Shown here: positions 1-64,000 of the stretch, piece after piece
How the letters are laid out: each line of letters begins with the position of its first letter
Position numbering within the stretch: position 1 is the first letter of the stretch
Notes under the pieces: generated by a model
Databases searched by the model: none
The model's input: the letters and a program-made list of their open reading frames with translations, nothing else
What the model was told of the DNA's origin: nothing
Made by a program: the position numbers and the translations under genes
DNA from: a virus
Virus record (IMG/VR): IMGVR_UViG_3300044712_002679
Location: 244,406-308,405 of that record
DNA length: 64,000 nucleotides
Strand: one strand, 5' to 3'

Positions 1-2208
1 AAAATACAAGTAATTGAAGACATAAATGAAGATTTTATTTATATTGATCCTGAATTTATTTTGTTTGATGATTCTTTAATACCCTATATTAAAAATTTAT
101 ATAATTTTGATATATTAGTAAAACACACTAATCCAAAAGAACATTTTGGCCCACATCATTTTATTAATAATAATAAAAAGTTATTAAATGATATTAATAT
201 AAATACAGATTTATATGACGATAAATATTTTTGTACTGATATAATAGGCATGAATTTAAAATTTAAAGAAAAATATATTTCAAATGTCAAAAAAATTGAA
301 CAAGTAATAAAAAATAATATGATTAATGGAAATTATAAACATTACAACATTATATTAGATAATTTATTAATTTATTTAACTTATTTAAATAATAATCTTA
401 AAAGTTATGAATTTATTTCACCTGATGATATCGAATTGGGTATTAATTATTGTGCTGATAAATATAAATTTACAATATTTGAAACTAACAATAGCATAAC
501 ACAAAATATAAACCTTGTAAAAAATAAAATTCATAGAGATTTTCCTAATAATTTTATTAATATTGATAATTATGAAAACAATTATAAACCATATAATTAT
601 CATTTCAAATATAAATTGTCATTTTGTGTTTCGTGTATGAATAGGTTAGAATTTTTAAAAAAAACATTATTACACAATTTAAATTTAATTAATTCGTTAA
701 CTGAAACATATAATATTGAATTAGTGCTATTAAATTATAATAGTGAAGATGATATGGATGAATATTTGAATCAAGATATTTTTAAACAATTTATAGATGA
801 TAAAATTTTAATTTACAAAAAAGTTAATAATAAAGATTTTTTCCATAGAACAAATGCTAGAAATATAGCACATTTAGCTGCAACTGGTGATATATTATGT
901 AATTCGGATGTTGATTGTTATCTATCCGAAGAATTAATAAAAGAAACATATGATGCTTTCAATGAACACGGTTTAAATAATATAATTTTTTGTGGTTCAA
1001 CAAATTATAATTTTGGATATATTTGCTTGAGTAAATATAATTTTATTTTACTTGATGGTTATAATGAAAATATTTATTATTATGGTGCTGAAGATTATGA
1101 TATTTTAATAAGATTTTGTTTAAAAACAAAAAATAAAATTAAAATATTAGAAAAAGATTATTTGAATTTACTAATAAATCATAATGATTCTTTTAGATCA
1201 ATAACACAATATAATAAATGGACTACAAATTTTGTTAATTCTATACTAGTATATTACAATTTAAAAAACAATATAACTAATCCCAATAATGGCATTTTTG
1301 GTAAAGATGAACACATAAAAATTAAAGATGTATTCAATTATGATTATTTTAATAGGTATGTTTTAAATGATGACGAAATTACTAATATGTGGAATGATAT
1401 AAAAAGTATTAATAATGATAATTGGCTTAATCATATTATAATGAAAAAATTCAATAATTTTTTAGAAAACAATTGTTTAAATCATAAAATTATTGAAATT
1501 ACGACAATGGTTGGTTGTAAAAATATGTGTTTATATTGTCCACAAGATGCATTTTTGAAAAATTATAAAAGTGATGTAAAATATCTTACTGTTGATATTT
1601 GGAAAGATATTTTAAAAAATATAGATAAAAATGTAGAAATTCAATTTTCTGGATTTGCAGAAAATTTTATGAATCCTAATTTTCCATCTATATTAAAATA
1701 TACACATAAAAATGGATATAAAATAACAATATTTACTACATTAGAAGGTTATAATGAAAATATTGATTTATCTGATATTGAAATAAACAATTTATATTTT
1801 CATGAATATAACGGAAAAAGTTTTAATAGAAAAAAATTTTATTCTAATGTTGATAATTTTTTAGCAAATAATAAAATAATAAATTATCATGGCATTTTGA
1901 AAATTGGTCAACAAGAAGAATTCACTCGGGCTAATAATAACAAAAGAAAAAAAACTGAACATAAATTTGGTAAAATTAAATGTAATTTCGGTAAAGATTT
2001 TTTATGGCAACAAAACAATTTACTATTAAATGGTGATGTTTATATTTGTTGTCAAGATTGGGGGTTAAAACATAAAATTGGTAATTTAAAATCTGATAAT
2101 TTGTATTCTAATAATATAAATAATGAACGATTAAAATTACAAAATTTACAATTAATGGAAGATTCTGATATTATTTGTAGAGATTGTGAATTTTCAAAAA
2201 AAATATAA
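1..2208 (+). CDS. 5'-partial at the window edge. Bifunctional glycosyltransferase (GT2-like DxD region) fused to a C-terminal radical SAM domain.
   Basis: The reading frame is open from nt 1, and the ORF track starts at an internal TTG. 'NSDVDCY' is a DxD-like motif. 'GCKNMCLYCPQ' is the CxxxCxxC radical SAM cluster motif. Confidence 0.5.
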   Translation, partial: KIQVIEDINEDFIYIDPEFILFDDSLIPYIKNLYNFDILVKHTNPKEHFGPHHFINNNKKLLNDININTDLYDDKYFCTDIIGMNLKFKEKYISNVKKIEQVIKNNMINGNYKHYNIILDNLLIYLTYLNNNLKSYEFISPDDIELGINYCADKYKFTIFETNNSITQNINLVKNKIHRDFPNNFINIDNYENNYKPYNYHFKYKLSFCVSCMNRLEFLKKTLLHNLNLINSLTETYNIELVLLNYNSEDDMDEYLNQDIFKQFIDDKILIYKKVNNKDFFHRTNARNIAHLAATGDILCNSDVDCYLSEELIKETYDAFNEHGLNNIIFCGSTNYNFGYICLSKYNFILLDGYNENIYYYGAEDYDILIRFCLKTKNKIKILEKDYLNLLINHNDSFRSITQYNKWTTNFVNSILVYYNLKNNITNPNNGIFGKDEHIKIKDVFNYDYFNRYVLNDDEITNMWNDIKSINNDNWLNHIIMKKFNNFLENNCLNHKIIEITTMVGCKNMCLYCPQDAFLKNYKSDVKYLTVDIWKDILKNIDKNVEIQFSGFAENFMNPNFPSILKYTHKNGYKITIFTTLEGYNENIDLSDIEINNLYFHEYNGKSFNRKKFYSNVDNFLANNKIINYHGILKIGQQEEFTRANNNKRKKTEHKFGKIKCNFGKDFLWQQNNLLLNGDVYICCQDWGLKHKIGNLKSDNLYSNNINNERLKLQNLQLMEDSDIICRDCEFSKKI

Positions 2209-2210
2209 TT

Positions 2211-3128
2211 ATGATAACATCTATATTGCATCATGGATTAGGTAATAGATTATATCAAATAATCTATACTATTGAATTAGCTAAAAAATATAATATGAAT
2301 TATTTTTTTAGTGATTATTATACAGATAATATAGAACATAAATTTAATATTCATTATAAAGATAATATTTTTAAAAAATTGTCATTTAATTATGTAGATA
2401 AAATACCATATTTAGATAATAAATATATTTTTGATAAACATAAATTAAAACAAATTAAATCAGACTTTAAACTTAAAAAAGAAAAATTGATAAATATTGA
2501 AGATATTTTTAATTTACTAAATGATAATAATACAGTATTGAATAATGATGAAACATATGTTTTAAATTTTCCACACGACAACCCAAAATCATATTATATT
2601 GAATCTAAATATGTTGATAGATATTTTTATAACGATTTATTTATTGATAAACAAATATTAAATGATATAAAAATAAAATATAACAACAATTTTAAAAATT
2701 CTATATGTATATTAGTTAGAAGAAATGATTATTGTACAAATGAAGATTTGAAACCTAGAGTTAAAGATATACTATATTATTATAAAGGAATAAAAGAAAT
2801 AGAAAAAGAAAAACAAATTGATTATATTTATATCATATCAGATGATTTTAATTGGTGTAAAAAAAATTTAATAGATTCAAGAATAATTTATGTTGATGAT
2901 GTTGATTATAATCAATTTTATTTAGCAACATTATGTGAAAATTTTATAACTGTTGATTCAACATTTATATTTTGGCCAATTGTATTAAGTTTGAATGATA
3001 ATATAATTGTAGTAAGTGAAAAAGATTCTATACATTTTAGCTATAAAGATAAAAGTTGGAATAATGATCTAGTATGGTTTACAGATATTAAATCATTTAA
3101 AAATATATCAAAACATATAACAATATGA
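2211..3128 (+). CDS. GT11-like alpha-1,2-fucosyltransferase
   Basis: N-terminal 'HHGLGNRLYQIIYTIELAKKYN' matches fucosyltransferase motif I (G-L-G-N-Q/R-x-F/Y-Q). The start overlaps the upstream stop. Confidence 0.5.
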   Translation: MITSILHHGLGNRLYQIIYTIELAKKYNMNYFFSDYYTDNIEHKFNIHYKDNIFKKLSFNYVDKIPYLDNKYIFDKHKLKQIKSDFKLKKEKLINIEDIFNLLNDNNTVLNNDETYVLNFPHDNPKSYYIESKYVDRYFYNDLFIDKQILNDIKIKYNNNFKNSICILVRRNDYCTNEDLKPRVKDILYYYKGIKEIEKEKQIDYIYIISDDFNWCKKNLIDSRIIYVDDVDYNQFYLATLCENFITVDSTFIFWPIVLSLNDNIIVVSEKDSIHFSYKDKSWNNDLVWFTDIKSFKNISKHITI

Positions 3129-4168
3129 AAATAATAATAATTACTGGATCATTTGGATTAATTGGCAGTGAAGCTGTCAGTTTTTTTTCAAAAAAATTTG
3201 ATATTGTAATAGGTATTGATAACAATATGCGTGAATATTTCTTTGGAAAAGATGCTTCAGTTTTAAAAAATGAAAAATTATTGAAAGAAAAATATAATAA
3301 TTATATACATTTTAATACTGACATTAGAAATAAAATTGAATTAGAAAAAATATTTAAAGAATATAATACTGATATTAAATTGATAATACATACAGCAGCA
3401 CAACCATCGCATGATTGGGCTGTTAAAGAACCATTCACTGATTTTTCAATCAATGCAATAGGAACATTAAATTTATTAGAATTAACTAGACAATATTGTA
3501 CAAAATCTGTTTTTATTTATACTTCAACTAATAAAGTTTATGGTGATAATCCAAATTATTTACCATTAGTAGAATTACAAAATCGTTGGGAAATTGATTC
3601 AAAACATAAGTATAGTTTAAATGGTATTGACGAAACAATGTCAATAGATTATACAAAACATTCGTTGTTTGGTGTTTCTAAATTATCCGCAGATTTATTA
3701 TGCCAAGAATATGGTAAATATTTTAATATGAATGTTGGAATTTTTAGATGTGGTTGTTTAACTGGTGAAAATCATCAAGGTGTCCAATTACACGGATTTA
3801 TATCTTATTTTTTAAAATGTGCAATAAACAATCAAAAATATAATATTTATGGTTATAAAGGTAAACAAGTTAGAGACAATATACATAGTTTTGATTTAAT
3901 AACAGCATTTTGGCATTTTTATAATAATCCATTACTTGGTGAAGTTTTTAATATGGGTGGTGGTAGAAATAATAGTACATCAATATTAGAACTTATCGAA
4001 ATATTAAAAAATGATTTTAATATTAATATGAATTTTAATTATGTTGATATACCTAGAATTGGTGATCATATTTGGTATATTTCAGATTTTAATAAATTTC
4101 AATCAATTTATCCAAATTGGAAACTTACATATAATTTAAAAGATATTATAAAAAATATGATTAAATAA
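3125..4168 (+). CDS. NAD-dependent sugar epimerase/dehydratase (extended SDR)
   Basis: 'IITGSFGLIGSEAV' is a Rossmann GxxGxxG motif. 'YGVSKLSAD' is the YxxxK catalytic motif. Size is typical of GalE or CDP-sugar epimerases. Confidence 0.7.
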   Translation: MKIIIITGSFGLIGSEAVSFFSKKFDIVIGIDNNMREYFFGKDASVLKNEKLLKEKYNNYIHFNTDIRNKIELEKIFKEYNTDIKLIIHTAAQPSHDWAVKEPFTDFSINAIGTLNLLELTRQYCTKSVFIYTSTNKVYGDNPNYLPLVELQNRWEIDSKHKYSLNGIDETMSIDYTKHSLFGVSKLSADLLCQEYGKYFNMNVGIFRCGCLTGENHQGVQLHGFISYFLKCAINNQKYNIYGYKGKQVRDNIHSFDLITAFWHFYNNPLLGEVFNMGGGRNNSTSILELIEILKNDFNINMNFNYVDIPRIGDHIWYISDFNKFQSIYPNWKLTYNLKDIIKNMIK

Positions 4169-5774
4169 TATCTTTATCACGTTTTGCTAATATTGGATAT
4201 TTATCAAGTAATTTCCAGTCTTCGTTCCAAGTTTCCAAATAAGATAATGTTTTAATATTATTTAATTTGCAAATTATACTAAATATTGATTGTGATCTAT
4301 TTTCAATAAATCCAATTAAATTTGGTGATATTGAAGGACTATCATCTGAAAGTGAAAAATTATTATAATAAGAATTTAACCACTGTGTTATTATATTTAT
4401 AGATTTATTACATTTTTTTATAAAAATTATACCCGAACCAATTTGACTTGTTTCTATTATTTCTTTATTATGTCTTACATTAAAATAATCTAAAACATCA
4501 CCCTTTGCCCATTCACATTCAAGAAAATGATGCACATCATACAACGATTTTCCTTGAAAAGCTAATATATCATTTTTATTCGCAATATCAAAATATTCCA
4601 ATAATCTATTATATCCATTTTTATTAATATGACATCCAACATCTGAATATAGTAGAATATCATTATTATTCATTTTATCTAATTCTTGTAATATAATTTG
4701 AGGTTTCCAACACCAATAACCAAATCCACGACTACCATAAATAAGATTATTTTTGAAACGATTAACAAAATCTTTATTTAAATCTTTTTCGTTGTAAATA
4801 GAAATAACATCATAATTCATTTCTTTGGCTTGTCGTTCAATTCTATCTAGGCTATTTTGCATTCTCGAATCAGCAAATGATAAAAATATTTTTTTTTGAT
4901 GAATAAATTGTGTCTTATTAACAATTTTAAATTTTTGTAATATATTTTTTAAATATTTTCTAATGAATAAATCATCAAAAATATTTGACCAATATTGTTT
5001 TGCTTGGCAATTTTTATCCAATATCCATTTACTTTCGTTTTCATAATATGAAAAACATATAAAAATTTTATTGGGATTTTCCATATTTTCTTTAATATGT
5101 GTAAAACAAAACGGACCAGAAGCTCTACCTATAATGACATCAACTTTTGTTGATAAATATGAAATTTCTAATAAATTATTTGAATAATTTAAAATATTAT
5201 TAACTGTTATGATATTGGATTTTTGCAAAAAACTATCATTTGTCATAATAAAAGTTATATTAGGATATATATTTGATAGATAATCTATTATTGGATCAAA
5301 ATCAAAATTTTCGGATTGTCCTGACCATACTGAATTATTACAAACCAACACATATCTTTTATTTGATTGAATAAAATTATCAATATTTTTAGTTTCTATT
5401 TTTTGAAAATCAACAGTTGGTATATAAAATTCCATCGGATTTATACTAATATTTAATTGATTATAAATATCACAAAATAATATATAATTTGACTTTAAAC
5501 TACATCCATATGTTAAATATTTAAAATTTTGTTGTCCTATCCACGTATTAATATACAAATCATCACCGATTTGTATTACAGATGTATCATTATGGGGTGT
5601 ATATTTTCGAATCTGATCGACATCAACATCTTTTAATATAGAAAAATCATTATTATGACAATAATAATGATTAATTCCAAGTTTATTTTTTATGTCTTTT
5701 ATAAATTCTTTTGAATAAAAAACATCACCATTGTGATAATTGTTAAAAAAATATACATTTGATGGTTTATTCAT
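4161..5774 (-). CDS. Two-domain protein. The N-terminal about 280 aa are paralogous to ORF 30463-31308. The C-terminal domain carries a W-x-W/DxD-like sugar-transferase-like signature.
   Basis: N-termini are near-identical ('YFFNNYHNGDVFYSKEFIKDIK...VIQIGDDLYINTW'). The C-terminus has 'SRGFGYWCWKPQI...ILLYSDVGCH'. Confidence 0.35.
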   Translation of the reverse strand: MNKPSNVYFFNNYHNGDVFYSKEFIKDIKNKLGINHYYCHNNDFSILKDVDVDQIRKYTPHNDTSVIQIGDDLYINTWIGQQNFKYLTYGCSLKSNYILFCDIYNQLNISINPMEFYIPTVDFQKIETKNIDNFIQSNKRYVLVCNNSVWSGQSENFDFDPIIDYLSNIYPNITFIMTNDSFLQKSNIITVNNILNYSNNLLEISYLSTKVDVIIGRASGPFCFTHIKENMENPNKIFICFSYYENESKWILDKNCQAKQYWSNIFDDLFIRKYLKNILQKFKIVNKTQFIHQKKIFLSFADSRMQNSLDRIERQAKEMNYDVISIYNEKDLNKDFVNRFKNNLIYGSRGFGYWCWKPQIILQELDKMNNNDILLYSDVGCHINKNGYNRLLEYFDIANKNDILAFQGKSLYDVHHFLECEWAKGDVLDYFNVRHNKEIIETSQIGSGIIFIKKCNKSINIITQWLNSYYNNFSLSDDSPSISPNLIGFIENRSQSIFSIICKLNNIKTLSYLETWNEDWKLLDKYPILAKRDKDII

Positions 5775-6738
5775 GAATATTAAATAATATTTTATTATAA
5801 TTATTTATATTTATTTCATATTCATTGATATCATAATTTAATGATAATATAAATGAATTGAAATTTCTTAAATCATTATAAAAAAAACTAAATGGTATAC
5901 CCATTATATCAAATAGTAATATTGGTTTAATATTATTTCTAATACAAGAAGATAACCATAAAGTTTCATCACACCAATTTTCTATTTTAACGAATTCATT
6001 TATAATTTCATAGTCTGTAACAATTTTAGAATTTTTGTTTAATCCAACAATTGATGAATTATACCAATGTTTGATATATTTAGAATAATTATCAAAATCT
6101 ATATTTAATTTTTCAAAAAATATTTTTATATCAGTTCTATTTTCAAATAAATCAATGTTTGATAATTTTTTATCACCAATAAATCTATATAATATTGTTT
6201 CTTCTGGCTTAATTAAGAATGGACATCTTTCATCAACCATTATAATATTATTTGAATTATTTGAATTATTTAAATAATTTGAAATATTTTCATATAAATT
6301 TGGTATATTATATGGATATAAATCTGCATCTTGAATTACAAAATTTGTTTCTATATTTTCATTTAATAAAAAAGTATATTTTGTGCAAAATCCTTCACAA
6401 ATTCTAATTTCAAATAATGTTGGAAGATTAAATAAACTAACAATTTCTGATAACACATTTTTACAATTATCTGTTGTTAATAATACTATTTTTTTAACAT
6501 TTAAAATATCAGTATTTTCTAAAAATCGGCACATACTATGATACCATATATAAATATATGAATAATTAAAATATAATGCCGTATAAATTGTTAAATCTAT
6601 TTTTGGATCATGTATTAAATTGTTAAAATTTTCAAATTTTAATTTTTCATTTTTAAACAAATACAATTTCGGATTAACTTCATTTTGTATTTTTTGTTTT
6701 ATTTCATCTAATATTGGTGAATTTCTTAAATTGTTCAT
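5767..6738 (-). CDS. hypothetical protein
   Basis: Long ORF that overlaps its neighbour by 8 nt. No recognisable motif. Confidence 0.4.
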   Translation of the reverse strand: MNNLRNSPILDEIKQKIQNEVNPKLYLFKNEKLKFENFNNLIHDPKIDLTIYTALYFNYSYIYIWYHSMCRFLENTDILNVKKIVLLTTDNCKNVLSEIVSLFNLPTLFEIRICEGFCTKYTFLLNENIETNFVIQDADLYPYNIPNLYENISNYLNNSNNSNNIIMVDERCPFLIKPEETILYRFIGDKKLSNIDLFENRTDIKIFFEKLNIDFDNYSKYIKHWYNSSIVGLNKNSKIVTDYEIINEFVKIENWCDETLWLSSCIRNNIKPILLFDIMGIPFSFFYNDLRNFNSFILSLNYDINEYEININNYNKILFNIHE

Positions 6739-6818
6739 ATTATTCTTTTATATATATATATAATAAATTAATTTTTAAATTCATTTAATTTATATATAGA
6801 TAAAAATTAAATAATTTA

Positions 6819-8126
6819 ATGAAATTAACTCAAGGTATTCTAAAATATTGCAATATTTACGGTATTACTTTCAATGATAAATATAATGGAATAAAAACCA
6901 TTTTAACTACAGGTGATTATAATTCGACAAACACTAATATTTCACAAACATCAACGATATTATCAACTGATAAAACTTTTTATAATTCTGCATATTCTTG
7001 CACCTGTGTTAATTGTAATGTTGAAATGGGTAGACTTTTTGATTGTACATTAATTGGGTTATCTGGGTATTCAAATTATATTAATGATGGATATTTTAGT
7101 GGTTGTACACTTTCAGGATATATTATAAATGGTGGAAAGTTTGAAAATTGTGTAATAAATGAAAACAACATTTGGAATACTGGACAATGGAACAATTCAA
7201 ATGGTAATACAGATTATATAACTACTTGGAATGGTGGAATATGGGATAGTGGAATTTTTACGGGTTGTTGGTATAGTGGAACATTTAATAATGGAACATT
7301 TAAAAATCCTGGTATTTGGTATAATGGAATAGCTAATGGTGGAACTTTTAGTGGGATAACTTGGTATAATGGATTAGCACGTAATGTAAATTTCTTTGGA
7401 TGTTCTTTAATAACAGGGGTTTTCAATAATGATGATTTTAACTATTGTTATTTTTCAGGTGGAACATATAATGATGGAACAATAACAAACTCTGTAATAA
7501 GTGGTGGAACATATTATAATGTAAATATTTCAGATTGTATAATAGATGGAAATGCTGAATTAAAAAGTTGTTCGATTACAAATATAACAATTAATAATGG
7601 TAGATATTTTAGTGTAAATGGGACAAATTTATTAATTAATGATGGTAATTTTTATAGTGGTAACTATAATAATATATATTTTAATGGTGGTAACATATAT
7701 AATGGCATATACTTAAATATATCAGGGACTTCAATGAATGTCGATATATACAATGGACAATTCAATAAAAGTGTTTTTAATGGTGTTCGAATTCACAATG
7801 GTAACTTTACTAGTTGTTATTCAGCAAATGTGGATTGGGATTATGGTATTTATACTGATGGGCAAATGTATAATAGCAATTGGAAGAATGGATATTGGAA
7901 CGATGGTATATTTTCTATTGGTCAATGTACTTCATCGGGAAGTGTTAGTTCGGGTGATTGCATTTTAGAAGGAATATTGGAAATATCTGGAAATTGGTAT
8001 GATGGTCAATTTTATGGTGGATATTTTTATGGTAATTTTGCTGGTGGAACATTTCATTATGGATATTTAAATGGTGTTTATTATTCTCAGCCATTAACAA
8101 AACCAAAACCTTTCTTAAAAAAATAA
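6819..8126 (+). CDS. Gly/Asn/Tyr-rich repeat protein, probably a beta-helix or fibre-like structural protein
   Basis: Dozens of degenerate repeats of the type 'W(Y)NG..F.G..Y.GTFNNGTF' run along the whole protein. Internal ORFs 7214-7426 and 7738-7968 are repeat artefacts. Confidence 0.5.
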   Translation: MKLTQGILKYCNIYGITFNDKYNGIKTILTTGDYNSTNTNISQTSTILSTDKTFYNSAYSCTCVNCNVEMGRLFDCTLIGLSGYSNYINDGYFSGCTLSGYIINGGKFENCVINENNIWNTGQWNNSNGNTDYITTWNGGIWDSGIFTGCWYSGTFNNGTFKNPGIWYNGIANGGTFSGITWYNGLARNVNFFGCSLITGVFNNDDFNYCYFSGGTYNDGTITNSVISGGTYYNVNISDCIIDGNAELKSCSITNITINNGRYFSVNGTNLLINDGNFYSGNYNNIYFNGGNIYNGIYLNISGTSMNVDIYNGQFNKSVFNGVRIHNGNFTSCYSANVDWDYGIYTDGQMYNSNWKNGYWNDGIFSIGQCTSSGSVSSGDCILEGILEISGNWYDGQFYGGYFYGNFAGGTFHYGYLNGVYYSQPLTKPKPFLKK

Positions 8127-8132
8127 TTTAAA

Positions 8133-8447
8133 ATGATATATATAAAAAACTTTGAAAATACTGATTGGGAAACTAAGCAATATAAGAAATTTGCAATAAA
8201 GAAATTTGATCACAAATATAGAGAAGGTGATGTAGTAAAGGTATATTTACCGAATATGTGCGTAATGGGACCACAAACAATTGATGTGATTGATTATCGC
8301 ACTAACAACAAACCGTATAGAATAATTTTTAAAGGATATAAAAACAAACCTTTACCTCGACGACAAGAAATATTTTGGTTTGGTGATGATGATATTCAAT
8401 TGTGGAATGATTATCTAAAGAACATACCTAGAGATTCAGCTAAATAA
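8133..8447 (+). CDS. hypothetical small protein. N-terminus 'MIYIKNFEN' resembles the MKYIKTFE family.
   Basis: ORF with a family-like N-terminus. Confidence 0.3.
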   Translation: MIYIKNFENTDWETKQYKKFAIKKFDHKYREGDVVKVYLPNMCVMGPQTIDVIDYRTNNKPYRIIFKGYKNKPLPRRQEIFWFGDDDIQLWNDYLKNIPRDSAK

Positions 8448-8496
8448 AATTAAACTTATCTTGCATATTTTTATATAATACTAAAAAATTACATAT

Positions 8497-9303
8497 ATGT
8501 TGAAAATTATTGAATTTATTAAAAAATATTATCCATTCTTATTTTTTGTTATGATAATATTTTTATCTCTTTTTTGGTTTCAAACGTGTTCAACGCTTAA
8601 ACACGAACGAGCTGAATGGAAAGCACAACAAATTATAAATGACCAAAATGTTCATGCTATTTCTGATAGTATTATAGTTGAATTTAATAAAAAGTTAAAA
8701 GCTTGGGAATATTCCAAGGACAATTATGTTGTTCAAAGATTATCAGATTTAGAAGCTTATAACAAAGATTTAGCTAGTCAGCTTAAAAAGGTTAAAGGTG
8801 ATGTTTTAGCTGCAATAAAAACACAAGTTGAAGCTGATCTTGGTGATATAACAGCATCCAACAAATTAGCTATTTTAGATGCAAAATCTAATTATTATGG
8901 GCTAAGATTTAATACAGATTATAAAGATTTAGGTTTAGATCAAGAATTAAGTGGTATGAGTAAATTTTATGTTATTCCTGATGATAAAAATAAAAGTTGG
9001 TATATCAAACCAGATTCAACAGTCATTGATACAAATAGGGTATCAATTAGAGTGACTTATGGATTTAAAGAATTAGACAATAAGTATCAAGTTTTTGCTT
9101 TATCACAATCGCCAAAAGTAACATTAACTGATTTGACAGGTGGGTATTTTATCGACAAACAAATAACACCAATCAAAAAACCTAAAAAATGGGGTATTGG
9201 ACCTTATGCTGGATTTGGTTTAAATACTGCAGCAAATGGAAATGATCCAAGATTTGGATGGAATGTTGGTGTGGCTGTAACTTATGATATTTTTCAATGG
9301 TAA
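8497..9303 (+). CDS. hypothetical membrane-anchored protein
   Basis: N-terminal hydrophobic helix 'YPFLFFVMIIFLSLFWF'. No catalytic motif. Confidence 0.4.
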   Translation: MLKIIEFIKKYYPFLFFVMIIFLSLFWFQTCSTLKHERAEWKAQQIINDQNVHAISDSIIVEFNKKLKAWEYSKDNYVVQRLSDLEAYNKDLASQLKKVKGDVLAAIKTQVEADLGDITASNKLAILDAKSNYYGLRFNTDYKDLGLDQELSGMSKFYVIPDDKNKSWYIKPDSTVIDTNRVSIRVTYGFKELDNKYQVFALSQSPKVTLTDLTGGYFIDKQITPIKKPKKWGIGPYAGFGLNTAANGNDPRFGWNVGVAVTYDIFQW

Positions 9304-9321
9304 AAAAATAATTATACTAAA

Positions 9322-9540
9322 ATGAATTATACAATTAAAGTTTATTTAGATGATGGTAGAATTTTCAAATACAATGTTGATTCTGCTGATAAAGTTAGAG
9401 AACACGCAAGTGCTATTATTAGTGGTGGATATCGACATAATGATGGAAAAATATTTGAACATTATCCACCACATAGAATATTAAAAATAAAAAGTTCTGA
9501 TATTCCAACTAATTATAAAGATGAAGTAGAAGGAACATAA
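9322..9540 (+). CDS. hypothetical small protein
   Basis: ORF followed immediately by a perfect hairpin at 9553-9574. Confidence 0.3.
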   Translation: MNYTIKVYLDDGRIFKYNVDSADKVREHASAIISGGYRHNDGKIFEHYPPHRILKIKSSDIPTNYKDEVEGT

Positions 9541-9552
9541 ATGGTGATATAT

Positions 9553-9574
9553 AGGAATTAAGAAATTAATTCCT
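9553..9574. terminator. 3' hairpin (AGGAATTAA-GAAA-TTAATTCCT)
   Basis: Perfect 9-bp stem with a 4-nt loop, 13 nt after the stop of 9322-9540. Confidence 0.45.
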
Positions 9575-9734
9575 TTTTCATTTTAGCATAATTACATGTA
9601 TCATAATTAAGTACATAATAATTCACTAAAATACATTTAGGTGCATCTTCTTTTGATTTTTCAAAATAAATACAGTTACAACAAGTAATAATTTCTTTAT
9701 CCATATTATATATATTAAATTTTAATTTTTAATT

Positions 9735-10043
9735 ATGATTCAAAAAGGTGATATAGTTTTTTTAATGCAGCCAAAAAATATTTGTACATTAGAAATAAAT
9801 AAACCATATCGTGTTTATCATAAATATCACGATCTGATTGCAATAGAAGGTGACATTATTATTGGTGATGATGTTGATGATGATGATTATAATTTTGATA
9901 CTGATAATTTATTTAAACGTGATGAACGATATTATTATTATAATGAATTGCGATTTAAAAAAGATATTAGATTAGAACGAAAATTAAAATTATCAAAAAT
10001 TTCAAAAGTACGAAACGATACATTTTCGTCACAAAAAACATGA
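9735..10043 (+). CDS. hypothetical acidic protein
   Basis: ORF containing a poly-Asp stretch. Confidence 0.3.
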   Translation: MIQKGDIVFLMQPKNICTLEINKPYRVYHKYHDLIAIEGDIIIGDDVDDDDYNFDTDNLFKRDERYYYYNELRFKKDIRLERKLKLSKISKVRNDTFSSQKT

Positions 10044-10161
10044 CTTTCATAACACAAATTTGGTGTTTAATCAAAAAAAGATAAAAAAAGATAAAAAAAC
10101 GTGACTTTTCACATATTTTTGTGATATATAGTAAGAAATTATTAAAAATATTACAAAAACT

Positions 10162-10629
10162 ATGCGACGAATTACAACATTTTTATTTTTTTTATTTATG
10201 ATTATTGGTCTAAATTTAAATGCACAAACAAATTTACCTATTAATTTTAAAACAACAGAACAAAGTACAACCAAACCGGATGATGATGATGGTGAATTGT
10301 ATTTTACTCGTTATTATATAGCACAACCAATAAATGTAATTTTTACAGGTTATGTTTTGAATATGTTTACTGATAAGGGGAAAATTATTTTAAAAAAGAA
10401 TGTAAAATCTTATTCAAAAATAGTTCAAAATGAAGATGGTGTTGTCGAAAAATGGATATTAAATGTATCATCAAATGATAGTTTAACAAGATATGATACT
10501 ATACAAATTATAATTGATCATAGATATAAATGGAAGCAATATCAAGTAATATTACCAACAAAAGATATTTATGGTGAAAATTATACATCATATCGTAAAT
10601 TTACTGATGAAGAATTAGCATTAAAATAA
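10162..10629 (+). CDS. secreted hypothetical protein
   Basis: Sec-type signal peptide 'MRRITTFLFFLFMIIGLNLNAQT'. Confidence 0.45.
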   Translation: MRRITTFLFFLFMIIGLNLNAQTNLPINFKTTEQSTTKPDDDDGELYFTRYYIAQPINVIFTGYVLNMFTDKGKIILKKNVKSYSKIVQNEDGVVEKWILNVSSNDSLTRYDTIQIIIDHRYKWKQYQVILPTKDIYGENYTSYRKFTDEELALK

Positions 10630-10655
10630 AAAAAGTCTCAAATTTGAGACTTTTT
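10630..10655. terminator. perfect 13-bp palindromic hairpin AAAAAGTCTCAAA/TTTGAGACTTTTT
   Basis: Begins at the first nt after the stop codon of 10162-10629. Confidence 0.55.
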
Positions 10656-10702
10656 TTATTAAAAAAATTTGCATAAAAATAATATATGATTATGTTTGTA
10701 TT

Positions 10703-11536
10703 ATGAAAAAAAATAATACAATTGAGAACATCGGTACAATATGTAACGATACTCGTAGTTCCGTAGTAAATACAATTTACTGCACTAAAGATTATTCTAT
10801 GTTTAAAACACAAACAGGGAATAGAAGTAAAAATAACAGACACATTAATGAATTGATAAAATCTATCAATTTAGAAAATTTATTACATGCTCAACCAATA
10901 TGTGTTAATGAAAAATTTGAAATTATTGATGGTCAACATCGTTTTCATGCAGCAAAAGAAATTGGAAGTAAAATTTATTATTATTTAGTAGATGGTTTAG
11001 GTATTAAACAAACTCAACGTCTCAATTCTAATTTAAAAAATTGGAATGCTGATGATTTTATGCATAGTTTTGCAGATAATGGTAACCAAGCGTATATTGC
11101 ATACAGATTATTTCATGAACAAAATTGTGATATTATTGACCACAATTTAGCACAAGTGTTATTAGGTGGGTATAATACATATAATGGTGCATATGGTCAA
11201 TTATTTAAAGATGGAAAATTTGTTGTGAAAGATTGGTCTTTAGCGGTTGACCGAATGGAAAAACTTCGTGATATTCATCATCAACTTTTGGTTATTAAAG
11301 GTATACCAGAACGAAGAGAATGTATGTATGCGTTATTAAATATATTTAAAGATGTAAATTACAATCATTCTAGAATGTTACAAAAACTTGCAATTCATCC
11401 AAAAGACATATTGCGAATTTTGCGTAGACGTAGTGATTTTCTTGTTGAATTATGTGAAATATATAATTATCGTGCGGGTAGCGAAGAAAAAAAGTCAAAT
11501 TTAAATGCTAGATTATTAATGCTAGAAAATATTTAA
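10703..11536 (+). CDS. ParB-like nuclease (ParB N-terminal domain) protein
   Basis: 'PICVNEKFEIIDGQHRFHAAKEIG' resembles the ParB/Srx 'DGHHR' motif region. Confidence 0.45.
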   Translation: MKKNNTIENIGTICNDTRSSVVNTIYCTKDYSMFKTQTGNRSKNNRHINELIKSINLENLLHAQPICVNEKFEIIDGQHRFHAAKEIGSKIYYYLVDGLGIKQTQRLNSNLKNWNADDFMHSFADNGNQAYIAYRLFHEQNCDIIDHNLAQVLLGGYNTYNGAYGQLFKDGKFVVKDWSLAVDRMEKLRDIHHQLLVIKGIPERRECMYALLNIFKDVNYNHSRMLQKLAIHPKDILRILRRRSDFLVELCEIYNYRAGSEEKKSNLNARLLMLENI

Positions 11537-11539
11537 TTT

Positions 11540-11567
11540 AAAATGGGGAATAATTATTCCCCATTTT
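11540..11567. terminator. perfect 14-bp palindrome AAAATGGGGAATAA/TTATTCCCCATTTT between convergent genes
   Basis: Sits exactly between the stop of 10703-11536 (+) and the stop of 11572-12843 (-). Likely a bidirectional 3'-end signal. Confidence 0.55.
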
Positions 11568-11571
11568 AATT

Positions 11572-12843
11572 TTAACTAAAATTTACAATAATTTTATTAC
11601 TTGAAAAACTACCAAGTTTGCAATATACTTCATCACCATCATTTAATGATGATGTTATGAATGTATTTGTTGTACCAACTTGTACTCTTTCATTTACACG
11701 CCATTGGTAAGTATAAGTATCAAAACAAGTGTTTACAGCAACAAATGTAAGTTCATCCCCAAAATATATTGAACCTGTGGGATAACGACTAATTGATAAA
11801 CTTTGTGGAATAATTTGAACCGCTATTTCATTACTTATTGTGGATGTTCCAAATAAAACATCAAAATCATCTTTTATTTCACATATTACCCGATCATCAT
11901 CATTAAATTGATTATATGAAAAAACAGAATTATTTGAACCCACATTTACATTATTAATTTTCCATTGATAAAACATTGGTGCATCGTAACCTACAACATT
12001 AGAAAAGAAATTAACAACTTCACCAAAACAAACAGTATTACCAAATGATCCAATAGATATTGAATTTGCTCCAGGTGTTAGATCAAAATTTAAAATATTT
12101 GTTTCATTTTTTAAAATATTCATAGTAACACTTTTTGTAATATAACCAACCGCTTTGACTTTTATAATATTTGGTCCACTAGGAACAGTAAATGAATATA
12201 AGCCATTTTCATCTGTTGTAGTCCACAATCCTGAACAAAGTACTATTGCACCCTCGATTGGACCAGACCCCGTTGTAATGCCACTAATAATACCAAATTC
12301 ACCGTTAAAGAAATTACAATCATAATATGTGACACCATCTGCTATCGAATTAAAATAATTTCCACCTCTACATGAAACTTTACTTAAAAATTGATTTTCT
12401 ATTACAAATCCTGGTGTAACATCATTATAATATCGGTTTATAACAACTTCATTGTTGTATTTATTGACATATAATACCTTATACCCAAATCCAAATTCAA
12501 GATCAAATGGATCGCTTAAATATGTATCAGAATTTTTATCATATGTATTATCGAGATTAAAAATTCTAAGTAAATCTATATTTGGATCAGCATACGTAAT
12601 ATAAACAATATCATCAATTTCAAAATTACTTTCTACTTCAGTATAAAGTTTAAGATATCCATTCCAATTGGAATAATTACTTAAAATCTTAACTGAATTT
12701 TTAATGTTTATATAATCATTTGTTTTTTGTGCAATTTGTTGTTGGATTAATTCCATATTCCCATTTATAGAACTAGATACATTAGATGATGTTGCACTAA
12801 TTGAAGTTGTATTTTTTGGACTTGGTATTTTTATTGTTGGCAC
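11572..12843 (-). CDS. structural or adhesin-like protein with a carboxypeptidase-regulatory-like beta-sandwich domain and Ig-like repeats
   Basis: 'GAIVLCSGLWTTTDENGLYSFTVPSGPNIIKVKAVGY' is the CarboxypepD_reg signature. The C-terminal half has repeated 'Y.W..N...VG' units. Confidence 0.5.
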   Translation of the reverse strand: MPTIKIPSPKNTTSISATSSNVSSSINGNMELIQQQIAQKTNDYINIKNSVKILSNYSNWNGYLKLYTEVESNFEIDDIVYITYADPNIDLLRIFNLDNTYDKNSDTYLSDPFDLEFGFGYKVLYVNKYNNEVVINRYYNDVTPGFVIENQFLSKVSCRGGNYFNSIADGVTYYDCNFFNGEFGIISGITTGSGPIEGAIVLCSGLWTTTDENGLYSFTVPSGPNIIKVKAVGYITKSVTMNILKNETNILNFDLTPGANSISIGSFGNTVCFGEVVNFFSNVVGYDAPMFYQWKINNVNVGSNNSVFSYNQFNDDDRVICEIKDDFDVLFGTSTISNEIAVQIIPQSLSISRYPTGSIYFGDELTFVAVNTCFDTYTYQWRVNERVQVGTTNTFITSSLNDGDEVYCKLGSFSSNKIIVNFS

Positions 12844-12882
12844 GGTAAATTATTATTTTTCATATATATAAAATTGGTGTGT

Positions 12883-13254
12883 TTATATGACATTATATTT
12901 TATCATATTCATATATAATTTTGGATTTTCCATATATGTTAATAAGTCTTGAACATCTTTATATCTTAATTGATATTTTTGATTATTACCTGACTTTATA
13001 TTAAAATATGGATGATTATCTAAAATATAAAAATCAAAATCTATAATCCAACCATATAATTTATATTTTTCAGCAAAATAATATTTCTTTAATTCATGAT
13101 ATTCTCTAATAATATTTAAAATATTATTTTTTTTATCATCTAATCGTTTTTCTGAATTATTTTTATCAGTATAATAATCATTAATTGAACTATTTTGATA
13201 CAATTTTATAATTTTATCACTTTCAACAGATTCGTTAAATTTTTCGATTTTCAT
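12883..13254 (-). CDS. small protein of the KYN[IV]-terminus paralogue family
   Basis: Ends '...NMIKYNVI'. Adjacent to 13255-13536, which has a like ending. Confidence 0.35.
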   Translation of the reverse strand: MKIEKFNESVESDKIIKLYQNSSINDYYTDKNNSEKRLDDKKNNILNIIREYHELKKYYFAEKYKLYGWIIDFDFYILDNHPYFNIKSGNNQKYQLRYKDVQDLLTYMENPKLYMNMIKYNVI

Positions 13255-13536
13255 TTAAATTACATTATATTTTTTTGCTTTTTTTGCTGCCAATATTTTA
13301 TCAATATCATTAATATTATCATATATATCTTTAGGAACATTAAAAATATAACTTCCACATCTTACTAATGTTGCGTTTTTTCCATATGTTTGTTTTTTCA
13401 TACCTGAAATACTACCAGATGCTGAAAAATTTGGATATTGATGAATATCAATTTTATCACCATCTGCTACTGAACATCGCTTAACAGCATATTCAAATAA
13501 TTTATCAAAACTTTGTAAATATTTCATAATTACCAT
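13255..13536 (-). CDS. small protein of the MKY.K..E / KKYN[IV] paralogue family
   Basis: Internal start 'MKYLQSFDKLFE'. Ends 'AKKAKKYNVI'. Confidence 0.35.
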   Translation of the reverse strand: MVIMKYLQSFDKLFEYAVKRCSVADGDKIDIHQYPNFSASGSISGMKKQTYGKNATLVRCGSYIFNVPKDIYDNINDIDKILAAKKAKKYNVI

Positions 13537-14843
13537 CTTTTTTTATTGTCATCTGCACTAAAATTTGAAATTTTATTGATGTTTTTTTCGTTTGGAAGTG
13601 GATCAAAATGATATTCTTTTTTTATTTCATTTCTAGTGTGTCCCCATCTTGAATCATCCCCTTTATCATTTTTGACTGAATATAATATACCACCACGATC
13701 ATTTGTGTGCCAAACATAATATGCATTAATATGCCACAATACACCATTATCATCTAGCATATCATAAAATGCTTGTTTATTATCATGCGAAAAAGAATCT
13801 ACACATAGCGGATTATTATCAGCAATTAAATAATCTTCATCAGTAATTATAATATCATCTTTTGTGAATTTATAATTTTTTGGAATTACAATGATATATT
13901 CTTTTTCTTTTTTATTGCTTACATAATCTTCTTGATTAAATAACTCTTCTGTTAATTCAGATGATATTATATTCACTTTATCCGATTCAACACGAATAAT
14001 AAACCCATCTTTATTTGAAAAATATTTAGCAATTGGTAAACTAGATGTAAATGATAAGAATTTACCATCTGTTAATTTGTGCAAACCATTTTTTAAAATA
14101 TAATCAAAAACTAAATCATAACGAAGTTTTACAGTTTTACTATTTTTCATTTTTGTTTCAGTTGCCAATTTATTTAATTCTTCAAATTCTTTACCAAGTA
14201 CTTTTTTTGCTTTATCATACATCACACCTCTTATTCCACGATATAAATATTTTGGGATTTTTAATTTTTCTTTTTTTAATTTGTAATGGTTATAGAAACC
14301 ATATAACCAAATGTATTTAATTATATCATTTACTTTTTTTATTCCATCTTCTGTTTTTGTGGTTAACGCATTAACACCACCAAATGTAACAAATCGTGAA
14401 TCTACTTTTTTATCTGTATTTATTATTGGTTCTAAATCAGAATTTTTACGCAATATATTTAAACCATTTGCTGAATTAAAATTACCAAAAATATTTGTCC
14501 CTTGATATCCTTGTGAGGACAATATTAAAAATTGTGTTTGTGTTTTTAAATCTGGAAATATATTTGATCCGGTTTTAGGTATTTTATGTCCAATTTCTGC
14601 AATTGAATGTAAAATACTTTTTGACACAGAATCTTTCCAATTAAATATCATATTATCTTTAATTTTATGGTATATGTTTAAATCCATATCCATTAATAAA
14701 ACTAAATCATCAATATTTTTAAATCCAGTTAAGATTGCATTTTTCAATTTTAATTTAAAATCAGACCAATCAGTATATTGTATATTGTCTTTAAAATTAC
14801 CAAATTTTGATTCATTATAATGACTAAATTTTAATATCATCAA
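13530..14843 (-). CDS. putative mono-ADP-ribosyltransferase (R-S-E clade), fused to an uncharacterised C-terminal domain
   Basis: Ordered motifs are 'KYLYRGIRG' (aromatic-Arg), 'FLSFTSSLP' (STS-like) and 'EKEYIIVIP' (E-x-E followed by a hydrophobic strand, cf. Vip2 'EKEVLL'). The spacings are compatible with an ART fold. Confidence 0.4.
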   Translation of the reverse strand: MMILKFSHYNESKFGNFKDNIQYTDWSDFKLKLKNAILTGFKNIDDLVLLMDMDLNIYHKIKDNMIFNWKDSVSKSILHSIAEIGHKIPKTGSNIFPDLKTQTQFLILSSQGYQGTNIFGNFNSANGLNILRKNSDLEPIINTDKKVDSRFVTFGGVNALTTKTEDGIKKVNDIIKYIWLYGFYNHYKLKKEKLKIPKYLYRGIRGVMYDKAKKVLGKEFEELNKLATETKMKNSKTVKLRYDLVFDYILKNGLHKLTDGKFLSFTSSLPIAKYFSNKDGFIIRVESDKVNIISSELTEELFNQEDYVSNKKEKEYIIVIPKNYKFTKDDIIITDEDYLIADNNPLCVDSFSHDNKQAFYDMLDDNGVLWHINAYYVWHTNDRGGILYSVKNDKGDDSRWGHTRNEIKKEYHFDPLPNEKNINKISNFSADDNKKRW

Positions 14844-14986
14844 CTAATTATTTTTTTCATTATATATAAAAAATATAAATAAAGAAAAAACAAATGAATG
14901 TTTTAAGTTTTATTTGATGGTAATGGCTATACCATCATCATTAAAAAACTTTTAAAAAATTTTTATATATAAAAGAAAAAATAATT

Positions 14987-15340
14987 ATGAAAAATATTAA
15001 AAGTATAAATGAATTTTTGAATGAAGATATTGATAAATTTGATTTTGATCATGATTTTTCTGAAGAAGAATTGAACCAACTTGAAGATGATGTTAAAGAT
15101 ATTACAATAGAAATCACAAAAGATGATATGGATGAATATTCTGTTAATTATCAAATAGATAATATAGAAATAGAAGGTAAATTAATATCATATAATAGTG
15201 GTAGAGCTAAAGAATATAAATTTGAACCATCATTTATTGATGATGAAACAGAAGAATATTATGATGAAAATTGGGAAGATATTGAAGAAGAAATTTTAGC
15301 ATATTTTTGGGAAAATAAAAAAGAAATTGATAGTAAGTAA
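14987..15340 (+). CDS. hypothetical highly acidic protein
   Basis: The ORF is about 35% D/E. Confidence 0.35.
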   Translation: MKNIKSINEFLNEDIDKFDFDHDFSEEELNQLEDDVKDITIEITKDDMDEYSVNYQIDNIEIEGKLISYNSGRAKEYKFEPSFIDDETEEYYDENWEDIEEEILAYFWENKKEIDSK

Positions 15341-15361
15341 ATAATTTTTAAAAAATAATTA

Positions 15362-16246
15362 ATGAACATATTAAGTTTATTTGATGGGATGTCTTGTGGA
15401 CAAATCGCATTAAATCGAGTTGGAATTAAATATGATAAATATTTTGCATCTGAAATAGATGAAAATGGAATTCAAGTAACAATGGATAATTATCCAAACA
15501 CCACACAATTAGGTGATGTTACAAAAATAATTAGTTCAAATTTACCACAAATTGATCTTTTAATTGGTGGATCACCTTGTCAAGGGTTTTCTTTTGCTGG
15601 AAAACAATTAAATTTTAATGATCCTAGAAGTGTGTTATTTTTTGAATTTGTTCGGTTGAAGAATGAATGCAAACCTAAATATTTTCTTCTAGAAAATGTT
15701 AAAATGCGAAAAGATTTCCAAGATATTATAAGCGGTTATCTTGGTGTTGAACCAATTGAAATAAATAGTTCAACAGTTTCTGCCCAAGATCGAAAAAGAT
15801 TATATTGGACAAACATTCCAAATATTACACAACCAACAAACAAAAATATTTATCTTAAAGATGTTTTAGATATTTTTGTTGATGATAGCTTATTTTTATC
15901 TGATACAATAGCATCAAGGTATTTTACTGTGCCATGCACTATAAATAAAAATAAATCATGTGTTATTGGAAAATTGTCTAATCATCAGGGTGATAGAATA
16001 TTCGATATTAATTGTAAAGGTAGTTCACTAAGTGCTAGTGGTGGCAATAATGGTGCAGGTGGTTGTAATATTATACACGACCCAACTACAAATAAATTAA
16101 GAAAATTAAGTGTATCAGAATGTGAACGTTTACAAACTGTGCCTGAAAATTATACAAAATTAGCAAAAAAGACACAACGGTATAAAATGCTTGGCAATGG
16201 TTGGACAGTTGATGTTATTTCACATATATTTAAAAATATAATTTAA
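15362..16246 (+). CDS. DNA (cytosine-5)-methyltransferase
   Basis: N-terminal 'LSLFDGMSCG' is motif I (FxGxG). 'GGSPCQGFSFAGK' is the catalytic PCQ motif IV. 'ENV' is motif VI. C-terminal 'GNGWTV' is motif X. Confidence 0.85.
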   Translation: MNILSLFDGMSCGQIALNRVGIKYDKYFASEIDENGIQVTMDNYPNTTQLGDVTKIISSNLPQIDLLIGGSPCQGFSFAGKQLNFNDPRSVLFFEFVRLKNECKPKYFLLENVKMRKDFQDIISGYLGVEPIEINSSTVSAQDRKRLYWTNIPNITQPTNKNIYLKDVLDIFVDDSLFLSDTIASRYFTVPCTINKNKSCVIGKLSNHQGDRIFDINCKGSSLSASGGNNGAGGCNIIHDPTTNKLRKLSVSECERLQTVPENYTKLAKKTQRYKMLGNGWTVDVISHIFKNII

Positions 16247-17154
16247 TGAATGTATTAAGTCTCTTTGACGGAATGTCCTGTGGACAAATCGCACTAAATA
16301 GAATTGGTATCAAATATGATAAGTATTATGCATCAGAAATTGATAAACATGCTATTAATGTAACACAAACACATTTTCCAAATACGATACAATTGGGTGA
16401 TATTACACAAATCAAAAAATTAGATTTACCACAAATAGATTTAATGATGGGTGGATCACCATGTCAAGGTTTTTCGTTTTCTGGTAAACAATTAAATTTC
16501 AATGATCCAAGAAGTAAATTATTTTTTGAATTTGTTAGATTAAAAGATGAAATTAATCCTAAATATTGGTTATTGGAAAATGTAGTAATGAAAAAAGAAT
16601 ATGAAAATATCATTTCACAATATTTGGGTGTTGAACCAATAAAAATAAATAGTAGTTTAGTATCTGCACAAAATAGAGAAAGATTATATTGGTCAAATTT
16701 AAAAATAATTCAACCAACAGACAAAAACATAAATCTTGATGATATTTTAGAATATGATGATCAAATAAATCCTGGTGCTATTCGTGGACGAAAATTAAAC
16801 AAAGCTACAATTATTGGAAGACGATTAAATGATCGTGGTGTAAGAGATGATTATAATAAAGATATTCCTATTACACAATGTTTAGAAGTAAGGGCTACTA
16901 ACACCAATAAAAGTAATTGTCTAACAACCGTTGAAAAAGATAATGTATTAACTACAATGCCTATTGGAAGACATCCTGATGCGTTTATTAATAAATTACC
17001 ATTTAGATATTATACATTAAAAGAATACTGTAGATTACAAACCGTACCTGATGATTATTTTGATGGTATAGTATCAACAAATCAAGCAAAAAAAATGATT
17101 GGTAATGGTTGGACAGTTGATGTCATTGCACACATTTTGAAAAATATTAAATAA
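16246..17154 (+). CDS. DNA (cytosine-5)-methyltransferase, tandem paralogue of 15362-16246
   Basis: Motifs I, IV, VI and X are the same. The N-terminal half is about 75% identical. The target-recognition region differs. Its ATG overlaps the upstream stop (TAATG). Confidence 0.85.
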   Translation: MNVLSLFDGMSCGQIALNRIGIKYDKYYASEIDKHAINVTQTHFPNTIQLGDITQIKKLDLPQIDLMMGGSPCQGFSFSGKQLNFNDPRSKLFFEFVRLKDEINPKYWLLENVVMKKEYENIISQYLGVEPIKINSSLVSAQNRERLYWSNLKIIQPTDKNINLDDILEYDDQINPGAIRGRKLNKATIIGRRLNDRGVRDDYNKDIPITQCLEVRATNTNKSNCLTTVEKDNVLTTMPIGRHPDAFINKLPFRYYTLKEYCRLQTVPDDYFDGIVSTNQAKKMIGNGWTVDVIAHILKNIK

Positions 17155-17156
17155 TA

Positions 17157-17279
17157 TGGAAGTTTTTTGGTTTTTTATCATTGGTCTTTTTTTAGGATGG
17201 TTGTTTGTTGGATGTCCCACATTTAGACCAAGTAGATATGACAGAAAAAGATGGAATAAAAAAAGATGGAAGCCTTGAT
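17157..17279 (+). CDS. possible 40-aa single-pass membrane micro-protein (MEVFWFFIIGLFLGWLFVGCPTF...)
   Basis: ORF immediately after the second MTase. Hydrophobic helix followed by a basic tail. Below the ORF-track cutoff. Confidence 0.2.
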
Positions 17280-17292
17280 AAAGTCTTAATAT

Positions 17293-17835
17293 TTAATATC
17301 TTTCTGGATATTTAATATAACTTTGTAATTCTCGCCAATCTATATCATCTATACCTTGATATCCTTTATTAATAAAATATTGATTAACTTCATCTTGGCT
17401 TAAATCTTTAATGTCATTAACAATATTATTAATATATCTTTTTGAAACATATTCTTTTCTTCGTATAACTGGCATTTTTTTAATGCCCATTTTCAACATT
17501 GCAATCGCTCGATGTCTACCTTCTTGTGCTGAACTATTTACTGTATAATAACAAATAGGAAATTTGTCACCTTTTTTAAAATCTTCCACATATTTATCTA
17601 CCAATTTATTATTAACTACATTTAATTCGAATTCATATGATTGCTTAAATCCTTTAGCTACTTGTTGAATATATTCTTTAGGACTAATAAAAATTAATTC
17701 TTCGACAGTTTTTTTCCATAATAAAGAATATAGTGGATTTTCATATGCCGGATAATATCTATACAGACTTTTCATATCAAAATACTGACAGCCGTCACAT
17801 ATATTATATTCATTAAATTCCAACAAATGATTCAT
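17293..17835 (-). CDS. ParB/Srx-like domain protein
   Basis: 'NSSAQEGRHRAIAMLKMG' resembles the ParB 'GxRRxxA' box. Confidence 0.3.
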   Translation of the reverse strand: MNHLLEFNEYNICDGCQYFDMKSLYRYYPAYENPLYSLLWKKTVEELIFISPKEYIQQVAKGFKQSYEFELNVVNNKLVDKYVEDFKKGDKFPICYYTVNSSAQEGRHRAIAMLKMGIKKMPVIRRKEYVSKRYINNIVNDIKDLSQDEVNQYFINKGYQGIDDIDWRELQSYIKYPERY

Positions 17836-17848
17836 ATAATATATATAA

Positions 17849-18271
17849 TTATTTTAAAACTAAATTTAGAAGTCTTCCTAATGATAAATAAAAATGTGTG
17901 TTTATTTCAGAAAAATCAATCCATTTATAACCAACCACTTCAGGACACATATTTCCAAAATTATCAGTAAACATAGAATCACAATGTAATTTAGTCAAAT
18001 CTTCAATATTATAATAACACTTAAATAAATGTAAATTCTTTTTTGAATTATAATTGAAATGACCCAAATCTTCAATTTTTTCTTTACTTAAATTCAATCC
18101 AGTTTCTTCAAAAGTTTCTCGAATTGCTGCGTGATATGGAGTTTCATTAAGATTTAAACCACCCTTTGGAATATCGTAGCTAAGTTCATTTTCTTTTTTT
18201 CCATATGCTTTACAACCAAGTATCTTATTGTCTGAATTAATGATAATTATTCCACAACTAAGACTTTTCAT
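17849..18271 (-). CDS. Nudix hydrolase
   Basis: Nudix box 'GGLNLNETPYHAAIRETFEETGL' (GX5EX7REUXEEXGU). Confidence 0.8.
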   Translation of the reverse strand: MKSLSCGIIIINSDNKILGCKAYGKKENELSYDIPKGGLNLNETPYHAAIRETFEETGLNLSKEKIEDLGHFNYNSKKNLHLFKCYYNIEDLTKLHCDSMFTDNFGNMCPEVVGYKWIDFSEINTHFYLSLGRLLNLVLK

Positions 18272-18468
18272 AACCTATTAGCTAATGCTATAAATAATAA
18301 TACAGAAGATATTACACACATTACAATTCCCCAAGGTGTTGAAATTGACCAAGATAATAATGTCACTAATGATCCAGATACTAAGATATTACTGTCATTT
18401 TGACTTATAATTGATAATATATCATCAATATATAAGATGTAAGCTAAAATTAATATTATTATTGTCAT
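18268..18468 (-). CDS. small membrane protein
   Basis: Two predicted TM helices. The ATG overlaps the downstream gene. Confidence 0.35.
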   Translation of the reverse strand: MTIIILILAYILYIDDILSIISQNDSNILVSGSLVTLLSWSISTPWGIVMCVISSVLLFIALANRL

Positions 18469-18475
18469 AATATAA

Positions 18476-19183
18476 TTATTTTATTTTATTTTTTAATTCG
18501 TTTGGTATAATTTTTTTATTCATCCAATGTTCATCTGTTGTTACGTGACCTGGACGTACAAATTTTGCAACAGATTTACCAAAATCTTTAAAATCAAATT
18601 CATTCGCAAGTCTTATAACATAACCTTCTTGTTTTTCAGTGTCAAATGTATAATTTCTTAAAAATTGTTCATCAAATATACCTCGCCAAATAATTGGCAC
18701 ATGGCATAATCCTAATAGATTACACCAATCAACAGTATCATCCCAAGATAAACATTTATTATTTTCATCCCATATCGAAAATACTTCAAAATATGATTCC
18801 AAGTTATTGTAGTGAATACTATGTTCTGCAAATAATCCTTCACCACAAATTCTCCACCCATCAGGAATTTCGTAATTAAATGTTGACCAAAATCCTTTTA
18901 ACCAATGTCTAGAAATATGATCAACACTATCTAATGAACGAGCATATATACAATCACGCATTAGATTTGAATTTTCACCATCACGTTTTTCTGTCATAAC
19001 AATTTCTTTTCCAATGAAATGATCAATGGATTTTAATATTTTGTCATCTGATTGGCAACCTTTAGACCAAGGAAAATGGTATGTACGTGGATATTTCACT
19101 TTCATAATTGTATATTTAGTCAATACAAAGATATTAATATTTTCATTAAAAACAAATTTAGCAAAAACATTTATGCTAGTCAT
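18476..19183 (-). CDS. ATP-dependent RNA ligase-like nucleotidyltransferase
   Basis: 'KYPRTYHF' N-terminal signature, and 'EKRDGEN' as ligase motif I (KxDG). The true start may be the internal Met at 19105. Confidence 0.4.
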   Translation of the reverse strand: MTSINVFAKFVFNENINIFVLTKYTIMKVKYPRTYHFPWSKGCQSDDKILKSIDHFIGKEIVMTEKRDGENSNLMRDCIYARSLDSVDHISRHWLKGFWSTFNYEIPDGWRICGEGLFAEHSIHYNNLESYFEVFSIWDENNKCLSWDDTVDWCNLLGLCHVPIIWRGIFDEQFLRNYTFDTEKQEGYVIRLANEFDFKDFGKSVAKFVRPGHVTTDEHWMNKKIIPNELKNKIK

Positions 19184-19228
19184 AAAAAACTCATATTATT
19201 TTTTTTATATATAATTAAAAAAAATAAT

Positions 19229-20275
19229 ATGAAAAAATGTTTTTTATGTAATAAAGATTTGAAACAAAGTGAAAGTTCGCATATGAAAAAATGTGCAAAA
19301 AGTTTTAATATTGAATTTAATAAAGATTTATTAAAATATAATCAAATTCAATTTGAATATTTGGACATTTTAGATTGTTCATCTGATAATATTAACAAAT
19401 TAATAAATGAAAATGGATTAGTTTTAACTGATTTTATAAAAATATATAATTTAAAAAAATCACATTATTATTTTTTGATAAAATATCATAATATAAATAT
19501 AGATGAAAAAAAATATAAAAAAAATGTTACCGAAAATCGTAAAAAAACTACATTTGAAAAATATGGTGTTGATTCTATTAATAATGTGTTAGAAATTAAA
19601 CTTAAAAAAATGAAAACCAGTATTAAAAATTATGGTGTTGATAATCCATCAAAAAATATTGATGTGATAAATAAAATAAAAAAAACTAAAATAGATAAAT
19701 ATGATGGTTATCCAAATCCATTTAAAAATAAATCTGAAGATGAAATAAAGAAAATAATGAATTTTTGTCATCAAGGATTTAAAAATATGTATAATAATTT
19801 ATCTGAACAAGATAAGAAAATAATGATTGATAATTTACATATTGGTAGAAAAAAATGGTGGAATTCGTTATCGGAAGATGAAAAACATCAAATAATAAAT
19901 AATAGAACAAGTTTTAAGATGTCTAAAATAGAAAAAAGAATACTTGATATTTTAGACTATATGCAAATAAAATATATTTATCAATTTTGGGTTAATCGTT
20001 TATCATATGATTTTAAAATATTAAATACAAATGTCATAATTGAAGTAAATGGTGATTATTGGCACGCAAATCCCATACTATATCATAAAGATCAAATTAT
20101 TAAGTATCCTAATAATGTAAAAATAACAGCATCAGAAATATGGTATAAAGATTTTTTAAAAAAAGAAGTAGCATTAAAATATGGTTATAAGATATTATAT
20201 ATTTGGGAAAATGATATGAAAACATATTCAGATGTCGATTTAATTAATATTATTAATAATCAATTAATTCTTTGA
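19229..20275 (+). CDS. Zn-finger protein with a C-terminal Vsr-like / DUF559-type PD-(D/E)xK endonuclease domain
   Basis: The start is reassigned to 19229, because the 19052 start overlaps the divergent gene. 'EVNGDYWHANP...ALKYGYKILYIWEND' parallels Vsr 'VDGCFWH...GWRVLIVWE'. The N-terminus has 'CFLCNKD...HMKKC'. Confidence 0.5.
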   Translation: MKKCFLCNKDLKQSESSHMKKCAKSFNIEFNKDLLKYNQIQFEYLDILDCSSDNINKLINENGLVLTDFIKIYNLKKSHYYFLIKYHNINIDEKKYKKNVTENRKKTTFEKYGVDSINNVLEIKLKKMKTSIKNYGVDNPSKNIDVINKIKKTKIDKYDGYPNPFKNKSEDEIKKIMNFCHQGFKNMYNNLSEQDKKIMIDNLHIGRKKWWNSLSEDEKHQIINNRTSFKMSKIEKRILDILDYMQIKYIYQFWVNRLSYDFKILNTNVIIEVNGDYWHANPILYHKDQIIKYPNNVKITASEIWYKDFLKKEVALKYGYKILYIWENDMKTYSDVDLINIINNQLIL

Positions 20276-20748
20276 TTCATTTATTCTTTTTAATTTCATT
20301 TTTCTTAGAAATCTATTGAAATCAATAGTTAAATCTGTTACAGTTGAACCATTATCAATTCTTGTGAGGTTTTAGTACTTAAATTATAATATATTGCGAT
20401 TTGAAAATTTATAACAATTTCTATATTTTCATTTTTATAGGCAATAAATTTATCAATCTGTTTATTTTTAATTTCAATTTTTGTTTCAATAAATTGTAGA
20501 ATAATTTCACTTAGTTGTTCTTCATCTTTAGATAGTTGCATTTTCTAATTCTTCAATTAATTTTTTTAATTCAGCCAATCCAATTGTCATTCGTTCTGAT
20601 CCTCTGCCACCATAACCATAATCCCAACAACATTCTATTTCAACTTCATCTTTTTTTATAGTGATATTGAATGTACCATCTTCAATATTTATTTCATTAT
20701 TGAAAGTTGGTTCCCAATCTAAATATTTATTAATTATCATCATATTCT

Positions 20749-21267
20749 TTATAATTGAAATGGTTTATCCAAGCCAGAATTTCTTAGGCTTTCCCAAGCT
20801 TCATTAATTTTATTTTCATAGTTAAAAATATTATCTAAGTAATCCCACATATCTTTATATTCTTCTGAATATAGTTCTTTTTTAAAATGATTGTGTTCTT
20901 TTTTGTACATTTCAAACATTCTATGTTTAGAATTAAGACTATGTTCAATATTTGCTATTCTATCACACAATTTAACAAAAGTTGCATATTTGGTATTTCT
21001 AATCCCTTCATAATATTTGTGGTTTGCTCGTTCTGCTCTTGTTTTACCCTTTTCATTGGTACAAGCATAAGCAAGTTCAGCAATCGTCTTCTATGGAATC
21101 ATGTTCCCATATACCACCCACAACATTTAGTCTATCTAGTTCTGGTATAAGATAAATAAATTTCCATCCGTTATTTACTGCACCAGTTAAATGATATTCA
21201 TATGGAAGATTATCACCATATTTGTGATTTACTGCATTATGAACCCTATTGTCTTTGTTTTTTTCAT
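20749..21267 (-). pseudogene. HD-domain phosphohydrolase, disrupted by two frameshifts
   Basis: Stitching three frames gives 'MKKNKDNRVHNAVNHKYGD...GGIWEHDSIEDD|TIAELAYACTNEKGKTRAERANHKYYEG...'. The H...HD...D motifs are present. Shifts lie near 21245 (an A7 run) and near 21090. Confidence 0.5.
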
Positions 21268-21287
21268 ATGTTAAAAATAGATATTTT

Positions 21288-21545
21288 TTATTTATAATTC
21301 AAACGAAACGTATTTATTTTATCTAATTTACGTTTTCGTTCATATCTAATTAACAAATGATGTTTTTCTAACTTTAATTGATTAATCAATTCCCACAATT
21401 TTGCAGAATCACATCTAATAGATAGACCATAAATAGAATTCATTTCAAGTTTACATACTTCCAATTGCAAATCAATATTAAATATTTTTTCTTCAAAATC
21501 ATTTAAATATGATTTTTTTTCATCAAAAGTAAGTGTATCTGACAT
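21288..21545 (-). CDS. hypothetical protein
   Basis: ORF only. Confidence 0.25.
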   Translation of the reverse strand: MSDTLTFDEKKSYLNDFEEKIFNIDLQLEVCKLEMNSIYGLSIRCDSAKLWELINQLKLEKHHLLIRYERKRKLDKINTFRLNYK

Positions 21546-21867
21546 TATTTATTTTTTTTAGTTTTATATCACGAATGTGTCTCAAATAAATTTTTTCAAA
21601 TTCTGAAATATCATACTGTTTTCCTTTATATTTTATGCAAAATCGTATAAATAATATTGATAAGTCTTCTAATGTCGATATATTTTCAAATTCTGCAAAA
21701 TTATCAGGAAAAATATTATTATTTAAATCAGTAATTATGTTGTTTATTGTATCATTTCGTAAAGAATTACCAACATATTTGCTACAAACATCAGATGTAA
21801 TATCAGATAATGTTTTTAACATATAATTTTTATTTTCGTTCATTTTAATTAATTCAAATTCCAACAA
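21523..21867 (-). CDS. hypothetical protein
   Basis: ORF only. Confidence 0.3.
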   Translation of the reverse strand: MLEFELIKMNENKNYMLKTLSDITSDVCSKYVGNSLRNDTINNIITDLNNNIFPDNFAEFENISTLEDLSILFIRFCIKYKGKQYDISEFEKIYLRHIRDIKLKKINNVRYTYF

Positions 21868-22205
21868 AAATCAGTTAAAAACTTATGATCTTCAGGATAG
21901 TTAGAAATATAAAGTTTCACAAACGTTGAAAATTCACTAACGGATAATGTATAATCAACATGATTTAATTTGGCACAATTTAAAAAATCATTATAATCAT
22001 CATCCCGCAAATAGCCCTTTAATGGTATGATTTTACCAACACAACTAGACCAATGTAATTCTTTACCTGTCCAGGTTATCCAATACCAATCTTCATCATC
22101 AGTACCAATTGCAACTAACCTTTCAATAGTATGACTCATTGTAATGATGAATTGTCCTTTTAGTTGTTCGAATTCTTCTAATATCAATTTTAAATTATTA
22201 TCCAT
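21849..22205 (-). CDS. hypothetical protein
   Basis: ORF only. Confidence 0.3.
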   Translation of the reverse strand: MDNNLKLILEEFEQLKGQFIITMSHTIERLVAIGTDDEDWYWITWTGKELHWSSCVGKIIPLKGYLRDDDYNDFLNCAKLNHVDYTLSVSEFSTFVKLYISNYPEDHKFLTDFCWNLN

Positions 22206-22217
22206 AAAATTAAAAAA

Positions 22218-22625
22218 TTAAATATACCACAAAAAATAAATTGTTAAAAATAGTGTAATATAATGTATCAATTGATCAAATCCAATTGTTACAAAATATT
22301 TATGTCGTTTATTTTTCAACAAATGTTTATTAACAACTAATGTAACAAATAAATCAGTCAATAAATGACTAATATATGTAATAATAAAAAACCATAAAAT
22401 ATTAATATAATGAATGAATGGTAATAAATTGAAAATTTGCAAAATTAATAATAATCCCGTTAAAATTCCACTATATATTAAAGTGTGTGGATAAATATGT
22501 TTTAAATATCGTTTTATTTTATGATAAATATTATTTGTTCTATTTATTTTATGGTTGTTTTGTTGTGTTACAAAATCACCAACATAATGCCCTACTAATA
22601 TAGCTATAATAATATATAAATTCAT
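22218..22625 (-). CDS. polytopic membrane protein (DUF3307-like, 'HYVGDFVTQ')
   Basis: Four hydrophobic helices. The His/Asp motif lies in the first helix. Confidence 0.35.
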   Translation of the reverse strand: MNLYIIIAILVGHYVGDFVTQQNNHKINRTNNIYHKIKRYLKHIYPHTLIYSGILTGLLLILQIFNLLPFIHYINILWFFIITYISHLLTDLFVTLVVNKHLLKNKRHKYFVTIGFDQLIHYITLFLTIYFLWYI

Positions 22626-22633
22626 TTTTATTT

Positions 22634-22888
22634 TTATTTTTTAATTGGAACAACACGCCAAAGATCACTACAAGATTTACATATCGAAATAGATTTATTG
22701 TTGTCAGTTTTGTGATACAAACATACACTAGAATCCATTAATGTCCCACAACAATCACATTCATACATATTTTCAATTTTAGTTTCACCCCAAGACATTG
22801 TTCCTGCATAAAGAAATTTAAATTCATAATATTGTCTAAGTTCGTAAATCTTTTTTACAACATTATTTTCTTTCCAATCTTTTTTCAT
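22634..22888 (-). CDS. Cys-rich zinc-ribbon protein
   Basis: 'CDCCGTLMDSSVCLYH...CKSCSDL'. Confidence 0.35.
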   Translation of the reverse strand: MKKDWKENNVVKKIYELRQYYEFKFLYAGTMSWGETKIENMYECDCCGTLMDSSVCLYHKTDNNKSISICKSCSDLWRVVPIKK

Positions 22889-23246
22889 TTATTATATCCA
22901 TTATTTTTTTATAAATGTCTGAGCTATTATAAATAGAATCACTACTAAATGATCCATATTTCTTTTGATTATATGATTTTTTCAAATCTAACCAACATTC
23001 TTTTATATTAATTATACCATTAAGTAAAACAGATATTGGAAACATTATTGTATTTAATATTATCGCTAATGGATTATAAAAATTATGAAGTATAATTTGT
23101 TTATCATTATAATAATATTCATATCTATCAATCCATTTTATTTGTCTATGTTTAAATAATTGATTATGTACTTTTTTGGATAATTTGAATTTTTTATATC
23201 CATTATCCAAAGGGTTTTTATAAATATATTCAGTTTTAATCATCAT
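22863..23246 (-). CDS. hypothetical membrane-associated protein
   Basis: ORF with an internal hydrophobic segment. Confidence 0.3.
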   Translation of the reverse strand: MMIKTEYIYKNPLDNGYKKFKLSKKVHNQLFKHRQIKWIDRYEYYYNDKQIILHNFYNPLAIILNTIMFPISVLLNGIINIKECWLDLKKSYNQKKYGSFSSDSIYNSSDIYKKIMDIINEKRLERK

Positions 23247-23650
23247 AATAATTTTAAATGTCCTGTTATGGGGTTTATTTCTTCGGATTTAGCTGGACCG
23301 ATAGCAACACAAGTTTTTGTTGGTACACCATTAAATTCAGTTAATCCGGCATCGACAATCAATGAACAAGGCAAACCTTTATCTTTTGCTTGTTGATATA
23401 TATCCAATAGTTCTTGTTCACTATCACAACTAACAACAACCTTAGTAAATAACCCCCTTAACCATACTGACCAATTAGAATCATCATCTAAATAAAAAGT
23501 AAGATGACCTTCACTTGATGATATTCTTTGATATTCACACAAATCTAAAAATACTTTCATTGAGGCGTGGGCCGCCTGAGACATCGCCTTACCCTTACGA
23601 ACATTTAAGTCTTTTCGGAATATTATAACTTGTTTTACATTTTCATTCAT
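23243..23650 (-). CDS. pth2: peptidyl-tRNA hydrolase, PTH2 (archaeal/eukaryotic) type
   Basis: 'KQVIIFRKDLNVRKGKAMSQAAHAS...VAIGPA' aligns well with the Pth2 family. Size is 135 aa. Confidence 0.8.
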   Translation of the reverse strand: MNENVKQVIIFRKDLNVRKGKAMSQAAHASMKVFLDLCEYQRISSSEGHLTFYLDDDSNWSVWLRGLFTKVVVSCDSEQELLDIYQQAKDKGLPCSLIVDAGLTEFNGVPTKTCVAIGPAKSEEINPITGHLKLL

Positions 23651-23899
23651 TTAATTCTTTTTTAATTCTTTATCTCGTTCAGCACATTCTTTACACTGTG
23701 TCACACATCCACCATCTGGTATATTTGGTCGCCATATTTCATAGCAATTGAATTTTTTCTTTTTTATAGGTAATTTTATGATTATTCCAATCATTGGAAG
23801 TGGTAAAAAATAAATCCAATTTTTATTCTTATCGTAAAAGAATCCGATCCATAAATCGTACCATTTAAATATAAATTGTATTTTCATCAAAATCTCCAT
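23651..23899 (-). CDS. hypothetical small protein
   Basis: ORF with a Cys cluster 'CVTQCKECAE'. Confidence 0.25.
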   Translation of the reverse strand: MEILMKIQFIFKWYDLWIGFFYDKNKNWIYFLPLPMIGIIIKLPIKKKKFNCYEIWRPNIPDGGCVTQCKECAERDKELKKN

Positions 23900-24140
23900 T
23901 TTTTGTTTCTATAAGTTCCTTTGCTCTTTCAAATATTGTTGAATCATCCAATAAAACTACACCACCATTTGGACCGGATTCCATATGTATTCCTACACTT
24001 GTTCCATTTTGATAATTTGCACCACCAAAATAATTTCTGATTGTGTCTTCTGTTAAATTAAATTCTGTAGATAGTTTCTTTATTGATCCTTTCGGTAGAC
24101 TATCTTTAACTTTTCTTAATTCATTAAATGTAATTACCAT
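23865..24140 (-). CDS. hypothetical small protein
   Basis: ORF only. Confidence 0.25.
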   Translation of the reverse strand: MVITFNELRKVKDSLPKGSIKKLSTEFNLTEDTIRNYFGGANYQNGTSVGIHMESGPNGGVVLLDDSTIFERAKELIETKNGDFDENTIYI

Positions 24141-24202
24141 ATATGTATATTTTTTTTAAAGTTGTTTTAATTTTTTATAATCTACAAATTATTGTAAATT
24201 AT

Positions 24203-24559
24203 TTACCAAAATAAATCATCATTATTTTTCAAATTTAATTGTTCAATAGGATTTTCGAGATATACTACAGGTTTATTGGTGCTTATAGCATATTCTATTT
24301 CATTTTTTGTGGATGTTCCAATATAACCACCAACATTTATAACGAATATTTCATCAGCTAAATCTATTTTTCGTTTGTGCATATTGTCTAACATTTCTTT
24401 AGTGTTATCAGTAAATACTTCAACATCACCAGAATGACCAAATAACCCAACACTTATTACAATATTACCTTCTAAGGTAAGTCTTTTTTGCTCAGCTATA
24501 AATTGATCTTTAAATTTTGTACTTCCACATAATGTTACAATTTTAAAATTTTCTATCAT
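24203..24559 (-). CDS. Rossmann-like SLOG/LOG-family-like protein
   Basis: 'VGGYIGTSTKNEIEYA' resembles the LOG 'PGGxGTxxE' motif. N-terminal 'LCGSTKF' resembles 'FGSS'. Confidence 0.25.
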   Translation of the reverse strand: MIENFKIVTLCGSTKFKDQFIAEQKRLTLEGNIVISVGLFGHSGDVEVFTDNTKEMLDNMHKRKIDLADEIFVINVGGYIGTSTKNEIEYAISTNKPVVYLENPIEQLNLKNNDDLFW

Positions 24560-24701
24560 TTTTTAATATTATTTTTATTCCCAACTTCAACTACGATTCT
24601 ATTAGGATTAATTTTTTCATCTTCTGTTACTGGAATCCAAACATCATTTTGGGTTATATTCTTGAATTTATTAAATCCAAAAAATGTCAATATTTTATCA
24701 A

Positions 24702-24965
24702 TCATACATTTATATTATTTTTATGAAATATTTGATCAAAATTCAAATATTTATTTGCAGATATTATAAGATCATCTTTTAACATATTTTTTATATTATT
24801 TATATCAATAAATCTATTTTCTTTATCATATAAATATGTATTATAAAATGGTTTATTATCAATAATTGTCGAATATCTTATCATCGTTTTTGAACAATAT
24901 GGTGAATAATATTGTGTAATTTCATCATATTGAATTTCTGGGTATCTTTTTAAAATACCTATCAT
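24702..24965 (-). CDS. hypothetical protein
   Basis: ORF whose start overlaps the gmd stop (ATGA). Followed by a further ATGA-coupled 48-aa ORF at 24563-24705. Confidence 0.3.
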   Translation of the reverse strand: MIGILKRYPEIQYDEITQYYSPYCSKTMIRYSTIIDNKPFYNTYLYDKENRFIDINNIKNMLKDDLIISANKYLNFDQIFHKNNINV

Positions 24966-25993
24966 TAAGTTCCAATTAAACTTTTTCCACCAGTTTTTAA
25001 ATCGTGTTCCATCATAATCTTAACCAATTCTTTAAACTTCACCTTTGGTTCCCATCCTAAAATTGTACGAGCTTTTGTTGAATCACCAAGTAACAGATCT
25101 ACTTCAGATGGTCTAAAATATTTTGGATCAATTTCAATTACAACATTACCTGTATTCTTATCTATACCTTTTTCATCTACCCCACTTCCAACCCATTCGA
25201 TATCCATGTTAACATATTTACAAGCTTCTTCGATGAAATCTTTGACACTATACATTATCCCAGTAGAAAGTACAAAATCTTCTGGGGTGTCTTGTTGTAA
25301 CATTAACCACATACCATACACATAATCGGGAGAATATCCCCAATCTCTTTTTGAATATAAATTGCCTAATTTTAAAGTTTTTTGTTTTCCGTTTTTTATT
25401 TTTACTAATGCTTCAGTTACTTTCTTTGAAACAAAAGTAGACCCCCGACGTTCTGATTCATGATTAAACAATATTCCATTACTTATAAACATATCATATG
25501 ATTCTCTATAATTTTTACAAATATGGTAGGCGTAAAGTTTTGCCACACCATAAGGAGACTGTGGGTTAAATTGTGTTTTTTCAGTTTGTGGTATTTCTAA
25601 AACCTTTCCATATAATTCACTCGTACTAGCATTATAAATTTTAGATTTTAATTCCAATAAACGACAACTTTCGAGTACATTTAGGACACCTATTGCATCA
25701 ACTTGTGCAGTATATAATGGTTGTGTAAATGACACTTGAACGTGACTTTGTGCAGACAGAATATATATTTCATCAGGTTTAACTTTTAATAATATATTTT
25801 GAATAGACGATATATCAGTGATATCACCATAATATAAATGTATTTTATCATAAATATTTTCAAGTCTACCAGTGTTAAATGAACTACTTCTTCTAATCAT
25901 CCCATGTACATCATAATCTTTATCTAACAGTAATTCAGCAAGATAACTTCCATCTTGACCTGTAATTCCTAACAATAATGCTTTTTTCTTCAT
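24965..25993 (-). CDS. gmd: GDP-mannose 4,6-dehydratase
   Basis: '[42 protein letters not shown]' is nearly diagnostic for GMD. Full length is 342 aa. Confidence 0.9.
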
Positions 25994-26054
25994 TTATTAT
26001 AATTATTTTTTAATCCGATAAAATCATTTTTTATAAGATTTCTACTTATTAAGA

Positions 26055-26705
26055 TTAATATCCCTGATATAATTTCACGGAATCTTCGACCAAACTTTTA
26101 CCATCAATAATAGATTTGTCTATCATTCTGTTAATTGCTTGCACGTATTTCGGTCTTTTTTGTTTAAAACAAATATCTATTTTACGTTTTAGTGATGCTA
26201 ATTCTTCATCAGATGTTGCTAATCCACATGCATCCTCCAAATACCACATACGGCAATTTAATATTGCTAATTTTTCTATAACTTCACCAATATTATCAGT
26301 TTCAATTATATCATTTGGCATTTCTATATATTTAGATTTATTTAAAATGTTGTGAACTGTAGTTTTAATTATATCTTCAATTTTTTCACCAATATTTAAT
26401 TCATTATTTAAATATTGATGATAATCTTGTTCACCACCATCACCAACAATATTTTCAAATGATATAACATCTTTATCATCATATTCATAATCATTGAACC
26501 AATCACCAACAGAATCTTCTATATGTTTACAAAAATCGCCTACTGAATCATCATTATTTTCTTTTGGATTCGAATTATATTCATAATCATTGAACCAATC
26601 AAAATCTTCTTCCACCATACCAATATTTACGTTTCCGATTTTATAATTTATGTTCCAATTGCCACTTTCTCTGACACCACAATGTCCATTAATTTGATTT
26701 TCCAT
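26055..26705 (-). CDS. hypothetical protein with an internal 'DWFNDYEY' duplication
   Basis: ORF with a repeated acidic segment. Confidence 0.3.
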   Translation of the reverse strand: MENQINGHCGVRESGNWNINYKIGNVNIGMVEEDFDWFNDYEYNSNPKENNDDSVGDFCKHIEDSVGDWFNDYEYDDKDVISFENIVGDGGEQDYHQYLNNELNIGEKIEDIIKTTVHNILNKSKYIEMPNDIIETDNIGEVIEKLAILNCRMWYLEDACGLATSDEELASLKRKIDICFKQKRPKYVQAINRMIDKSIIDGKSLVEDSVKLYQGY

Positions 26706-26719
26706 ATTATTCTTTTTTG

Positions 26720-26977
26720 TTAATATCCTTGTATTTTTTCGATAAGATTTAAAATTGAATACAATTGAACATCTATATCATCTAAATTATGATATTCAGA
26801 TTGTCTTTGAATAGAAATATCTTGTATACAATCTGTTACTTTACTATGAATTATCGCTAATAATCCTGACAAATTATATATATCATCATCTTTACCAAAG
26901 ATAATATCATCAAAATTTAGTTCAGTATTTATTTTAACTTTTGCTTTCATAGCCTTTTTCATTATATAGTTGTTCAA
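26720..26977 (-). CDS. hypothetical small protein
   Basis: ORF only. Confidence 0.25.
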   Translation of the reverse strand: MNNYIMKKAMKAKVKINTELNFDDIIFGKDDDIYNLSGLLAIIHSKVTDCIQDISIQRQSEYHNLDDIDVQLYSILNLIEKIQGY

Positions 26978-27362
26978 ATATTAATTGTTTAAATTTAGTT
27001 GAACTCCAACCATGATTTCTATTTATATAAATTATTTTAATATTTAGATCACCACCATTAATTTCTTTACCAATATAATCATCACCTAAAAATCTAACAT
27101 TAGGCTTAATTTTTTTTAATAATTTATATAGTTCTTTTTCAGTAGTATAACAAACAATTTCATCAATATACTTTATAGATTCCAATATTTTTATTCTTTC
27201 ATCAACAGATAATATTGGTTTGATTTTTTCTGGTCTATCAATAGTTGGATCTGTTTGCAAAAGAACAATCAATTTATCACAATTATTTTTAGCTTCTTCA
27301 AACATATAAATATAACCTGGATGAATTATGTCGAAGCAACCAGCAAGAATACCCATTTTCAT
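26934..27362 (-). CDS. cytidylyltransferase-fold nucleotidyltransferase, HldE domain II / RfaE2-like heptose-1-phosphate adenylyltransferase
   Basis: 'GILAGCFDIIHPGYIYMFEEAK...LIVLLQTD...VDERIKILESIKYIDEIV' matches the HIGH-motif pattern (G.FD..H.GH) and layout of the HldC/HldE C-terminal domain. Confidence 0.6.
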   Translation of the reverse strand: MKMGILAGCFDIIHPGYIYMFEEAKNNCDKLIVLLQTDPTIDRPEKIKPILSVDERIKILESIKYIDEIVCYTTEKELYKLLKKIKPNVRFLGDDYIGKEINGGDLNIKIIYINRNHGWSSTKFKQLIFEQLYNEKGYESKS

Positions 27363-27371
27363 ATGGTTTAT

Positions 27372-27632
27372 TTATTTTTTAACGTTAACCACATAATAAA
27401 GATGATCATATTGTGGGATATCTACTAATTTACTAGTTGTTTCAATACACTCTTCGATAAGGCAATGAAATCCACTTCCACCATTATCATATTCGACAAA
27501 AACATTATGTAAGTCATCACAATCTTTTACTATTCCAACATTACCATCATTATCCGTAATACGCATACCAATAACCAAATCACTATGGCTAACAATTTCA
27601 GATTGTTTATCTTTTTTTTCTTTATTTTTCAT
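27372..27632 (-). CDS. hypothetical small protein
   Basis: ORF only. Confidence 0.25.
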   Translation of the reverse strand: MKNKEKKDKQSEIVSHSDLVIGMRITDNDGNVGIVKDCDDLHNVFVEYDNGGSGFHCLIEECIETTSKLVDIPQYDHLYYVVNVKK

Positions 27633-27862
27633 TATTTAAATCTTTGTTTAATCTCTACGAAATCCAGCATCATAACCTTCATTAAAAATAAAGCTATGTA
27701 AATATGGCATACCCCAATTTATTTTTAATCCAAAAATGAACAAATCAATACAATTTGCACCCCTAAATTTTACAACTTTATACCAAGGAAAATATCCCTT
27801 TGATATTCTAAACCAAAATTTAAATTTATATTCTTTTTTCATATATCATTATTTATTTTTTA

Positions 27863-30457
27863 TTACATATTTTTATTTACGATATCACATATATACATAA
27901 TATCCATACCTGTTAAATCTGGGTTATTAGGTACATATAGACCATACTTATCTACAATATCAGCAAAATCAAATGATTGTTTACCATATTTTTTTATCCA
28001 ATATGGTTGGTTTCCAATTGATCCACAGACTAATGGTCTACAATCAACACCACCATCATCTAATGCTTTTGCAATTTGTTTAATATTCGGATGAATTATA
28101 GGATATGCAAAATTTGCGATTTTACAATGTTCAAAATCTTTAATCTTCCAATAATCATTTTTGATAAATTCTTGATATAATTCATAATTCCATTGTCTAA
28201 ATATACAATTTTTTTCAATTCTGTCCAATTGATGTATTCCAATAAATGCTTGCAAATCAGTTGATCTTAAATTGAATCCTGGATAATAAAATGTATATAA
28301 ATCTTTAAAGTCATCAACATCAAATCCTTCTTTTAATTTTGATTTAAAAGGTTCATCTAAATCACGATCCCAACCATGTGCTCTTATACTTTTAAGAATA
28401 CAATACAAATCATAATCATCAGTACAGACCATCCCACCTTCTATTGTTGAATTATGTAAACATATAGGTTGCCAACCACCAACAAAATTTTCTGTATTTG
28501 GAACACAAAAATCATAAACATATTCATCATTACTATTTATTGTTTCTTTTGATCTAACACACAATAACATTAAATCATTATCGACGAATTTTTTTAATTT
28601 ATCATTATTTAAATATTCAGACTTAAACAATTTAATAAAATCACAACATTTATATGATACGTTATTTTTATTTCTTTTGGAAAATCTTTCAATTTTAAAT
28701 GTTAATTTTTTGTATGGTAATGTATTTTTTATATCAGAAACGATTATTGAATTATCTGATATTTCTACATTAGATATAATGAATTTATATTGTATTTTAT
28801 TATTTGTTTTTCTACCACATATCATTCTATTATTTTCTTTAGATTCAATAATAGAACCATTTAATCCTAACATATTAAATAAATATGAAATTTCATTTAT
28901 TAAATTTTTTGATACACTTGATACCGAAATTCTATTATCATCTACATTTGTGCCATCGCCAGCAAAATAACCATATAAAAATGATGATATATTTTCGTAA
29001 TTTGAATGAAATATAAATTTTGGTATTTGTTTATTTGATGCTCCAGATTTTATATTCAAAAAATCTCTAAAAAATATTAATAAAGTTTCAGATGATATGC
29101 AAATTGCATGGCTATGTTTATCTTCAACAATATCATCATATGATTCTAAATTAAATATTTTTTTTATAATATTTTTTACATCCTTAATATATTCAATTTC
29201 ATTTATATTAAATGAAAAACATAATCCACTTTTTTTGTATGATCCTTCGGCTAAAAAATAACCAATCAATCGACATAAATCTTCTGAAACTTCATATTTA
29301 ATTGGAATATATTTATATTTAGGTGTGTTTTTTTTAGCAATTTTTAAATTATCAGTTTCTGTTATCAAATATTCCAAGGGTAAAACCTTTCTTCTTTTCC
29401 AATTATCTTTGTTTTTATTATCTTTACTATTCCATTTGAACTTTATTTTATCTAAATCAGATTCGTTATGGTTTATTGTAAAATATGTATTTTCAGTTTT
29501 TTTACAAAAATCTAAAAAATTTAATTCTGTTATGGGGTTTGGTTGTGGAATTTTAGATGGTACTACAATATAATCACCAATATTAATATCATTTCCTTTT
29601 TTTGGTATAATGTTAAAATTTTTTGGATCATAAGAAAAAACACTATGATCTTCGGTAATTTCAACATATCTACCATTTGATAATTTTATTTTAAAAACTA
29701 TTTTGTTGTTTAGTTCGTGTTTTATTATATTTGAAGGTGATTTATATTGTGTATTATAATCATCATCGAATGTTATTATTTTTATTTTATTTACATCATA
29801 TTGATATTTATTATAGATATTTTTAATATTATCTATATTAAAAATATCATTTTCATCTAAATATGGTATTGGTGTATTAGATGACACTGACATATGATGA
29901 CCATAATAAAAGGAAAAAGAACTCATTAGACCAAATGATCCTGTTTTAATATCATTATAAAAAGAACCAATACTTTCACATGAATCTTCTAATAAAATAA
30001 TGTTATTTTGTTCACATATTTCTAAAATTTCTTTCATTTTATTAGGAAATCCTAATACGTGAACTAACATTATAACAGAAGGTTTGTGTTCTTTCACAAG
30101 TTTTTTTAGGTGATCAATATCTAATCCTAATGTTTCTTTATCACATTCACAAAGAATTGGATTAAGCCCCAATTGAATAATTGGTGAAACTGTTGTAGTC
30201 CATGACACCGCAGGAACGATTATATTTTTATTTATTAGTCTATCAGACATCAATAAACTATAAATCATTGCTAGATTTGCAGATGAACCAGAATTAAGAA
30301 AAACTGAATATTTTTTATTTTGATATTTAGAATATTTTTCTTCAAATTCTACAGTAAGCTTATTTTTAGTTAAAATAGGATTCGTTTTTAACCATTCTAT
30401 TAAAAGGTTTATATCATTTGCGTCAATTGTGTCTTTAACTAATTTAATTCGTTCCAT
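27863..30457 (-). CDS. DegT/ColD-type PLP-dependent sugar 3-dehydratase/aminotransferase, interrupted by an intein that encodes a LAGLIDADG homing endonuclease
   Basis: N-extein has the DegT fold ('...GSFGLMSSFSFYYGHHM'). C-extein is 'STIEGGMVCTDD...RAHGWDRD...GFNLRSTDLQAFIGIHQL'. The intein has block B 'EITEDHSVFS', two LAGLIDADG motifs ('LIGYFLAEGSY', 'LYGYFAGDGTN'), block G 'VYDFCVPNTENFVGGWQPICLHN' and Ser at +1. The conserved PLP lysine position reads His (verified on the DNA), as in ColD and E1 dehydratases. Confidence 0.75.
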   Translation of the reverse strand: MERIKLVKDTIDANDINLLIEWLKTNPILTKNKLTVEFEEKYSKYQNKKYSVFLNSGSSANLAMIYSLLMSDRLINKNIIVPAVSWTTTVSPIIQLGLNPILCECDKETLGLDIDHLKKLVKEHKPSVIMLVHVLGFPNKMKEILEICEQNNIILLEDSCESIGSFYNDIKTGSFGLMSSFSFYYGHHMSVSSNTPIPYLDENDIFNIDNIKNIYNKYQYDVNKIKIITFDDDYNTQYKSPSNIIKHELNNKIVFKIKLSNGRYVEITEDHSVFSYDPKNFNIIPKKGNDINIGDYIVVPSKIPQPNPITELNFLDFCKKTENTYFTINHNESDLDKIKFKWNSKDNKNKDNWKRRKVLPLEYLITETDNLKIAKKNTPKYKYIPIKYEVSEDLCRLIGYFLAEGSYKKSGLCFSFNINEIEYIKDVKNIIKKIFNLESYDDIVEDKHSHAICISSETLLIFFRDFLNIKSGASNKQIPKFIFHSNYENISSFLYGYFAGDGTNVDDNRISVSSVSKNLINEISYLFNMLGLNGSIIESKENNRMICGRKTNNKIQYKFIISNVEISDNSIIVSDIKNTLPYKKLTFKIERFSKRNKNNVSYKCCDFIKLFKSEYLNNDKLKKFVDNDLMLLCVRSKETINSNDEYVYDFCVPNTENFVGGWQPICLHNSTIEGGMVCTDDYDLYCILKSIRAHGWDRDLDEPFKSKLKEGFDVDDFKDLYTFYYPGFNLRSTDLQAFIGIHQLDRIEKNCIFRQWNYELYQEFIKNDYWKIKDFEHCKIANFAYPIIHPNIKQIAKALDDGGVDCRPLVCGSIGNQPYWIKKYGKQSFDFADIVDKYGLYVPNNPDLTGMDIMYICDIVNKNM

Positions 30458-30462
30458 TTATA

Positions 30463-31308
30463 TTATATTGTTTTTAAAATATTATTAATATTGTTTATAA
30501 TACTATTATTTTCGAATACATTATACCAATATTGCTTTGCTTGACAATTATTATCAGCTATATATTTACTTTCACGTTCCTTATATGAAAAACCAATTAA
30601 TATTTTATTTTCATTTTCCATATTATCACTGATGTGTGTAAAACAAAATGGACCAGATGCTCTACCAATAATAACATCAGTTTTTGTTGATATATAAGAA
30701 ATTTCCAATAAATTTTTGTTAAATCCCAAAATATTATCAACATTAATAATATTATCTTTTATTAAAAAAATATCATTTGTCATAATAAAAATAATATTCG
30801 GATATATATTTGATAAATTGTCTATTATTGGATAAAAATTAAAATTTTCGGATTGACCTGACCACACATTATTATTACAAACTAATACATATTTTTTATT
30901 TGGTTGAATAAAATTGTCAATATTTTGTGTTTCCACTTTTTCAAAATCAACTTTTGGAATATAATATTTAATCGGATTTATTTTAAGATTAAGTTGATCA
31001 TAAATATCACAAAAAACATTATAATTTGCATTTAAATTACAACCAGTTTCATTTAAATATTTGGCTTGTTGTTGACCAACCCATGTATTAATATACAAAT
31101 CATCACCAATCTGTATTACAGATACATCATTTTTTGGTGTTGGTTTTCTAATTTGTTCAATATCAATATCTTTTAATATAGAAAAATCATTACTGTGAAT
31201 ATAGTAATGATTTTTACCAATTTTACTTTTTATATCTTTGATAAATTCTTTTGAATAAAAAACATCACCGTTGTGATAATTGTTAAAAAAATAAACATTT
31301 TCAATCAT
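30463..31308 (-). CDS. paralogue of the N-terminal domain of 4161-5774
   Basis: 'MIENVYFFNNYHNGDVFYSKEFIKDIKSK...VIQIGDDLYINTWVGQQ' is about 70% identical over 280 aa. Confidence 0.45.
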   Translation of the reverse strand: MIENVYFFNNYHNGDVFYSKEFIKDIKSKIGKNHYYIHSNDFSILKDIDIEQIRKPTPKNDVSVIQIGDDLYINTWVGQQQAKYLNETGCNLNANYNVFCDIYDQLNLKINPIKYYIPKVDFEKVETQNIDNFIQPNKKYVLVCNNNVWSGQSENFNFYPIIDNLSNIYPNIIFIMTNDIFLIKDNIINVDNILGFNKNLLEISYISTKTDVIIGRASGPFCFTHISDNMENENKILIGFSYKERESKYIADNNCQAKQYWYNVFENNSIINNINNILKTI

Positions 31309-31322
31309 ATACTTTTGTTAAT

Positions 31323-31658
31323 TTACATCTTATTAAGTTGGTCAATTCTTACTTTAATATCATTATCATAACTATAAAAATAAAAACCATCTTCATTTTC
31401 ATAACAATATTTCCAAGTATTTTTAGTATTATCCCACTCAATAAATATAATTTTGGTATCTAAATTTTTAGATATTACTGTTATATTTTGACCCAATGTA
31501 AATTTTGGTTTTAATTTATTATAATCATTTATAAGTTCTTCTATTGCTTCCGGTGTAAATATTAAATCAATATTATTATCACATTGAATCATAAAATTAC
31601 ATCCAATTTTACACATTTTTACATCTTCTTTTTCTACATTAATTAAAATACGTGCCAT
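31323..31658 (-). CDS. hypothetical protein
   Basis: ORF only. Confidence 0.3.
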   Translation of the reverse strand: MARILINVEKEDVKMCKIGCNFMIQCDNNIDLIFTPEAIEELINDYNKLKPKFTLGQNITVISKNLDTKIIFIEWDNTKNTWKYCYENEDGFYFYSYDNDIKVRIDQLNKM

Positions 31659-31717
31659 AATTATTATTTTTATTTCATTTAAATACTAGAATATATATTT
31701 AACATTTATGATTTTGT

Positions 31718-32563
31718 TTAAAATAACATTGGTTTTATATTAGATATTTTTAATAATTCCATAGTTGTATCATTAAATAAGTCTTCATATAAAATTTTTC
31801 TAGATTTTAAATAAAATATTTTTTCGTTTGATGTTATATTTTCCGATATATCTTCGGTTACATAATCTTCATATTTTAAATTAAAATGTGAATATAAACT
31901 TCTGATAAAATCATTTACAAATATCAATCGACCTGATCCAATAATTTCATCTTGTCTAGCTTTTATAGATTGTTCAACGACAAATTTTGGATGTAATAGT
32001 TCTCTATAAAAATATGTATTACCAATTGTAATTTGTTTTTGATTTATAATCGAATCAAAAATTTTAGAAAATAAAAAACCATCTTTTCGATATATTGAAT
32101 TAAAATTAAATGGATGTAGAACTATTACATTATTATATATTCTATGGATATCTGATATCAACATATCTTTTGATTCTACATAATTTGAAAGTTTATAATT
32201 GAATGGCGTATAAATATTTATTGGACCATCACAATTATTCCACAATTCACTAGTACCATATATTATAACATTATTAGATATTGGACTAAAATAATCAATA
32301 ACTTTAAGTGTATAATCGACATTAGTTTTAAAAAATATTTCCCAATTATCTGTTATATAAGTTCGTTGTTCAGCAAAACAAATATAAACACGATTATAAT
32401 GTTTTTTATATTTTTCAAAATCTATATTTCGTGATGATATTTTTTCATAGTCATCAGGAAAATAGTGTGCCAATTGTGATGTGTTTCCAATTACTAGATT
32501 CATTTTAATTTGTTTATTTCCTTTATTTTTTCTGATCTTAGTTTCCTCGATAAAAATGGACAA
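31718..32563 (-). CDS. RmlD-like 4-keto-6-deoxy-sugar reductase (divergent SDR)
   Basis: 'LVIGNTSQLAHYF' vs RmlD 'TGANGQLG'. 'SNYVESKDM' is YxxxK. Size is about 280 aa. Likely start at the internal 'MNLVIG'. Confidence 0.3.
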   Translation of the reverse strand: MSIFIEETKIRKNKGNKQIKMNLVIGNTSQLAHYFPDDYEKISSRNIDFEKYKKHYNRVYICFAEQRTYITDNWEIFFKTNVDYTLKVIDYFSPISNNVIIYGTSELWNNCDGPINIYTPFNYKLSNYVESKDMLISDIHRIYNNVIVLHPFNFNSIYRKDGFLFSKIFDSIINQKQITIGNTYFYRELLHPKFVVEQSIKARQDEIIGSGRLIFVNDFIRSLYSHFNLKYEDYVTEDISENITSNEKIFYLKSRKILYEDLFNDTTMELLKISNIKPMLF

Positions 32564-32739
32564 TATGTTGGGGTTATTTTATCAGATTTTATATCACCAA
32601 CTAATAATGAATATGATGTTAAATTTTCACCAAGATTTTTGTCGTGATAACATTTATAGTTTCCCAATATTGTGGTTTTGCTTAAATATTTACAACCTTC
32701 ACAAGTAAAAACTGTTATTAATGTTGGACCATTTATCAC
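32500..32739 (-). CDS. small Cys-containing hypothetical protein
   Basis: ORF that partly overlaps 31718-32563. Confidence 0.2.
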   Translation of the reverse strand: MINGPTLITVFTCEGCKYLSKTTILGNYKCYHDKNLGENLTSYSLLVGDIKSDKITPTYCPFLSRKLRSEKIKEINKLK

Positions 32740-32744
32740 TTTTT

Positions 32745-33977
32745 TTATATTTTTTTTATTGTACTTAGAATTTCAAATGCTTTATCCGCAGCATTTTTCC
32801 AAGTAAATTCTTTTCTTATTATTTCAGAATCAATTAAAGCTTTACCTTTATATTTCCAATAATTTATATAAACATCTTTCATAACTTTAGATAAATCATC
32901 AAAATCTGGTTCATAATAATTTCCAACCATATTTGGTATTGGTTTTTCGCCAATTATTTTAACTGGATGTCCTTTACCTTGTGCAAATTCTAATTGCCCA
33001 CTACAATTTGAATAAATTGATGGTGTTCCACACGCCATAGATTCACAAAGTGGAAGTCCCCACCCTTCTGATCTTGAACAAGAAAGATATACATGACCAT
33101 TTTTTAAATAATTTATATAATCATCTTGACTTAAAAAATGTACAATTTTGATTCTATTATCATTAAACCCGAAATGCTTTAATCTATTTTCTGTTGTTAC
33201 TAATCCATCATTTAAAAATTCGTTGTCAACGGATATTATTAAATCAACTGGATCATCATTATTAAAAGTTTTTAAGAAAGTTTCAATAATTTCTTTAGTT
33301 GCTTTTCGATATTCCCATCGACCAAACATTATAAATTTAAATCTATTATCTTTATATGCATCTATATTGTAATTAAAATAAGATGGATTAAAAATAGTTT
33401 CATCAATAGCTTCAGGTACAACAAAAACCTTTTCGGGTGAATAACCTTGTTCTATTATACATTGTTTTTGCCATTCGGATGGACACCAAAATTGATCATA
33501 TTTTTTAAGTAATTCAAAAAAATTATGATCATATTTAGTTGATTCCCAAACATTATACGCTATTTTAATTCCTTTATATTTATCTAAACAATGATAATAA
33601 TGATGATTAGTTTCACTTAGTATAATATCAATTATGTCTTCTTGTTTATATTTATTCAAATATTCAAGACCATCATTAATTTCGCTATCGAAAATGTTAG
33701 CACCATATTTACATGGGTCATTTTCATCACAGTATAACGTTTGTTGACATATTAAATTTCTTTGATAATCTGTTAAATATTTTTCTCCTTTATGTGGATC
33801 ATTATATCGACCATTTGAATTTTTTTGTCCTAATCCGAACCAACTTTTTCCAACTGTAAAATTTTTAATTTTTAAATCTACTAATTGACTTAATGCTGTA
33901 AAAAAATTTCTAGCGTGGGCATTATATCCTGTATGTCCAATAAAACTTGTATGTCCTTTAATAAAAAAATCAGTCAT
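32745..33977 (-). CDS. GT4-family (GT-B) glycosyltransferase
   Basis: 'YLSCSRSEGWGLPLCESMACGTPSIYSN' matches the GT4 'E-G-F-G-L-P-x-L-E-A-M-A-C-G-T-P' motif. Confidence 0.8.
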   Translation of the reverse strand: MTDFFIKGHTSFIGHTGYNAHARNFFTALSQLVDLKIKNFTVGKSWFGLGQKNSNGRYNDPHKGEKYLTDYQRNLICQQTLYCDENDPCKYGANIFDSEINDGLEYLNKYKQEDIIDIILSETNHHYYHCLDKYKGIKIAYNVWESTKYDHNFFELLKKYDQFWCPSEWQKQCIIEQGYSPEKVFVVPEAIDETIFNPSYFNYNIDAYKDNRFKFIMFGRWEYRKATKEIIETFLKTFNNDDPVDLIISVDNEFLNDGLVTTENRLKHFGFNDNRIKIVHFLSQDDYINYLKNGHVYLSCSRSEGWGLPLCESMACGTPSIYSNCSGQLEFAQGKGHPVKIIGEKPIPNMVGNYYEPDFDDLSKVMKDVYINYWKYKGKALIDSEIIRKEFTWKNAADKAFEILSTIKKI

Positions 33978-33993
33978 GAATAATATTTATTTT

Positions 33994-34398
33994 TTAAAAT
34001 AGAACATTCATTTTTGAATATTCTTCCAATATACTTGTCTTTGTCCATATTATACATTGGAATTTGGGTGTAAGTACATTTATTGAATTTTCTTCCAATC
34101 TATTCTTTATAAAATTCTGAACATCATAATAATTATATGAATAATTATTTTCAATGTAATTCCAAATATCATCATAATTACACCAAAGACAATTATTTTT
34201 CCAATCCAACACAAATATACATTTTCCCGTTATTTTATTTGGTTGTAAACACTGTTTACCTTCTATTTTACATATTTTCATTTTTCTAACATATCTAAGA
34301 TCATAGTACATAAAAATACTTTCAGGATAATCATTATGTTTCACATTATAACAATTTTGAAAATAATTATTAAACCATTGTGTTAAATCATCTTTCAT
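33994..34398 (-). CDS. hypothetical protein
   Basis: ORF only. Confidence 0.3.
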   Translation of the reverse strand: MKDDLTQWFNNYFQNCYNVKHNDYPESIFMYYDLRYVRKMKICKIEGKQCLQPNKITGKCIFVLDWKNNCLWCNYDDIWNYIENNYSYNYYDVQNFIKNRLEENSINVLTPKFQCIIWTKTSILEEYSKMNVLF

Positions 34399-34420
34399 TT
34401 TTATTTTATAATATTTATTT

Positions 34421-35221
34421 TCATAAATTATTATGTAATTCCCTTATTTTTTGTATTTTTTGTAATTTTTTCTTTCTATAATATCTTATATCTCTTGCAT
34501 ATATAGTAAAAATGTTTGATTCGGGTATATGTCCAGTTTTAATAAACGAATAATACATTGTCAATTCTTTATTATCATAACTATTATGTTCTTCAAAAAT
34601 AATATTACCATCCATATCAGTTAAAATATAACAAATTACACCAGTTTCATTAGATTGCGATTTTTTTCCAGTAATTAAACACCCATCTTCAACTAAATTA
34701 TTAACAATATAATACATATTATTAATTACTAATCGACCATTTATATCAAAAACAAATTCTATATTTTGTAATTTATTTAAAATATGTTGATAAGTAGTAT
34801 TATTAGATATTATCCAATATGTATTTTGGTTTGATCTTGGAATTCGATTAAGTTTGTATATAATTTCATTTCCACTTATGTTTCGATCATTAATGTCATA
34901 ATACTTACCAAAATCCAAATCATTTTCTCTGGATTTTTTACCTAATTCAGTAACAAGTTTAATATATTCTTTATTTAATTCATCTTTTATAATATTAAAA
35001 ATTTCATAATTGTATGATGAATGTATATTTTTGTTAATGTAAAATTTCAATTTATAAAGTTCTATATGATCAGTTTTTTGTATTATTGAATATCCTTTAC
35101 TAAGATACGGTGAATAACTTTGTGGTGAAACATAACAAATATCAATTACTTTTTTTGATGTTTCTTCTAAAAAATATAATTCATTATTTAAATCGTATAT
35201 TTTAATTTTTGGTATCACCAA
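34421..35221 (-). CDS. hypothetical protein
   Basis: ORF only. Confidence 0.3.
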   Translation of the reverse strand: MVIPKIKIYDLNNELYFLEETSKKVIDICYVSPQSYSPYLSKGYSIIQKTDHIELYKLKFYINKNIHSSYNYEIFNIIKDELNKEYIKLVTELGKKSRENDLDFGKYYDINDRNISGNEIIYKLNRIPRSNQNTYWIISNNTTYQHILNKLQNIEFVFDINGRLVINNMYYIVNNLVEDGCLITGKKSQSNETGVICYILTDMDGNIIFEEHNSYDNKELTMYYSFIKTGHIPESNIFTIYARDIRYYRKKKLQKIQKIRELHNNL

Positions 35222-35289
35222 TTTTAATTATTTTTTAATTATATAACATTTTTATTGTTTTGTTTTTTTAATATATAAAAGAAAAATAT

Positions 35290-35880
35290 TTGATGGAAAA
35301 ATTTACACAAATAAAAGATACACCAATCATACCAGAAGATGAAGTTCTATTTAATGGTAATCATCTTGATATTATTAAATATAAAGATACTGAAATTTTA
35401 CAAACAAAAGATAAAGTTGCAATTCTTCCATATTTTAGAGATGAAGCGACATTTTTAATGCGATTGGAATATACACCAGCTTATATGTATAAAAATCGTG
35501 GTACAAATCTTAGGAATATTACAAATTATTTAACTGTTATTACTGGTGGTATAGATGAAGGTGAAACCCCGGAACAAACGATTAGACGTGAATTATATGA
35601 AGAAGGTGGTATTGTATTAAATAGTATGTTTCAATTTGATGTTCAAGGTCCATATTTTACAGATAAATTTGGCACATCCCAAATTTGGATTTGTTTTTTA
35701 GAATTACCAGTAAACACTTATCGCCAAGTTAAACCACCTACTGATGGTTCTAAACATGAAGAATTATCAAAATGTATTAGGGTTTCTATTGGTGATATTA
35801 ACCAAATAGTTAATAACGATTTATTGAGTAAATATTTAATTGATAAATTAATCAATAGAATAGCACAAGGATCAAGATGA
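35290..35880 (+). CDS. Nudix hydrolase (ADP-ribose/NDP-sugar pyrophosphatase-like)
   Basis: Nudix box 'TGGIDEGETPEQTIRRELYEEGG'. Confidence 0.75.
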   Translation: MMEKFTQIKDTPIIPEDEVLFNGNHLDIIKYKDTEILQTKDKVAILPYFRDEATFLMRLEYTPAYMYKNRGTNLRNITNYLTVITGGIDEGETPEQTIRRELYEEGGIVLNSMFQFDVQGPYFTDKFGTSQIWICFLELPVNTYRQVKPPTDGSKHEELSKCIRVSIGDINQIVNNDLLSKYLIDKLINRIAQGSR

Positions 35881-35933
35881 AATATAAAAGAAAAAATCTT
35901 TTTGATATTAAACATCGAAAAAAATAATATTTT

Positions 35934-36329
35934 ATGAAATATATTAAAAGATATGAAAATATTATAAATATTCAAATAAGTAGTGTTATTGGTGAATATT
36001 TATTCTATAAATTTTTATATTCATTACATAATGATTTGATTAAAATATGTGATGTTCGTATTCAATCTGATTTTTATGTTTGTTTTTATTTTAAATCAAA
36101 TATAACTATAAGTGGTGTTTATTTTGATGACATTATTAATTTAAGAAATCATATATTTGAAACATATAATATAAATAAAAAATATATTTATATAGATAAC
36201 ACAGAAACAAATAGTTTATTATTAGAAATTGTTATACCTATTGAAGATGATTCTTTAGTAAAATTACAAACTGATGCATTCGAAAATTTACAAAAAATTA
36301 AAAAAGCAATAAAATATAATATTATATGA
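35934..36329 (+). CDS. MKYIK..E / KYNI-family small protein
   Basis: Starts 'MKYIKRYEN' and ends 'KKAIKYNII'. Its stop overlaps the next ATG. Confidence 0.4.
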   Translation: MKYIKRYENIINIQISSVIGEYLFYKFLYSLHNDLIKICDVRIQSDFYVCFYFKSNITISGVYFDDIINLRNHIFETYNINKKYIYIDNTETNSLLLEIVIPIEDDSLVKLQTDAFENLQKIKKAIKYNII

Positions 36330-36781
36330 AATATATAAAAACATTTGAAAAAAATCTTTTTGATAAATATAATAAATATGAACAAAAAACAGATGAACTT
36401 AAAAAAATATTAAGTTTAATTACTGAATATCTTGATATCAACGGTCATAAAACTAAAATATATTTAGATAGTAGAAATTGGGAAATAGAATTTGATTCAA
36501 ATGAATTTAAAGGCAAAGTGATATTATCAATATGGAATAATAAAATAAATATAAAAATTAAAACACCCAATTTTAAAGGTAAATTAATAAAATATAATAA
36601 TATTTTTGATTTTTTTATAAATTTTTTAAAAAATCTAGAAGGACTAAAATATGATAATAGTATAAATTTAATGGGTGGTATAGATAATGATTTTCAAGTA
36701 ATAAATTATCAAAAAGTAATTGATAATTTATCTAAAGAAATTGAAATGGTTAAAATTGGTAAAAAATATAACATTTTATAA
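36326..36781 (+). CDS. MKYIKTFE / KKYNI-family small protein
   Basis: Starts 'MKYIKTFEKN' and ends 'IGKKYNIL'. Confidence 0.4.
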   Translation: MKYIKTFEKNLFDKYNKYEQKTDELKKILSLITEYLDINGHKTKIYLDSRNWEIEFDSNEFKGKVILSIWNNKINIKIKTPNFKGKLIKYNNIFDFFINFLKNLEGLKYDNSINLMGGIDNDFQVINYQKVIDNLSKEIEMVKIGKKYNIL

Positions 36782-36823
36782 AATATGATTTAAAAATTAG
36801 ATTTTTTTATTAATATATACAAT

Positions 36824-37006
36824 ATGAAACATATAAAAGCATATGAAGATTACACACTAGTTGAATATGTAGCACCCGAAGGTGAACACACATCATATAA
36901 AAACGAAATTAAGAAAAAAAAACGTAAAAAACGTGGTGAAATGGGTACTATAATAGTTCCACCGAATCACACGAAAGATGTAATATCTTTCAAAAGAACA
37001 GGATGA
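36824..37006 (+). CDS. truncated member of the MKYIK..E family
   Basis: Starts 'MKHIKAYEDY'. Only 60 aa, with no KKYN end. Confidence 0.25.
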   Translation: MKHIKAYEDYTLVEYVAPEGEHTSYKNEIKKKKRKKRGEMGTIIVPPNHTKDVISFKRTG

Positions 37007-37025
37007 AAAAAAAAATTAAAATAAT

Positions 37026-37403
37026 ATGAAAAAAATATCTTTAATGCTTAAAACATTATGGTTAAATTCAAAAACGTGGTTTTTAAATTCAAAATATCAT
37101 GAAGAAATGATAGCAATACCAATTCTTATATTTTTGTTTTATTTATGTAATTATATTTTTACAGCAATGTTTCCAAATAGTGCATTTTTTGATTTCGCAT
37201 CCCAAATAGAAACCATTGTAAATAACATAGTTACGTTTATAATTGCAATAACTGTGGCAAATATTTCACTAAGAATTATATTTCCGAACATTTATAAATA
37301 TTTGAGAAATGAATTTTATAATTTTAATATTGAACAAAAATCAACATATGCAGTTGCTATTTTAATTGCATTCATAATTGCAGCAGCACTTATTTTTGGA
37401 TAA
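37026..37403 (+). CDS. membrane protein (3 TM)
   Basis: Hydrophobic segments only. Confidence 0.35.
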   Translation: MKKISLMLKTLWLNSKTWFLNSKYHEEMIAIPILIFLFYLCNYIFTAMFPNSAFFDFASQIETIVNNIVTFIIAITVANISLRIIFPNIYKYLRNEFYNFNIEQKSTYAVAILIAFIIAAALIFG

Positions 37404-37418
37404 AAAAATTTAATTCAA

Positions 37419-37949
37419 ATGAGAAAATTTATTATAGTTATTATATTTTTACTAATATATGCTGTTCAAGCTGCTAATATAAGCCATTCTGATAGCATTA
37501 GAATTGAATTGGTAGATTCTATCAGCAATCAATTAGATGTTAGGGAAACTTCTTATAATAGGGGTAAAATGGTTGATATTTATAATAAAGAAGTAGGTGT
37601 CCCATTAGGTTCTTCTTGGTGTGGGTCTTTTGTTGGTTCAAATTTAACTTGGCAAGGTGTTGAAAACCCAAATTCTGCATGGTCACCAAATTACGCTACA
37701 AAAGATATTATTTGGAAAGCAAAAAGAAAAAATAATATAACACCAAAATCTGGTGATGTTGTAACTTTCTATTATTCAAATCTTGGTCGTGTGGGACATA
37801 CAGGTTTTTATGTAAAAACAGATAATAATGGTTTTTTTATTACAATAGAAGGTAATACGAATAATGGTGGGTCACGTGAAGGTGATGGTGTATATAAGAA
37901 AAAACGTGATCCAAATAAAGTATACGCAATTAGTAGATATATTAAATAA
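37419..37949 (+). CDS. secreted CHAP-domain (Cys/His) amidase/peptidase
   Basis: Signal peptide 'MRKFIIVIIFLLIYAVQA'. 'GSSWCGSFV' is the catalytic Cys and 'GRVGHTGFYV' the catalytic His. Motif order and spacing are typical of CHAP/NlpC-P60. Confidence 0.55.
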   Translation: MRKFIIVIIFLLIYAVQAANISHSDSIRIELVDSISNQLDVRETSYNRGKMVDIYNKEVGVPLGSSWCGSFVGSNLTWQGVENPNSAWSPNYATKDIIWKAKRKNNITPKSGDVVTFYYSNLGRVGHTGFYVKTDNNGFFITIEGNTNNGGSREGDGVYKKKRDPNKVYAISRYIK

Positions 37950-37969
37950 AAAATAATTTTTTTCAAATT

Positions 37970-47469: not shown

Positions 47470-48064
47470 TTGGATTCCCAATCAAGAATTTTTTATGTAG
47501 AATTCCACCAATTTCTCTTTCGTACCAACCATCATGACCATTATATTCACCTATCCAATTGACTTTTTTATTTAAAACTTTTTCAACATCTTCTTGACTT
47601 GTTATTAGTGGTACTTTTAAGTATTTCATAATGAAATTACCAAATCTATCTGATACTTCTGTATAATATCCGTAACTATTTATTTTTTTGTTGAATTCTT
47701 CAATATATCGTCTTTTACTATCATTTTCACCATCGTGTCCACCTGCTGCAATTTTAATTCCAAATTTTGTTTTTTTACCAAATACAATAATATCATAATC
47801 TGATGTATCATGAAGATCAATCCCAGCCCAATAATTAATATTTGGATCATTAAATATATCATCTGGTGATTTTATTTTTACATTACCACCAATCGAATAA
47901 TATGCAATTTTAATTAAATCAAAAAATTCATCGGATAATTCGGGATGATCTTTAAGTACTTCTTGATCTAAAACTTCAAATTCACCTCGTTTTGGCTTAA
48001 AAATTTCACCAGAATATTTTTTATTTGTAAATTCATACAAAAATTCCAAATATTTCTTAATCAT
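47459..48064 (-). CDS. hypothetical protein
   Basis: ORF that overlaps the gmhA end by 11 nt. Confidence 0.35.
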   Translation of the reverse strand: MIKKYLEFLYEFTNKKYSGEIFKPKRGEFEVLDQEVLKDHPELSDEFFDLIKIAYYSIGGNVKIKSPDDIFNDPNINYWAGIDLHDTSDYDIIVFGKKTKFGIKIAAGGHDGENDSKRRYIEEFNKKINSYGYYTEVSDRFGNFIMKYLKVPLITSQEDVEKVLNKKVNWIGEYNGHDGWYEREIGGILHKKFLIGNPIIN

Positions 48065-48145
48065 TGAAAAATTTTTATTATTATATATAAAAAAACATTA
48101 ATTTATTTTTTAATTCAAAAAACTTTATTATATTTGTATTGTAAT

Positions 48146-48361
48146 CGGGAGATAGCTCAGTTTGGTTTAGAGCGCATGTTTTTCCTCGTTTTATCTTTAG
48201 CGGGATACCAATTAGGAAAACGTGATCTTTTTGGAAGTAATTATGATTATTTGTAGAGATTGAACTTGCTAATCAATCAAAACAAAAAAAGTTTTTATGG
48301 AAAATTATATCACGAGTCACATACATGAGATCGTGTTTAGGTTCAAATCCCACTCTCCTGA
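48146..48361 (+). tRNA. tRNA-like gene with an about 140-nt insertion (intron) in the anticodon loop. Anticodon TTC (Glu) or Val, depending on the splice point.
   Basis: Acceptor stem CGGGAGA/TCTCCTG with discriminator A. D-arm GCTC-AGTTTGGTTTA-GAGC. Anticodon stem CATGT (48175-79) pairs with ACATG (48323-27). T-loop GGTTCAAATCC. No encoded CCA. The T-stem pairing is imperfect. Confidence 0.45.
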
Positions 48362-48493
48362 CAAAATTGACAATTGATGCCAGTATAGTAACCATTTGAA
48401 TTAACTGAACGACTTGGTGACAGTATATTGAGGGCATAATGGTAGACGAATTCAGATTGTCAATTTCATTAGCTTAAATTTAACAAATTATAT

Positions 48494-48667
48494 ATGAAAT
48501 TAATGTTTTATTTACGACAAGTTTTTTGTAAACACGATTTTGTTGTAGAAGAATTAAAAACAGAACAAACACATATCAAGAAATTGGGATGGGTTGACAC
48601 CCGTGTTTTTATGAAATGTGATAAATGTGGTTTTTCCCATTGGTATTGGAAACCTTATAAAAAATAA
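48494..48667 (+). CDS. possible 57-aa zinc-ribbon micro-protein
   Basis: 'CKHDF...CDKCGFSHW'. Below the ORF cutoff. Overlaps the first Met of the next ORF. Confidence 0.2.
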   Translation: MKLMFYLRQVFCKHDFVVEELKTEQTHIKKLGWVDTRVFMKCDKCGFSHWYWKPYKK

Positions 48668-49163
48668 ATTTATGAAAATATTTGTTTATAAAGATCACGA
48701 AAATGAACTCTTTAATAAATATTTTCAAATAAGATGGAAAGAACCATTAGGTCTTAAAGAATGTCCATATTTATATCGTTGGACAATTATCATATTCGGA
48801 TATACAATCAGATTACATCATTGGCTTAGATCAGATGACAATAGATATTTTCATGATCACGCTTGTGATTTGATATCAATGATCATTAAAGGCTATTATT
48901 ATAATATTATACCCAAAGATAATGATCATCTGGATGTTAATAATTCAATACGAATTAAAGCCAAACCATGGAAACCTTGGAAAGCTAAAGCTACATCTAA
49001 ACATTATCTAGAAATCCCAAAAGGTGGTGCATGGACAATATTATTACAAGGTAAACCATACCATAAATGGGGGTTTTATGTTAATGATCATAAATGGAGA
49101 CCATTAAGATATTTTCACAAATTTGGAATTATTCAAACAAAAGATTATACTGGAATAAGATGA
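48618..49163 (+). CDS. hypothetical protein (the true start is probably Met at 48672)
   Basis: ORF only. Confidence 0.35.
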   Translation: MINVVFPIGIGNLIKNKFMKIFVYKDHENELFNKYFQIRWKEPLGLKECPYLYRWTIIIFGYTIRLHHWLRSDDNRYFHDHACDLISMIIKGYYYNIIPKDNDHLDVNNSIRIKAKPWKPWKAKATSKHYLEIPKGGAWTILLQGKPYHKWGFYVNDHKWRPLRYFHKFGIIQTKDYTGIR

Positions 49164-49202
49164 AAAAAATTGAATTGTTTGTTTTCAGTGCGAATAAAAA
49201 AA

Positions 49203-49225
49203 AAACACCCAATTTGATTGGGTGT
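49203..49225. terminator. hairpin AACACCCAAT-TTG-ATTGGGTGTT preceded by an A-run
   Basis: 10-bp stem between convergent genes 48618-49163 (+) and 49241-49441 (-). Confidence 0.5.
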
Positions 49226-49240
49226 TAAAAAGATATATTG

Positions 49241-49441
49241 TTATTCAATAACTTCTACATTTATGGCATTTTTGCCTTTTTTTCCATCTGTCACTTCATA
49301 TGTAACGTTGTCATTTTCATAGATTTTATCAATCAAACCAGTTGCATGAACAAATATTTCTTCATCAGTATCTGTATTTTTGATAAAACCAAAACCTTTA
49401 GATTCATTGTAAAATTTTACAACACCTTGTAATTTAATCAT
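49241..49441 (-). CDS. cold-shock protein (CspA family, S1-like OB fold)
   Basis: 'GVVKFYNESKGFGFIKN...EIFVHATGL...VTYEVTDGKKGKNAINV' matches the Csp RNP1/RNP2 consensus throughout. Confidence 0.85.
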   Translation of the reverse strand: MIKLQGVVKFYNESKGFGFIKNTDTDEEIFVHATGLIDKIYENDNVTYEVTDGKKGKNAINVEVIE

Positions 49442-49508
49442 TTATTATTTATTTATTTTTATTTTGTAGAAAATCTACCTTATATATAGTAATAAATTAA
49501 AAAAAGTT

Positions 49509-49763
49509 TTAAATATATTTAAAATACATATCTTTATATGATTTTAATCTTCCCGAAAGAACATCACGTATTCTTCTATGATTTAAATTAAGGTCATTTG
49601 CACATTTTTTTATACCATAATATTCAGATATAATATCACCATTTTTATCTATAATTGCAATTTTTTTTGATCGTATCATTTTTTGTTCTTCAGACATTGG
49701 TTTTTTTTTAATACCTTTAGCACCTAACAATGTCAATAATACTGTTAATAAAATTACATTCAT
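49509..49763 (-). CDS. small secreted or HTH-like protein
   Basis: N-terminal hydrophobic segment. C-terminal 'YGIKKCANDLNLNHRRIRDVLSGRLKSYK' resembles NUMOD/HTH DNA-binding motifs. Confidence 0.25.
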   Translation of the reverse strand: MNVILLTVLLTLLGAKGIKKKPMSEEQKMIRSKKIAIIDKNGDIISEYYGIKKCANDLNLNHRRIRDVLSGRLKSYKDMYFKYI

Positions 49764-49845
49764 ATTACTTAATTTTTTTGCGTAAGAATCCTATCAAATA
49801 TAGATATTATCAAAATATTTAAAAGTTTATTTTAATATATAACAT

Positions 49846-50271
49846 ATGAAAATAAAATTATTTGAAGAATTCAATCAACAAGATAAATTGATTAAAACAA
49901 CATATCAAACAATAACACCTGAAAGTTCTGAAGATGGTGATTATGCTGATCATGGATGGGAAGATGAAGATGGTGAATCAATGATTCCCGATGATTATGA
50001 TATTGATGAAGGAATAACAGCAATAGATAAAGCAGTTAAATTTTTAAATAACAAAGGTGCAACTGAACCATCATCCAGTGAATATCATCAAGGATTATCT
50101 TATTCAACACCCGATCCTGATAGAAATTATACAACAGGTGAAGAAACATATTATTCATATCATCTAAGTGGATTTACCCCAAATGAAGAATATGAAATTT
50201 GGAAGAAAATAACAAATTGGGAACAATCAAAAATTGCTAGAACTATGAGAAAATATAATGTTTCTTTATAA
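49846..50271 (+). CDS. KYNVSL-family small acidic protein
   Basis: Starts 'MKIKLFEEF' and ends 'TMRKYNVSL'. Confidence 0.35.
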   Translation: MKIKLFEEFNQQDKLIKTTYQTITPESSEDGDYADHGWEDEDGESMIPDDYDIDEGITAIDKAVKFLNNKGATEPSSSEYHQGLSYSTPDPDRNYTTGEETYYSYHLSGFTPNEEYEIWKKITNWEQSKIARTMRKYNVSL

Positions 50272-50286
50272 AAAAAAAACTAATCT

Positions 50287-50508
50287 ATGAAGACTGAAAT
50301 TTTAAGTACAGAAGAAATAACGAAAGATATGGCATTAAATGAACTAACAGAATCTGATTTATCGCAAGAAGAAACTGATGAATATTTAGATATAATTGTT
50401 GCTATAAATAATGGACAACGTGTTTATAATCTAACCACTAACAATGGTGATTATTTATTGTTTATTGAAAAAGACACAATATTAAAAGATACAAAAGACA
50501 AAGAATGA
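50287..50508 (+). CDS. hypothetical small acidic protein
   Basis: ORF whose stop overlaps the next ATG. Confidence 0.3.
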   Translation: MKTEILSTEEITKDMALNELTESDLSQEETDEYLDIIVAINNGQRVYNLTTNNGDYLLFIEKDTILKDTKDKE

Positions 50509-50963
50509 AATATATTAAAACATTTGAAACATTATATTCAGATTATAAAAATTTATATCTGATTAATGATATAAATAACAATAAATATGAATCTATTATA
50601 ACCAGAGATTTATTAGAAATTATTGGTGTCGATGTAGATTATTATGATAAAAATCCTAATGAAGATTGGATATGTGAATATAATATAAATGTTATTGAAT
50701 TTTTAAAAGAAATATTTTTAAATAAAAATATTACATTTTTTAGTAAAAATAAAAATGATGAAAACCGATATATTAAAGAAACTGTTGAAGATGTTAATTT
50801 ATTTGCTTATAAAGAAGAATTGTATATTTTTGTTAAAATAAATAGTAGTTGGAAAATTATTGATAATAATAAAATCACAATTATTTATGATTATGATGCA
50901 TTAGATAAACCCGAACACAAACTTTTAAAAATTCTTAAAAAAGCAAAAAAATATAATATTTAG
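50505..50963 (+). CDS. MKYIKTFE / KKYNI-family small protein
   Basis: Starts 'MKYIKTFETL' and ends 'KKAKKYNI'. Confidence 0.4.
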   Translation: MKYIKTFETLYSDYKNLYLINDINNNKYESIITRDLLEIIGVDVDYYDKNPNEDWICEYNINVIEFLKEIFLNKNITFFSKNKNDENRYIKETVEDVNLFAYKEELYIFVKINSSWKIIDNNKITIIYDYDALDKPEHKLLKILKKAKKYNI

Positions 50964-51358
50964 CACCAATAACTAATTTTCCAATATTTTCCATCGTTTA
51001 ATGGAAACAGAAGATATCCCGAATAATCATCTTCACAACATCCAGTTGTTTGCCATACCATATTATGATATTTGCCATCTTCATCTTGTTTCATATATAA
51101 AAGACTTTTTTCATTATCTTTTTCTTTATAAAATGTATAATTGGGATAAAATCCACATTTATAATCAGTTTCTTCAACTTCAACATAAGATTCATGCATC
51201 CAATCATCTAAAAGAAATTCTTCAATTAATTCAAAATCATAATCAATATGGTTTTTAACATATTCAAGTTCTTTATCTTTGATGATTTTATCATTTGCTA
51301 AACGAATTTCTTCTTCTTTTGCAAAATCACACATCATTTTATCGAATTCTTTTGACAT
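50960..51358 (-). CDS. hypothetical protein
   Basis: ORF only. Confidence 0.3.
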   Translation of the reverse strand: MSKEFDKMMCDFAKEEEIRLANDKIIKDKELEYVKNHIDYDFELIEEFLLDDWMHESYVEVEETDYKCGFYPNYTFYKEKDNEKSLLYMKQDEDGKYHNMVWQTTGCCEDDYSGYLLFPLNDGKYWKISYWC

Positions 51359-51412
51359 TATGGTATTTTTTTATCAATTAAGTCCTTAATTTCATCACGT
51401 AATTCTGATTCA

Positions 51413-51616
51413 TTATTGAATTTTTTCATTTTTTCTTGTATTATTATATGCAAATTTTAAAGACATACCATTTTTCAATTTTTCAATAAAAATATAAAAT
51501 TTCTTTTTATTGAAAATTGTCCACAAAAAAACCAAAAAAGCTTGACCAAAAGTCAATCCTGATGGATAATTTACTTTTTTTAAAATATCAGTAATTTCTT
51601 TATTAGTTAATTTCAT
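51413..51616 (-). CDS. hypothetical small protein
   Basis: ORF only. Confidence 0.25.
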   Translation of the reverse strand: MKLTNKEITDILKKVNYPSGLTFGQAFLVFLWTIFNKKKFYIFIEKLKNGMSLKFAYNNTRKNEKIQ

Positions 51617-51843
51617 AGATTTAATATTTTATTTACTTCTTCAACATCACCAGGACAATAACTTACAAAATATTTTTTCATTTTATACATCAATTCAAAA
51701 AACGTGGTCATATTACCATCAACTAATTGATACATAAATAATGTTTGACCATTACTTCTGTTTATAACAGTCGATAATGCTTCTAAGTATTCTTTTTTTA
51801 TTTTATACTTATATGTATTAGTGTCACCGTATTTACAATTCAT
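51613..51843 (-). CDS. hypothetical small protein
   Basis: ORF only. Confidence 0.25.
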   Translation of the reverse strand: MNCKYGDTNTYKYKIKKEYLEALSTVINRSNGQTLFMYQLVDGNMTTFFELMYKMKKYFVSYCPGDVEEVNKILNL

Positions 51844-51854
51844 AATTATTCAAA

Positions 51855-52307
51855 TCATTTTTGTTTTTGTAATCTATCACGAATTTTGTATAATCTTGAT
51901 ATAAATTCACGTTTAGTTAGGACAGTTTCGTTTTCTTTGGATTTTCCAATTTCATGTGTTAATGTAGAATTTCCTGTTGCAACTAAGGCTTTTTGAAATG
52001 ATGAATTTTGAGATAATGCTTCATAAGCTCTATCTAATAATTCTTGATATTCTTTGGAATCCCTAGAATATTCAACACCATTCCAATATAATTTTTGTGT
52101 TAAAAACCATTTTTTTGATTTGCCTTTAAATTTCGCAGCTTTACCAACAAGTTTACAAACTTCTTTTTGTATTTCAAAATTAGAAAATTTAAGCGACTGA
52201 AGCCACCCTTCCATTGAAGAGATTTCAACATCATCCAAAACAAATGGATGTGGTGAAAAATTACTTAATGCACTTGAAGGATAACCTTTACCTGAACCTA
52301 TATCCAT
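51855..52307 (-). CDS. possible NADAR/YbiA-like domain protein
   Basis: Weak pattern match only ('WLQSLKFSN...ALSQNSSFQKALVATGNSTLTHEIG'). Confidence 0.2.
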   Translation of the reverse strand: MDIGSGKGYPSSALSNFSPHPFVLDDVEISSMEGWLQSLKFSNFEIQKEVCKLVGKAAKFKGKSKKWFLTQKLYWNGVEYSRDSKEYQELLDRAYEALSQNSSFQKALVATGNSTLTHEIGKSKENETVLTKREFISRLYKIRDRLQKQK

Positions 52308-52741
52308 AATTTATTTTTTCTACAAAGATACAAATAATTATTCATTAAATCAATAATTTCTTGTGCTATTATTTCATCTAAGTAAAAATCAGATTCAATT
52401 TCATTTGTTTCTAAATTGGTTATGGTAATAAGATCATTAGTTAATTTCATTTCTACTATTGGATGTGGATGGACTATAACAGAAGAATATTTTTCAGTAG
52501 ATTCAATTTTTAAATTATTGATAATATTTCTAATAGTGGTTAATTCTTGTGAACAAAAAAATTTTTCTTTTTCACAGTCGCTATCACCTAAACCGTGTTC
52601 ATTTAGTTGTGAAATTTTATATTTTAATTGTATTATTCTATCAAATAGTACATCTAAGGTATAATTCATTATTTCTTTATATAATGATTCCTCACGAATT
52701 AATCCACCTTCAATTTGATCTTGCATTTGTTGTTCTATCAT
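52298..52741 (-). CDS. hypothetical protein
   Basis: ORF only. Confidence 0.3.
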   Translation of the reverse strand: MIEQQMQDQIEGGLIREESLYKEIMNYTLDVLFDRIIQLKYKISQLNEHGLGDSDCEKEKFFCSQELTTIRNIINNLKIESTEKYSSVIVHPHPIVEMKLTNDLITITNLETNEIESDFYLDEIIAQEIIDLMNNYLYLCRKNKLWI

Positions 52742-53331
52742 CTAGTAGATAAACTTAGATATTTATCACTTATAAAGAATTGTGTAATAGAATAAAATAT
52801 AGCTTTTTTAATTACATCATTATGATTAAATGCCCAATCATATTCAGAATTATTTATATTTTCAATATTTAACCACTTAACCCATTCAGTTTCTGACGAC
52901 TTATATGTTTCTATTTCAATCGGAAAATTATCTTTTGAAAAATCAAAAATTGAAAGAAAAACAAATGATACATTTTGCCTATTGTTAGAAGGATCATCAT
53001 TCATTTTTACAAATTTTGTATTGTCGTTAATTAAGGACTTTTCAAATTCTGGTAAATATAATGATGTTTCTTCAAAAACTTCCCGAACCATACATTCATA
53101 TAATGTTTCATCGAAATCCAAATATCCGCATGGTAAACAATTTTTACCTGGTTCATCTACCATAGATTCTGATCGTTTACTAATTAAAACGTATATGTTA
53201 TCATCACATTTAGCAAGTACTACACCTACTGTTGCAATTGATCTAGATAACCATACACTTTCGCCATCCGTTGTAATAACATTGCGATTATGTGTATTTT
53301 TAAATATTGGATTTTTAAATTTTTGTGTCAT
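52738..53331 (-). CDS. Nudix hydrolase
   Basis: Nudix box 'CGYLDFDETLYECMVREVFEETSL'. Confidence 0.7.
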   Translation of the reverse strand: MTQKFKNPIFKNTHNRNVITTDGESVWLSRSIATVGVVLAKCDDNIYVLISKRSESMVDEPGKNCLPCGYLDFDETLYECMVREVFEETSLYLPEFEKSLINDNTKFVKMNDDPSNNRQNVSFVFLSIFDFSKDNFPIEIETYKSSETEWVKWLNIENINNSEYDWAFNHNDVIKKAIFYSITQFFISDKYLSLSTR

Positions 53332-53333
53332 AA

Positions 53334-53630
53334 TTAAATTACATTACGTTCGATTAATACATTATTATCATATACTACAACAACATAACCACTACGTTGT
53401 ACTATTAGTGGTGGTTCTTTTTTTATATGTTTCATTACATTTTGTGATGCTTGAATTAAAGAATTTTCACGGGATTTTAGTTTTATTAAATTAGTTTCAG
53501 TTTCGATAATTTGACTTCTAATTTCTTCTAATTCATTTGCACAAGAATGTAATACATCAGCAGCCTTAATATCTTCACCTTGAATAATATTCACAAGGTT
53601 TGAATAACTTAAATCATCTATTATATTCAT
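53334..53630 (-). CDS. hypothetical small protein
   Basis: ORF only. Confidence 0.25.
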   Translation of the reverse strand: MNIIDDLSYSNLVNIIQGEDIKAADVLHSCANELEEIRSQIIETETNLIKLKSRENSLIQASQNVMKHIKKEPPLIVQRSGYVVVVYDNNVLIERNVI

Positions 53631-53844
53631 TTATTAACATTTTTTGCTTTTTTAATTCATCAAATAAAACATCAATCGAACAATGAATATATTGAATATT
53701 TTTGTATTTGTTTGAAAAATTATTGATCATATTTAAACAATCACCACACTGATCAATAGTTTTACAACTAAATATACATTTCACTATTTTATTAAATGCA
53801 ATATTTTGTTTTTCTTTTTCTGTTTCGGGGGACAGGAATTTCAT
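53614..53844 (-). CDS. hypothetical small Cys-containing protein
   Basis: ORF only. Confidence 0.25.
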   Translation of the reverse strand: MKFLSPETEKEKQNIAFNKIVKCIFSCKTIDQCGDCLNMINNFSNKYKNIQYIHCSIDVLFDELKKQKMLINEYNR

Positions 53845-53890
53845 ATTATATTATTAATTTTTATAAATTATATATAAAAATTATTAATTT

Positions 53891-54142
53891 TTATTCTTCT
53901 ACTATCCAACATACAGGCAATTTTGTGCCACCATTCAAAAGTTGTTTATGTATTGTGCCACCTTCAACTATTTCGAGAAATTTATCTTTAGGTATTCCAT
54001 TTTTATCTTTTATTGGAATGAATAAATATCTTTTAGGTTGATGATTATATCCTAATTGATGTAACATTTCTTCTATTGGACAATGTTTATTTTCATTTTT
54101 ATTTTTTATTTCTTCTATTTTAGCTATTTCCATAATAATCAT
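53891..54142 (-). CDS. hypothetical small protein
   Basis: ORF only. Confidence 0.25.
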   Translation of the reverse strand: MIIMEIAKIEEIKNKNENKHCPIEEMLHQLGYNHQPKRYLFIPIKDKNGIPKDKFLEIVEGGTIHKQLLNGGTKLPVCWIVEE

Positions 54143-54174
54143 TTCAATAATAACACAAGTTTATAAAAAAATTT

Positions 54175-55029
54175 TTAATCATTTTTTTCTAATAAAATTT
54201 CTAATAATTCACATATTTTAATTTTTTCTTCATTAGATACTTCGATAAGTTGTTTTTCATCAATTGTATCAAAAACAACATTTTCTATACCAAGTCTAGT
54301 TGGATGAAATAATACATGTTTGACATTATTTTCATCTTTGAATTTTATGTAGGTGGTTCCACCATCCCGATATCTTGTAAAAGAATCAATTTTATATTCT
54401 TTGATATTGTTATTTTCGATCACACGTAATCGTTGATTATCATACCTAAAATCATATTTAGGATAATCAACAATATAATATGTAGGAATAAAATCGGTTG
54501 TTTTTAACATATATGAAATTTCTCTGACATTCATAGGTAATTTTAGATAATCTTTTTGTAATGCATTTTCAATTTCATTTAAATTTAAATTTTGGGTAAA
54601 TGAACTTTGACTATATTTAGATTCATTTCCACAATATCTACCAACAATTTTAAGAAAATTAAAATTTCCATATTTTCCAAATTTTATAAGCATATCACCA
54701 TCATGTTCAAACATTTCGAAGTTAGAAAAATTATTTTTCCATACATTTTTTAATGTTCGTTCTTCCATATTATTATGTGAACTTTGACCACTACTAACCA
54801 ATTCAATAAAATGATCATCATTCGGAAAACGAATAAACAATTCATTAGAAAAGTAATTATATTCAAAATGCAACACTTCAAAATATGCTTCTTTATTATG
54901 TCTATCTACATCATCGGTGAAATAAATTGAAGTGTTATGTTGATCACAACTTCTGAATAAGGTAACTGATCGTCCATTAAATTCAGATAATTTTCCAAAA
55001 ATTTGTTCTTTTTCCATATCATTATTCAT
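54175..55029 (-). CDS. hypothetical protein
   Basis: ORF only. Confidence 0.35.
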   Translation of the reverse strand: MNNDMEKEQIFGKLSEFNGRSVTLFRSCDQHNTSIYFTDDVDRHNKEAYFEVLHFEYNYFSNELFIRFPNDDHFIELVSSGQSSHNNMEERTLKNVWKNNFSNFEMFEHDGDMLIKFGKYGNFNFLKIVGRYCGNESKYSQSSFTQNLNLNEIENALQKDYLKLPMNVREISYMLKTTDFIPTYYIVDYPKYDFRYDNQRLRVIENNNIKEYKIDSFTRYRDGGTTYIKFKDENNVKHVLFHPTRLGIENVVFDTIDEKQLIEVSNEEKIKICELLEILLEKND

Positions 55030-55030
55030 T

Positions 55031-55321
55031 TTAAAATATTTTTGTTCTATTTAGAGTTTCTTCAATAATTTGTTTATCTTCTTCTCTAGAAGATAGATTA
55101 TCTAAAGATGATGCCCCACCAAACACAGAAATACTAACTAATGTTCCAAATATTGTTTCAAATGTTTTATTAATACTACAAAATCCAGCAGAAATTATAG
55201 TTATACCCTTTTTATTTTTAAATGGTTCAGCTACTTGCGAATGACTTATCAAACCATTAAATAATATCGCTATTGGTTGAATGTTTGATAGTTGTATTAT
55301 AATATACTTTAAATCACGCAT
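55031..55321 (-). CDS. hypothetical protein
   Basis: ORF only. Confidence 0.25.
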   Translation of the reverse strand: MRDLKYIIIQLSNIQPIAILFNGLISHSQVAEPFKNKKGITIISAGFCSINKTFETIFGTLVSISVFGGASSLDNLSSREEDKQIIEETLNRTKIF

Positions 55322-55325
55322 TATT

Positions 55326-55952
55326 TTACATTTTTAATTTTTCTTGTAATTCCATAAATTTTTCATAATAATCATAAGGTCTAATTTCATGATTATTATA
55401 AATTTCTTCCCGAAGATTATTACAACTTGAATAATCAACAATTTTTTGGTTTTTTTTAATTTGAATACCAAAATCCAAAATTCTTAATGCATGATAAACA
55501 TTAACCATTACTTCTGGTGTGTTACCTTGTTTATCAGCTAATGTCGAAAAATGCCAACTTGAAGATGCTTTAGATATAATCTTTTTTATAAATTCATTAT
55601 CATTCCATTTGGTAATACCAAAATTCCAATTCTTTTGAATGATTTTATCTTCAGGTAAGAATATACATTCTAATGCACCAATTTCATAATTATTAATTGC
55701 ATCAATAAAACCAGACCTAGAATAACACACCCCTTGGGTCATTCTATCATCAGAGCTGATAGCATTATCCTTAAATGCACCACTAGGCAATAATGAAGAT
55801 TTAAATACTATGATATAATCACTATCAGAATATTCATCATTACAAGAATAAACCACACTCCCATACGGATAGATATTTAAAACTTGATTGTAATCTAATT
55901 CCAATGCAATACAAATACTTAATGCTTTAGCTAATTTTTCATTTTCATTCAT
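55326..55952 (-). CDS. Pol-beta-superfamily nucleotidyltransferase-domain protein
   Basis: 'IYPYGSVVYSCNDEYSDSDYIIVF' is the GS...[DE]x[DE] minimal NTase motif. Confidence 0.5.
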   Translation of the reverse strand: MNENEKLAKALSICIALELDYNQVLNIYPYGSVVYSCNDEYSDSDYIIVFKSSLLPSGAFKDNAISSDDRMTQGVCYSRSGFIDAINNYEIGALECIFLPEDKIIQKNWNFGITKWNDNEFIKKIISKASSSWHFSTLADKQGNTPEVMVNVYHALRILDFGIQIKKNQKIVDYSSCNNLREEIYNNHEIRPYDYYEKFMELQEKLKM

Positions 55953-55954
55953 TT

Positions 55955-56110
55955 TTATTTATCTTTTAAATATTCAATTAATATTTTTTCAATAAAGTCT
56001 GATCTATTACCTTTAATATCTAAATCATTAAGTTTTTGTAATAAATTTTCATTGACATAAACTGTTATTTTCGACTTTTTTTCTTCTTCAGTTAATTTTT
56101 TTCTTGGCAT
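55955..56110 (-). CDS. unannotated 51-aa ribbon-helix-helix protein (MPRKKLTEEEKKSKITVYVNENLLQKLNDLDIKGNRSDFIEKILIEYLKDK)
   Basis: Translation of the minus strand. Paralogous to 45436-45681 and 56197-56367. Lies immediately upstream of the NTase gene. Confidence 0.45.
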   Translation of the reverse strand: MPRKKLTEEEKKSKITVYVNENLLQKLNDLDIKGNRSDFIEKILIEYLKDK

Positions 56111-56196
56111 ATATGTTAATTTATGTTAAATAATGTTAAAGTAGGCATAATACCCACTTTTTCATTTTTTAATATTTATATATAAATAAAAAACTT

Positions 56197-56367
56197 ATGG
56201 ACAATATTAATAAAAATAAATCAAAGAAAAAAATTAATCTATCAATAAATAAAGAAATCTTAAAAAAAATTGAAGATTTATCTACCAATAAGAGCAGATT
56301 CGTAGAATATATCCTATTAGATTATCTACACAAAAATAATATTGACACAAAAGATATTATTTTATAA
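56197..56367 (+). CDS. unannotated 56-aa ribbon-helix-helix protein (MDNINKNKSKKKINLSINKEILKKIEDLSTNKSRFVEYILLDYLHKNNIDTKDIIL)
   Basis: Divergent from 55955-56110. Lies immediately upstream of the GIY-YIG endonuclease gene. Confidence 0.45.
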   Translation: MDNINKNKSKKKINLSINKEILKKIEDLSTNKSRFVEYILLDYLHKNNIDTKDIIL

Positions 56368-56373
56368 AAATAA

Positions 56374-57318
56374 ATGAAAAATATGAAATATACAATAAAT
56401 GATCGAACAAATTTTCCTAGAACAATAGGAGTTTATAAAATAAGTTTTACTAATAATACTGGAAAAGTTTATATTGGAAGTACTTTCAATAAATTGGGTT
56501 TTTATGAAAGATGGAGAAAACATTATAAAGAATTGTCTCAAAATAAATCACAGTTACCTGCTTTACAAAACGCAGTTAATAAATATAGTATAGATAATAT
56601 AAGATTTGAAATTTTAGAAGAATGTAAAAAAGAAGATTGTGTTAATAGAGAACAATATTATATAGATAAATATAATTCGTATAATGATGGATATAACGCT
56701 AGACCTTTCGCAGCAAACAATTTAAATAAAAAAACATCAGATGAAACTAAAGCTAAATTAAAAATCACATTTAAAAATAAACGACAATTAAGATTTGAAG
56801 AAGTTAATAATTTATATCAAAATGGTTTAGCCATTAATAACATTATGAAAAAATTAAAAATGAGTAAAAACACTATTAGTACACTTCTAAAAGAAAATAA
56901 TATTAAAGTAGAAAATAATAATCGAGGAATAAAAAAGACAGAAATATATCAATATGATTTAATTGGTAATTTTATTGAAAAATTTAATAGTCTACATTCA
57001 GTTAGCAAAAAAATGAACATTGGAACAAATGCAATTAGATTAGTAATAAATGGCAAATGTAAGCAATCAAATGGGTTTTATTATTCATATAAATATTTAG
57101 AAAAAAATGAAGTTTTAGATATATTAAATGAATTAAATAGTAAAATGAGAATACAAAAATATATTAATATTATACAAAAAGATGAATTTCAAAATATTAT
57201 TAAAATTTGGAAAGACTTGAATGAAATAAAAAATTCAGACAATATTTTTATACCAGGAAGTGTTAGTTATGCAATAAAAAATAATAAAAAATATAAAGAA
57301 TTTTATTGGGAAATATAA
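56374..57318 (+). CDS. freestanding GIY-YIG homing endonuclease with C-terminal NUMOD-like DNA-binding repeats
   Basis: 'GVYKISFTNNTGKVYIGST...ERWRKHYK...N' is the GIY-YIG catalytic core (I-TevI/Seg-like). HTH-like repeats follow. Confidence 0.8.
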   Translation: MKNMKYTINDRTNFPRTIGVYKISFTNNTGKVYIGSTFNKLGFYERWRKHYKELSQNKSQLPALQNAVNKYSIDNIRFEILEECKKEDCVNREQYYIDKYNSYNDGYNARPFAANNLNKKTSDETKAKLKITFKNKRQLRFEEVNNLYQNGLAINNIMKKLKMSKNTISTLLKENNIKVENNNRGIKKTEIYQYDLIGNFIEKFNSLHSVSKKMNIGTNAIRLVINGKCKQSNGFYYSYKYLEKNEVLDILNELNSKMRIQKYINIIQKDEFQNIIKIWKDLNEIKNSDNIFIPGSVSYAIKNNKKYKEFYWEI

Positions 57319-57369
57319 TTTTATCCATTAATTTTTTCATTTATTTATTGAAATTAATATTAATTTCAT

Positions 57370-58101
57370 TCACAATAAAATATTTTTTAGTGGTTGATTA
57401 TCATCAATAACATCTACACACATATCAAAAATTTCAGTTAAATCGAAATTTTCATTTTTATACATTTCGTTAATTTTATTGCTAAAAATTTTGATATTCT
57501 TTTTTTCACCAAATATTATTCTTTTTTTGAACGAATGTTTTACTGATAAAAAATTAATATAATATTTAAATTCTGCGATATTACTAAATTCAAAATTTAT
57601 TACATATTTTTTTAAAAAATAATCAATATCGGTTGGTTGTAATGATGATTTTATTATTTCCAATGATTTTCTTTCAGCATAATATTCATCTATTAAATCA
57701 ACTAATATATTATTTAATATTGAACTTATAGACACTTCTTTTTTGTATTTTAAATCAAATTTATTTGAAAAATCATAAAAAACAACATGAGATAATTCGT
57801 GTAATATTAATTGTTTTATACAAAAATGTTTTATTGTGTCATTATTGACAAATTTATTATTGAAAAAAATATTATATTCATTGTCTTGTTTTATTACTTT
57901 ACCAATAACGTCATTGTCGTTTCGACTTACTTCAAAATTTTCATAACCTGAGAATTTCCTGACTTCAGATTGAAAATTAATGCTATTTAAAAACGAATAT
58001 TTAATGTTTTTCGTCAATAAACTTGATTGAAAACTTTGTGGTGTTTGATATATAATATTAATAATTTCGTTTTTCATTATTTTTTCATGTGTTTTGTACA
58101 A
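57370..58101 (-). CDS. hypothetical protein with an HExxH-like motif (possible zincin metallopeptidase)
   Basis: 'LILHELSHVVF'. Confidence 0.25.
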   Translation of the reverse strand: MYKTHEKIMKNEIINIIYQTPQSFQSSLLTKNIKYSFLNSINFQSEVRKFSGYENFEVSRNDNDVIGKVIKQDNEYNIFFNNKFVNNDTIKHFCIKQLILHELSHVVFYDFSNKFDLKYKKEVSISSILNNILVDLIDEYYAERKSLEIIKSSLQPTDIDYFLKKYVINFEFSNIAEFKYYINFLSVKHSFKKRIIFGEKKNIKIFSNKINEMYKNENFDLTEIFDMCVDVIDDNQPLKNILL

Positions 58102-58346
58102 TTTTTAATCCATCTATTTTTCCTTGCTGCAAACTCAGCACCACTCTCAATTTTTCTCCATTCAATTAATGTTTGATATTTAGATGCACTTTCGATACAC
58201 ATTTGTTCTGTCCATTTTTTTTGTTTAGATTTCATGTGTGAACAACATTCATCAATCCAGTTATTTGTATATGCTATGTTACATAAACTTGGTTCATTTT
58301 TTCTCCAATCGTTTTTGGTTTGATCATCGCAACGTTTTTTTTTCAT
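58077..58346 (-). CDS. hypothetical small basic protein
   Basis: ORF only. Confidence 0.25.
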   Translation of the reverse strand: MKKKRCDDQTKNDWRKNEPSLCNIAYTNNWIDECCSHMKSKQKKWTEQMCIESASKYQTLIEWRKIESGAEFAARKNRWIKNCTKHMKK

Positions 58347-58416
58347 TATTTAAATTAATAAGTTCGTTTTTATAACTAGTTAATCTTTCAATTATATCTT
58401 CTTGTGTTTTCATTTA

Positions 58417-58605
58417 TTATTGATTATTAGTCCAACCAGTAAGTATACCATTAGGATATTTAGAAAAAAATTCAGGTATTAATACTTGTTGTATAAACCT
58501 TACTCTATCTTTACCTCTATATTTATCACTATTTCTATGGGTACGATGTTCTGTTACCCAATAAGTAAAATTAGCTACTTGTTCAACGGTCATTTCTTCT
58601 AACAT
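58417..58605 (-). CDS. hypothetical small protein
   Basis: ORF only. Confidence 0.2.
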   Translation of the reverse strand: MLEEMTVEQVANFTYWVTEHRTHRNSDKYRGKDRVRFIQQVLIPEFFSKYPNGILTGWTNNQ

Positions 58606-58796
58606 TATTTATAATGTTTTTTAAATCTTTCCTTATCTTCTTTTGATAGACCTTCACCCATCCAATCCAATATTCCTAAATCTTTATCAATTTCCCACTG
58701 TCTTTCACCTGATAATTTAAAGTAATTTGATGGTCGTTTAAAACTCTGTTCAAACATTTCTCGTTCATTCATAGTATCGTAATTTCTATATCGCAT
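58605..58796 (-). CDS. hypothetical small protein
   Basis: ORF only. Confidence 0.2.
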   Translation of the reverse strand: MRYRNYDTMNEREMFEQSFKRPSNYFKLSGERQWEIDKDLGILDWMGEGLSKEDKERFKKHYK

Positions 58797-59376
58797 TTTT
58801 TGTTATTTTATATTTGTTACGTAATATTGTTTCTAATGATTCATATTCAGATAAATCTTTTTCCCAGGAAATAATATCTTGTAGCATTTCTTTTGTTGAA
58901 TCATTAGTAGAAACGATTTTTGTTTCTTCATTTTCGTTCCAAATAAAATTTTCTTTAGCTAATCTTTCATCTTTGTCATAACAGGTCTTACAAATTGTAA
59001 AAATCCATGGCCCACTTGTTCGACCAACATTTTCAATAGTTCCACATCGTTCACATACATTTCTAGACATAAATTCAGCCAATGCAATCATACCATCAGT
59101 ATATTTGTCACCCCCATGACAATAAAAGTTTAAATAACCAAATTTTTCTTTTATTTGATCCGCTACGACTTGTGAAATTTGATCTTCAGGTTTTCGATAT
59201 TTATTATTGTTATCAATATAACTTTGAATAGAATTACAAAGTTGATCCAATATCCAAAACCAACCATCCGAATGATCGAAACCAAATGCCATACAAGATA
59301 TTTTTGTTGATGCATTTCTATTTTCGAATATCTTTGGATATTTGTTAACTAAGTATTCATCTAATTCTTTTTTCAT
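58786..59376 (-). CDS. Cys-rich hypothetical protein
   Basis: 'CERCGTIENV...CKTCYDKD'. Confidence 0.3.
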   Translation of the reverse strand: MKKELDEYLVNKYPKIFENRNASTKISCMAFGFDHSDGWFWILDQLCNSIQSYIDNNNKYRKPEDQISQVVADQIKEKFGYLNFYCHGGDKYTDGMIALAEFMSRNVCERCGTIENVGRTSGPWIFTICKTCYDKDERLAKENFIWNENEETKIVSTNDSTKEMLQDIISWEKDLSEYESLETILRNKYKITKNAI

Positions 59377-59576
59377 TTTATTAAATATTTATTTTCTAAG
59401 TTGAATTATTCCCGAACAATAGGAAATTCATCTACTTCATCAAATTCATCTATATCAAAATAACAATCACTCATAGTTAATTCGAATTTTACTTCAACTT
59501 CATTGTAAAACGCAACAATCCATTTATTTTCATACTTTACCCAATAAAAACCTTCGTTTCTTTTCATATTTTTCAA

Positions 59577-59888
59577 TTACTGAATTTTTGTATATGTGGC
59601 TATTCCATTTCGTTTTTTATTTTTTGGTTTTTCAATTGGTTTTAATCCACTATAAGCTCGTTTTAAACACACTTTACAAATACCCAAACTACTTATATTA
59701 TTTCGAAATATGGAATATTCATAGTCTTCTAATTTTCCGTTTTCATCATACCATTTTCTTTGCCATCCCCGTGAACACATTGGAAATCCTGGGTCTGACA
59801 TATTTCCTTGATATAAATGGGTTACCATATTTTGTCCATTATCACCCCGAAATACACCAGTTATATATTCTATTCCATTAATATCCAT
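59577..59888 (-). CDS. small Cys-containing hypothetical protein
   Basis: ORF; 59588-59881 (+) is its shadow. Confidence 0.3.
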   Translation of the reverse strand: MDINGIEYITGVFRGDNGQNMVTHLYQGNMSDPGFPMCSRGWQRKWYDENGKLEDYEYSIFRNNISSLGICKVCLKRAYSGLKPIEKPKNKKRNGIATYTKIQ

Positions 59889-59893
59889 AATTT

Positions 59894-60634
59894 TTAATTA
59901 TTTAGTCCTACCATTAGATCAATTTCATTTGCTTCTAATCCCCATTTGGAAACTACAATAAATCCAATTTGTTTATCTAATGATGTTTTTACTGGAAGTA
60001 AAACAATTGGATCCTTTGGTTTAGGTTCAAGATAACTTTTCAGTGATATTTTCGTATACGAACCTCTATAAACTTCAATCCCAATTTGTGTTAATCCTTT
60101 AACAAAATCCAACTTTGGCGCACAAATATATAATTTTTTATTTCTATTCTCAATGTAATAGGTTTGATTAAATAATGGTTTGTCTTTATTAAAAAATAGT
60201 TTATTATTACACTTATCATAATCAAAGTTTATTATTTCTTCTGAATTTTTTTTAGGTATATCAGCGTTATAAAATTCGACTGATCCTAAAACTAAATTAT
60301 ATTTTTCACATATTGGAATAAGTTGTGAATAATAAATAAATTTATGAAATGGATAAATTCTACTATAATAAGACACATCAGCATTTATGGCATTAGCCTT
60401 ATTTTTTAAAAATGTTTTTTTATGAATTTCTTCTGAATATATAATCTTTTTAGAATCATATTCACGAACTTCACGAACATTATTAAATCCGAGACCTTTA
60501 AGTTTATCTATTTTATCTGAATAAACTTCTTCTGTGGGTTCTTCTGATTGCATCAAGTAATTTTTAGATATTTCTTTTAATCTATCAACCGCACTGTCAA
60601 TACTTGAATGAATTTTTACAATTGTATTAGTCAT
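59894..60634 (-). CDS. hypothetical protein
   Basis: ORF only. Confidence 0.35.
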   Translation of the reverse strand: MTNTIVKIHSSIDSAVDRLKEISKNYLMQSEEPTEEVYSDKIDKLKGLGFNNVREVREYDSKKIIYSEEIHKKTFLKNKANAINADVSYYSRIYPFHKFIYYSQLIPICEKYNLVLGSVEFYNADIPKKNSEEIINFDYDKCNNKLFFNKDKPLFNQTYYIENRNKKLYICAPKLDFVKGLTQIGIEVYRGSYTKISLKSYLEPKPKDPIVLLPVKTSLDKQIGFIVVSKWGLEANEIDLMVGLNN

Positions 60635-60758
60635 AATTTTTTATATTTTATATTTTTATTTAATAAATTCACTATCAATTCCAATTTTTACACTTCCACA
60701 CAATAACCAATCATTAGTTTCACACCATTCGTAAATATTATTTCCTATTCGTATCATA

Positions 60759-61211
60759 TTATATTATTTCTTCATTATATTGTTTAAATTTTTTATAATC
60801 ATTATTTAATTCTGTATAAAATTTTCGTTTAGATTCATAATTATCACAAATCCATCCAGGAATTTTTCCTGCACCAAATATATATGCTTCATCATTACAC
60901 ATTAAATTGAAAACTCCGACACAACAAAATATAATATATAATATACAAAATATAATAATTCCAACATTTCCTAAAAGAAATGTCAATAATCCACAAAAAA
61001 ATAATAAAATAGATACATTTAATGTTGTGTATATTAATTGTAACAGTGTATATAAAATAGAAATTTTTCTAATGCATACACCATATATGACTAGTATACA
61101 AAAATATATAATTGTAAAAATTAAAATAAAACCAATAAAATCATTATTAATATCCAATTTTAATAAATGGTTATTCATAAAAAAATTTGAAATAAAATTT
61201 ACAATTTTCAT
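60759..61211 (-). CDS. multi-pass membrane protein, tandem paralogue of 61208-61681
   Basis: Shared 'NYHLLKLD' N-terminus and an identical C-terminal 'FGAGKIP.WI.DNY...YKKFKQYNEEII'. Confidence 0.45.
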   Translation of the reverse strand: MKIVNFISNFFMNNHLLKLDINNDFIGFILIFTIIYFCILVIYGVCIRKISILYTLLQLIYTTLNVSILLFFCGLLTFLLGNVGIIIFCILYIIFCCVGVFNLMCNDEAYIFGAGKIPGWICDNYESKRKFYTELNNDYKKFKQYNEEII

Positions 61212-61681
61212 ATTATTTCTTCGTTATATTGTTTAAATTTTTTATAACTATCATTCAATTCATTATAATAATTTTGTTTAGCATAGTAGTTATCTGAAAT
61301 CCATTCTGGTATTTTTCCTGCACCAAATATAAATATGTCATCATATATATCATCGACAAGTCTAAAAATTCCAATAAAAAATAAAATAACACACAATATT
61401 ATGAAAAAAATTCCACCAACATTACCCAATAATATTGAACCCACACCAATAATTAATGTAATAATTTCATTTAATATACAATAAATTAAATGTATAACTA
61501 CATATAACGGTGTTATAATATCACTGTCATTTCTTTGAAGTAACCCAACAACAAATAATGCAACCAAATGAATTAATAAAATAACCAATAATATAATAAT
61601 AGCATTATCTAAATCAGTATATGTCATATCTAATTTTAATAAATGATAATTCATTATTAAATTAACTAGAAAATTTATCAT
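61208..61681 (-). CDS. multi-pass membrane protein, tandem paralogue of 60759-61211
   Basis: As for 60759-61211. Its ATG overlaps the upstream stop. Confidence 0.45.
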   Translation of the reverse strand: MINFLVNLIMNYHLLKLDMTYTDLDNAIIILLVILLIHLVALFVVGLLQRNDSDIITPLYVVIHLIYCILNEIITLIIGVGSILLGNVGGIFFIILCVILFFIGIFRLVDDIYDDIFIFGAGKIPEWISDNYYAKQNYYNELNDSYKKFKQYNEEII

Positions 61682-62277
61682 ACTATTCGGTTTTCAAGAT
61701 AAAGTTCATTATGTTTTATTTCTTGCCAAGTAGTTGGGAATTTATAATTACCCAACCAAAAATCATTATATGCTTCTTTCATTTGCAACGCACACAAATC
61801 ATATGGAAATCTACCAACACCAGTACCAAGACCACTAATTGTTACTGATTCAATTAAATTTGGATTTTCTTTATTCACTTTTCTAAGTAATTGAAATATT
61901 GCTTTTGATGCTAAATAAACATTTACTGTATTGTGGATATTGCTACCAGGAACACGCATTGTTGGTGCAGAAATAAGATATGGAACTTCGGAATTATCAG
62001 TTTCTACTAATATTGCTTGACCGACAAGAAGTTCACCATTATAATTTTTTTGTACTTCAATTTCAAGTTTTTTTGAAATTTGCCAACCAAGTCTCATTGA
62101 TATAACATAGTCTAAGGAACCGTCCATTTTGCAAAAACTGTTAGCAGGTGAAACTACACAATCCGTTGGTAATGAAAAGAAATCACCACAATGAACAATT
62201 ACATCTTCACAATCTTTAAATTGTAATTGCCAATAATCACACATTTCTTTGTTTCTGTCAATAAGTTGTATTTTCAT
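61678..62277 (-). CDS. macro-domain (ADP-ribose binding/processing) protein
   Basis: 'CGDFFSLPTDCVVSPANSFCKMDGSLDYVISMRLG' vs macro 'DIT....DAIVNAAN..L..GGGV..AI'. 'ISGLGTGVGRFPY' vs 'IAFPAISTGVYGYP'. Confidence 0.45.
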   Translation of the reverse strand: MKIQLIDRNKEMCDYWQLQFKDCEDVIVHCGDFFSLPTDCVVSPANSFCKMDGSLDYVISMRLGWQISKKLEIEVQKNYNGELLVGQAILVETDNSEVPYLISAPTMRVPGSNIHNTVNVYLASKAIFQLLRKVNKENPNLIESVTISGLGTGVGRFPYDLCALQMKEAYNDFWLGNYKFPTTWQEIKHNELYLENRIV

Positions 62278-62289
62278 ATTTTCATAATT

Positions 62290-62601
62290 TTAATAATCTA
62301 GTGACACTATTATCAAATCAACTTCAGGTGGAATTTCAGAAACTTTAATTCTAATTGCATTCACATATTTATCTCTTGTTGTTTTTAATGGAATTTCTAC
62401 ACCATTTTTAATGTATTCGATTATATGATCGGTTCTTATATTTTCTAAATTTTCACCACCAACTTTACCTTTAAAAAATTCACTTGTTTCTTTTGGATAT
62501 GATAAATTATTTTCGATACAGAAATTAACTGCTTTAAAGTGTCTTTGAAATTCTTTACTTTCTGTGCTTGAATAAGCGTTTACATTTAATGATGCTGACA
62601 T
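62290..62601 (-). CDS. hypothetical protein
   Basis: ORF only. Confidence 0.3.
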   Translation of the reverse strand: MSASLNVNAYSSTESKEFQRHFKAVNFCIENNLSYPKETSEFFKGKVGGENLENIRTDHIIEYIKNGVEIPLKTTRDKYVNAIRIKVSEIPPEVDLIIVSLDY

Positions 62602-62647
62602 ATTTTTAAATTTTTATAAATTACTATATTTTTTTTCATATAAACAA

Positions 62648-62890
62648 TTATTTGTTACCATAATTTTTATAAATTTTAAAATTTATATCAAAATCATAAT
62701 CTGACATCCAACCATTCATATCTAATTGCTTTCTTGTAGCTATAAAATGATAATCTTGTAAATCTGCTTTGGGATATATAAACACTTCATTATCTTTTTT
62801 GAAGATTATGTAAGTATCTTTATCTATTCTATCAAATCCAAGATTAATTAATAGTTCAAATAAATATATTTGTCTTTTTTTATTAGTCAT
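62648..62890 (-). CDS. hypothetical small protein
   Basis: ORF only. Confidence 0.25.
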   Translation of the reverse strand: MTNKKRQIYLFELLINLGFDRIDKDTYIIFKKDNEVFIYPKADLQDYHFIATRKQLDMNGWMSDYDFDINFKIYKNYGNK

Positions 62891-62895
62891 ATTAT

Positions 62896-63210
62896 TTAAT
62901 TAAAAGTAAATGATATAAATTCATTTAAAATACGATCAAATTCGATAATATATAAATCAGTATCACTTTGATTATCTGATTCATTAGCATTATCGTGATC
63001 AAATAAAAAAACAAAGGTTATTGTATTTTCTAATAATTCACAATCTTCTATTAAAATATCAGATTTGTGATAATCTTCGTTTATAAAATATAATATTTTT
63101 CTATATGTATCAGATTCATATCTATATTCTTTTAAATCTTCTGTTTGTTCATCAATAAGGGCATCAAATAAGCCTTTAAAGTCTATGAATTTATTAATTG
63201 ATATATTCAT
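62896..63210 (-). CDS. hypothetical acidic protein
   Basis: ORF only. Confidence 0.25.
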   Translation of the reverse strand: MNISINKFIDFKGLFDALIDEQTEDLKEYRYESDTYRKILYFINEDYHKSDILIEDCELLENTITFVFLFDHDNANESDNQSDTDLYIIEFDRILNEFISFTFN

Positions 63211-63737
63211 TATTTAAAATTTACATTTAGACCCATCTTATTAAATTGAATTAATGCTTCTGCATTTCCTTTTGCATCATTTACTGGATTATGATCATGT
63301 GTAGTTTTTCGGTATAATTTTTTCCATTCAGAATTTAATCCACAATTCATTTTCATACCACAATACAAATCACCAATTCTTCTACCAGAAAAACCAAATG
63401 GATTTTTTCCAATGTAATAATGAAAATACCAATTTATCCATTGCCAATCATATGCAAGATTATCACTAATAAAAGTTGGTTTTCCAATTGAATTTTTTTC
63501 AATCCAAATTGCAAAGTTTTCCATCACTATTTTTGGATCATCGAAAGCTAAATGTTGTTCTCTACTAAATCCACTTATTGCTAATGCATCAGATTTCCAA
63601 TTTTCAGATATTGGTTTAGTTTTACCATAAAACGTTTTTGATAATGTTGGTTCAACTATTATTGCACCAAAACAAACCATTGAATATTTAAAAGGAATTT
63701 CACCATCCGATTCAACATCTACTACTATATAACTCAT
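63210..63737 (-). CDS. DEDDh 3'-5' exonuclease (DnaQ/RNase T-like)
   Basis: Exo I 'VVDVESDG' and Exo III 'HDHNPVNDAKGNAEAL' (H-x4-D). Confidence 0.6.
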   Translation of the reverse strand: MSYIVVDVESDGEIPFKYSMVCFGAIIVEPTLSKTFYGKTKPISENWKSDALAISGFSREQHLAFDDPKIVMENFAIWIEKNSIGKPTFISDNLAYDWQWINWYFHYYIGKNPFGFSGRRIGDLYCGMKMNCGLNSEWKKLYRKTTHDHNPVNDAKGNAEALIQFNKMGLNVNFK

Positions 63738-63748
63738 AATTTTATTTT

Positions 63749-64000
63749 TTAACCAATAACATCATGTGGTGATGATACGTGTGGTAATAATTTTTGCATT
63801 AACTTAAAGAAATCTTTATATTCTTTAATCTGTTCTTTTTGTGCTTCTATTTGTTTTTCTAATTCATTCATATGTAAACTAGCTAAATACCATTCATTAA
63901 TTTTTCCATCTTGTTTTGATGTGATATGTTTTTTTAATTTTTTATACATATCTGCGCATTCTTGGTAGTGCATAGCTTTGCTGTGATCATAATATGCCAT
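63749..64000 (-). CDS. hypothetical coiled-coil protein (N-terminus beyond the window)
   Basis: The ORF runs to the window edge. Confidence 0.3.
   Translation of the reverse strand: MAYYDHSKAMHYQECADMYKKLKKHITSKQDGKINEWYLASLHMNELEKQIEAQKEQIKEYKDFFKLMQKLLPHVSSPHDVIG

Follow-up and report, generated by a model that had tools for sequence, protein, structure and literature searches.

The established mechanism of the C5-cytosine DNA methyltransferases (MTases) comprises flipping of the target cytosine, attack of a cysteine at C6, and transfer of a methyl group from S-adenosyl-methionine (AdoMet). M.HhaI is the structural prototype of the bacterial C5 MTases. In E. coli, Dcm and Vsr combine CCWGG methylation with very-short-patch repair. 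Work from the Trautner laboratory reportedly established that the Bacillus phages SPR, phi3T, and rho11s have multispecific C5 MTases, in which several target-recognition domains (TRDs) are carried on one polypeptide. Orphan MTases are the commonest annotated genes in the variable islands of phage genomes, where they have been read as directed against restriction-modification (R-M) systems (PMC7468147). Orphan MTases, whether single or tandem, are a well-known phage counter-defence, and the arrangement described here is already present in the cultured Croceibacter phage P2559Y (NC_023614).

The locus considered here lies in a window of 64 kb, the whole stretch of viral DNA that was analysed, and centres on two adjacent genes designated MTase A and MTase B. 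The features to which the text refers are as follows.

13530-14843: 436-aa ORF, unannotated, at the flank of the MTase block
14987..15340, plus strand: acidic 117-aa ORF, 21 nt upstream of A; uncertain third member of the module
15362..16246, plus strand: MTase A, predicted 294-aa C5-cytosine DNA methyltransferase with an A-type (HhaI-like) TRD
15839..16111, plus strand: TRD of A, approximately aa 160-250, between motifs VIII and IX
16244..16248, plus strand: TAATG junction of A and B, read directly from the sequence
16246..17154, plus strand: MTase B, predicted 302-aa C5-cytosine DNA methyltransferase with a B-type TRD
16723..17019, plus strand: TRD of B, approximately aa 160-258

The window has a GC content of 24% and carries about 98 genes, only four of which are preceded by a Shine-Dalgarno-like sequence; no tRNA genes were found within it. 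The cluster representatives that match A and B exactly come from a JGI contig of 501,337 bp, and the phage-type genes of the window include a member of the T4 gp30.3 family (3.6e-55), a CHAP endolysin, matches to tail and virion-structural PHROGs, and several homing endonucleases. Because of this contig and these genes the source is assigned to a huge bacteriophage of approximately 0.5 Mb and 24% GC. The window also encodes a major-vault-protein homologue, an intein-bearing aminotransferase, and sugar-nucleotide enzymes. The low GC content, the vault homologue, and the intein led to consideration of a giant eukaryotic virus as the source, and this candidate was dropped, since the mimivirus promoter AAAATTGA shows no enrichment (29 occurrences vs. 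34 expected) and the gp30.3, endolysin, tail, and virion matches counter such an origin.

An earlier note on this DNA, made from the letters alone, had described two adjacent MTases coupled by TAATG, and the coordinates bear this out exactly. The genes are co-oriented, and the TAA stop codon of A (16244-16246) and the ATG of B (16246-16248) have one base in common. Junctions in the tandem arrays of other phages are likewise mostly overlapping or abutting. The acidic ORF and the two MTase genes stand together on the plus strand, in a short block flanked by minus-strand genes; the three are probably co-transcribed, and A and B may well be co-translated. Promoter and terminator scans returned nothing above shuffled expectation. 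Over their full length A and B are 54% identical (BLASTP, E 5e-106), with 73% identity over aa 1-160 and less than 10%, unalignable, between motifs VIII and IX. The proposal that the proteins share their catalytic motifs and differ in the TRD is thereby upheld on both counts, as the strings for motifs I, II, IV, VI, and X are the same in A and B.

Both proteins match the C5 MTase profile PF00145 from end to end (A, E 2e-45 and 156 bits; B, E 8e-41 and 140.9 bits, with a cutoff of 22 bits), covering profile positions 1-322/323 of 324. The order of elements is the canonical one, with motifs I-VIII followed by a variable TRD and then motifs IX-X. Motif I (FDGMSCG, aa 7-13), motif II (ASEID, aa 29-33), motif IV with the P-C-Q nucleophile cysteine (GGSPCQGFS, aa 69-77), and motif VI (LLENV, aa 109-113) occupy the same positions in both, and motifs I, IV, and VI fall on invariant positions in family alignments. 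Motif VIII (aa 142-146) reads QDRKR in A and QNRER in B, motif IX lies at aa 253-261 in A and 260-268 in B, and motif X (GNGWT) at aa 278-282 and 286-290, respectively. The designation "Dcm-like," given to the pair at first, holds for the superfamily, since the TIGR00675 "dcm" model is matched at 149.6 bits by A and 139.5 bits by B (cutoff 100.65), and fails for the E. coli Dcm subfamily, whose model NF007772 gives 36.8 and 18.3 bits vs. a cutoff of 710. For both cores the best match among PDB sequences, and also by Foldseek, is the catalytic domain of DNMT3A/3B (E 1e-24 to 1e-26), and the next PDB sequence matches are M.HhaI and M.HaeIII. Judged by profiles and motifs, A and B are full-length, intact C5-cytosine DNA MTases of one phage MTase family. 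All residues for the C5 MTase mechanism are present in both, and both are predicted to be enzymatically active.

Each protein has a single variable region of about 90 aa between motifs VIII and IX and so is not of the multispecific type. The TRD of A resembles the recognition loops of M.HhaI (HQGDRIF...SLSASGGN in A vs. GQGERIY...TLSAYGGG in M.HhaI), a weak likeness with an E-value of 1.4 on its own. The AlphaFold2 model of A has a pLDDT of 90, and its best whole-chain TM-score is 0.85, to M.HhaI. No match to the A TRD was found among cultured phages. The B TRD has no sequence match in the PDB, and its AlphaFold2 model is unreliable, most of residues 177-252 having a pLDDT below 50. Among cultured phages its nearest relatives, about 48% identical, are found in C5 MTases encoded by phi92-like coliphages and by Bacteroides phage BU2; a literature search gave no published specificity for these enzymes, and a search on the specificity of the A/B family found no paper. 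Assignment of targets from solved structures was tried and set aside, as the A TRD matches M.HhaI only, at the E-value given, and the B TRD has neither a PDB match nor a good model. Because the alignment of the A TRD with HhaI is not significant by itself, a GCGC-like target for A is a low-confidence guess. Oligonucleotide statistics assign no targets either, because GC-only tetramers occur just 0-8 times within the 64-kb window; the strong signals there, CATG and ATCGAT, are avoided sites, not protected ones. From the divergence of their TRDs, A and B would be expected to have distinct specificities.

Close relatives of the locus were obtained by exact-protein look-ups; degenerate-pattern scans of IMG/VR and JGI metagenomes gave, among the matches listed, relatives of no more than 60% identity. 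In the window and in one relative (L177) the order is acidic ORF, A, B. Four relatives (L174, L175, L178, and L179) have a further MTase, C, ahead of the acidic ORF, and in L004 the order is C, acidic ORF, A, D, B, of which L005, a shorter contig, spans the last four. Both C and D belong to the A/B family of MTases and carry further TRDs. A and B are thus kept in every close relative examined, while C and D have been gained or lost to leave two, three, or four MTases. The flanks of the array are conserved, with the 436-aa gene upstream and an ORF of the type found at 17293 together with a NUDIX gene downstream, in the relatives in which the flank concerned is assembled. A wider survey took in 170 loci with MTases of the A/B family, collected from IMG/VR, from JGI metagenomes, and through the look-ups. 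Two to five MTases each are present at 37 of these (22%), forming 33 tandem arrays, and about 49 TRD types were found. TRD types were clustered on regions anchored on motifs VIII/IX, as cutting them from a global MAFFT alignment merged all into one cluster. The 15 distinct typed arrays include none in which a TRD type recurs, vs. 2.7 expected by shuffling (P = 0.028), a modest statistic (P ~0.03) that depends on the thresholds of TRD clustering. Where a B-type gene is present it is the last gene in six of seven array signatures, and one surveyed locus (L022) has a possible fusion of A-like and B-like TRDs in one protein. Homologues of the A/B family also occur in phages carrying terminase and portal genes.

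The locus is a variable cassette array at one hotspot. The sequence patterns point, with fairly good confidence, to a variable array of orphan anti-restriction MTases in a huge phage, in which two old TRD lineages stand side by side. Each MTase would methylate the C5 of a cytosine within its own short motif on replicating phage DNA, the target cytosine being flipped, its C6 attacked by Cys73, and the methyl group supplied by AdoMet. Two TRDs would then specify two motifs and render the phage DNA resistant to two host restriction specificities, and gain or loss of cassettes would tune the set of methylated motifs to the hosts encountered. The anti-restriction role of A and B is suggested by this composition and by its variation. 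Among the BASEL coliphages there is no simple link between phage MTase genes and restriction resistance, and phi92-like phages are highly sensitive to R-M systems in the laboratory (PMC8594841). In the present search these sensitive phages were found to carry a distant relative of the B-type TRD, an observation that counts against the anti-restriction reading.

The acidic ORF directly upstream of A has a predicted pI of 4.05 and contains 39 aspartate or glutamate residues vs. 12 lysine or arginine residues. In all the close relatives examined, a homologue of 111-120 aa lies directly 5′ of the A-type gene, and no match to the ORF was found in any family library searched. It possibly belongs to the MTase module, an assignment that is uncertain. 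A more elaborate account would make the locus a modular, recombination-driven anti-restriction island, in which an Ocr-like acidic DNA-mimic protein is followed by MTase cassettes exchanged in frame via their near-identical ends, with B retaining a constrained TRD. This account is speculative and rather doubtful. If it were true, the near-identical 5′ and 3′ ends, with an A-rich, start-associated signal encoded in each C-terminus (ending in KNII or KNIK before the stop), would permit insertion, deletion, and exchange of whole cassettes, and the conservation of the B TRD could stem from a target motif that is very short and protects broadly.

The MTases might instead be the protective half of a restriction or nuclease system of the phage itself, comparable to those of chloroviruses, in which a nearby nuclease degrades unmethylated DNA of the host or of competitors. 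The earlier note had named nuclease-like neighbours, and these fare unevenly. The ORF at 10703, described as ParB-like, does match PHROG 12305 (5.8e-29) and falls under the Pfam and NCBIfam cutoffs. A second supposed ParB-like ORF, at 17293, has no significant match in any library, and only a short motif (QEGRHRAIAM...KKMPV) resembles ParB. The ORF at 19229 had been called Vsr-like; it has no match to PF03852 (E ≤ 0.01) and matches instead DUF7487 and PHROG homing-endonuclease families (1e-10 to 1e-11). It can still be counted in favour of a phage nuclease system as a nuclease-like gene (PHROG homing/HNH endonuclease, ~1e-10), as can the ParB-like ORF at 10703 and the constant position of the 436-aa gene and the 17293 ORF on either side of the MTase block. 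The remark that no obvious cognate restriction enzyme is seen was borne out: among the ORFs between 10.7 and 20.3 kb no restriction enzyme family was matched in PADLOC, Pfam, NCBIfam, or PHROGs, profile searches which novel restriction enzymes escape. The sole PADLOC match of this kind, to the ORF at 11575-12756, has an E-value of 0.0096 and no significant stretch, and other matches of this ORF are to carboxypeptidase-regulatory-like domains and, weakly, to a PHROG of tail proteins. A type II R-M system has a cognate restriction enzyme gene adjoining its MTase, and none was detected at the A/B locus; MTases that lie in a phage genome without such a partner are orphan MTases, and A and B conform to this class. 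A pair of the E. coli Dcm/Vsr type is likewise absent, as NF007772 scores are below cutoff and no Vsr was found. Because restriction enzymes are very diverse, the unannotated 436-aa ORF (13530-14843) or the ORF at 17293 might encode a novel one. The number of MTases varies from two to four with no matching change in the flanking nuclease candidates, and A-type and B-type MTases occur in other phages that lack these neighbours. Taken together, a phage nuclease system is improbable.

Improbable as well is a role of methylation internal to the phage, in the timing of expression, in discrimination during replication or packaging, or in evasion of mismatch repair. The retention of A and B in all close relatives examined would agree with such a role, as would the weak correlation of phage MTases with R-M resistance in the BASEL data (PMC8594841). 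Across very different phages, moreover, the B TRD varies less than the core (88-93% vs. only about 80% identity among B-type homologues), which could reflect a conserved internal target. Against an internal role, C and D come and go among close relatives and the composition of the arrays is highly variable; such variability is typical of genes in an arms race and not of core regulators.

The preferred array of orphan MTases has further to be set against a recent origin of the pair in place, that is, a tandem duplication in this phage lineage after which one copy evolved a new specificity. The earlier note had called the pair consistent with duplication followed by divergence of specificity, and part of this stands, since A and B are paralogues of the same family that differ essentially in the TRD. 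The adjacency, common orientation, and overlap of the genes, the 73% identity of their cores, and their common motif strings all fit a recent event. The identities to genes elsewhere do not. In trimmed alignments the B core is 79-86% identical to the B-type cores of unrelated phages vs. 70% to A, and its nearest cores are all B-type. Beyond its close clade, the A core shares 77% identity with the nearest core of the A type and 75-76.5% with several that bear other TRD types, all of which are nearer to A than is B (70%). A and B are not each other's closest relatives, as young paralogues would be. A-type homologues are full length and 60-90% identical, B-type homologues form more than 100 clusters at about 80-87% identity, and both types are often found as solo genes, with examples in phage contigs of 160, 177, and 362 kb; the first of these also encodes a GP88 family protein and a cell-wall amidase, and the second a T4-type portal and gp13. 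Because both types are widespread lineages, the duplication that created them must be older than the divergence of many phage groups.

Measures of selection and of codon use agree with this age. Against the orthologues in L004 and L175, whole-gene dN/dS is approximately 0.10 for A and 0.10-0.13 for B, and the values for the TRDs are 0.17-0.24 in A and 0.04-0.07 in B. A and B are under purifying selection, TRDs included, and the low TRD values indicate specificities that are being maintained, not diverging. At synonymous codons A and B stay about 0.6 identical over the whole gene, which gives no sign of a young duplicate. A GC3 of 12% in both shows full adaptation of A and B to their genome. 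The first 90 nt of B are nearer to A (0.83) than to the L004 orthologue of B (0.74), a point in favour of recent copying, and the first ~180 nt of B are 0.74 identical to that orthologue vs. 0.87-0.89 further downstream. It is a weak hint that the paralogues may have exchanged some sequence near the start of B. Recent gene conversion across the cores was considered and rejected, as synonymous identity is flat and the hint is confined to the first ~90-180 nt of B. By core identity, distribution, and dN/dS, A and B are paralogues from two long-established TRD lineages and not the products of a recent or local duplication, which is very improbable. That a collapsed or chimeric repeat gave a false tandem pair has nothing in its favour but the general risk that repeated genes pose in metagenome assembly and can practically be dismissed, as the TRDs, whose identity had been proposed as the sign of an assembly duplication, are clearly not identical and are unrelated in sequence, and the pair is seen again on a Logan contig from SRR26046407 and, 10-15% diverged (85-90% aa identity) with gene order kept, on contigs from at least seven further JGI/ENA samples. 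The A-B pair is genuine and correctly delimited. Young duplication, a cryptic R-M system, an internal role, and artefact each fit less well than an array of orphan MTases.

Taken by itself the locus is of little importance, and its novelty lies in further TRD types within the known class of orphan C5 MTases. It shows that "duplicated" MTases of this kind are assortments of old TRD lineages and not fresh duplicates, and its close relatives document the gain and loss of cassettes, from two to four MTases, at a single hotspot of a huge phage. The A and B TRD types, especially the abundant and conserved B type, would lend themselves readily to cloning and methylome typing and might serve as new 5mC reagents.

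Several described systems resemble the locus in part. DNMT3A/3B share with A and B the catalytic core alone, including a motif I of the LSLFDG type, a likeness that has no bearing on CpG specificity; A and B lack PWWP and ADD domains, and their TRDs are different. With E. coli Dcm/Vsr only the C5 MTase superfamily is held in common. M.HhaI, which recognizes GCGC, has the two-domain architecture and motif order of A, with the structural agreement extending over the whole chain (TM 0.85), and the A TRD keeps most of the loop residues (Q-G-D/E-R-I-F/Y and S/T-L-S-A-x-G-G). M.HhaI is only about 27% identical to A, however, and has a cognate endonuclease, and likeness in the loops does not by itself establish GCGC as the target. 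The enzymes of SPR, phi3T, and rho11s would represent the same counter-restriction strategy, in which several specificities are obtained through modular TRDs on a conserved core, whereas here each TRD is carried by a separate protein of about 300 aa. The variable islands of phage genomes are like the A-B locus in that they vary between related genomes (PMC7468147). In P2559Y, the genes P2559Y_0040 and P2559Y_0041 are adjacent and co-oriented, and both match the core of A; like A and B they have different TRD types, lack a restriction enzyme, and lie in a phage genome. The A-B pair differs from that of P2559Y in its particular pairing of TRDs and in its setting within a phage of approximately 0.5 Mb and 24% GC.

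Tandem methyltransferase (MTase) arrays larger than the pair in the window, in which MTase A carries an A-type (HhaI-like) and MTase B a B-type target-recognition domain (TRD), are found both in close relatives of the window phage and on other environmental phage contigs. In the close relatives the same locus contains either three MTases of one family, in the order C-A-B, or four, in the order C-A-D-B; some of the relatives also have an additional gene 3' of it, encoding 398 aa in L004 and L176 and 396 aa in L177. On other environmental phage contigs, four or five C5 MTases of this family stand in tandem, no two in an array sharing a TRD type, and the B-type MTase is usually the final gene in these larger arrays. 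The loci concerned, together with L022 and L019, are as follows:

L004 1644-5595, also L174/L175/L178/L179 and L005: multi-MTase locus of close relatives
L058 1682-6918, L048 5135-8585 and L062: larger tandem arrays
L022 2823-3812: single MTase of 329 aa that seems to combine an HhaI-like (A-like) TRD segment with a B-like one after it
L019 6001-6993: also carries the B-like TRD segment

The L022 enzyme may be multispecific, a fused equivalent of the A and B genes. The similarities concerned are weak, a search among three sequences giving E values of 1e-3 and 3e-5. P0126, a B-type MTase with 87% identity to MTase B of the window, is encoded on a 4.7-kb contig whose NCBI source label is 'Candidatus Dojkabacteria bacterium', a CPR lineage. 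This label is either a clue to the host or the result of a mis-binned phage fragment.

The 5' end of MTase B differs in its affinities from the remainder of the gene. Identity to the L004 orthologue (4687-4866) is 0.74 over the first ~180 nt (window 16246-16425) and 0.87-0.89 beyond them, and the first 90 nt are nearer to the window phage's own MTase A (0.83) than to that orthologue. This pattern may have arisen from exchange of 5' ends between the tandem paralogues. A Shine-Dalgarno-like sequence precedes only 4 of the 98 window genes; in its place, an A-rich motif (AAAAAATAAT-like) lies immediately 5' of many ATGs (for example at 14976-14986, 15350-15361 and 16232-16245), and AAAAAT is present in 50 of the 96 upstream regions, roughly 5.5 times as often as expected. 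Ahead of MTase B this motif is encoded by the C-terminal codons of MTase A itself (..IFKNII*).

Oligonucleotide composition was assessed across the whole 64-kb window. CATG is strongly depleted, with 75 occurrences where 184 are expected under a Markov model (z about -8), ATCGAT does not occur at all (12.3 expected), and GATC is slightly depleted (0.75), the pattern expected of restriction-site avoidance at sites lacking phage methylation. CpG has an odds ratio of 0.72, with TpG/CpA at 1.28.

Several other genes of the window are also noted:

61-2208, plus strand: fusion of family-2 glycosyltransferase and radical-SAM/SPASM domains
19229-20275, plus strand: free-standing homing-endonuclease-like gene (DUF7487 with a nuclease-like C-terminus)
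24965-25993: GDP-mannose 4,6-dehydratase
27863-30457, minus strand: DegT/DnrJ-type aminotransferase split by an intein that includes a LAGLIDADG homing-endonuclease domain
40166-42607, plus strand: 813-aa protein with major-vault-protein domains of the shoulder and repeat types (PF11978, 2e-26; PF17795, 1e-9)
43121-43999, plus strand: cation-efflux (CDF) transporter
56374-57318, plus strand: free-standing homing-endonuclease-like gene (NUMOD1/I-HmuI-like)

The fusion gene, the GT11 fucosyltransferase-like and epimerase genes 3' of it, and the dehydratase together form a sizeable glycan-synthesis set. Major-vault-protein domains are unusual for a phage genome. Homing-endonuclease-like genes are dispersed across the window, with further GIY-YIG and homing-endonuclease PHROG matches. 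A CDF transporter gene also lies ~5 kb from a B-type MTase on an unrelated 362-kb contig (L008 16134-17033).

Upstream of MTase A, at a distance of 21 nt, lies a small gene for an extremely acidic product:

14987-15340, plus strand: ORF of 117 aa, pI 4.05, with 39 D/E and 12 K/R residues

A homologue of 111-120 aa is located immediately 5' of the A-type MTase in all close relatives examined, and no family match was found for the window ORF. In size and charge it is reminiscent of T7 Ocr and other DNA-mimic anti-restriction proteins, and it may be of this kind.

Follow-up and report, generated by a model that had tools for sequence, protein, structure and literature searches.

This locus raises the question of whether a virus encodes its own route to a 3,6-dideoxy sugar and where that sugar would be placed. 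The window, a 64,000-nucleotide stretch (64 kb) of IMG/VR record IMGVR_UViG_3300044712_002679, comes from a 501-kb contig with a GC content of about 24%. The genome is that of a huge tailed phage, with a CHAP endolysin, a tail PHROG, and relatives in 642-735-kb genomes labeled "uncultured phage", and not that of a eukaryotic giant virus. An independently assembled contig (Logan SRR26046407) is 100% identical to the region over 18.9 kb, intein included, so the region is not an assembly artefact. The best explanation, which on sequence grounds is fairly probable, is that the region forms the central part of a glycan-biosynthesis island and would encode a four-step GDP-3,6-dideoxyhexose pathway. 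The four genes named in the preliminary description (GMD, a ColD-like dehydratase, an RmlD-like reductase, and a GT4 transferase) all exist on the minus strand and their coordinates hold.

The first two steps and the intein

Of the 29 related loci fetched, about 20 have a co-linear set of five genes, which encode GMD, the ColD-type dehydratase, a compact SDR (SDR261), a DUF4254-like protein, and a GT9-like transferase. These loci span 53-84% identity in ColD, and the five-gene membership is kept while gene order is shuffled. By family membership, GDP-mannose 4,6-dehydratase (GMD; 24965..25993, minus strand, 342 aa) would carry out the first committed step, the oxidation and dehydration of GDP-D-mannose to GDP-4-keto-6-deoxy-D-mannose. 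It scores 492.6 bits against TIGR01472 (gmd), which passes the curated equivalog cutoff of 415 and bears out the earlier assignment. It also matches PF16363 (E = 1.8e-134), and its sequence shows TSE and YxxxK motifs. In about 20 of the 29 loci ColD has a GMD homologue nearby; the pairing of GMD with a His-containing ColD-type 3-dehydratase is real and is linked by conserved synteny, beyond adjacency in the window. No ManB or ManC gene for GDP-mannose supply was seen among the ORFs scanned. In a related phage a second intein is found inside GMD.

The ColD-type GDP-4-keto-6-deoxy-D-mannose 3-dehydratase is encoded as an 864-aa precursor (27863..30457, minus strand) that matches PF01041 (DegT, E = 1.7e-54) in two pieces, as well as PF14890 (Intein_splicing) and LAGLIDADG_3. 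The N-extein (nt 29891-30457) and C-extein (nt 27866-28450, followed by the stop codon at 27863-27865) are separated by a 480-aa intein with a LAGLIDADG homing endonuclease (28451..29890, minus strand; aa 190-669), which explains the odd length of the ORF. The intein matches PF14890 (E = 6.4e-17), PF14528 (E = 3.8e-11), and TIGR01445, and its sequence features are Ser1, a TEDH block B, two LAGLIDADG motifs, a terminal HN, and Ser+1. The insertion is exact and in-frame with all splicing blocks present, and it lies two residues past the catalytic His (GHHM, then the intein S...HN, then STIEGG). The preliminary description was correct about the ColD-type His enzyme, while the intein included in its length was absent from that account.

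Removal of the intein in silico gives a protein of 384 aa, and its junction (SFYYGHHM-STIEGG) reads continuously when aligned with E. coli ColD and with ten viral homologues that lack the intein. All 21 IMG/VR homologues and the best 120 database matches, each 383-407 aa long, are intein-free, and the intein columns contain zero residues in all intein-free homologues aligned. The same intein family occupies the same site in other 3-dehydratases of 838-917 aa, including E1-like proteins with a CxC Fe-S-type motif (GRDCYC) at the position of GWDRDLD in the window protein. Class 1 LAGLIDADG inteins in active sites share Ser1, a block B TxxH, a terminal His-Asn, Ser+1, two LAGLIDADG motifs, and a location within the most conserved active-site motif. 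Their classic hosts function in replication and nucleotide metabolism, whereas the host protein here is a sugar 3-dehydratase.

The spliced protein is closest in the PDB to E. coli O55 ColD (2gms, E = 5e-64, 220 bits), far above E1 (E = 2e-37, 132 bits), perosamine synthase (E = 1.5e-33, 120 bits), and aminotransferases (1e-33 or weaker). The first His of GHHM (aa 187 of the precursor, codon 29897-29899) corresponds to His188 of ColD, the position substituted in the H188K and H188N structures, and His stands at the catalytic-Lys position in the window protein and every viral homologue aligned. The motifs GWDRDL and PGFNLR are common to this protein and ColD, and the ColD residues D159, R219, N248, and R250 are conserved in the alignment. 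These results support the ColD-like identity, and by PDB scores the protein groups with ColD and not with ordinary aminotransferases. No ColD-specific model is among its NCBIfam matches.

It is strongly supported that protein splicing would first remove the intein and that the resulting ColD orthologue, with PMP and the active-site His, would expel the 3-OH, as in the mechanism of ColD (PMC8987622). The product would be GDP-4-keto-3,6-dideoxy-D-mannose, with PMP regenerated by glutamate. The predicted formation of this compound by GMD and the ColD-type enzyme is well supported, and to this point the 3,6-dideoxy-sugar route proposed earlier stands; the candidate reductase beside ColD is not a ColC/Fcl family member, and any name for the final sugar is tentative.

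Glycosyltransferases and the acceptor

The sugar would be transferred by a GT9-like protein with a GT-B fold (30463..31308, minus strand, 281 aa), a member of the conserved module and the candidate dideoxy-sugar transferase. It would probably act together with a 216-aa protein (26055..26705, minus strand) whose C-terminal ~115 aa are DUF4254-like. Both conserved partners were overlooked in the earlier list of module genes, which was incomplete. Related loci share the DUF4254-like domain at 54-79% identity, in every case inside the module. Its PF14063 matches stay below the threshold (E = 0.017 here, 3.8e-5 in L001, 5.4e-4 in L003), and in L003/L004 a single 436-aa ORF combines it with the GT9-like protein. 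GT9 enzymes usually use ADP-heptose as donor, and an RfaE-domain-II-like nucleotidyltransferase is encoded nearby, so the GT9-like protein might use a different donor. This accessory gene (26934..27362, minus strand, 142 aa; cytidylyltransferase-like, TagD/RfaE-domain-II type) matches PF01467 (E = 3.8e-15), TIGR02199 (E = 3.3e-21), and, as top PDB match, glycerol-3-phosphate cytidylyltransferase 1coz (E = 1.2e-12). It is specific to the window and was not found in the other related loci.

Further soluble transferases in the window are a GT4, a GT11, a GT2-radical-SAM protein, and a second GT9-like paralogue. The GT4 (32745..33977, minus strand, 410 aa) is present as described earlier, with matches to PF00534 (E = 5.6e-14) and PF20706 (GT4-conflict, 28.2 bits, cutoff 26), but homologues (70-75% identity) recur near the module solely in the three closest lineages (L001, L003/L004, L006). 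The GT11 gene (2211..3128, plus strand; PF01531, E = 1.9e-15) belongs to the alpha-1,2-fucosyl/colitosyl-transferase family and lies about 22 kb away from the module. It is possibly a second transferase for an L-galacto-configured GDP-sugar. GT11-like genes are found 4-5 kb off ColD in three loci (L013, L019, L025), and the alpha-1,2-colitosyltransferase WbgN of E. coli O55 has been treated together with alpha-1,2-FucTs (PMC12723683). A 537-aa protein (4161..5774, minus strand) has no match in Pfam, PHROG, or NCBIfam. From its 76% amino acid and 82% nucleotide identity to the GT9-like gene, its N-terminal ~270 aa are judged to be a recent paralogue of that transferase; the C-terminal ~250 aa form an unassigned domain. 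A CDP-tyvelose-2-epimerase-like SDR (3125..4168, plus strand, 347 aa; PDB 9rl0, E = 5.6e-40; 1orr, E = 4.5e-39; next best 4e-21) is part of a second sugar cluster. It has no conserved position beside ColD in the other related loci, and any link to the module is speculative.

The acceptor may be virion proteins or envelope glycans of the infected cell, and the data favour neither. That the sugar remodels the bacterial envelope (LPS core/O-antigen or capsule) instead of capsid or fibres is a tentative reading that deserves serious weight. A role in superinfection exclusion has been proposed for cyanophage LPS gene clusters, and T4-like cyanophage relatives carry similar clusters amid host-like genes. 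The nearest structural relatives of the GT9-like protein are the LPS heptosyltransferases WaaC and WaaF, but the protein-glycosylating GT9 enzyme TibC is also among its top structural matches. Colitose and other 3,6-dideoxyhexoses are known solely as LPS O-antigen sugars (PMC8987622). On the other hand, Wzx/Wzy/WecA-type polytopic membrane proteins are absent from the 64-kb window, and in mycobacteriophages phage-encoded GTs have been documented to glycosylate the virion, according to work cited in PMC12619734.

The reductase question

The 4-keto group of the ColD product would be reduced by SDR261 with NAD(P)H. This compact, virus-specific extended SDR (31718..32503, minus strand, 261 aa) has its probable start at 32503, while the ORF itself reaches a TTG at 32563. 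The SDR fold claimed earlier is confirmed, whereas the specific likeness to RmlD is not, since RMD and GMD rank slightly above it. Membership in the ColC/Fcl family was rejected. The catalytic centre is GMD/RMD-like (Thr-Ser-Glu and Tyr-x3-Lys), its motifs align with those of GMD, and the putative substrate, like theirs, is a GDP-linked 4-keto sugar, in this case a 3-deoxy derivative of that used by RMD in the GDP-D-rhamnose pathway. In contrast to these enzymes, SDR261 is shorter by about 40-80 residues, has a degenerate glycine motif (GNTSQLA), and is just 12-18% identical, without a sequence-level family match. Inversion at C5 would give L-colitose, and reduction without inversion a D-isomer such as tyvelose. 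SDR261 may or may not invert C5, and the product is accordingly described here as a GDP-3,6-dideoxyhexose; for the stereochemistry (colitose or a D-isomer), as for the acceptor (virion or host envelope), any assignment is one that we infer.

It is also conceivable, if rather unlikely, that the pathway is the canonical one to colitose. A true ColC/Fcl 5-epimerase/4-reductase could then come from the host or from a part of the 501-kb genome outside the window, and SDR261 would do another reaction, for instance one that provides the GT9-like transferase with a second sugar or with a different C4/C2 isomer. Some related loci have a canonical Fcl/ColC-like gene in place of or beside SDR261. A bona fide GDP-fucose-synthase-family gene lies directly beside ColD in L019 (E = 6.5e-94 to E. 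coli GMER) and L012 (E = 4.7e-87 to the human enzyme). Four loci (L005, L007, L010, L023) have both such a gene and SDR261, so SDR261 is not a simple ColC replacement and may do a different step. The 735-kb phage LR756501 has SDR261 and a GT9-like gene with no ColD or GMD within 12 kb, and the GT11 gene of the window also speaks for this reading. Against this, no Fcl/ColC-like gene is found in the 64-kb window, leaving SDR261 as the sole candidate reductase beside ColD here, and 14 further loci with SDR261 likewise lack such a gene within 10 kb of ColD. SDR261 adjoins ColD in most relatives and abuts or overlaps it in many loci, which suggests co-translation.

Relation to known pathways

The bacterial GDP-L-colitose pathway of E. 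coli O55, Yersinia pseudotuberculosis, and Vibrio cholerae consists of Gmd, ColD, ColC, and the transferase WbgN. The phage system shares GMD and, as the next enzyme, a PMP-dependent ColD orthologue in which His replaces the catalytic Lys, has E. coli O55 ColD as its closest relative in structure and sequence, and has a GT11-family transferase in the window and, in some related loci, a GMER/ColC-family gene beside ColD. It differs in having SDR261 beside ColD and no ColC/GMER-family enzyme in the window, in the active-site intein, in the Gly that precedes the His (Ser187 in ColD), in the added GT9-like and DUF4254-like proteins, and in being phage-encoded outside any O-antigen cluster.

The CDP-3,6-dideoxyhexose pathway of Salmonella and Yersinia (E1/RfbH and E3) also uses a DegT-family 3-dehydratase with a catalytic His. 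An E1-type enzyme on a CDP-abequose, -paratose, or -tyvelose route is very improbable here. RfbH is the best NCBIfam match of the spliced protein, but at 201.5 bits it falls far under the cutoff of 423, and E1 scores 88 bits under ColD in the PDB. JGI automatic annotation names the homologues "CDP-6-deoxy-D-xylo-4-hexulose-3-dehydrase", and the window has cytidylyltransferase-like and CDP-tyvelose-2-epimerase-like genes. However, the cytidylyltransferase belongs to the TagD/RfaE and not the RfbF type, the conserved neighbour is a GDP-mannose and not a CDP-glucose dehydratase, the Fe-S cysteine motif of the E1-like intein-bearing homologues is lacking, and no E3 reductase was found. Equally improbable is an ordinary sugar aminotransferase such as GDP-perosamine synthase, leading to a 4-amino-4,6-dideoxy sugar: aminotransferases dominate PF01041 and the cyanophage homologue is called "aminotransferase" in GenBank, but Lys is replaced by His in all viral homologues aligned, the cyanophage protein (FGHHMTTIEGG) included, a change that is the hallmark of 3-dehydratases (PMC8987622), and ColD scores 100 bits above perosamine synthase.

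Among virus-encoded pathways, the chlorovirus GMD/GMER, mimivirus viosamine/rhamnose, and cyanophage LPS-type clusters share a GMD-initiated deoxy-sugar route with its own glycosyltransferases. Neither a 3-dehydratase nor any of the 3,6-dideoxyhexoses is mentioned in a 2022 review of giant-virus glycans (PMC9614988), and the literature searched contained no paper pairing colitose with giant viruses. The earlier claim of novelty beyond viral GDP-fucose, rhamnose, and viosamine pathways used the wrong frame, since the genome belongs to a huge tailed phage. GMD/Fcl/DegT clusters are already in GenBank cyanophage genomes under generic annotation. Genes gp209-211 of Synechococcus phage ACG-2014f encode GMD, a second "nucleotide-sugar epimerase" (by annotation), and a His-containing ColD-like "aminotransferase". 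This cluster looks like a canonical version of the same pathway, and likely is one, with the middle gene judged by its annotation; the huge-phage version adds SDR261, the GT9-like transferase, DUF4254, and the intein. Overall, the conserved phage gene set most likely serves to make a rare 3,6-dideoxy sugar and to transfer it.

Intein-containing ColD-type dehydratase

The genes named in the preliminary description, which was made from the sequence without searches, all lie on the minus strand and form one tight co-directional block in a window with about 24% GC throughout. The gene proposed to encode GDP-mannose 4,6-dehydratase (GMD; 24965-25993, -) scores 492.6 bits against TIGR01472, for which the curated equivalog cutoff is 415, and matches PF16363 with an E value of 1.8e-134. 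Its sequence has the TSE and YxxxK motifs of extended SDRs as STSELYG and YGVAK. The assignment is therefore borne out, as is that of the GT4 glycosyltransferase at 32745-33977 (-; PF00534, E = 5.6e-14). No tRNA was found in a scan of the 64-kb window.

The gene proposed to encode a ColD-type 3-dehydratase (27863-30457, -) contains an intein. Its ORF of 864 amino acids is more than twice as long as any DegT-family enzyme, and the Pfam DegT_DnrJ_EryC1 domain is split into two pieces with matches to Intein_splicing, LAGLIDADG_3, and Hom_end in between. The N-extein ends in SFSFYYGHHM and STIEGG follows the insert, which begins with Ser190, has a TEDH block B and the LAGLIDADG motifs LIGYFLAEGS and LYGYFAGDGT, and ends in ICLHN669 before S670. 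The insert is a class 1 LAGLIDADG intein, since it has the splicing blocks and an endonuclease domain and its removal exactly restores the motif of the host protein. In an alignment of the ORF to E. coli ColD and ten viral homologues that lack an intein, the insert of 480 residues (aa 190-669, nt 28451-29890) fell in columns that are empty in all other sequences, and the flanks joined as GHHMSTIEGG, the same as in the intein-free homologues. We estimate that an open insert of 480 codons is not due to chance, because about 9% of random codons are stops at 24% GC. The 18.9-kb region with the intein recurs with 100% identity in a contig that was assembled independently from run SRR26046407. The intein is absent from 21 of 21 IMG/VR homologues and from the best 120 database matches (about 383-407 aa); these are up to 91% identical to the window protein, so the insertion is recent in this lineage.

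The intein belongs to a family found in related enzymes. When the intein alone was used for a HMMER search of 1.8 billion representative proteins, seven close relatives (37-60% identity) were obtained, which start at residue 190-218 of proteins of 609-917 aa. Four of them were read. P0350 and P0351 are ColD-type proteins with a junction identical to that of the window. The metagenome proteins P0354 (917 aa) and P0355 (888 aa) are E1/RfbH-like 3-dehydratases with a related intein at the same active-site position, between SFYPAHHM and STGEGG, beginning with S and ending in HN. P0355 reads His-Gln in place of His-His. Judging by these junctions, the family moves across ColD-type and E1-type enzymes, and the shared site therefore indicates a homing intein family specialized on the catalytic motif of 3-dehydratases. 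In one related phage contig (L029, about 9915-12212; 23.8% GC, binned as a 'Cellvibrionaceae' MAG) the GMD gene reads through a LAGLIDADG intein of about 400 aa, located between FNHE and SERRG of a GMD motif, whose first residue is apparently Thr, which is unusual. Free-standing homing-endonuclease-like genes of the phrog_3339 and HNH types, with a NUMOD1 domain, are found at 19052-20275 (+) and 56374-57318 (+). Together the inteins and free-standing genes suggest heavy traffic of mobile endonucleases in the genome.

The 384-aa extein, spliced in silico, is closest to characterized ColD. It matches E. coli O55 ColD (2gms) with 220 bits (E = 5e-64), compared to 132 bits (2e-37) for E1 (3bcx) and 120 bits (1.5e-33) for perosamine synthase. 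By bit score it is thus nearer to ColD than to the E1/SpnQ-type dehydratases or the aminotransferases, and the grouping with ordinary aminotransferases that would have counted against the proposal is not seen. Membership in the DegT/aspartate-aminotransferase fold is clear from PF01041 (185.8 bits). The GHHM of the window protein is aligned to SHHI of ColD, so that a histidine is present at the position of the catalytic lysine, as had been proposed; the first His corresponds to His188, which is changed in the H188K and H188N structures (2r0t, 3b8x). ColD Ser187 is replaced by Gly in all of the aligned viral proteins. The motifs LLEDxCES, AHGWxRxL, and PG(Y/F)N(V/L)R are common to the viral proteins and ColD, and we take them to include Asp159, Arg219, Asn248, and Arg250 in the numbering of the Holden-lab structures. 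The change from Lys to His is the key distinction of 3-dehydratases from aminotransferases, and ColD differs from E1 and SpnQ in that it lacks an Fe-S cluster and uses glutamate to regenerate PMP (PMC8987622). The window protein lacks the [2Fe-2S] cysteine motif, having GWDRDLD (GWTRNL in ColD) at the site where P0354 and P0355 have GRDCYC or GRDCWC (CxC), and no E3-type reductase partner was found among the neighboring ORFs scanned. In addition, GMD lies within a few kilobases of ColD in about 20 of the 29 related loci. The best NCBIfam model, RfbH, gives 201 bits against a cutoff of 423, and the JGI automatic names 'CDP-6-deoxy-D-xylo-4-hexulose-3-dehydrase' and 'E1' for homologues are probably an artefact of the nearest model. 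The identification as ColD corrects a widespread automatic mis-annotation as 'CDP ... E1' or 'aminotransferase'.

A compact putative reductase and its gene module

The third enzyme of the preliminary description, an 'RmlD-like reductase', is an SDR of an uncharacterized family. The ORF at 31718-32563 (-) has no sequence match in Pfam, NCBIfam, or the PDB (E <= 10 for the PDB). The 947 metagenome homologues are 255-273 aa long at about 90% query coverage, and the protein has 261 aa in an independent gene call, so the coding sequence most likely starts with the ATG at 32503; the protein is called SDR261 here. Many of the homologues have precomputed PF01370 matches. In an alignment of 59 sequences G6, S9, Q10, Y108, S111, and K112 are invariant, and Y82, E86, and L87 are kept in at least 90%. 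An AlphaFold2 model from this alignment (pLDDT 91.7, pTM 0.89) has the Rossmann fold, C-terminal substrate domain, and catalytic Ser/Thr, Tyr, and Lys of an extended SDR. Its top Foldseek matches are GDP-mannose 4,6-dehydratases (1n7h, E = 3e-13), a Burkholderia 'putative epimerase' (4lw8), and GDP-4-keto-6-deoxymannose reductases (2pk3, 6x3b). Structure prediction was needed, as the best PDB match of the family profile was an unrelated SDR with an E value of 0.059. By these values SDR261 is not a sequence member of the GMER/ColC family, and neither RmlD_sub_bind or TIGR01214 nor the nearest fold neighbor identifies it as RmlD. The SDR fold, the lack of which would have spoken against a reductase, is thus confirmed, while the Foldseek matches make RmlD a slightly worse label than RMD/GMD-like.

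SDR261 was also compared to the GMD of the window by profile (E = 0.0063, with low probability as the template was a single sequence). T84-S85-E86 fell on TSE, Y108 and K112 on the Tyr and Lys, and PFNFNSIYRK on FNHESERRG. Glu86 therefore takes the place of the C5-H base of GMD, which would be compatible with a possible C5 epimerization by SDR261. The family is essentially confined to viruses. When 185,579 genomes of prokaryote species were scanned with a pattern, a single locus emerged, a contig with 23.8% GC and the whole phage module in a 'Cellvibrionaceae' MAG, which is probably a mis-binned phage.

Some related phages have a different reductase gene. ColC is a member of the GDP-fucose-synthase family, and a gene of this family abuts ColD in the loci without SDR261 (L011, L012, L013, L019, L022, L024, and L025). 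The Fcl-like gene of L019 matches E. coli GMER with an E value of 6.5e-94, and that of L012 matches the human enzyme with 4.7e-87. The cultivated Synechococcus phage ACG-2014f has GMD, a second gene likewise annotated 'nucleotide-sugar epimerase', and then a DegT protein, annotated 'aminotransferase', that reads FGHHMTTIEGG. From their gene content, it looks as if these phages carry an apparently canonical Gmd-ColD-ColC route to colitose. SDR261 occurs alone in the window, where no Fcl-like gene was found anywhere in the 64 kb, and in 14 other loci. Four loci (L005, L007, L010, and L023) have both genes, and a clean non-orthologous displacement, in which the two would be strictly mutually exclusive, is rejected. 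An extra compact SDR is a feature of the huge-phage lineage to which the window belongs, and in many genomes it is the sole reductase near ColD. Since both SDRs coexist in some genomes, they may make different stereoisomers, or the Fcl-like gene may make GDP-fucose there.

The window proteins were run by tblastn against 29 related loci, of which 4 were obtained via SDR261 homologues and 21 via ColD in IMG/VR, the rest being the identical contig, two huge-phage genomes, and a MAG. Five elements recur together: GMD, ColD, SDR261, a 281-aa GT9-like protein (30463-31308, -), and the C-terminal part, about 115 aa, of a 216-aa protein (26055-26705, -). Membership in this module is kept and the order is shuffled among lineages, at 53-84% ColD identity. 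The GT9-like protein has a GT-B fold that most resembles those of GT9 enzymes, and it has no Pfam match, including Glyco_transf_9, even at E <= 1. The domain of about 115 aa gives sub-threshold matches to DUF4254, on which nothing relevant was found in the literature. In L003 and L004 this domain and the GT9-like protein form a single ORF of 436 aa, and the fusion argues that the two putative partners work together. In L003, a 400-kb relative, the fusion is at 11927-13237, and a free-standing LAGLIDADG_2 endonuclease (13305-13775) lies between it and GMD.

Other neighbors are less conserved. The GT4, a NUDIX gene, and a 266-aa ORF are near the module in the closest lineages only, and a cytidylyltransferase-like gene of the TagD/RfaE-II type (26934-27362) is specific to the window. 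The NUDIX protein (35290-35880) has weak, generic MutT and ADP-ribose-type matches, and a role as GDP-mannose mannosyl hydrolase is unsupported. The 85-aa ORF at 26720-26977 has no similarity to the DUF4254-like domain and is not a paralogue of it. A 135-aa ORF (23243-23650, -) has a precomputed Pfam PTH2 (peptidyl-tRNA hydrolase) match on the identical Logan contig, and a PTH2 gene is near the module in L003 too. Between GT4 and SDR261, two relatives have large SusC/TonB-receptor-like proteins with CarboxypepD_reg and OMP beta-barrel domains (L001, 2917-6189; L003, 6648-9908), and in the window a 423-aa protein with a CarboxypepD_reg domain lies elsewhere, at 11572-12843 (-). These proteins may indicate that the host is a member of the Bacteroidota, or they may be structural.

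The virus and its second sugar cluster

The virus is a huge tailed bacteriophage. A 125-aa holin-like ORF with three hydrophobic segments directly precedes a CHAP endolysin (37419-37949, +; phrog_9589, E = 2e-12), and the two (37026-37949, +) are a probable lysis cassette. Another protein has matches to the tail family phrog_14717 (5.6e-23) and to phrog_2613 (1e-50). The window also encodes two C5 DNA methylases and homing endonucleases, and its source contig has a length of 501,337 bp. Two 'uncultured phage' genomes of 735 kb, LR756501 and LR756503, have an SDR261 homologue with 48% identity, and the 642-kb LR756502 has a ColD homologue with 39% identity. A eukaryotic giant virus is rejected by the lysis genes, the tail and other PHROG matches, and these homologues in phage genomes of 642-735 kb. 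The 'moraphages' (PMC12619734), with at most 307 kb, belong to another lineage and are described without details of sugar pathways.

The methylases are tandem C-5 cytosine DNA methyltransferases (15362-16246 and 16246-17154, +; PF00145, E = 2e-45 and 8e-41), and there is a weak GmrSD_N-like ORF at 10703-11536 (E = 2.3e-4). An 813-aa protein (40166-42607, +) has major-vault-protein domains in a phage genome (MVP_shoulder, E = 2.1e-26; Vault_3, E = 9.8e-10; SPFH/Band 7) and no PHROG match. Host-like genes encode a cation-diffusion-facilitator transporter with six TM segments (43121-43999, +; PF01545, E = 3e-43, and ZT_dimer) and a cysteine-dioxygenase-like metabolic protein (48618-49163, +; phrog_4786, E = 1.9e-24).

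The ColD module and a second sugar cluster (61-6738) are about 20 kb apart. The cluster begins with a 715-aa fusion of GT2 and radical-SAM/SPASM domains (61-2208, +), followed by a transferase of GT11, the alpha-1,2-fucosyltransferase family (2211-3128), and an SDR like CDP-tyvelose-2-epimerase (3125-4168; 9rl0, E = 5.6e-40; 9rl0 and 1orr, about 1e-40). The N-terminal 270 aa or so of a 537-aa ORF (4161-5774, -) are 76% identical in amino acids and 82% in nucleotides to the GT9-like gene at 30463-31308 (-), and this half is a recent intragenomic duplicate of it. The ORF has a separate C-terminal domain of about 250 aa, which has a weak match beside SDR261 in the 735-kb phage (L027, 10377-10976). 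GT11-like genes are also found 4-5 kb from ColD in L013, L019, and L025. The colitosyltransferase WbgN has been treated with the alpha-1,2-fucosyltransferases (PMC12723683). By gene proximity, the GT11-like genes hint at an L-galacto-configured donor (colitose or fucose), and WbgN is presumably a GT11 enzyme. The tyvelose-epimerase-like gene would hint instead at D-configured 3,6-dideoxyhexoses.

Proposed pathway and its meaning

In the proposed pathway, GMD would convert GDP-mannose to GDP-4-keto-6-deoxymannose, and after protein splicing ColD would convert this to GDP-4-keto-3,6-dideoxymannose with PMP and glutamate. These two steps together are very probable, given the families of both enzymes, their active-site residues, and the conserved synteny. 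SDR261 would then be the 4-ketoreductase of the ColD product, which its adjacency, modeled fold, and motifs make rather likely. The sugar might finally be transferred by the GT9-like/DUF4254 pair, a tentative assignment from co-conservation. No polytopic membrane proteins like Wzx, Wzy, or WecA were found in the window and its glycosyltransferases all look soluble, which fits cytoplasmic protein glycosylation and equally a transfer of the LPS-core type. The reading as a whole, in which SDR261 yields a GDP-3,6-dideoxyhexose other than the ColC product (possibly a D sugar such as GDP-tyvelose, or an unseen isomer) and a new two-part GT9-like/DUF4254 transferase glycosylates virion proteins, is speculative and, taken in full, rather doubtful.

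The original observation is correct and non-random. The preliminary interpretation, a colitose-like sugar for capsid or fiber, stands in its chemistry as far as the ColD product; it was over-specific in 'RmlD-like', 'colitose', and 'capsid or fibre', and it missed the intein, the phage context, and the two conserved partners. Overall this is a known pathway in a new variant, with an unexpected carrier and several directly testable new enzymes. SDR261 and the GT9-like/DUF4254 pair are uncharacterized families with a testable biochemical hypothesis.

3,6-Dideoxyhexoses are antigenic sugars of Gram-negative O-antigens. The literature searched had no report of them from viruses and nothing relevant on colitose in giant viruses or phages, and a 2022 review on the glycans of giant viruses (PMC9614988) has no mention of a 3-dehydratase or of 3,6-dideoxyhexoses. 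If the full reading above is true, neither a dideoxyhexose glycan nor ColD-type chemistry would have been shown for any virus before. The phage module is widely distributed, with thousands of ColD-like and about 950 SDR261 metagenome homologues on contigs of up to 770 kb. With an intein in the catalytic motif, sugar synthesis depends on protein splicing, and together with the GMD intein of a relative this intein marks these genes as hot spots for homing endonucleases. It appears that huge phages invest in their own production of rare bacterial-type sugars, and this bears on the evasion of receptors or immunity, or on the masking of virions.

Follow-up and report, generated by a model that had tools for sequence, protein, structure and literature searches.

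A HIGH-superfamily nucleotidyltransferase of a phage-specific clade in a huge T4-like phage, and its proposed place in nucleotide-heptose synthesis

A huge T4-like bacteriophage (501 kb contig, 24% GC) carries, within a cluster of glycan genes, a small nucleotidyltransferase of a phage-specific clade. We propose, with moderate confidence, that this enzyme serves a hybrid phage pathway as the nucleotidyltransferase for a sugar-1-phosphate, most likely heptose-1-phosphate, with ADP, GDP and CDP as the candidate nucleotides. Its reaction would most likely be NTP + sugar-1-phosphate -> NDP-sugar + PPi, and the most probable sugar is D-glycero-D-manno-heptose-1-phosphate. We infer both the substrate of this particular enzyme and the glycan acceptor of the pathway. 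The gene lies in the 64,000-nucleotide stretch of DNA analysed here (the window), for which no nucleotide-level match was found in phage records; the features discussed are listed in Table 1. A first, sequence-only reading had described an open reading frame with the motif GCFDIIHPGY inside a sugar cluster, a near-canonical GmhA 20 kb away, and no recognisable kinase or phosphatase. These observations were all confirmed, whereas the enzymatic assignment that accompanied them stood only in part.

Table 1. Genes of the window bearing on glycan and heptose metabolism
Position	Strand	Assignment	Remarks
61..4168	+	Second sugar block	Pfam
61-2208	+	GT2::radical-SAM/SPASM fusion, C-terminal part	Full fusion ORF 803 aa
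2211-3128	+	GT11 fucosyltransferase-family glycosyltransferase	Pfam
3125-4168	+	SDR epimerase/dehydratase	Pfam
24965..25993	-	GDP-mannose 4,6-dehydratase-type SDR (GMD)	TIGR01472 492.6 bits, cut-off 415; 941 bp downstream of the nucleotidyltransferase
26055..26705	-	216-aa protein of unknown function, between nucleotidyltransferase and GMD	62% identical ortholog at the same position in L088
26934..27362	-	HIGH-superfamily (cytidylyltransferase-like) nucleotidyltransferase (NT), phage-specific HPGY clade	142 aa, ATG start
27863..30457	-	DegT/DnrJ/EryC1-family sugar aminotransferase split by an intein with LAGLIDADG homing endonuclease	Upstream of the nucleotidyltransferase
30463..31308	-	281-aa protein of unknown function, upstream of DegT	74% identical ortholog adjoining DegT in L088
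32745..33977	-	GT4-family glycosyltransferase	Pfam Glycos_transf_1 52.5 bits, Glyco_trans_1_4 42.5 bits
46891..47469	+	GmhA sedoheptulose-7-phosphate isomerase, bacterial type	192 aa; alone among small hypothetical ORFs

The nucleotidyltransferase gene matches Pfam CTP_transf_like (PF01467, E=3.8e-15, 56.7 bits for a cut-off of 21), has more than 1000 homologs at identities of up to 92%, and shows a dN/dS of 0.10 against a 90%-identical relative, which together mark it as a genuine gene under purifying selection and not a chance ORF. Its HIGH-type signature occupies residues 8-17, and further motifs are TDPTIDRPEKIKP and RNHGWSSTKFK. Tyrosine stands where the catalytic signature would have its second histidine: all 120 nearest homologs have HPGY in place of the canonical HxGH, which takes the forms HAGH and HRGH in HldE and HldC. 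This natural change is a ready-made question for enzymologists. The AF2 model of the protein (pLDDT 87.3) fits solved HIGH-type nucleotidyltransferases with TM values of 0.7-0.9. In a neighbour-joining tree (200 bootstraps, 136 columns, few references) the family is monophyletic with 93% bootstrap, and its homologs were detected here solely in phage and uncultured-virus sequences; the HPGY clade is large, and purifying selection acts on it. Databases label it inconsistently, as TagD, RfaE or 'cytidylyltransferase-like'.

What makes heptose-1-phosphate the most likely substrate is the occurrence of kinase-SIS-NT operons and of HAD::NT and kinase::NT fusions among relatives, together with the retention of GmhA in the phage lineage. 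Among the nearest relatives beyond the group of 88-92% identity, two are instructive. In L100 (NT 66% identical), the nucleotidyltransferase comes after a small HAD, a GHMP kinase and a SIS isomerase and is followed by a glycosyltransferase; in L099 (NT domain 65% identical), a GHMP kinase and a SIS gene accompany a HAD::NT fusion, with GT25, GT10 and GT61 genes on the flanks. The HAD::NT fusion recurs in L015, L064, L066, L075 and L080, as well as in cyanophage SynMITS9220M01, where it has GmhA on one side and, on the other, an SDR that carries the annotation heptose epimerase. The 595-kb phage LR756511 encodes a 458-aa GHMP-kinase::NT fusion that mimics the domain order of HldE. The kinases of these relatives find their best NCBIfam match in HddA, a heptose-7-phosphate kinase (91-133 bits, for a cut-off of 600), and are annotated by JGI as D-glycero-alpha-D-manno-heptose-7-phosphate kinase; the HAD domain is minimal, at about 110 aa. 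The window enzyme falls within an all-HPGY sub-clade that holds nearly all loci with a GmhA, kinase or HAD gene within 10 kb, such loci being just 5-8 of 80 IMG/VR loci. Since no RmlA/HddC/ManC-type nucleotidyltransferase was detected in the clusters of the window, L012, L027, L038, L098, L099 and L100 (with part of the comparator ORFs scanned), the small nucleotidyltransferase is the sole candidate for the activating enzyme in them. In the window it lies among GMD, DegT and GT4 genes of the same strand, the GT4 protein being a likely consumer of the activated sugar. GMD has the same relative position in L088, and GMD-like and DegT genes are also near the nucleotidyltransferase in L012 (GMD 47% identical) and LR756511 (48%), so that the trio is co-localised in three lineages.

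The window phage departs from the operons of L099 and L100. In the window and its 10-kb flanks, neither the HddA-like GHMP kinase nor the small HAD of its relatives is found next to the nucleotidyltransferase, and no divergent SIS gene of the operon type stands beside it; the kinase-SIS pair is likewise missing next to the 90%-identical relative in L088. The only SIS gene of the window is GmhA. This protein scores 209.0 bits against TIGR00441, 0.45 short of the cut-off of 209.45, and 127.9 bits against the DiaA model, with a SIS_2 domain at 94.3 bits. It aligns end to end with known GmhA enzymes (PDB 2xbl, 2i22), at 182 bits over residues 4-190 for that of Burkholderia pseudomallei (2xbl), conserving GNGGSAADAQH..E, STSGNS and RIQEAH..GH; these segments comprise the catalytic and metal-binding H, E, Q and H as well as the phosphate-binding loops. 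Named GmhA proteins of bacterial and archaeal metagenome-assembled genomes are 67-72% identical to it. The window copy differs from these in being phage-borne, compositionally ameliorated (its GC3 of 0.098 matches the phage) and adjacent to no other heptose gene. Syntenic phage contigs (L102-L104) keep it at 74-76% identity, and one GmhA-bearing syntenic contig comes from the same sample as L088. With the SIS proteins that L099 and L100 encode it shares 28-30% identity, and its TIGR00441-type score is 209 bits against 58 bits for the operon SIS. By these values it is a separate gene of bacterial type, not an ortholog of the SIS found in the relatives' operons.

In the pathway we propose, GmhA would convert host sedoheptulose-7-phosphate into heptose-7-phosphate, an anomeric kinase and a 7-phosphatase would yield heptose-1-phosphate, and the nucleotidyltransferase would activate this. 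Its neighbours, the GMD-type 4,6-dehydratase and the DegT aminotransferase, may then modify the NDP-sugar, or else work in parallel on host GDP-mannose, and the GT4, GT11 and GT2 enzymes would transfer what results to an acceptor of the phage or of the host. Searches with Pfam and with local GHMP, PfkB and HAD profiles, the check suggested by the sequence-only reading, revealed no kinase or phosphatase in the window or within about 10 kb on either side (about 84 kb in total). The L100 kinase has no ortholog of at least 60% identity on the 501,337-bp contig among its 120 best matches listed, all of which reach at least that identity. These two steps would be either encoded in the remaining ~420 kb of the genome of about 0.5 Mb, perhaps with a divergent kinase, or supplied by the host. 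One ORF (39706-40101, minus strand) was considered as a hidden phosphatase, with E=1.3e-4 to the small-HAD profile, and was rejected: it lacks the DxDGT, TARG and DDK motifs, and the match is compositional.

Several points count against heptose. Among characterised enzymes, the nucleotidyltransferase is nearest to a glycerol-3-phosphate cytidylyltransferase, the kinase, HAD and operon-type SIS genes are missing around it as described, few of the family loci have a GmhA, kinase or HAD gene nearby, and the functional tie to GmhA, 20 kb off among unrelated small ORFs, is one that we infer. Because the heptose evidence comes from relatives whose partner kinase is GHMP/HddA-like and not PfkB/HldE, neither ADP as the nucleotide nor the beta-anomer is established. 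The role in nucleotide-heptose synthesis that had first been suggested is retained as the most likely one, ADP being one candidate nucleotide.

Could the enzyme activate another sugar-1-phosphate, such as a hexose-1-phosphate or mannose-1-phosphate, and feed GMD or RmlB-type 4,6-dehydratases, with GmhA unrelated? We consider this unlikely, but gene neighbourhoods lend it some substance. In the window lineage the NT-GMD-DegT synteny is kept without an adjoining kinase or SIS gene. Across the family, the commonest neighbour is an SDR, present at 30 of 80 loci, at 22 of them no more than 1.5 kb away, and in every case on the same strand; these SDRs include dTDP-glucose 4,6-dehydratase equivalogs (372-404 bits, cut-off 365) as well as GalE-like and RmlD-like proteins. 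Some family members sit in RmlD-like/NT/GalE-like/RmlB cassettes, in which no SIS gene, kinase or RmlA-type nucleotidyltransferase was found. However, these cassettes belong to a different sub-clade from the window enzyme, whereas two of its nearest outside relatives and every fused member of the sub-clade occur in kinase-SIS-(HAD) contexts. Moreover, no HIGH-fold enzyme is known to activate hexose-1-phosphates. Other family members lie between GT7 genes or inside replication modules and, given these contexts and the RmlB-type cassettes, the family may have more than one substrate. A DNA-modification role at seven loci was considered and dropped, the flanking ORFs guessed to be QueD-like or TGT-like having no Pfam match.

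The sequence-only reading had seen a match to domain II of HldE. That the enzyme is a true HldC or HldE-domain-II-type adenylyltransferase now appears quite unlikely. The model rfaE_dom_II (TIGR02199) is indeed the best NCBIfam match, at 75.6 bits, but this is far under its curated equivalog cut-off of 181.5 and barely exceeds the 68 bits of the glycerol-3-phosphate model g3p_cytidyltrns (TIGR01518, cut-off 165.4); the whole-HldE model NF008454 yields 61.6 bits for a cut-off of 521, and no curated NCBIfam equivalog cut-off is reached. TagD/TarD surpass HldC in phmmer searches (51 versus 23.6 bits), in comparisons with the family profile (76 and 70 versus 47 bits) and in superposition on the predicted structure (rmsd 2.2 A versus 3.1-3.4 A). 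Foldseek also ranks TarD/TagD first (1coz and 2b7l, both top by phmmer too; TMq 0.72-0.77, 28-32% identity) and HldC after, the match to HldC 5xf2 (probability 1.00, TMq 0.68-0.75) agreeing with a shared HIGH-superfamily fold. In the tree, the family joins TagD with 65% bootstrap, a group of family, cyanophage nucleotidyltransferases and TagD leaves HldE and HldC outside with 75.5%, and a grouping of family, cyanophage enzymes and HldE receives 0%. Judged from such alignments, the protein is not an ortholog of HldE domain II or HldC, and by each of these measures it lies slightly nearer to TagD/TarD. Grouping with glycerol-3-phosphate cytidylyltransferases had been named beforehand as an outcome that would refute the HldE assignment, and the tree literally shows it; we do not hold it decisive, because that side of the tree also takes in the cyanophage nucleotidyltransferases with an adjoining PfkB kinase and SIS gene.

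Fold, size, a probable heptose-1-phosphate substrate and the presence of a canonical GmhA are compatible with an HldE-type enzyme, as are the annotation of some family members as HldE and the cyanomyophage small nucleotidyltransferases that adjoin PfkB kinases and SIS genes. Yet identity to HldE domain II/HldC is 21% in structural alignment, the HPGY signature differs, and the family pairs or fuses with GHMP/HddA-like kinases rather than PfkB. LR756511 holds both a full-length HldE-like gene and a family member, which argues that the two are not redundant. The SDRs adjoining the nucleotidyltransferase were tried as HldD and rejected: they are best matched as GalE-like (159-167 bits) and score 119-126 bits against the HldD model, for a cut-off of 274.6.

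A cytidylyltransferase acting on glycerol-3-phosphate or a similar small phospho-alcohol, with CDP-glycerol serving to place glycerophosphate on a glycan, is very improbable even though TagD/TarD are the closest characterised relatives, are similar in length (about 130 aa) and in their C-terminal R-x-x-G-x-S-T-T-K motif, have a K44/K46 pair (which we presume to be functional in TagD) near which the K-x-K element of the window enzyme aligns, and lend their name to the family in JGI and several phage records, for the TIGR01518 score stays below cut-off, Pfam scans of the window and related loci show no TagF/TagB-type glycerophosphotransferase, and the HAD and GHMP fusions and SIS operons, which have no role in CDP-glycerol synthesis, point to sugar phosphates.

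Other known systems offer comparison. The GDP-D-glycero-alpha-D-manno-heptose pathway runs through GmhA, HddA, GmhB and HddC (Kneidinger et al. 2001, as cited in PMC7378029). The relatives resemble it, one operon encoding their HddA-like GHMP kinase together with the SIS isomerase and the HAD phosphatase; they differ in that HddC is an RmlA/GlmU-fold guanylyltransferase whereas the phage enzyme is a small HIGH-fold one, and in the low HddA scores and minimal HAD noted above. GDP-heptose 4,6-dehydratases exist as analogues of GMD-type dehydratases and, by analogy, the GMD-type enzymes near the phage genes could act on GDP-heptose.

Another comparison is with the cyanomyophage gene cluster T4-GC 304-306 (P-SSM2, S-CAM1, S-T4), which comprises a small nucleotidyltransferase, a PfkB-like kinase and a short SIS protein. 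Like the window genes, these are split, phage-borne heptose-type genes adjoining glycan and tail-fibre genes, and their nucleotidyltransferases are about 38% identical to that of the window. However, they form an HPGH clade with the motifs DSDRK..MKG..RP and a PfkB kinase, and do not form a monophyletic group with the window family (3.5% bootstrap). Lastly, the NDP-arabinose pathway with which phages arabinosylate the cytosine of their DNA employs an arabinose-5-phosphate isomerase, an AfhF-type HAD and an AfhE NT::kinase (PMC13326640). It follows the same logic of SIS isomerase, kinase, HAD and nucleotidyltransferase, then glycosyltransferase, and is also phage-encoded with kinase and nucleotidyltransferase fused, but its nucleotidyltransferase has a MurU/RmlA fold, its isomerase is KdsD-type while the window SIS is a near-canonical GmhA, and its target is DNA. 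We rejected it as an identity for the window genes and regard it as an analogue, not a homologue.

Tentatively, the HPGY clade might be seen more broadly as phage-specific HIGH-fold sugar-1-phosphate nucleotidyltransferases that replace RmlA/HddC-fold enzymes in viral glycan modules. SIS isomerase, HddA-type GHMP kinase, mini-HAD and HIGH-fold nucleotidyltransferase would then constitute a third, hybrid nucleotide-heptose route, its product perhaps a GDP- or CDP-alpha-heptose that GMD-type and DegT enzymes turn into 6-deoxy-4-amino-heptoses, destined for glycans of the virion or the host surface; the window phage would have reassembled the route around a bacterial GmhA that it had newly gained. 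We hold this extension possible rather than probable. Were heptose activation borne out, many marine and freshwater phages, huge ones included, would possess a pathway of their own that leads to an activated heptose or a related sugar, with an enzyme set mixing the GHMP kinase of the GDP-heptose route and the HIGH-fold transferase of the ADP-heptose route. A very common phage gene with inconsistent labels would gain a function, and one that indicates which sugars phages put on virions or host envelopes.

The result for the window itself is modest: its GmhA is ordinary, the completeness of the pathway is not demonstrable, and annotated heptose genes in phages go back to the first cyanomyophage genomes. 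Viral carriage of such genes, which had at first seemed noteworthy, has precedents in P-SSM2, S-CAM1, S-T4, Cr30 and SynMITS9220M01 (PMC7378029, PMC7029224). The innate-immune signalling by ADP-heptose, also raised at first, has little relevance here because the virus is a huge bacteriophage, not a eukaryotic virus.

Some observations concern the glycan genes more generally. The intein-split aminotransferase shows DegT (185.8 bits), Intein_splicing (62.2), LAGLIDADG_3 (43.5) and Hom_end (25.5) domains in Pfam, and its ortholog in L088 is an intein-free protein of 386 aa. The 216-aa protein has no Pfam or NCBIfam match; a marginal similarity (E=0.017) to DUF6165 genes that flank marine-phage nucleotidyltransferases was considered, and we do not claim that identity. 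Two further GT2-type genes lie immediately to the left of the window, next to the second sugar block, and GT11 and SDR genes similarly accompany the kinase::NT fusion in LR756511. The 281-aa protein has no Pfam match, and a segment paralogous to its gene lies within positions 4161-5774.

The nucleotidyltransferase gene (NT) is a genuine coding sequence: Pfam CTP_transf_like matches its product (E = 3.8e-15), databases hold more than 1,000 homologs at up to 92% identity, and a dN/dS of 0.10 against a 90%-identical relative reveals purifying selection. A 90%-identical NT is filed at NCBI under 'Candidatus Dojkabacteria', probably because of mis-binned phage DNA. HPGY stands in the window NT where the canonical signature is HxGH. 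Its tyrosine is kept in 120 of the 120 nearest homologs and throughout the NT's sub-clade (28 members), ruling out decay of HxGH, which more distant family members retain (Cr30, Vibrio and Acinetobacter phages). Two further motifs, (S/T)DP(S/T)(I/L)(D/E)RPEK.KP and R.HGWS(T/S)TK, are family-specific.

Gene context in relatives of the NT provides the decisive evidence. We read it for two among the nearest relatives that do not belong to the window's group of 88-92% identity. At one (L100, NT 66% identical), a small HAD protein (called by a HAD profile built in this analysis, 75 bits), a GHMP kinase, a SIS isomerase (the family including GmhA) and the NT are followed by a GT2; at the other (L099, 65% identical), GHMP kinase and then SIS precede a HAD::NT fusion, and the flanks hold GT25, GT10, methyltransferases and GT61. 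In cyanophage SynMITS9220M01 a HAD::NT fusion with HPGY is flanked by GmhA and an SDR, with a GHMP kinase upstream, and the fusion recurs in L015, L064, L066, L075 and L080. In the 595-kb phage LR756511, GHMP kinase and NT are themselves fused, in the domain order of HldE but with a different kinase fold. This genome also encodes a full-length HldE-like gene (358059-359384). An Acinetobacter phage has an NT::cupin fusion, and Caulobacter phage Cr30 has GmhA, GHMP kinase, GT and SDR some 5 kb from its NT, across the genome ends. These kinases match HddA best among NCBIfam models (91-133 bits, far under the cut-off of 600), then fucokinase and galactokinase. No RmlA/HddC-fold nucleotidyltransferase was detected in the clusters examined, where part of the ORFs were scanned, so the small NT is the sole candidate activating enzyme.

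In the window, the NT lies within a sugar cluster. Upstream are an intein-containing DegT aminotransferase and then a GT4; 941 bp downstream is a bona fide GDP-mannose 4,6-dehydratase (GMD; TIGR01472, 492.6 bits, cut-off 415). The close relative L088 (NT 90% identical) repeats the window's layout, with the order DegT, two small ORFs, NT, two ORFs and GMD; its DegT (818-1978, 386 aa) lacks the intein, and no kinase or SIS adjoins its NT. NT, GMD-type dehydratase and DegT also stand together in LR756511 and at locus L012, where GmhA and the start of the NT overlap and the cluster includes a GHMP kinase and a HAD domain as well as acetyltransferases and GTs; the three genes thus form a recurring module. 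Two unannotated minus-strand ORFs of the window (30463-31308 and 4161-5774) have in common a paralogous segment some 270 aa long; a single L088 protein matches both, the first at 74% identity and the second at 67%.

The sequence-only reading recognised no kinase or phosphatase, and this holds for the window and about 10 kb on either side. Pfam scans and precomputed Pfam gave no PfkB/GHMP kinase, HAD phosphatase or NTP_transferase in the window; tblastn of Cr30 and cyanophage proteins found nothing there, nor did local profile searches for kinase or phosphatase, in which one weak HAD match was rejected. The L100 kinase had no match on the 501-kb source contig among its best 120, all of at least 60% identity; the scans themselves cover the window and those flanks.

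The distant gmhA was correctly recognised. On TIGR00441 its product reaches 209.0 bits, just under the cut-off of 209.45, and on the paralogous DiaA model 128; residues 4-190 align with Burkholderia pseudomallei GmhA, keeping the GNGGS loop, the H...E pair, STSGxS and the Q...H pair. At about 70% identity to MAG proteins named GmhA, it is, judged by its sequence, a bacterial-type gene, and with a GC3 of 0.098 it is compositionally ameliorated. That it is a divergent operon-type SIS is ruled out, since these score 58 bits on TIGR00441 and are 28-30% identical to it. Syntenic phage contigs, one from the sample of L088, keep GmhA at 74-76% identity; the lineage therefore retains both genes, but a functional link between them is an inference.

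The reading we favour, with about even confidence, is a phage glycan pathway of a hybrid GHMP-kinase/HIGH-NT type. Heptose-7-P would come from GmhA, a kinase and a phosphatase would be encoded elsewhere in the genome or supplied by the host, the NT would activate heptose-1-phosphate to NDP-heptose, and GMD, DegT and the GTs would have later or parallel roles. As nucleotide, ADP or CDP would fit the HIGH fold, and GDP would fit the HddA-type kinase and the GMD-type dehydratases.

Across 80 IMG/VR loci, GmhA, kinase or HAD lies within 10 kb of the NT in 5-8, and an SDR is the commonest neighbour (30 of 80). In a different sub-clade such SDRs form cassettes with the NT (see table), with no RmlA-type nucleotidyltransferase nearby. 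In a marine clade (L089-L092, 67% NT identity) the NT has a GT7 gene on each side, and radical-SAM/SPASM and methyltransferase genes come next; these flanking genes are separate, whereas the window has GT2 and radical-SAM/SPASM fused. Besides the loci with a split PolB (see table), seven others place the NT in a conserved block that runs from PolB to the clamp loader and also contains three unannotated genes and a weak GT-B match. Such varied neighbours imply that the family may serve more than one sugar. That the window NT activates a different sugar-1-phosphate is unlikely. Its sub-clade in a neighbour-joining tree takes in almost every locus that has GmhA, kinase or HAD close by.

By model scores the NT is ambiguous between rfaE_dom_II (75.6 bits, cut-off 181.5) and glycerol-3-P cytidylyltransferase (68 bits, cut-off 165.4). 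TagD/TarD are closer than HldC by sequence, family profile, tree and superposition. Searching solved structures with the NT gave TagD 51 bits and HldC 23.6; the family profile gave ECT 91.5 (two domains), TagD 76, TarD 70, the archaeal protein 3glv 48.7 and HldC 47.4. A confident AF2 model (pLDDT 87.3) superposes best on TarD/TagD (rmsd 2.2 Å, 28-32% identity) and less well on HldC (3.1-3.4 Å, 21%). The tree (200 bootstraps; 80 viral family members, phage references, E. coli HldE domain II, B. pseudomallei HldC, TagD, TarD and 3glv), built on a short alignment with few references, makes the phage family monophyletic (93%) and joins it to TagD/TarD (65%), or to TagD and cyanophage NTs (75.5%), with HldE/HldC outside; its E. 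coli HldE sequence was validated by a 93.6% match to Salmonella RfaE and by 142 bits to HldC.

The window NT matches rfaE_dom_II, below the cut-off, and does not have HxGH; score, tree, structure and signature all count against the earlier identification: by no membership criterion applied is it an HldE domain II. Of the sequence-only reading, what it observed (NT, GmhA, sugar cluster) is thus confirmed, and how it interpreted this has partial support, without the HldE assignment. True ADP-heptose HldC function, to which the rfaE_dom_II match would point, is distinctly unlikely given the same evidence. Grouping with glycerol-3-P cytidylyltransferases, which that reading had set against itself, is what tree and structure favour, but it does not settle the substrate, since the tree places with TagD even the cyanomyophage NTs that directly adjoin genes for a PfkB kinase and a SIS protein; synthesis of CDP-glycerol is very unlikely.

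Phage heptose genes are already annotated, as NT, PfkB and SIS clusters in P-SSM2, S-CAM1 and S-T4 and also in Cr30; the SynMITS9220M01 genome announcement carries heptose genes (PMC7378029), pelagimyophages an 'rfaE' (PMC7029224) and S-SCSM2R a 'TagD' (PMC12801897). We found no experimental work on the NT family, its fusions or the HPGY motif in the searchable literature. The pathway would be a variant of a known one, carried by a phage enzyme family that is widespread yet uncharacterised.

Locations of the NT, GmhA and other features in the window, its flanks (L093 right, L094 left) and related loci
Feature	Location	Strand	Details
NT	26934-27362	-	142 aa, N-terminus MKMGILAGCFDIIHPGY
GmhA	46891-47469	+	192 aa, TIGR00441
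DegT	27863-30457	-	intein carrying LAGLIDADG homing endonuclease
Second sugar block	61-4168		GT2::radical-SAM/SPASM fusion, GT11, SDR
GT2::radical-SAM/SPASM fusion	61-2208, extending left (L094 7587-9998)	+	803 aa
C5-cytosine DNA methyltransferases, two tandem genes	15362-17154	+	294 and 302 aa
Three NUDIX hydrolases and Macro domain protein	17849-18271, 35290-35880, 52738-53331, 61678-62277
RNA ligase	18476-19183	-
PTH2 peptidyl-tRNA hydrolase	23243-23650	-
Major-vault-protein domains	40166-42607	+	813 aa; PF11978 MVP_shoulder, weak PF17795 Vault_3
CDF-family cation efflux transporter	43121-43999	+
CYTH protein and ADP-ribosylglycohydrolase	L093 4207-4683, 8542-9333		just right of window
GHMP-kinase::NT fusion	L098 19029-20405 = LR756511.1 108799-110175		458 aa, single ORF
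RmlD-like/NT/GalE-like/dTDP-glucose-4,6-dehydratase cassette	L027 9139-12282; L038 9139-11400		inside replication modules (gp32, RNase H, primase)
NT between halves of split family-B DNA polymerase	L008, L010, L021, L039, L059 (e.g. L010 7605-11331)		beside DUF6165 gene; marine T4-like phages

The window has a GC content of 24% and T4-type markers (Phage_30_3, NUMOD homing endonucleases), with gp32 encoded just outside, and a contig of 501,337 bp encodes a protein 100% identical to its GmhA. This makes it a huge tailed phage and not a eukaryotic giant virus; the source contig, with its T4-type genes and a GC content of about 24%, indicates that the phage is very AT-rich. Genes related to ADP-ribose or nucleotides are concentrated here (three NUDIX, Macro, CYTH, ADP-ribosylglycohydrolase), and the major-vault-protein domains are unusual for a phage.

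Follow-up and report, generated by a model that had tools for sequence, protein, structure and literature searches.

The long minus-strand gene described here very probably encodes a 480-aa class 1 intein lodged within a ColD-like GDP-4-keto-6-deoxymannose 3-dehydratase, two residues past the catalytic residue His187. The gene lies in a window of 64,000 nucleotides (positions 244,406 to 308,405 of IMG/VR record IMGVR_UViG_3300044712_002679), which is the whole stretch of DNA analysed and which is AT-rich and virus-like. Its reading frame specifies an 864-aa precursor made up of a 384-aa host dehydratase and the intein (Table 1). The closest protein to this precursor in a collection of 5.8 billion proteins was 73% identical.

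Table 1. Coordinates in the window of the precursor gene, its parts and motifs, and the adjacent GMD gene
Feature	Coordinates	Strand	Basis
Precursor ORF (N-extein + intein + C-extein)	27863..30457	-	864 aa + stop, uninterrupted
N-extein, residues 1-189, C-terminal end ...SFSFYYGHHM	29891..30457	-	Junction and alignment
His187, equivalent of ColD His188 (His replacing Schiff-base Lys)	29897..29899	-	ColD alignment; invariant in 44 homologues
Intein, residues 190-669 (480 aa); predicted Hint splicing domain with inserted LAGLIDADG endonuclease	28451..29890	-	Pfam, TIGR01445, PDB match, AF2/Foldseek
Block A 'SVSSNTPI'; Ser190 = intein residue 1, putative N-terminal nucleophile	29867..29890	-	TIGR01445, homologue alignment
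NX motif ([K/R]-His, specific to Ser1 inteins), Lys246-His247	29717..29722	-	Alignment, PMC10189870
Block B 'GRYVEITEDHSVFS' (Thr268, His271 = TxxH)	29633..29674	-	Homologue alignment
LAGLIDADG motif 1 'LIGYFLAEGS' (Glu404 invariant)	29240..29269	-	Homologue alignment
Lys476, upstream of motif 2, invariant	29030..29032	-	Homologue alignment
LAGLIDADG motif 2 'FLYGYFAGDGT' (Asp501 invariant)	28949..28981	-	Homologue alignment
Block F 'YVYDFCVPNTENFVGG' (Asp649 invariant)	28475..28522	-	Homologue alignment
Block G 'PICLHN' (His668, Asn669) + Ser670 (putative +1 nucleophile)	28448..28468	-	Homologue alignment
C-extein, residues 670-864 (STIEGG...) + stop	27863..28450	-	Junction and alignment
GDP-mannose 4,6-dehydratase (GMD), predicted to make the ColD substrate	24965..25993	-	Match 3e-122

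Precursor organization and insertion site

The Pfam family DegT_DnrJ_EryC1 was matched by the precursor in two separate pieces (1.7e-54), and the insert was matched by Intein_splicing (6.4e-17), LAGLIDADG_3 (3.8e-11), and Hom_end (1.5e-5). The AlphaFold (AF2) model of the precursor had a pLDDT of 89; the only stretches of low confidence were residues 185-188, 577-579, and 670-672. When this model was searched with Foldseek, the insert matched PI-PkoII (2cw7; 1.5e-28) and also 7qss and 1dq3 (Hint fold), and ColD was aligned across both extein halves with a TM of 0.87 (normalised to ColD length).

The junctions read ...SFSFYYGHHM(189) / S(190)VSSNTPIPY at the start of the insert and PICLHN(669) / S(670)TIEGG at its end. 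The NCBIfam model intein_Nterm (TIGR01445) scored 38 bits, above its cut-off of 24.5, and, because its positions 2-82 match residues 191-274, profile position 1 falls on Ser190. Intein-free homologues (e.g. P0028, P0047, and L001) read FY[FY]GHH[ML]STIEGG across the site; the insert is therefore exactly Ser190 to Asn669 and begins with Ser. All occupied alleles carry it at precisely the same point. A previous sequence-only reading, which had suggested an intein N-terminal profile for placing the N-junction, described an intein of about 475 aa at the active site, splitting the PLP-binding segment 'SFSFYYGHHM / STIEGG'. The same junctions were found here, in agreement with the intein-free alleles; the size was close to the exact length, and the catalytic segment of the host is indeed interrupted, although two residues past the catalytic His and not on it.

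Splicing motifs

By its sequence features and predicted Hint fold, the insert is a class 1 intein of the Ser1/Ser+1 (oxyester) subgroup. Blocks B and G, two LAGLIDADG motifs, the terminal HN, and Ser+1, all noticed in the sequence-only reading, are present, together with blocks A and F. Conservation was assessed in 44 same-site homologues carrying the intein, and Ser190, His247, Thr268, His271, Asp649, His668, and Asn669 were invariant in all of them (44/44). The NX motif, a His following Arg or Lys upstream of block B, is essential in Ser1 inteins (PMC10189870); the residue before His247 is K or R in 42 of the 44 homologues, and Lys246-His247 lines up with R-H in PI-PkoII and in MjaTFIIB. In other Ser1 inteins the NX Arg/Lys is described as having a Glu partner; no such Glu was evident here, where the aligned position holds Lys. 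At +1, Ser670 is replaced by Thr in the RfbH-like clade. Inteins that combine Ser1 with Ser+1 form a recognised, less numerous class, exemplified by Psp Pol-1, PI-TkoII, and MjaTFIIB (PMC10189870), so that Ser1 is here uncommon and not anomalous; this accords with the previous description of Ser as a less common first nucleophile.

A degenerate, non-splicing Hint-like insert, which would leave the gene a pseudogene or its product an inactive two-lobed protein, is highly improbable. No specific point in favour of it was found, and it is contradicted by a reading frame open over 2.6 kb, by splicing residues that are all present and invariant among the 44 homologues and 13 MAG loci, by an intein free of stop codons, and by an N-terminal block that exceeds the curated cut-off. 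On this sequence evidence the insert is a real intein and is probably active.

Host enzyme and putative sugar pathway

The spliced extein matched E. coli ColD with an E value of 5e-64 (aligned from residue 26 to 376), well ahead of E1 (2e-37) and of the best aminotransferase (1.5e-33). Once the insert was removed, the two exteins formed a contiguous DegT-fold alignment to ColD, ungapped in the junction region ('yyghhmstiegg' against 'FYSHHIATMEGG'). Since the H188K and H188N mutant ColD chains differ at the first His, ColD His188 is that first His and pairs with His187. The DegT/DnrJ fold (for which Pfam, the ColD alignment, and Foldseek agree on a DegT/AAT fold, the type I fold of aspartate aminotransferase), the His at the canonical Schiff-base Lys position, and the ColD-type assignment, all proposed from the sequence alone, were thus borne out. 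A standard aminotransferase is ruled out because this position holds His and not Lys.

It is improbable that the host is instead a sugar aminotransferase or a CDP-sugar dehydrase of the E1/RfbH type. The latter, CDP-6-deoxy-L-threo-D-glycero-4-hexulose 3-dehydrase, has an Fe-S cluster and an E3 partner. RfbH is the best NCBIfam model, yet its 179.6 bits are far under the cut-off of 423; the names given automatically by JGI to close homologues ('CDP-6-deoxy-D-xylo-4-hexulose-3-dehydrase') and a CDP-tyvelose-2-epimerase-like gene at 3125..4168 of the window point the same way. Opposed to these are the ranking of E values given above, a spliced length of 384 aa that suits ColD (390 aa) and not E1 (437 aa), and the GMD gene that is adjacent here and at the related loci L001, L019, and L020. 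A ColD-like PMP/PLP sugar 3-dehydratase, presumed to be a GDP-4-keto-6-deoxymannose 3-dehydratase, is therefore the supported assignment.

The GMD gene is intein-free, shares the strand of the dehydratase gene, and lies 1.9 kb downstream of it, which supports a putative GDP-sugar 3-deoxygenation pathway. The final sugar is uncertain because Gly186 occupies the position of ColD Ser187, which precedes the catalytic His ('YYGHH' vs 'FYSHH'), and because no ColC/GMER-like gene was found beside the dehydratase in this window; the syntenic locus L001 carries one. A 281-aa SDR-like ORF (31718..32563), a candidate reductase, had no sequence match in the PDB.

Endonuclease conservation and probable homing

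Both acidic LAGLIDADG residues, Glu404 and Asp501, and Lys476 are conserved in 44/44 same-site homologues, and the endonuclease core (59% identity) is conserved to the same degree as the Hint blocks (54-59%). The syntenic intein-free allele L001 (83% identity) matches the spliced site at 48/60 nt with its empty site, which reads …TTCGGTCATCATTTATCAACAATAGAAGGTGGTATG…. The closest extein homologues (88-91% identical) are without the intein, and empty and occupied alleles are interleaved, a pattern that fits ongoing homing.

The same observations bear on another possibility, rather unlikely in our judgement, in which splicing is intact and the endonuclease no longer homes, the intein being a fixed, vertically inherited passenger at a late stage of the homing cycle. 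Its composition is adapted to the genome, with a GC3 (9.8%) as low as that of the host (13.3%) and hence no compositional sign of recent arrival, and the region past the endonuclease core is poorly conserved, at only 28% identity within the clade. Such a passenger is difficult to reconcile with the invariance of the three endonuclease residues, with a core conserved like the splicing blocks, and with the alternation of empty and occupied alleles among close relatives.

Distribution of the same-site allele

The same intein allele occurs in two paralogous clades of His-type dehydratases. Its carriers in the ColD-like clade are virus-like contigs and one Pacearchaeota MAG, and those in the RfbH/E1-like clade are CPR bacteria, Saganbacteria, Elusimicrobia, and Micrarchaeota. 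The same-site DegT alleles are separated by a score gap, reaching down to 225 bits, from the next relatives at 192 bits; the latter, the nearest non-DegT relatives among 1.8 billion representatives, are inteins of T2SSE/PilB-type ATPases of uncultivated prokaryotes (29% identity), whose host protein differs from ours. A tblastn search against phages returned only intein-free homologues of less than 40% identity. We suggest tentatively that one intein allele may have crossed between the ColD-like and RfbH/E1-like families through the shared site H-[HQ]-M/[ST]-x-x-E-G-G and may circulate among DPANN archaea and CPR bacteria as well as in virus-like genomes, probably carried by viruses.

Small ORFs are tightly packed in the window, which also encodes a CHAP-domain protein and has syntenic IMG/VR contigs; these features point to a large phage. 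An origin from a giant eukaryotic virus was considered and dropped, the Mimivirus-type early promoter motif AAAATTGA not being enriched in the window (29 observed vs 34 expected) and no tRNAs being found in it. When ten large ORFs were compared with PHROGs, nine had no match and the tenth matched homing-endonuclease families only. A megablast search of INPHARED phages gave no match, and an exact 34-mer taken from the intein was not found in IMG/VR.

Comparison with known inteins and dehydratases

The best match in both sequence (4e-21) and fold (1.5e-28) was PI-PkoII/PI-TkoII, the Pol-2 intein of Thermococcus kodakarensis (PDB 2cw7). It and the Psp-GBD Pol-1 intein resemble ours in being class 1 maxi-inteins that begin with Ser1 and contain a LAGLIDADG endonuclease of the double-motif type; the R/K-His NX motif and an 'ENF' block F are likewise shared. 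Identity is only about 20-30%, and their hosts are family B DNA polymerases of hyperthermophilic archaea, whereas ours is a PMP/PLP sugar dehydratase encoded by a virus-like, AT-rich genome. The UDP-glucose dehydrogenase of Methanocaldococcus jannaschii bears an intein (InBase), which likewise resides in an enzyme of a nucleotide-sugar pathway and not in a replication protein, but its host fold and insertion site differ. Related inteins were also matched in UDPG_MGDP_dh and PGM_PMM proteins (P0095 and P0082); they are distant relatives of ours (59-86 bits). The E. coli O55 ColD (WbdK; PDB 2gms, 3b8x, 2r0t, and 3gr9) shares with our enzyme the His-for-Lys replacement, the fold, and a nearby GMD gene; it differs in having no intein, in its Ser187, and in the ColC gene that is not adjacent in our window.

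Inteins of this kind are well known, but we found none described for this insertion site in the enzyme family concerned. A literature search on inteins in DegT proteins, 3-dehydratases, or sugar aminotransferases, on Patescibacteria/DPANN, and on colitose in giant viruses, in which InBase and supplements were partly covered, gave nothing relevant, and the Novikova 2015 survey of inteins likewise had nothing relevant to this intein in its main text.

Proposed mechanism

For splicing, DNA cleavage, and enzyme activity, we infer the following course. In the unspliced precursor the cofactor site could not form, as the insert parts His187 from the STIEGG segment. The Hint domain would carry out oxyester splicing, beginning with an N-O acyl shift at Met189-Ser190 aided by Thr268 and His271 of block B and by the Ser1-specific Lys246-His247. 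The ester would then be transferred to Ser670, Asn669 would cyclise with the aid of His668, and a final O-N shift would yield the 384-aa mature enzyme and the free intein. The endonuclease, with Glu404 and Asp501 in its two motifs, would cut intein-free alleles at the conserved sequence ...GGTCATCATnnn/TCAACAATAGAAGGTGG..., and repair of the cut allele would copy the intein in. The mature enzyme, acting with the GMD from the neighbouring gene, would remove the C3 hydroxyl of a GDP-sugar, giving a 3,6-dideoxyhexose for a glycan.

Implications

Genes of this type are readily mis-called as over-long aminotransferases, as in the Saganbacteria copies, which NCBI names 'DegT/DnrJ/EryC1/StrS family aminotransferase'. 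The same-site alleles, represented by at least 44 sequences, make up a further, well-populated family of Ser1/Ser+1 (Thr+1) inteins with the recently defined NX histidine, which are relevant to the engineering of splicing tools for oxidising conditions; a natural Ser1/Ser+1 maxi-intein of this kind could be a source of cysteine-free splicing inteins. Most described inteins reside in replication, repair, and ATPase proteins, and one placed in the catalytic loop of an enzyme that deoxygenates sugars with the help of a cofactor would widen the intein host range to viral glycan biosynthesis. More speculatively, synthesis of the glycan precursor may be gated post-translationally by splicing. The occupation of one site in two paralogous families, across viruses, bacteria, and archaea, offers a compact system for studying how homing endonucleases may cross the boundaries of gene families and domains.

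Intein boundaries and splicing class

The precursor is encoded by one uninterrupted open reading frame (ORF), in which Pfam recognized DegT_DnrJ_EryC1 in two pieces (1.7e-54), together with Intein_splicing (6.4e-17), LAGLIDADG_3 (3.8e-11), and Hom_end (1.5e-5). The splice junctions, read from the DNA and its translation, are ...SFSFYYGHHM189 / S190VSSNTPIPY...PICLHN669 / S670TIEGG..., which gives an intein of 480 aa and two exteins totaling 384 aa. Intein-free relatives (proteins P0028 and P0047 and the IMG/VR contig L001) read FY[FY]GHH[ML]STIEGG at the target, so the insert runs from Ser190 to Asn669 with Ser as residue 1. The sequence-only reading was thus right about the insert and its initial Ser, and its length of about 475 aa was slightly short. 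The Hint N-terminal block was also detectable: the NCBIfam model TIGR01445 scored 38 bits (cut-off, 24.5 bits), and its positions 2-82 matched precursor residues 191-274, so that Ser190 falls at profile position 1.

The nearest solved intein relatives by sequence were PI-PkoII (2cw7, 4e-21), the MjaTFIIB mini-intein, and VMA inteins. Among 5.8 billion proteins searched, the closest to the precursor was 73% identical, the precursor itself was absent, and about 50 DegT proteins had a homologous intein inserted at the identical position. In the 44 full-length members aligned, the invariant residues included Ser190, His247, Thr268 and His271 of block B, Asp649 of block F, the block G pair His668-Asn669, and the LAGLIDADG acidic residues Glu404 and Asp501 plus Lys476. 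Pasch et al. 2023 (PMC10189870) identify an 'NX' motif (His after Arg or Lys) as the signature by which Ser1/Ser+1(Thr+1) inteins are recognized, and showed that three such inteins depend on it. Lys246-His247 fits this motif (His in 44/44, preceded by K or R in 42/44) and is aligned with R-H of PI-PkoII and MjaTFIIB. By these conserved features the intein is of standard class 1 and is predicted to use oxyester chemistry. This predicted mechanism is the one known from Ser1 LAGLIDADG maxi-inteins such as PI-PkoII and Psp Pol-1, and the anatomy of the query nowhere departs from that class.

Host enzyme and predicted structure

The spliced 384-aa extein was aligned with E. coli ColD/WbdK (2gms) over residues 26 to 376 (E 5e-64). 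The alignment was ungapped across the junction ('fglmssfsfyyghhmstieggmvctdd' vs 'FGLMGTFSSFYSHHIATMEGGCIVTDD'), and the exteins are therefore contiguous as a DegT fold without the insert. ColD His188 is the first of two histidines, judging from the deposited H188K (2r0t) and H188N (3b8x) chains, so its equivalent is precursor His187; this residue, invariant in the alignment of 44, upholds the earlier claim of a His at the Schiff-base Lys position. The E1 dehydrase matched at 2e-37 and perosamine synthase, the highest-scoring aminotransferase, at 1.5e-33; the NCBIfam RfbH model scored far under its cut-off. ColD acts on the product of GDP-mannose 4,6-dehydratase (GMD). A GMD gene lies downstream of the precursor ORF (see table), GMD-type (GDP_Man_Dehyd-family) genes are paired with the dehydratase gene in related loci too, and L001 additionally has a GMER/ColC-like gene. 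A ColD-type host enzyme is well supported as a prediction by the alignment scores, His187, and the GMD neighbours, with the caveats that the ColD Ser187 position is Gly in the query and that no ColC-like gene lies beside the dehydratase within the window. The small conserved gene that the C-terminal half of the 216-aa ORF matches follows ColD in L001 and precedes it in the IMG/VR contig L003 (114 and 117 aa); in the N-terminal half of that ORF, an acidic 'DSVGD(W)F..DYEY'-like segment is repeated, and both homologues lack it.

The full precursor was modeled with AlphaFold2 from the 44-sequence alignment (mean pLDDT 89; values <50 only at the two splice junctions, 185-188 and 670-672, and at 577-579). 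In a Foldseek search of the PDB the top match was PI-PkoII (1.5e-28); after it came the TliVMA, PhoVMA, and PI-PfuI inteins and then ColD (TM 0.87, normalised to ColD length). The ColD alignment extended over the whole query, so that in the unspliced model the two extein halves together already adopt a ColD-like fold. The intein is predicted by this model to be looped out of the active-site loop of the ColD-like extein fold.

Genomic context

Features of the window
Feature	Coordinates	Strand	Remarks
GT2 glycosyltransferase + radical SAM/SPASM fusion	61..2208	+	715 aa
GT11 (fucosyltransferase-family) gene	2211..3128		adjoins GT2 fusion
CDP-tyvelose-2-epimerase-like SDR	3125..4168		5.6e-40 to 9rl0; near GT11 gene and GT2 fusion
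Two adjacent C-5 cytosine DNA methyltransferase genes	15362..16246, 16246..17154	+	2e-45, 8e-41
Free-standing homing-endonuclease-like gene	19052..20275	+	PHROG homing/HNH endonuclease matches, DUF7487
About 16 small ORFs	20338..24965	-	50-135 aa, none >=150 aa; head-to-tail, often overlapping; phage-like layout
GMD	24965..25993	-	3e-122 to 7kf3; 1.9 kb downstream of precursor ORF; no insert
216-aa ORF	26055..26705	-	C-terminal half matches small conserved gene near ColD
Precursor ORF	27863..30457	-	single ORF, 864 codons
Intein	28451..29890	-	480 aa, Ser190..Asn669
CHAP-domain (peptidoglycan hydrolase-like) protein	37419..37949	+	
813-aa protein	40166..42607	+	major-vault-protein shoulder, Vault_3 repeat, SPFH/Band 7; unusual for a virus-like genome
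Cation-efflux (CDF) transporter	43121..43999		after 813-aa vault-domain gene
SIS_2 (GmhA-like sugar isomerase) protein	46891..47469	+	
Free-standing homing-endonuclease-like gene	56374..57318	+	NUMOD1 domain
Macro-domain protein	61678..62277	-	

The window is very AT-rich (GC 23.9%) and has runs of small, overlapping, same-strand ORFs; it contains no tRNAs, matches no known phages, and is not enriched in the Mimivirus promoter motif. It also codes for an RNA ligase and a NUDIX protein, and several selfish endonucleases are present beyond the intein. Its sugar genes comprise GT2, GT4, and GT11 glycosyltransferases, GMD, and CDP-tyvelose-2-epimerase-like, SIS/GmhA-like, and cytidylyltransferase genes. 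Syntenic IMG/VR contigs exist, and the CHAP domain hints at a virus of bacteria. The window probably belongs to an uncultivated large virus, presumably a phage, with a glycan-biosynthesis island.

Occupied and empty alleles

L001, which is syntenic with the window, carries an intein-free allele (83% identity). The two loci share the 257/281-aa gene upstream and the small gene downstream, and beyond the latter L001 has GMER-like, GMD, and MetK genes. Its empty site, …GGTCATCATTTA/TCAACAATAGAAGGTGG…, is identical to the spliced site of the query gene at 48 of 60 nt. All of the best 120 extein homologues lack the intein (the closest are 88-91% identical), and the nearest extein relative is intein-free for the query and for the homologues P0001, P0002, and P0004. 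Alleles with and without the intein are thus intermixed, the pattern expected of an element still being gained and lost. The endonuclease core is conserved to the same degree as the splicing blocks. GC3 is equally low in intein (9.8%) and host (13.3%), which argues for long residence of the element in AT-rich genomes.

Distribution of same-site inteins

By host protein, the same-site inteins divide into two clades. The ColD-like clade reads GHH[ML]/S[VC]…CLHN/ST[IM]EGG, with Ser at +1, and the RfbH/E1-like clade AH[QH]M/SCS…FLHN/TMGEGG, with Thr at +1. Between clades, similarity is 35% for inteins vs 29% for exteins; among ColD-clade members the intein is less well conserved than the extein (47% vs 51%). 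This divergence suggests, but does not prove, transfer of the intein between paralogues. IMG/VR contig L003 encodes ColD-like and RfbH/E1-like His-type dehydratases about 1 kb apart (8001..9164 and 10106..11407), both intein-free, so the two target sites can coexist in one viral genome.

GTDB species representatives were scanned with an intein-only alignment, which yielded 13 loci, all with the reading frame open across the intein. The insertion site was the same in 12/12 loci keeping both junctions; the remaining locus, L031, is truncated by the start of its contig and had the same C-terminal junction. One host was ColD-like (a Pacearchaeota MAG) and 12 were RfbH-like, from Saganbacteria (2), Roizmanbacteria (3), Paceibacterota, Moraniibacteriota, Patescibacteria, Elusimicrobia, Micrarchaeota, and two MAGs labelled only 'bacterium', although MAG bins may include viral contigs. 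An RfbH-type copy on a 455-kb contig lies within a typical bacterial polysaccharide operon; ColD-type copies are surrounded by many orphan ORFs. Just seven clusters, in a set of 1.8 billion representatives, held the same-site allele, below which the score falls from 225 to 192 bits, the next relatives being inteins in T2SSE/PilB-type ATPases (192 bits).

The DegT-family dehydratase homologues P0040, P0061, P0067, P0068, P0074, and P0078 have inteins at two or more other sites, one at the conserved Asp158-x-Cys160 motif (P0040, Cys at +1) and another, in spliced-protein numbering, around residues 219-236, bringing the family to at least three insertion sites. On L018 (GCA_043955465.1, contig JBINOF010003220.1), a 738-aa GMD (5820..8036), 1.2 kb downstream of the intein-bearing ColD homologue P0002, has a LAGLIDADG-containing insert of its own in its catalytic motif (GILFNHE/TLADFTPMIF...GHVHN/SPRRG); its first residue is apparently Thr, unusual at an intein N-terminus.

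We found no published description of an intein in an enzyme of the DegT family or a 3-dehydratase; some homologues are auto-labelled 'transaminase/intein/homing endonuclease' by JGI annotation. The anatomy and the predicted mechanism belong to a known class; new are the host protein, the site occupied in it, and the wide range of carriers. A single intein allele may, quite tentatively, have moved across paralogues and domains with viruses as its carriers.

Follow-up and report, generated by a model that had tools for sequence, protein, structure and literature searches.

A gene with the shape of a valine tRNA, split within its anticodon loop, lies on the plus strand at positions 48146-48361 of the window, the whole 64,000-nt stretch of viral DNA that was analysed. 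The locus is a real, evolutionarily conserved phage gene rather than a chance resemblance, since its exon halves are outliers in GC content and the same architecture, with covarying stems, is found in about 30 phage loci. The reading tentatively favoured here is that the insert is a tolerated expansion, retained in a non-decoding tRNA-like RNA that is the product of a conserved functional gene.

The features of the locus, and two other genes of the window, are as follows.

48146..48179, plus strand: 5' half of the tRNA body (from the sequence and from ARAGORN with introns; 17 relatives alignable, with covarying stems)
48146-48152, plus strand: acceptor 5' strand CGGGAGA, paired with TCTCCTG (48354-48360) at 7/7 positions, one of them G.U
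48155-48173, plus strand: D-arm GCTC-AGTTTGGTTTA-GAGC, preceded by U8 and A9 (from the sequence)
48175-48179, plus strand: anticodon-stem 5' strand CATGT, preceded by G26 (from the sequence)
48180..48317, plus strand: lineage-specific insert 5' of position 34, 136-138 nt depending on the assignment of U32/U33 (ARAGORN intron 48181-48316)
48318..48322, plus strand: CACAT, anticodon-loop positions 34-38 (C34, A35, C36, A37, U38), from the sequence and the invariance of A35-C36
48323..48361, plus strand: 3' half of the tRNA body (from the sequence)
48323-48327, plus strand: anticodon-stem 3' strand ACATG, followed by the variable loop AGATC (from the sequence)
48333-48341, plus strand: T-stem GTG[TTTA]GG, with 3' side CCCAC; TTTA at 48336-48339 (from the sequence)
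48342-48348, plus strand: T-loop TTCAAAT, within the T-loop element GGTTCAAATCC (48340-48350)
48354-48360, plus strand: acceptor 3' strand TCTCCTG, with A73 at 48361
48672..49163, plus strand: conserved cupin-fold protein of 163 aa, a syntenic marker (660 homologues)
18476..19183, minus strand: RNA ligase gene, Rnl2-type adenylyltransferase family (Pfam PF09414 RNA_ligase, E = 3e-25, 89.8 bits)

The initial annotation had described a tRNA-shaped gene interrupted within its anticodon loop, and that description holds. The acceptor, D-arm, anticodon-stem halves and T-loop it had recognized are all in place within 48146-48361 (+); the CATGT and ACATG stem halves stand 143 nt apart (48180-48322), in keeping with the proposed insertion of about 140 nt; and the interruption is borne out both by ARAGORN with introns allowed and by its recurrence in the related loci. 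The first acceptor pair, C1-G72, corresponds to C48146-G48360, and CCA is not encoded at the 3' end, where ACA comes next. The GC content of the exon halves is 50% (5') and 45% (3') against 23.9% for the window, which places them in the top 0.2-0.5% of segments of the same length (top 0.2% for the 5' half).

Default ARAGORN reported 0 genes at the locus, and Rfam gave no tRNA match there, either at the gathering threshold or at E<=10. Once introns were allowed, in a search of the kind that the initial annotation had recommended, ARAGORN called a tRNA-Val(CAC) at 48146-48362 with an insert of 136 nt (48181-48316), and deletion of the insert in silico led to acceptance of the tRNA body at the default threshold. 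As encoded, the locus has neither the contiguous cloverleaf with a 7-nt anticodon loop nor the continuous 5-bp T-stem of a canonical elongator tRNA. Standard tools miss such genes entirely, which matters for annotation. A second intron-containing ARAGORN call, a tRNA-Asn with a 936-nt insert at 44797-45831, was rejected as an AT-rich false positive, and no other tRNA was seen in the 64-kb window. A tmRNA identity was also discarded: the ARAGORN tmRNA search and RF00023 were negative, the D-stem is normal, and the third acceptor pair is G3-C70, not G3.U70.

In total, 31 distinct members of the family were gathered from the tRNA regions of many huge bacteriophages, where they lie beside a conserved cupin gene. 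Split tRNA-like genes adjoin a cupin homologue in loci L139-L146 and in many of 67 IMG/VR huge-phage loci. In IMG/VR, the contigs of relatives that carry this gene pair span 100-675 kb; the window itself carries phage genes and comes from a genome of at least 64 kb. The element is absent from the relatives of the upstream 201-aa gene (L002-L010), which first hinted at a one-off, and the downstream cupin gene proved to be the informative anchor. The structure model of the cupin (AF2, pLDDT 91) gave generic metal-cupin matches, and the protein matched no Pfam or NCBIfam family; a functional link between the cupin and the split tRNA was considered and dropped, the fold search having yielded merely such generic matches. 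Judged by its gene content, the lineage infects bacteria: tmRNA is present in L193, a sigma-70 gene lies beside the homologue in L007, and T4-like genes, including T4 gp30.3, and a cold-shock protein are further bacterial-host markers.

Among the aligned members (set A2), C1-G72 is present in 18/18 and A73 in 17/18, although part of the observed conservation is by construction, because the member finders demanded acceptor complementarity and, for 22 members, additionally C1, A73 and AC. Pairing is present in 97.9% of the cells of the aligned stems; shuffles reach 74%, and alignments with slid partners 38-53%. Compensatory changes were found at 17 of the 21 pairs, and all five pairs of the anticodon stem that flanks the insert covary; the 3' strand of this stem was chosen by complementarity, yet it falls in the canonical register in every case. 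At the level of comparative sequence analysis, these data show both folding of the tRNA body and selection on it. An apparently constant U71 turned out to be an artefact of a TG-anchored finder, an unbiased scan having C at 71 in 5/22 members, and a family covariance model (R1) was set aside as unspecific, as it matched ordinary tRNAs and found long-insert members just as halves.

The anticodon had been given as either Glu (TTC) or Val. The Val half of this proposal stands and the Glu half falls: the alignments support Val (CAC), because A35-C36, directly 5' of N37 N38 and the 3' anticodon-stem strand, is conserved in 31/31 family members, while the 5' side that would form TTC is unconserved. 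The same dinucleotide is invariant in the 18/18 aligned members that were chosen without regard to it. The main identity nucleotides of valyl-tRNA synthetase are A35, C36 and A73.

The stretch 5' of position 34 measures from 1 to ~204 nt among the members, in a continuous series of sizes, and the relatives carry unrelated inserts there, with no sequence in common across the family. A candidate shared motif, GAAA(A)C, occurs in just 7/16 inserts and no k-mer rose above the shuffled expectation, so the motif was rejected. One insert (L139) holds four copies of an 11-nt tandem repeat. In the sole subfamily with homologous inserts, six compensatory changes preserve the helices and none is broken; an attempt to widen the L149/L160 insert subfamily by pattern scan returned only the three known members and a chance match. 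The anticodon loop is 7 nt long in just two of the 31 members, and 7-nt loops are found in 35 ordinary tRNAs from the same loci. Short members have loops of 6, 8, 9 or 12 nt, and the loop is non-canonical in 12/14 of them. Position 33 is U in 9/22 members, position 37 is a purine in ~60%, and position 34 is A in 13/31. The tRNA bodies that by eye are closest to that of the window (L177, L180) have loops of just 8 nt.

The initial annotation was silent on a second interruption, in the T-stem, which reads GTG[TTTA]GG / CCCAC. In 117 metagenome tRNAs that share this T-loop and acceptor, the GTGGG/CCCAC T-stem is without exception uninterrupted. An expansion between the third and fourth pairs, at the position of the window's TTTA, recurs in a subfamily with lengths of 1-30 nt: TTT in L177 and L180, T in L139 and L164, 16 nt in L209, 26 nt in L148 and 30 nt in L190. 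Inserts are also found in other tRNAs of related phages, in that tRNA-Asn and tRNA-Arg carry non-group-I inserts of ~100 nt, removal of which yields canonical loops and inside which lies a nested tRNA-like cloverleaf.

The MFE fold of the window's insert contains a hairpin of 41 nt (48180-48220) and a four-way junction of 94 nt, whose closing helix is CGTGAT/ATCACG (48221-48226 with 48309-48314), and it is no more stable than that of shuffled sequence (z = -0.8). A nested tRNA within this insert was rejected: ARAGORN found none even at relaxed thresholds, and the junction, with its 3-nt 'T-loop' and 6-bp closing stem, is un-tRNA-like in detail. No homologue of the insert was found in phage, viral or metagenome collections. 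Exact-pattern searches of IMG/VR and JGI metagenomes with the exon/anticodon-stem junction and the insert returned nothing, neither the region nor the insert had a meaningful BLAST match among GenBank phages, and the matches to a gapped D-arm...T-loop pattern in IMG/VR were all adjacent tRNA pairs. The insert sequence is not repeated elsewhere in the window, and Rfam at E<=10 on 701 nt (47900-48600) matched no intron or ribozyme family. Apart from the possible U and G at its borders, taken up below, the insert is without BHB, group I or group II features, and the family is without a shared insert core.

The main rival to a retained expansion is that the locus is a true intron-containing tRNA-Val(CAC), from which host or phage endonucleases, for example tRNA-processing RNases, would cut the 136-nt insert while the tRNA fold held the halves and the phage Rnl2-type ligase sealed them into a working valine tRNA. 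This is considered possible, if rather unlikely. Excision from the window copy would leave a perfect canonical loop, UUCACAU (U32 U33 C34 A35 C36 A37 U38); that this copy is among the few for which this is so, and that an RNA ligase is encoded in the same window, both count against retention. Phage RNA ligases, however, are common for tRNA repair and hence unspecific evidence, and the present one would be a candidate exon joiner solely under protein-dependent splicing, its membership in the system being putative. The inserts of tRNA-Asn and tRNA-Arg, whose removal restores canonical loops, suggest that some excision pathway exists, and RNase P or RNase Z could recognise their nested cloverleaf. 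A comparable combination of hairpin and four-way junction is present in the insert of the window, but this junction departs from a tRNA in the details given above. It also counts against retention that published work names such sequences introns (PMC6784885), and the accounts of Lak megaphage tRNAs include 'enigmatic introns', one of them encoding a possible tRNA (PMC6784885, PMC13037316). Across the family, by contrast, a single excision could give U33 together with a purine at 37 in only 4/17 long-insert members, the window included, and could not do so in the other 13. The short members are unspliceable, since their loops are already 6, 8, 9 or 12 nt long, and the 12/14 with non-canonical loops are beyond repair by splicing. 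In addition, the 4-nt T-stem insert would stay in a spliced product, and there are neither conserved splice-site nucleotides nor a shared insert motif. The rarity of a restorable canonical loop among long-insert members and the loop sizes of the short ones are the grounds on which a retained expansion is favoured, and at the level of the family it is doubtful that the insert is an intron at all. The insert of the window, being without a homologue and with a fold no stabler than shuffles, counts in turn against a retained domain.

The other alternatives fare worse. A role in cis as a tRNA-like processing or stability element, in which the locus would serve the cupin mRNA as RNase P/Z 'punctuation' and would not act in trans, is improbable. 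Tracts of tRNA shape are natural substrates of RNase P/Z, and in most relatives the element lies 7-60 nt upstream of the cupin gene on the same strand, but in several loci (L148, L183, L188, L199) it is 200-1200 nt away or downstream, in the window the distance is 311 nt with a 57-aa ORF intervening, and a processing signal would need no invariant A35-C36. It is quite improbable that the locus is a dead tRNA gene which lost its function through two insertions, a version of the disrupted gene suggested by the initial annotation. It could be argued that standard tools are blind to the locus, that it has two structural lesions relative to ordinary tRNAs, that the closest relatives of the upstream gene (L002, L003) are without the element at that junction, that the acceptor stem and T-loop of one relative (L158) look degenerate, and that the window has no other tRNA. 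Every stem of the window copy is nevertheless intact, with no substitution-type damage; exon GC stays high in a 24% GC genome; C1-G72, A73, A35-C36 and the T-loop, all the family invariants, are present; and both 'lesions' are recurrent and position-specific in the family, with covariation around them. Disruption is also at odds with the conservation of architecture, stems and key nucleotides among divergent phages.

Self-splicing, whether by a group I intron of miniature size or by a small ribozyme not yet described, is very improbable. The insert had rightly been judged shorter than a typical group I intron, and it does not resemble one either: there was no RF00028 or ribozyme match at E<=10 in the 701 nt, nor in the family members of 20 relatives, and 136 nt is below the 184-894-nt span of 333 bacterial tRNA group I introns (PMC13011429). 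The accompanying remark that an obvious omega-G is lacking is not strictly true, because under the ARAGORN boundaries (between 48180 and 48181, and between 48316 and 48317) the 5' exon ends in U and G48316, the last base of the insert, precedes the 3' exon. The sequence AACGUG in the insert can moreover pair with the 5' exon as a P1-like helix, and a genuine group I intron is present in the tRNA-Asn of one relative (L147, 70 bits). That helix, however, has U-A and not U.G at the splice site, its only U.G lying 3 bp away; there is no P3-P8 core and no P10; and inserts of 1 to ~204 nt without a shared motif in relatives are incompatible with a conserved catalytic core. An archaeal or eukaryal-type BHB intron removed by a splicing endonuclease, which the initial annotation had raised together with a test for the bulge-helix-bulge fold, is effectively refuted. 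The two insertion places, anticodon loop and T-stem, recall some archaeal tRNAs, and geometric 3-4-3 matches do exist via U-run/A-run pairing. A scripted 3-4-3 search, however, found no productive arrangement on the CATGT/ACATG stem and no motif leaving a 7-nt loop: the geometric matches would leave ~17 extra nt, and a 3' cut beside the stem would lose the conserved A35-C36. The T-stem inserts of 1-4 nt are too short for BHB introns, the anticodon-loop sizes are continuous, the hosts are bacterial, and neither a Pfam scan of 35 window ORFs nor the precomputed annotations covering ~40-58 kb showed a splicing endonuclease domain.

Interrupted tRNAs are known from huge bacteriophages but poorly understood, and the split valine-type gene is one of them. 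To our knowledge, no mechanism has been put forward for their 'enigmatic introns', so named since 2019. Intron-containing tRNAs of this 'enigmatic' kind are described in jumbo phages, Lak megaphages among them (Devoto et al. 2019, PMC6784885; Crisci et al. 2021, PMC8346664; PMC13037316). As they appear in these accounts, the resemblance is close: an anticodon loop split by tens to hundreds of nt of non-group-I sequence, an insert without a match among known intron and ribozyme families, an AT-rich setting in a large phage, and a gene missed by bacterial-mode finders. Some inserts in loci related to the window also resemble the Lak tRNA-Thr, for which a nested cloverleaf is reported. The lineage of the window lies outside Lak: its cupin has no Lak match, and the sole Lak similarity is an ordinary tRNA(CAU). 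The present genes further differ from those phage tRNAs, in the form in which the latter are described, in forming one syntenic valine-type family with continuous loop sizes, non-canonical short loops and a T-stem site, features that argue against simple intron logic.

Other systems offer partial likenesses. Group I introns interrupt tRNA-Leu(UAA) of cyanobacteria and tRNA-Asn/Asp of Patescibacteria (the 333 bacterial examples of PMC13011429); the window shares with them the anticodon-loop position, a bacterial-type tRNA and a possible U at -1 and final G of the insert, but differs in its 136-nt length, in the missing covariance-model match, splice-site U.G and core, and in having unconserved inserts. 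With archaeal and eukaryal BHB introns it shares an interrupted tRNA and the possibility of inserts at more than one position, and differs in having no productive-register motif, a bacterial host and inserts down to 1-4 nt. The tRNA-like structure of TYMV accepts valine, and in Staphylococcus tRNA-Gly isoacceptors serve cell-wall synthesis, T-stem changes in them lowering EF-Tu binding. By analogy, the present RNA may resemble both in keeping synthetase identity and a tRNA-like acceptor/T domain with poor or no use on the ribosome. TYMV is an RNA plant virus and the Staphylococcus genes are chromosomal, and we know of no anticodon-loop expansion segments in either, whereas here the anticodon loop is expanded and aminoacylation is a prediction. 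Changes in the anticodon loop by which phage tRNAs escape the anticodon nucleases of the host have also been described (van den Berg et al. 2023, PMC10264068). There, too, phage anticodon loops deviate from those of the host, a deviation ascribed in that account to pressure from tRNA-targeting defence; as presented there, they are loop mutations in tRNAs that still decode, whereas in the present family the loop is enlarged by up to ~200 nt and U33 and the purine at 37 are lost.

Members of the family have a valine-type tRNA body (C1-G72, A73, A35-C36, normal D-arm and T-loop) and are encoded beside a cupin gene in a huge-phage clade; the 5' half of their anticodon loop is a hypervariable site of expansion, and the T-stem (TTTA here) is a second one. 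In the interpretation favoured here, the insert would most likely be kept in the mature RNA as an expansion segment. The product would still be recognisable to tRNA-processing enzymes and probably to valyl-tRNA synthetase, charging being predicted from the identity nucleotides, and it would not be an ordinary ribosomal decoder. Candidate roles are a decoy for tRNA-targeting defences, a non-ribosomal valine donor, or a processing or stability element. It could be, as a broader and distinctly speculative proposal, that huge phages carry a dedicated, conserved class of non-decoding, valine-identity tRNA mimics that display lineage-specific structured RNA domains at two expansion sites, the anticodon loop (5' of position 34) and the T-stem. 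Such a mimic would be processed, and perhaps valylated, like a tRNA and yet kept off the ribosome. Its conceivable roles include those of a decoy or sensor aimed at defence nucleases that target tRNAs, of a valine donor outside the ribosome, and of a tRNA scaffold presenting a functional RNA domain.

The family is a tractable test case, being one syntenic set of about 30 members with strong covariation, invariant nucleotides and a series of inserts from 1 to ~204 nt. Retention of the inserts would make these RNAs a novel kind of viral tRNA mimic bearing expansion segments, whereas removal would require bacteria or their phages to possess protein-based tRNA splicing that is neither group I, group II nor BHB. 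Either outcome is relevant to the question of how tRNA pools are manipulated or protected by phages.

The tRNA-like gene at 48146-48361 (+) has all the components of a tRNA cloverleaf apart from a normal anticodon loop, and the following elements were located in its sequence:

Acceptor stem, CGGGAGA/TCTCCTG, 7 pairs, one of them G.U
U8 and A9, both present
D-arm, GCTC-AGTTTGGTTTA-GAGC
Anticodon-stem strands, CATGT (48175-48179) and ACATG (48323-48327), 143 nt apart
Variable loop, AGATC
T-loop, TTCAAAT
A73, present

The T-stem is broken by TTTA (GTG[TTTA]GG opposite CCCAC), which the initial annotation had overlooked, while GTGGG/CCCAC was uninterrupted in all 117 metagenome tRNAs with the same T-loop and acceptor 3' strand. 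Default ARAGORN called no gene at this locus, and Rfam gave no match for it, either under its gathering thresholds or when relaxed to E<=10. When introns were permitted, ARAGORN reported a tRNA-Val(CAC) at 48146-48362 with an insert of 136 nt (48181-48316). The interrupted tRNA-shaped gene that had been proposed is confirmed. The tRNA body cleared the default threshold once the insert was deleted in silico; ARAGORN alone is insufficient to fix the anticodon, because ~ 100 different cut combinations pass. The exon halves have GC contents of 50% and 45% against 23.9% for the window, and so rank among the highest 0.2-0.5% of windows of equal length. A second intron-mode call, a tRNA-Asn with a 936-nt 'intron' at 44797-45831 (-), was rejected as a false positive that spans ORFs and has 21% GC and weak stems. 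The tRNA-like gene is directly followed by an 81-nt block in which GC rises to 35-38%, enclosed by a perfect 11-bp inverted repeat (48364-48374 and 48456-48466; AAATTGACAAT / ATTGTCAATTT) with TTGACA in both arms; the fold was no more stable than that of shuffled sequence (z = -0.7).

The window is a piece of an AT-rich large bacteriophage. Annotation gave a T4 gp30.3-like domain, NUMOD and I-HmuI-type homing-endonuclease domains and a cold-shock protein, together with these genes:

61-2208 (+), 715-aa fusion of a family-2 glycosyltransferase and a radical-SAM/SPASM domain, heading a glycan-synthesis cluster with fucosyltransferase-like GT11, epimerases and GDP-mannose dehydratase (24965-25993)
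15362-17154 (+), two tandem C5 cytosine DNA methylase genes
18476-19183 (-), stand-alone 235-aa RNA ligase of Rnl2 type (PF09414, E = 3e-25), without an NCBIfam name
19052-20275 (+), ORF adjoining the RNA ligase gene and matching DUF7487
27863-30457 (-), DegT/DnrJ-type aminotransferase split by an intein that carries a LAGLIDADG homing-endonuclease domain
40166-42607 (+), 813-aa protein with major-vault-protein shoulder and repeat domains (PF11978, E = 2e-26; PF17795)

To our knowledge, major-vault-protein domains are unusual for phages.

No homologue of the insert was found in the phage, viral and metagenome collections searched, and relatives of the upstream 201-aa gene lacked the tRNA-like element. 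In one close relative of that gene (L003, 2-1321), the position of the tRNA-like gene is filled by a 439-aa ORF that resembles, by eye, a TnpB/IS605 OrfB-type protein. A useful anchor for finding the family is the 163-aa gene downstream (48672-49163), which is highly conserved: its 660 homologues show 57-82% identity and lie on contigs of up to 675 kb. Its product is confidently predicted to have a cupin fold; fold and family searches with it returned no specific function. The noncoding DNA beside the cupin gene in relatives again holds a split tRNA-shaped gene (273 nt in L143/L144, 218 nt in L145/L146 and 183 nt in L139-141), as do many of 67 IMG/VR loci, usually 7-60 nt upstream of the cupin gene, which according to Rfam lies within tRNA clusters of these phages. 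On the huge-phage contig L193, the cupin gene is closely followed by a tmRNA (3033-3440; RF00023, 100 bits), and relative L007 carries a sigma-70 gene; the hosts are therefore bacteria. At L134 (~ 2749-3030), an intact tRNA-Pro(GGG) is followed ~ 250 nt on by a second copy of its 3' half only, as integration of an element into a tRNA gene leaves behind.

The family was studied in an alignment of 18 distinct members, from which the variable stretch was taken out and two long T-stem inserts were trimmed beforehand. The member finder required acceptor complementarity, and the 3' anticodon strand was picked by complementarity, its register always being canonical, immediately 5' of the variable loop and T-arm. 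Paired cells made up 97.9% of the alignment, compared with 74% for column shuffles and 38-53% for slid partners; compensatory double changes occurred at 17 of 21 pairs, and all five anticodon-stem pairs spanning the insert covary. The family cloverleaf is thus very strongly backed by covariation. C1-G72 does not vary among these members, and A73 hardly does. A35-C36, which was not among the selection criteria of this set, is also invariant, and was present in 31/31 distinct members of a larger set from an unbiased rescan and manual parses, so that of the two anticodons first proposed, Glu or Val, the valine type is upheld.

Constraint elsewhere in the loop is loose (U33 in 9/22, a purine at 37 in ~ 60%, A34 in 13/31), and a 7-nt anticodon loop occurs in 2/31 members against all 35 ordinary tRNAs of the same loci. 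The stretch separating N34 from the 5' stem strand measures 1 nt (L207), 2 nt (L164), 3 nt (seven members), 4 nt (three) or 7 nt (L166) in short members, and 37 to ~ 204 nt in 17 members including the window. The tRNA bodies of L177 and L180 are by eye the most window-like, yet their loops have only 8 nt. Counted from the 5' side, the 8-nt loops of L172/L175, L168 and L180 (ATTTACAT, ATTTACTT, TTTTACGA) read U33-UUA, and tRNA finders could therefore report TAA suppressors. A predicted TAA-suppressor tRNA is reported to be universal in Lak phages, without evidence of TAA recoding (PMC8346664). Seven relatives (L139, L164, L177, L180, L209, L148 and L190) have 1-30 extra nt at the T-stem position of the window's TTTA; judged from this recurrence, the TTTA is not damage. 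The suggestion of a disrupted gene is not supported, and a pseudogene is a minor alternative.

The initial annotation is thus partly supported, as an interrupted, valine-type tRNA, and its further suggestion of a BHB intron was not upheld: there is no 3-4-3 motif in a productive register, the hosts are bacterial, and the family's inserts of 1-4 nt are impossible as BHB introns, so this too is a minor alternative. A self-splicing insert is likewise minor. RF00028 matched neither the window insert nor the relatives' family members, no group I core was found, and 136 nt falls below the known 184-894 nt of bacterial tRNA group I introns (PMC13011429), in agreement with the initial view of the insertion as unlike a group I intron; the remark that it lacks an obvious omega-G is not strictly accurate, G48316 being the last insert base under the ARAGORN boundaries. 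The P1-like helix places a U-A pair at the splice site. No boundary or Rfam signal of a group II intron or small self-cleaving ribozyme was seen at the insert. A genuine group I intron (RF00028, 70 bits) does interrupt tRNA-Asn(GTT) of L147 (1244-1513) at position 35/36, where tRNA-Asn introns have recently been described in Patescibacteria. Across 16 independent inserts no common k-mer exceeded shuffled expectation, and in the L139 insert (~ 7490-7530; also L140 and L141) an 11-nt unit (CATGAATAGAC / CATGAATAGTC) occurs four times in tandem. L149/L160/L158 form the sole subfamily with homologous inserts, whose helices show six compensatory changes and none broken; at least some inserts are therefore structured RNA under selection. 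Within the window insert, 48205-48221 (ATACCAATTAGGAAAAC, 17 nt) is 82% complementary to 48630-48646, inside a 57-aa zinc-ribbon-like ORF between the tRNA-like and cupin genes, which may be chance, and 48246-48262 matches 2170-2186, the 3' end of the radical-SAM fusion ORF, over 17 nt exactly; by a rough hand estimate ~ 0.06 such matches are expected by chance at this base composition, so this match is probably not meaningful.

We tentatively favor, from these comparisons, a reading in which the insert would be kept in the RNA as an expansion of a non-decoding, valine-identity tRNA mimic, because the family statistics run against a general excision rule. A single excision, wherever placed, could give U33 and a purine at 37 in only 4 of the 17 long-insert members, and 12 of 14 short members have unspliceable loops of 6, 8, 9 or 12 nt. 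T-stem inserts would also stay in the RNA, against such a rule, and the continuous size series is as expected of expansion segments rather than presence/absence introns. Protein-dependent splicing is the less likely explanation, and the 13 long-insert members that cannot regain U33 and the purine count against it; the window copy, however, is among the four that give a perfect loop (UUCACAU) once excised, and the phage encodes the Rnl2-type ligase. Splicing also draws support from otherwise ordinary tRNAs of the related huge phages L193 and L194, which regain canonical loops after removal of non-group-I inserts of 101-104 nt from the anticodon loop:

L193 1705-1879, interrupted tRNA-Asn
L194 1176-1351, interrupted tRNA-Asn
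L194 889-1066, interrupted tRNA-Arg (TCT)

These inserts start with a 30-36-nt leader whose common motif, ATAC.GA.T..T.CAC.GAAA(A)CG.A, forms a 4-bp hairpin with an AC(C/U)GAAA(A)C loop, and their 3' two-thirds form a nested tRNA-like cloverleaf directly against the 3' exon, possibly an RNase P/Z handle. The window insert loosely shares this layout of hairpin and four-way junction, but its junction is not tRNA-like in detail and the stability of its fold does not exceed that of shuffles. A purely cis-acting processing element is a minor alternative.

Lak megaphage tRNAs "contain enigmatic introns", one of which may encode a tRNA (Devoto et al. 2019, PMC6784885); tRNAscan-SE has since been used in eukaryotic mode because of them (PMC8346664), and according to a 2026 survey 77% of alternatively coded jumbo phages have such interrupting sequences (PMC13037316). 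The portions consulted of these three papers give no mechanism. The window locus, from another lineage that is not Lak, belongs to the same general phenomenon. The literature searched contains no description of the valine-type syntenic family, nor of the invariant A35-C36, the hypervariable 5' half-loop and the T-stem expansion site that its members show. Phage tRNA anticodon-loop changes that evade host nucleases are known (PMC10264068), and such evasion would be a plausible selective setting for the family.
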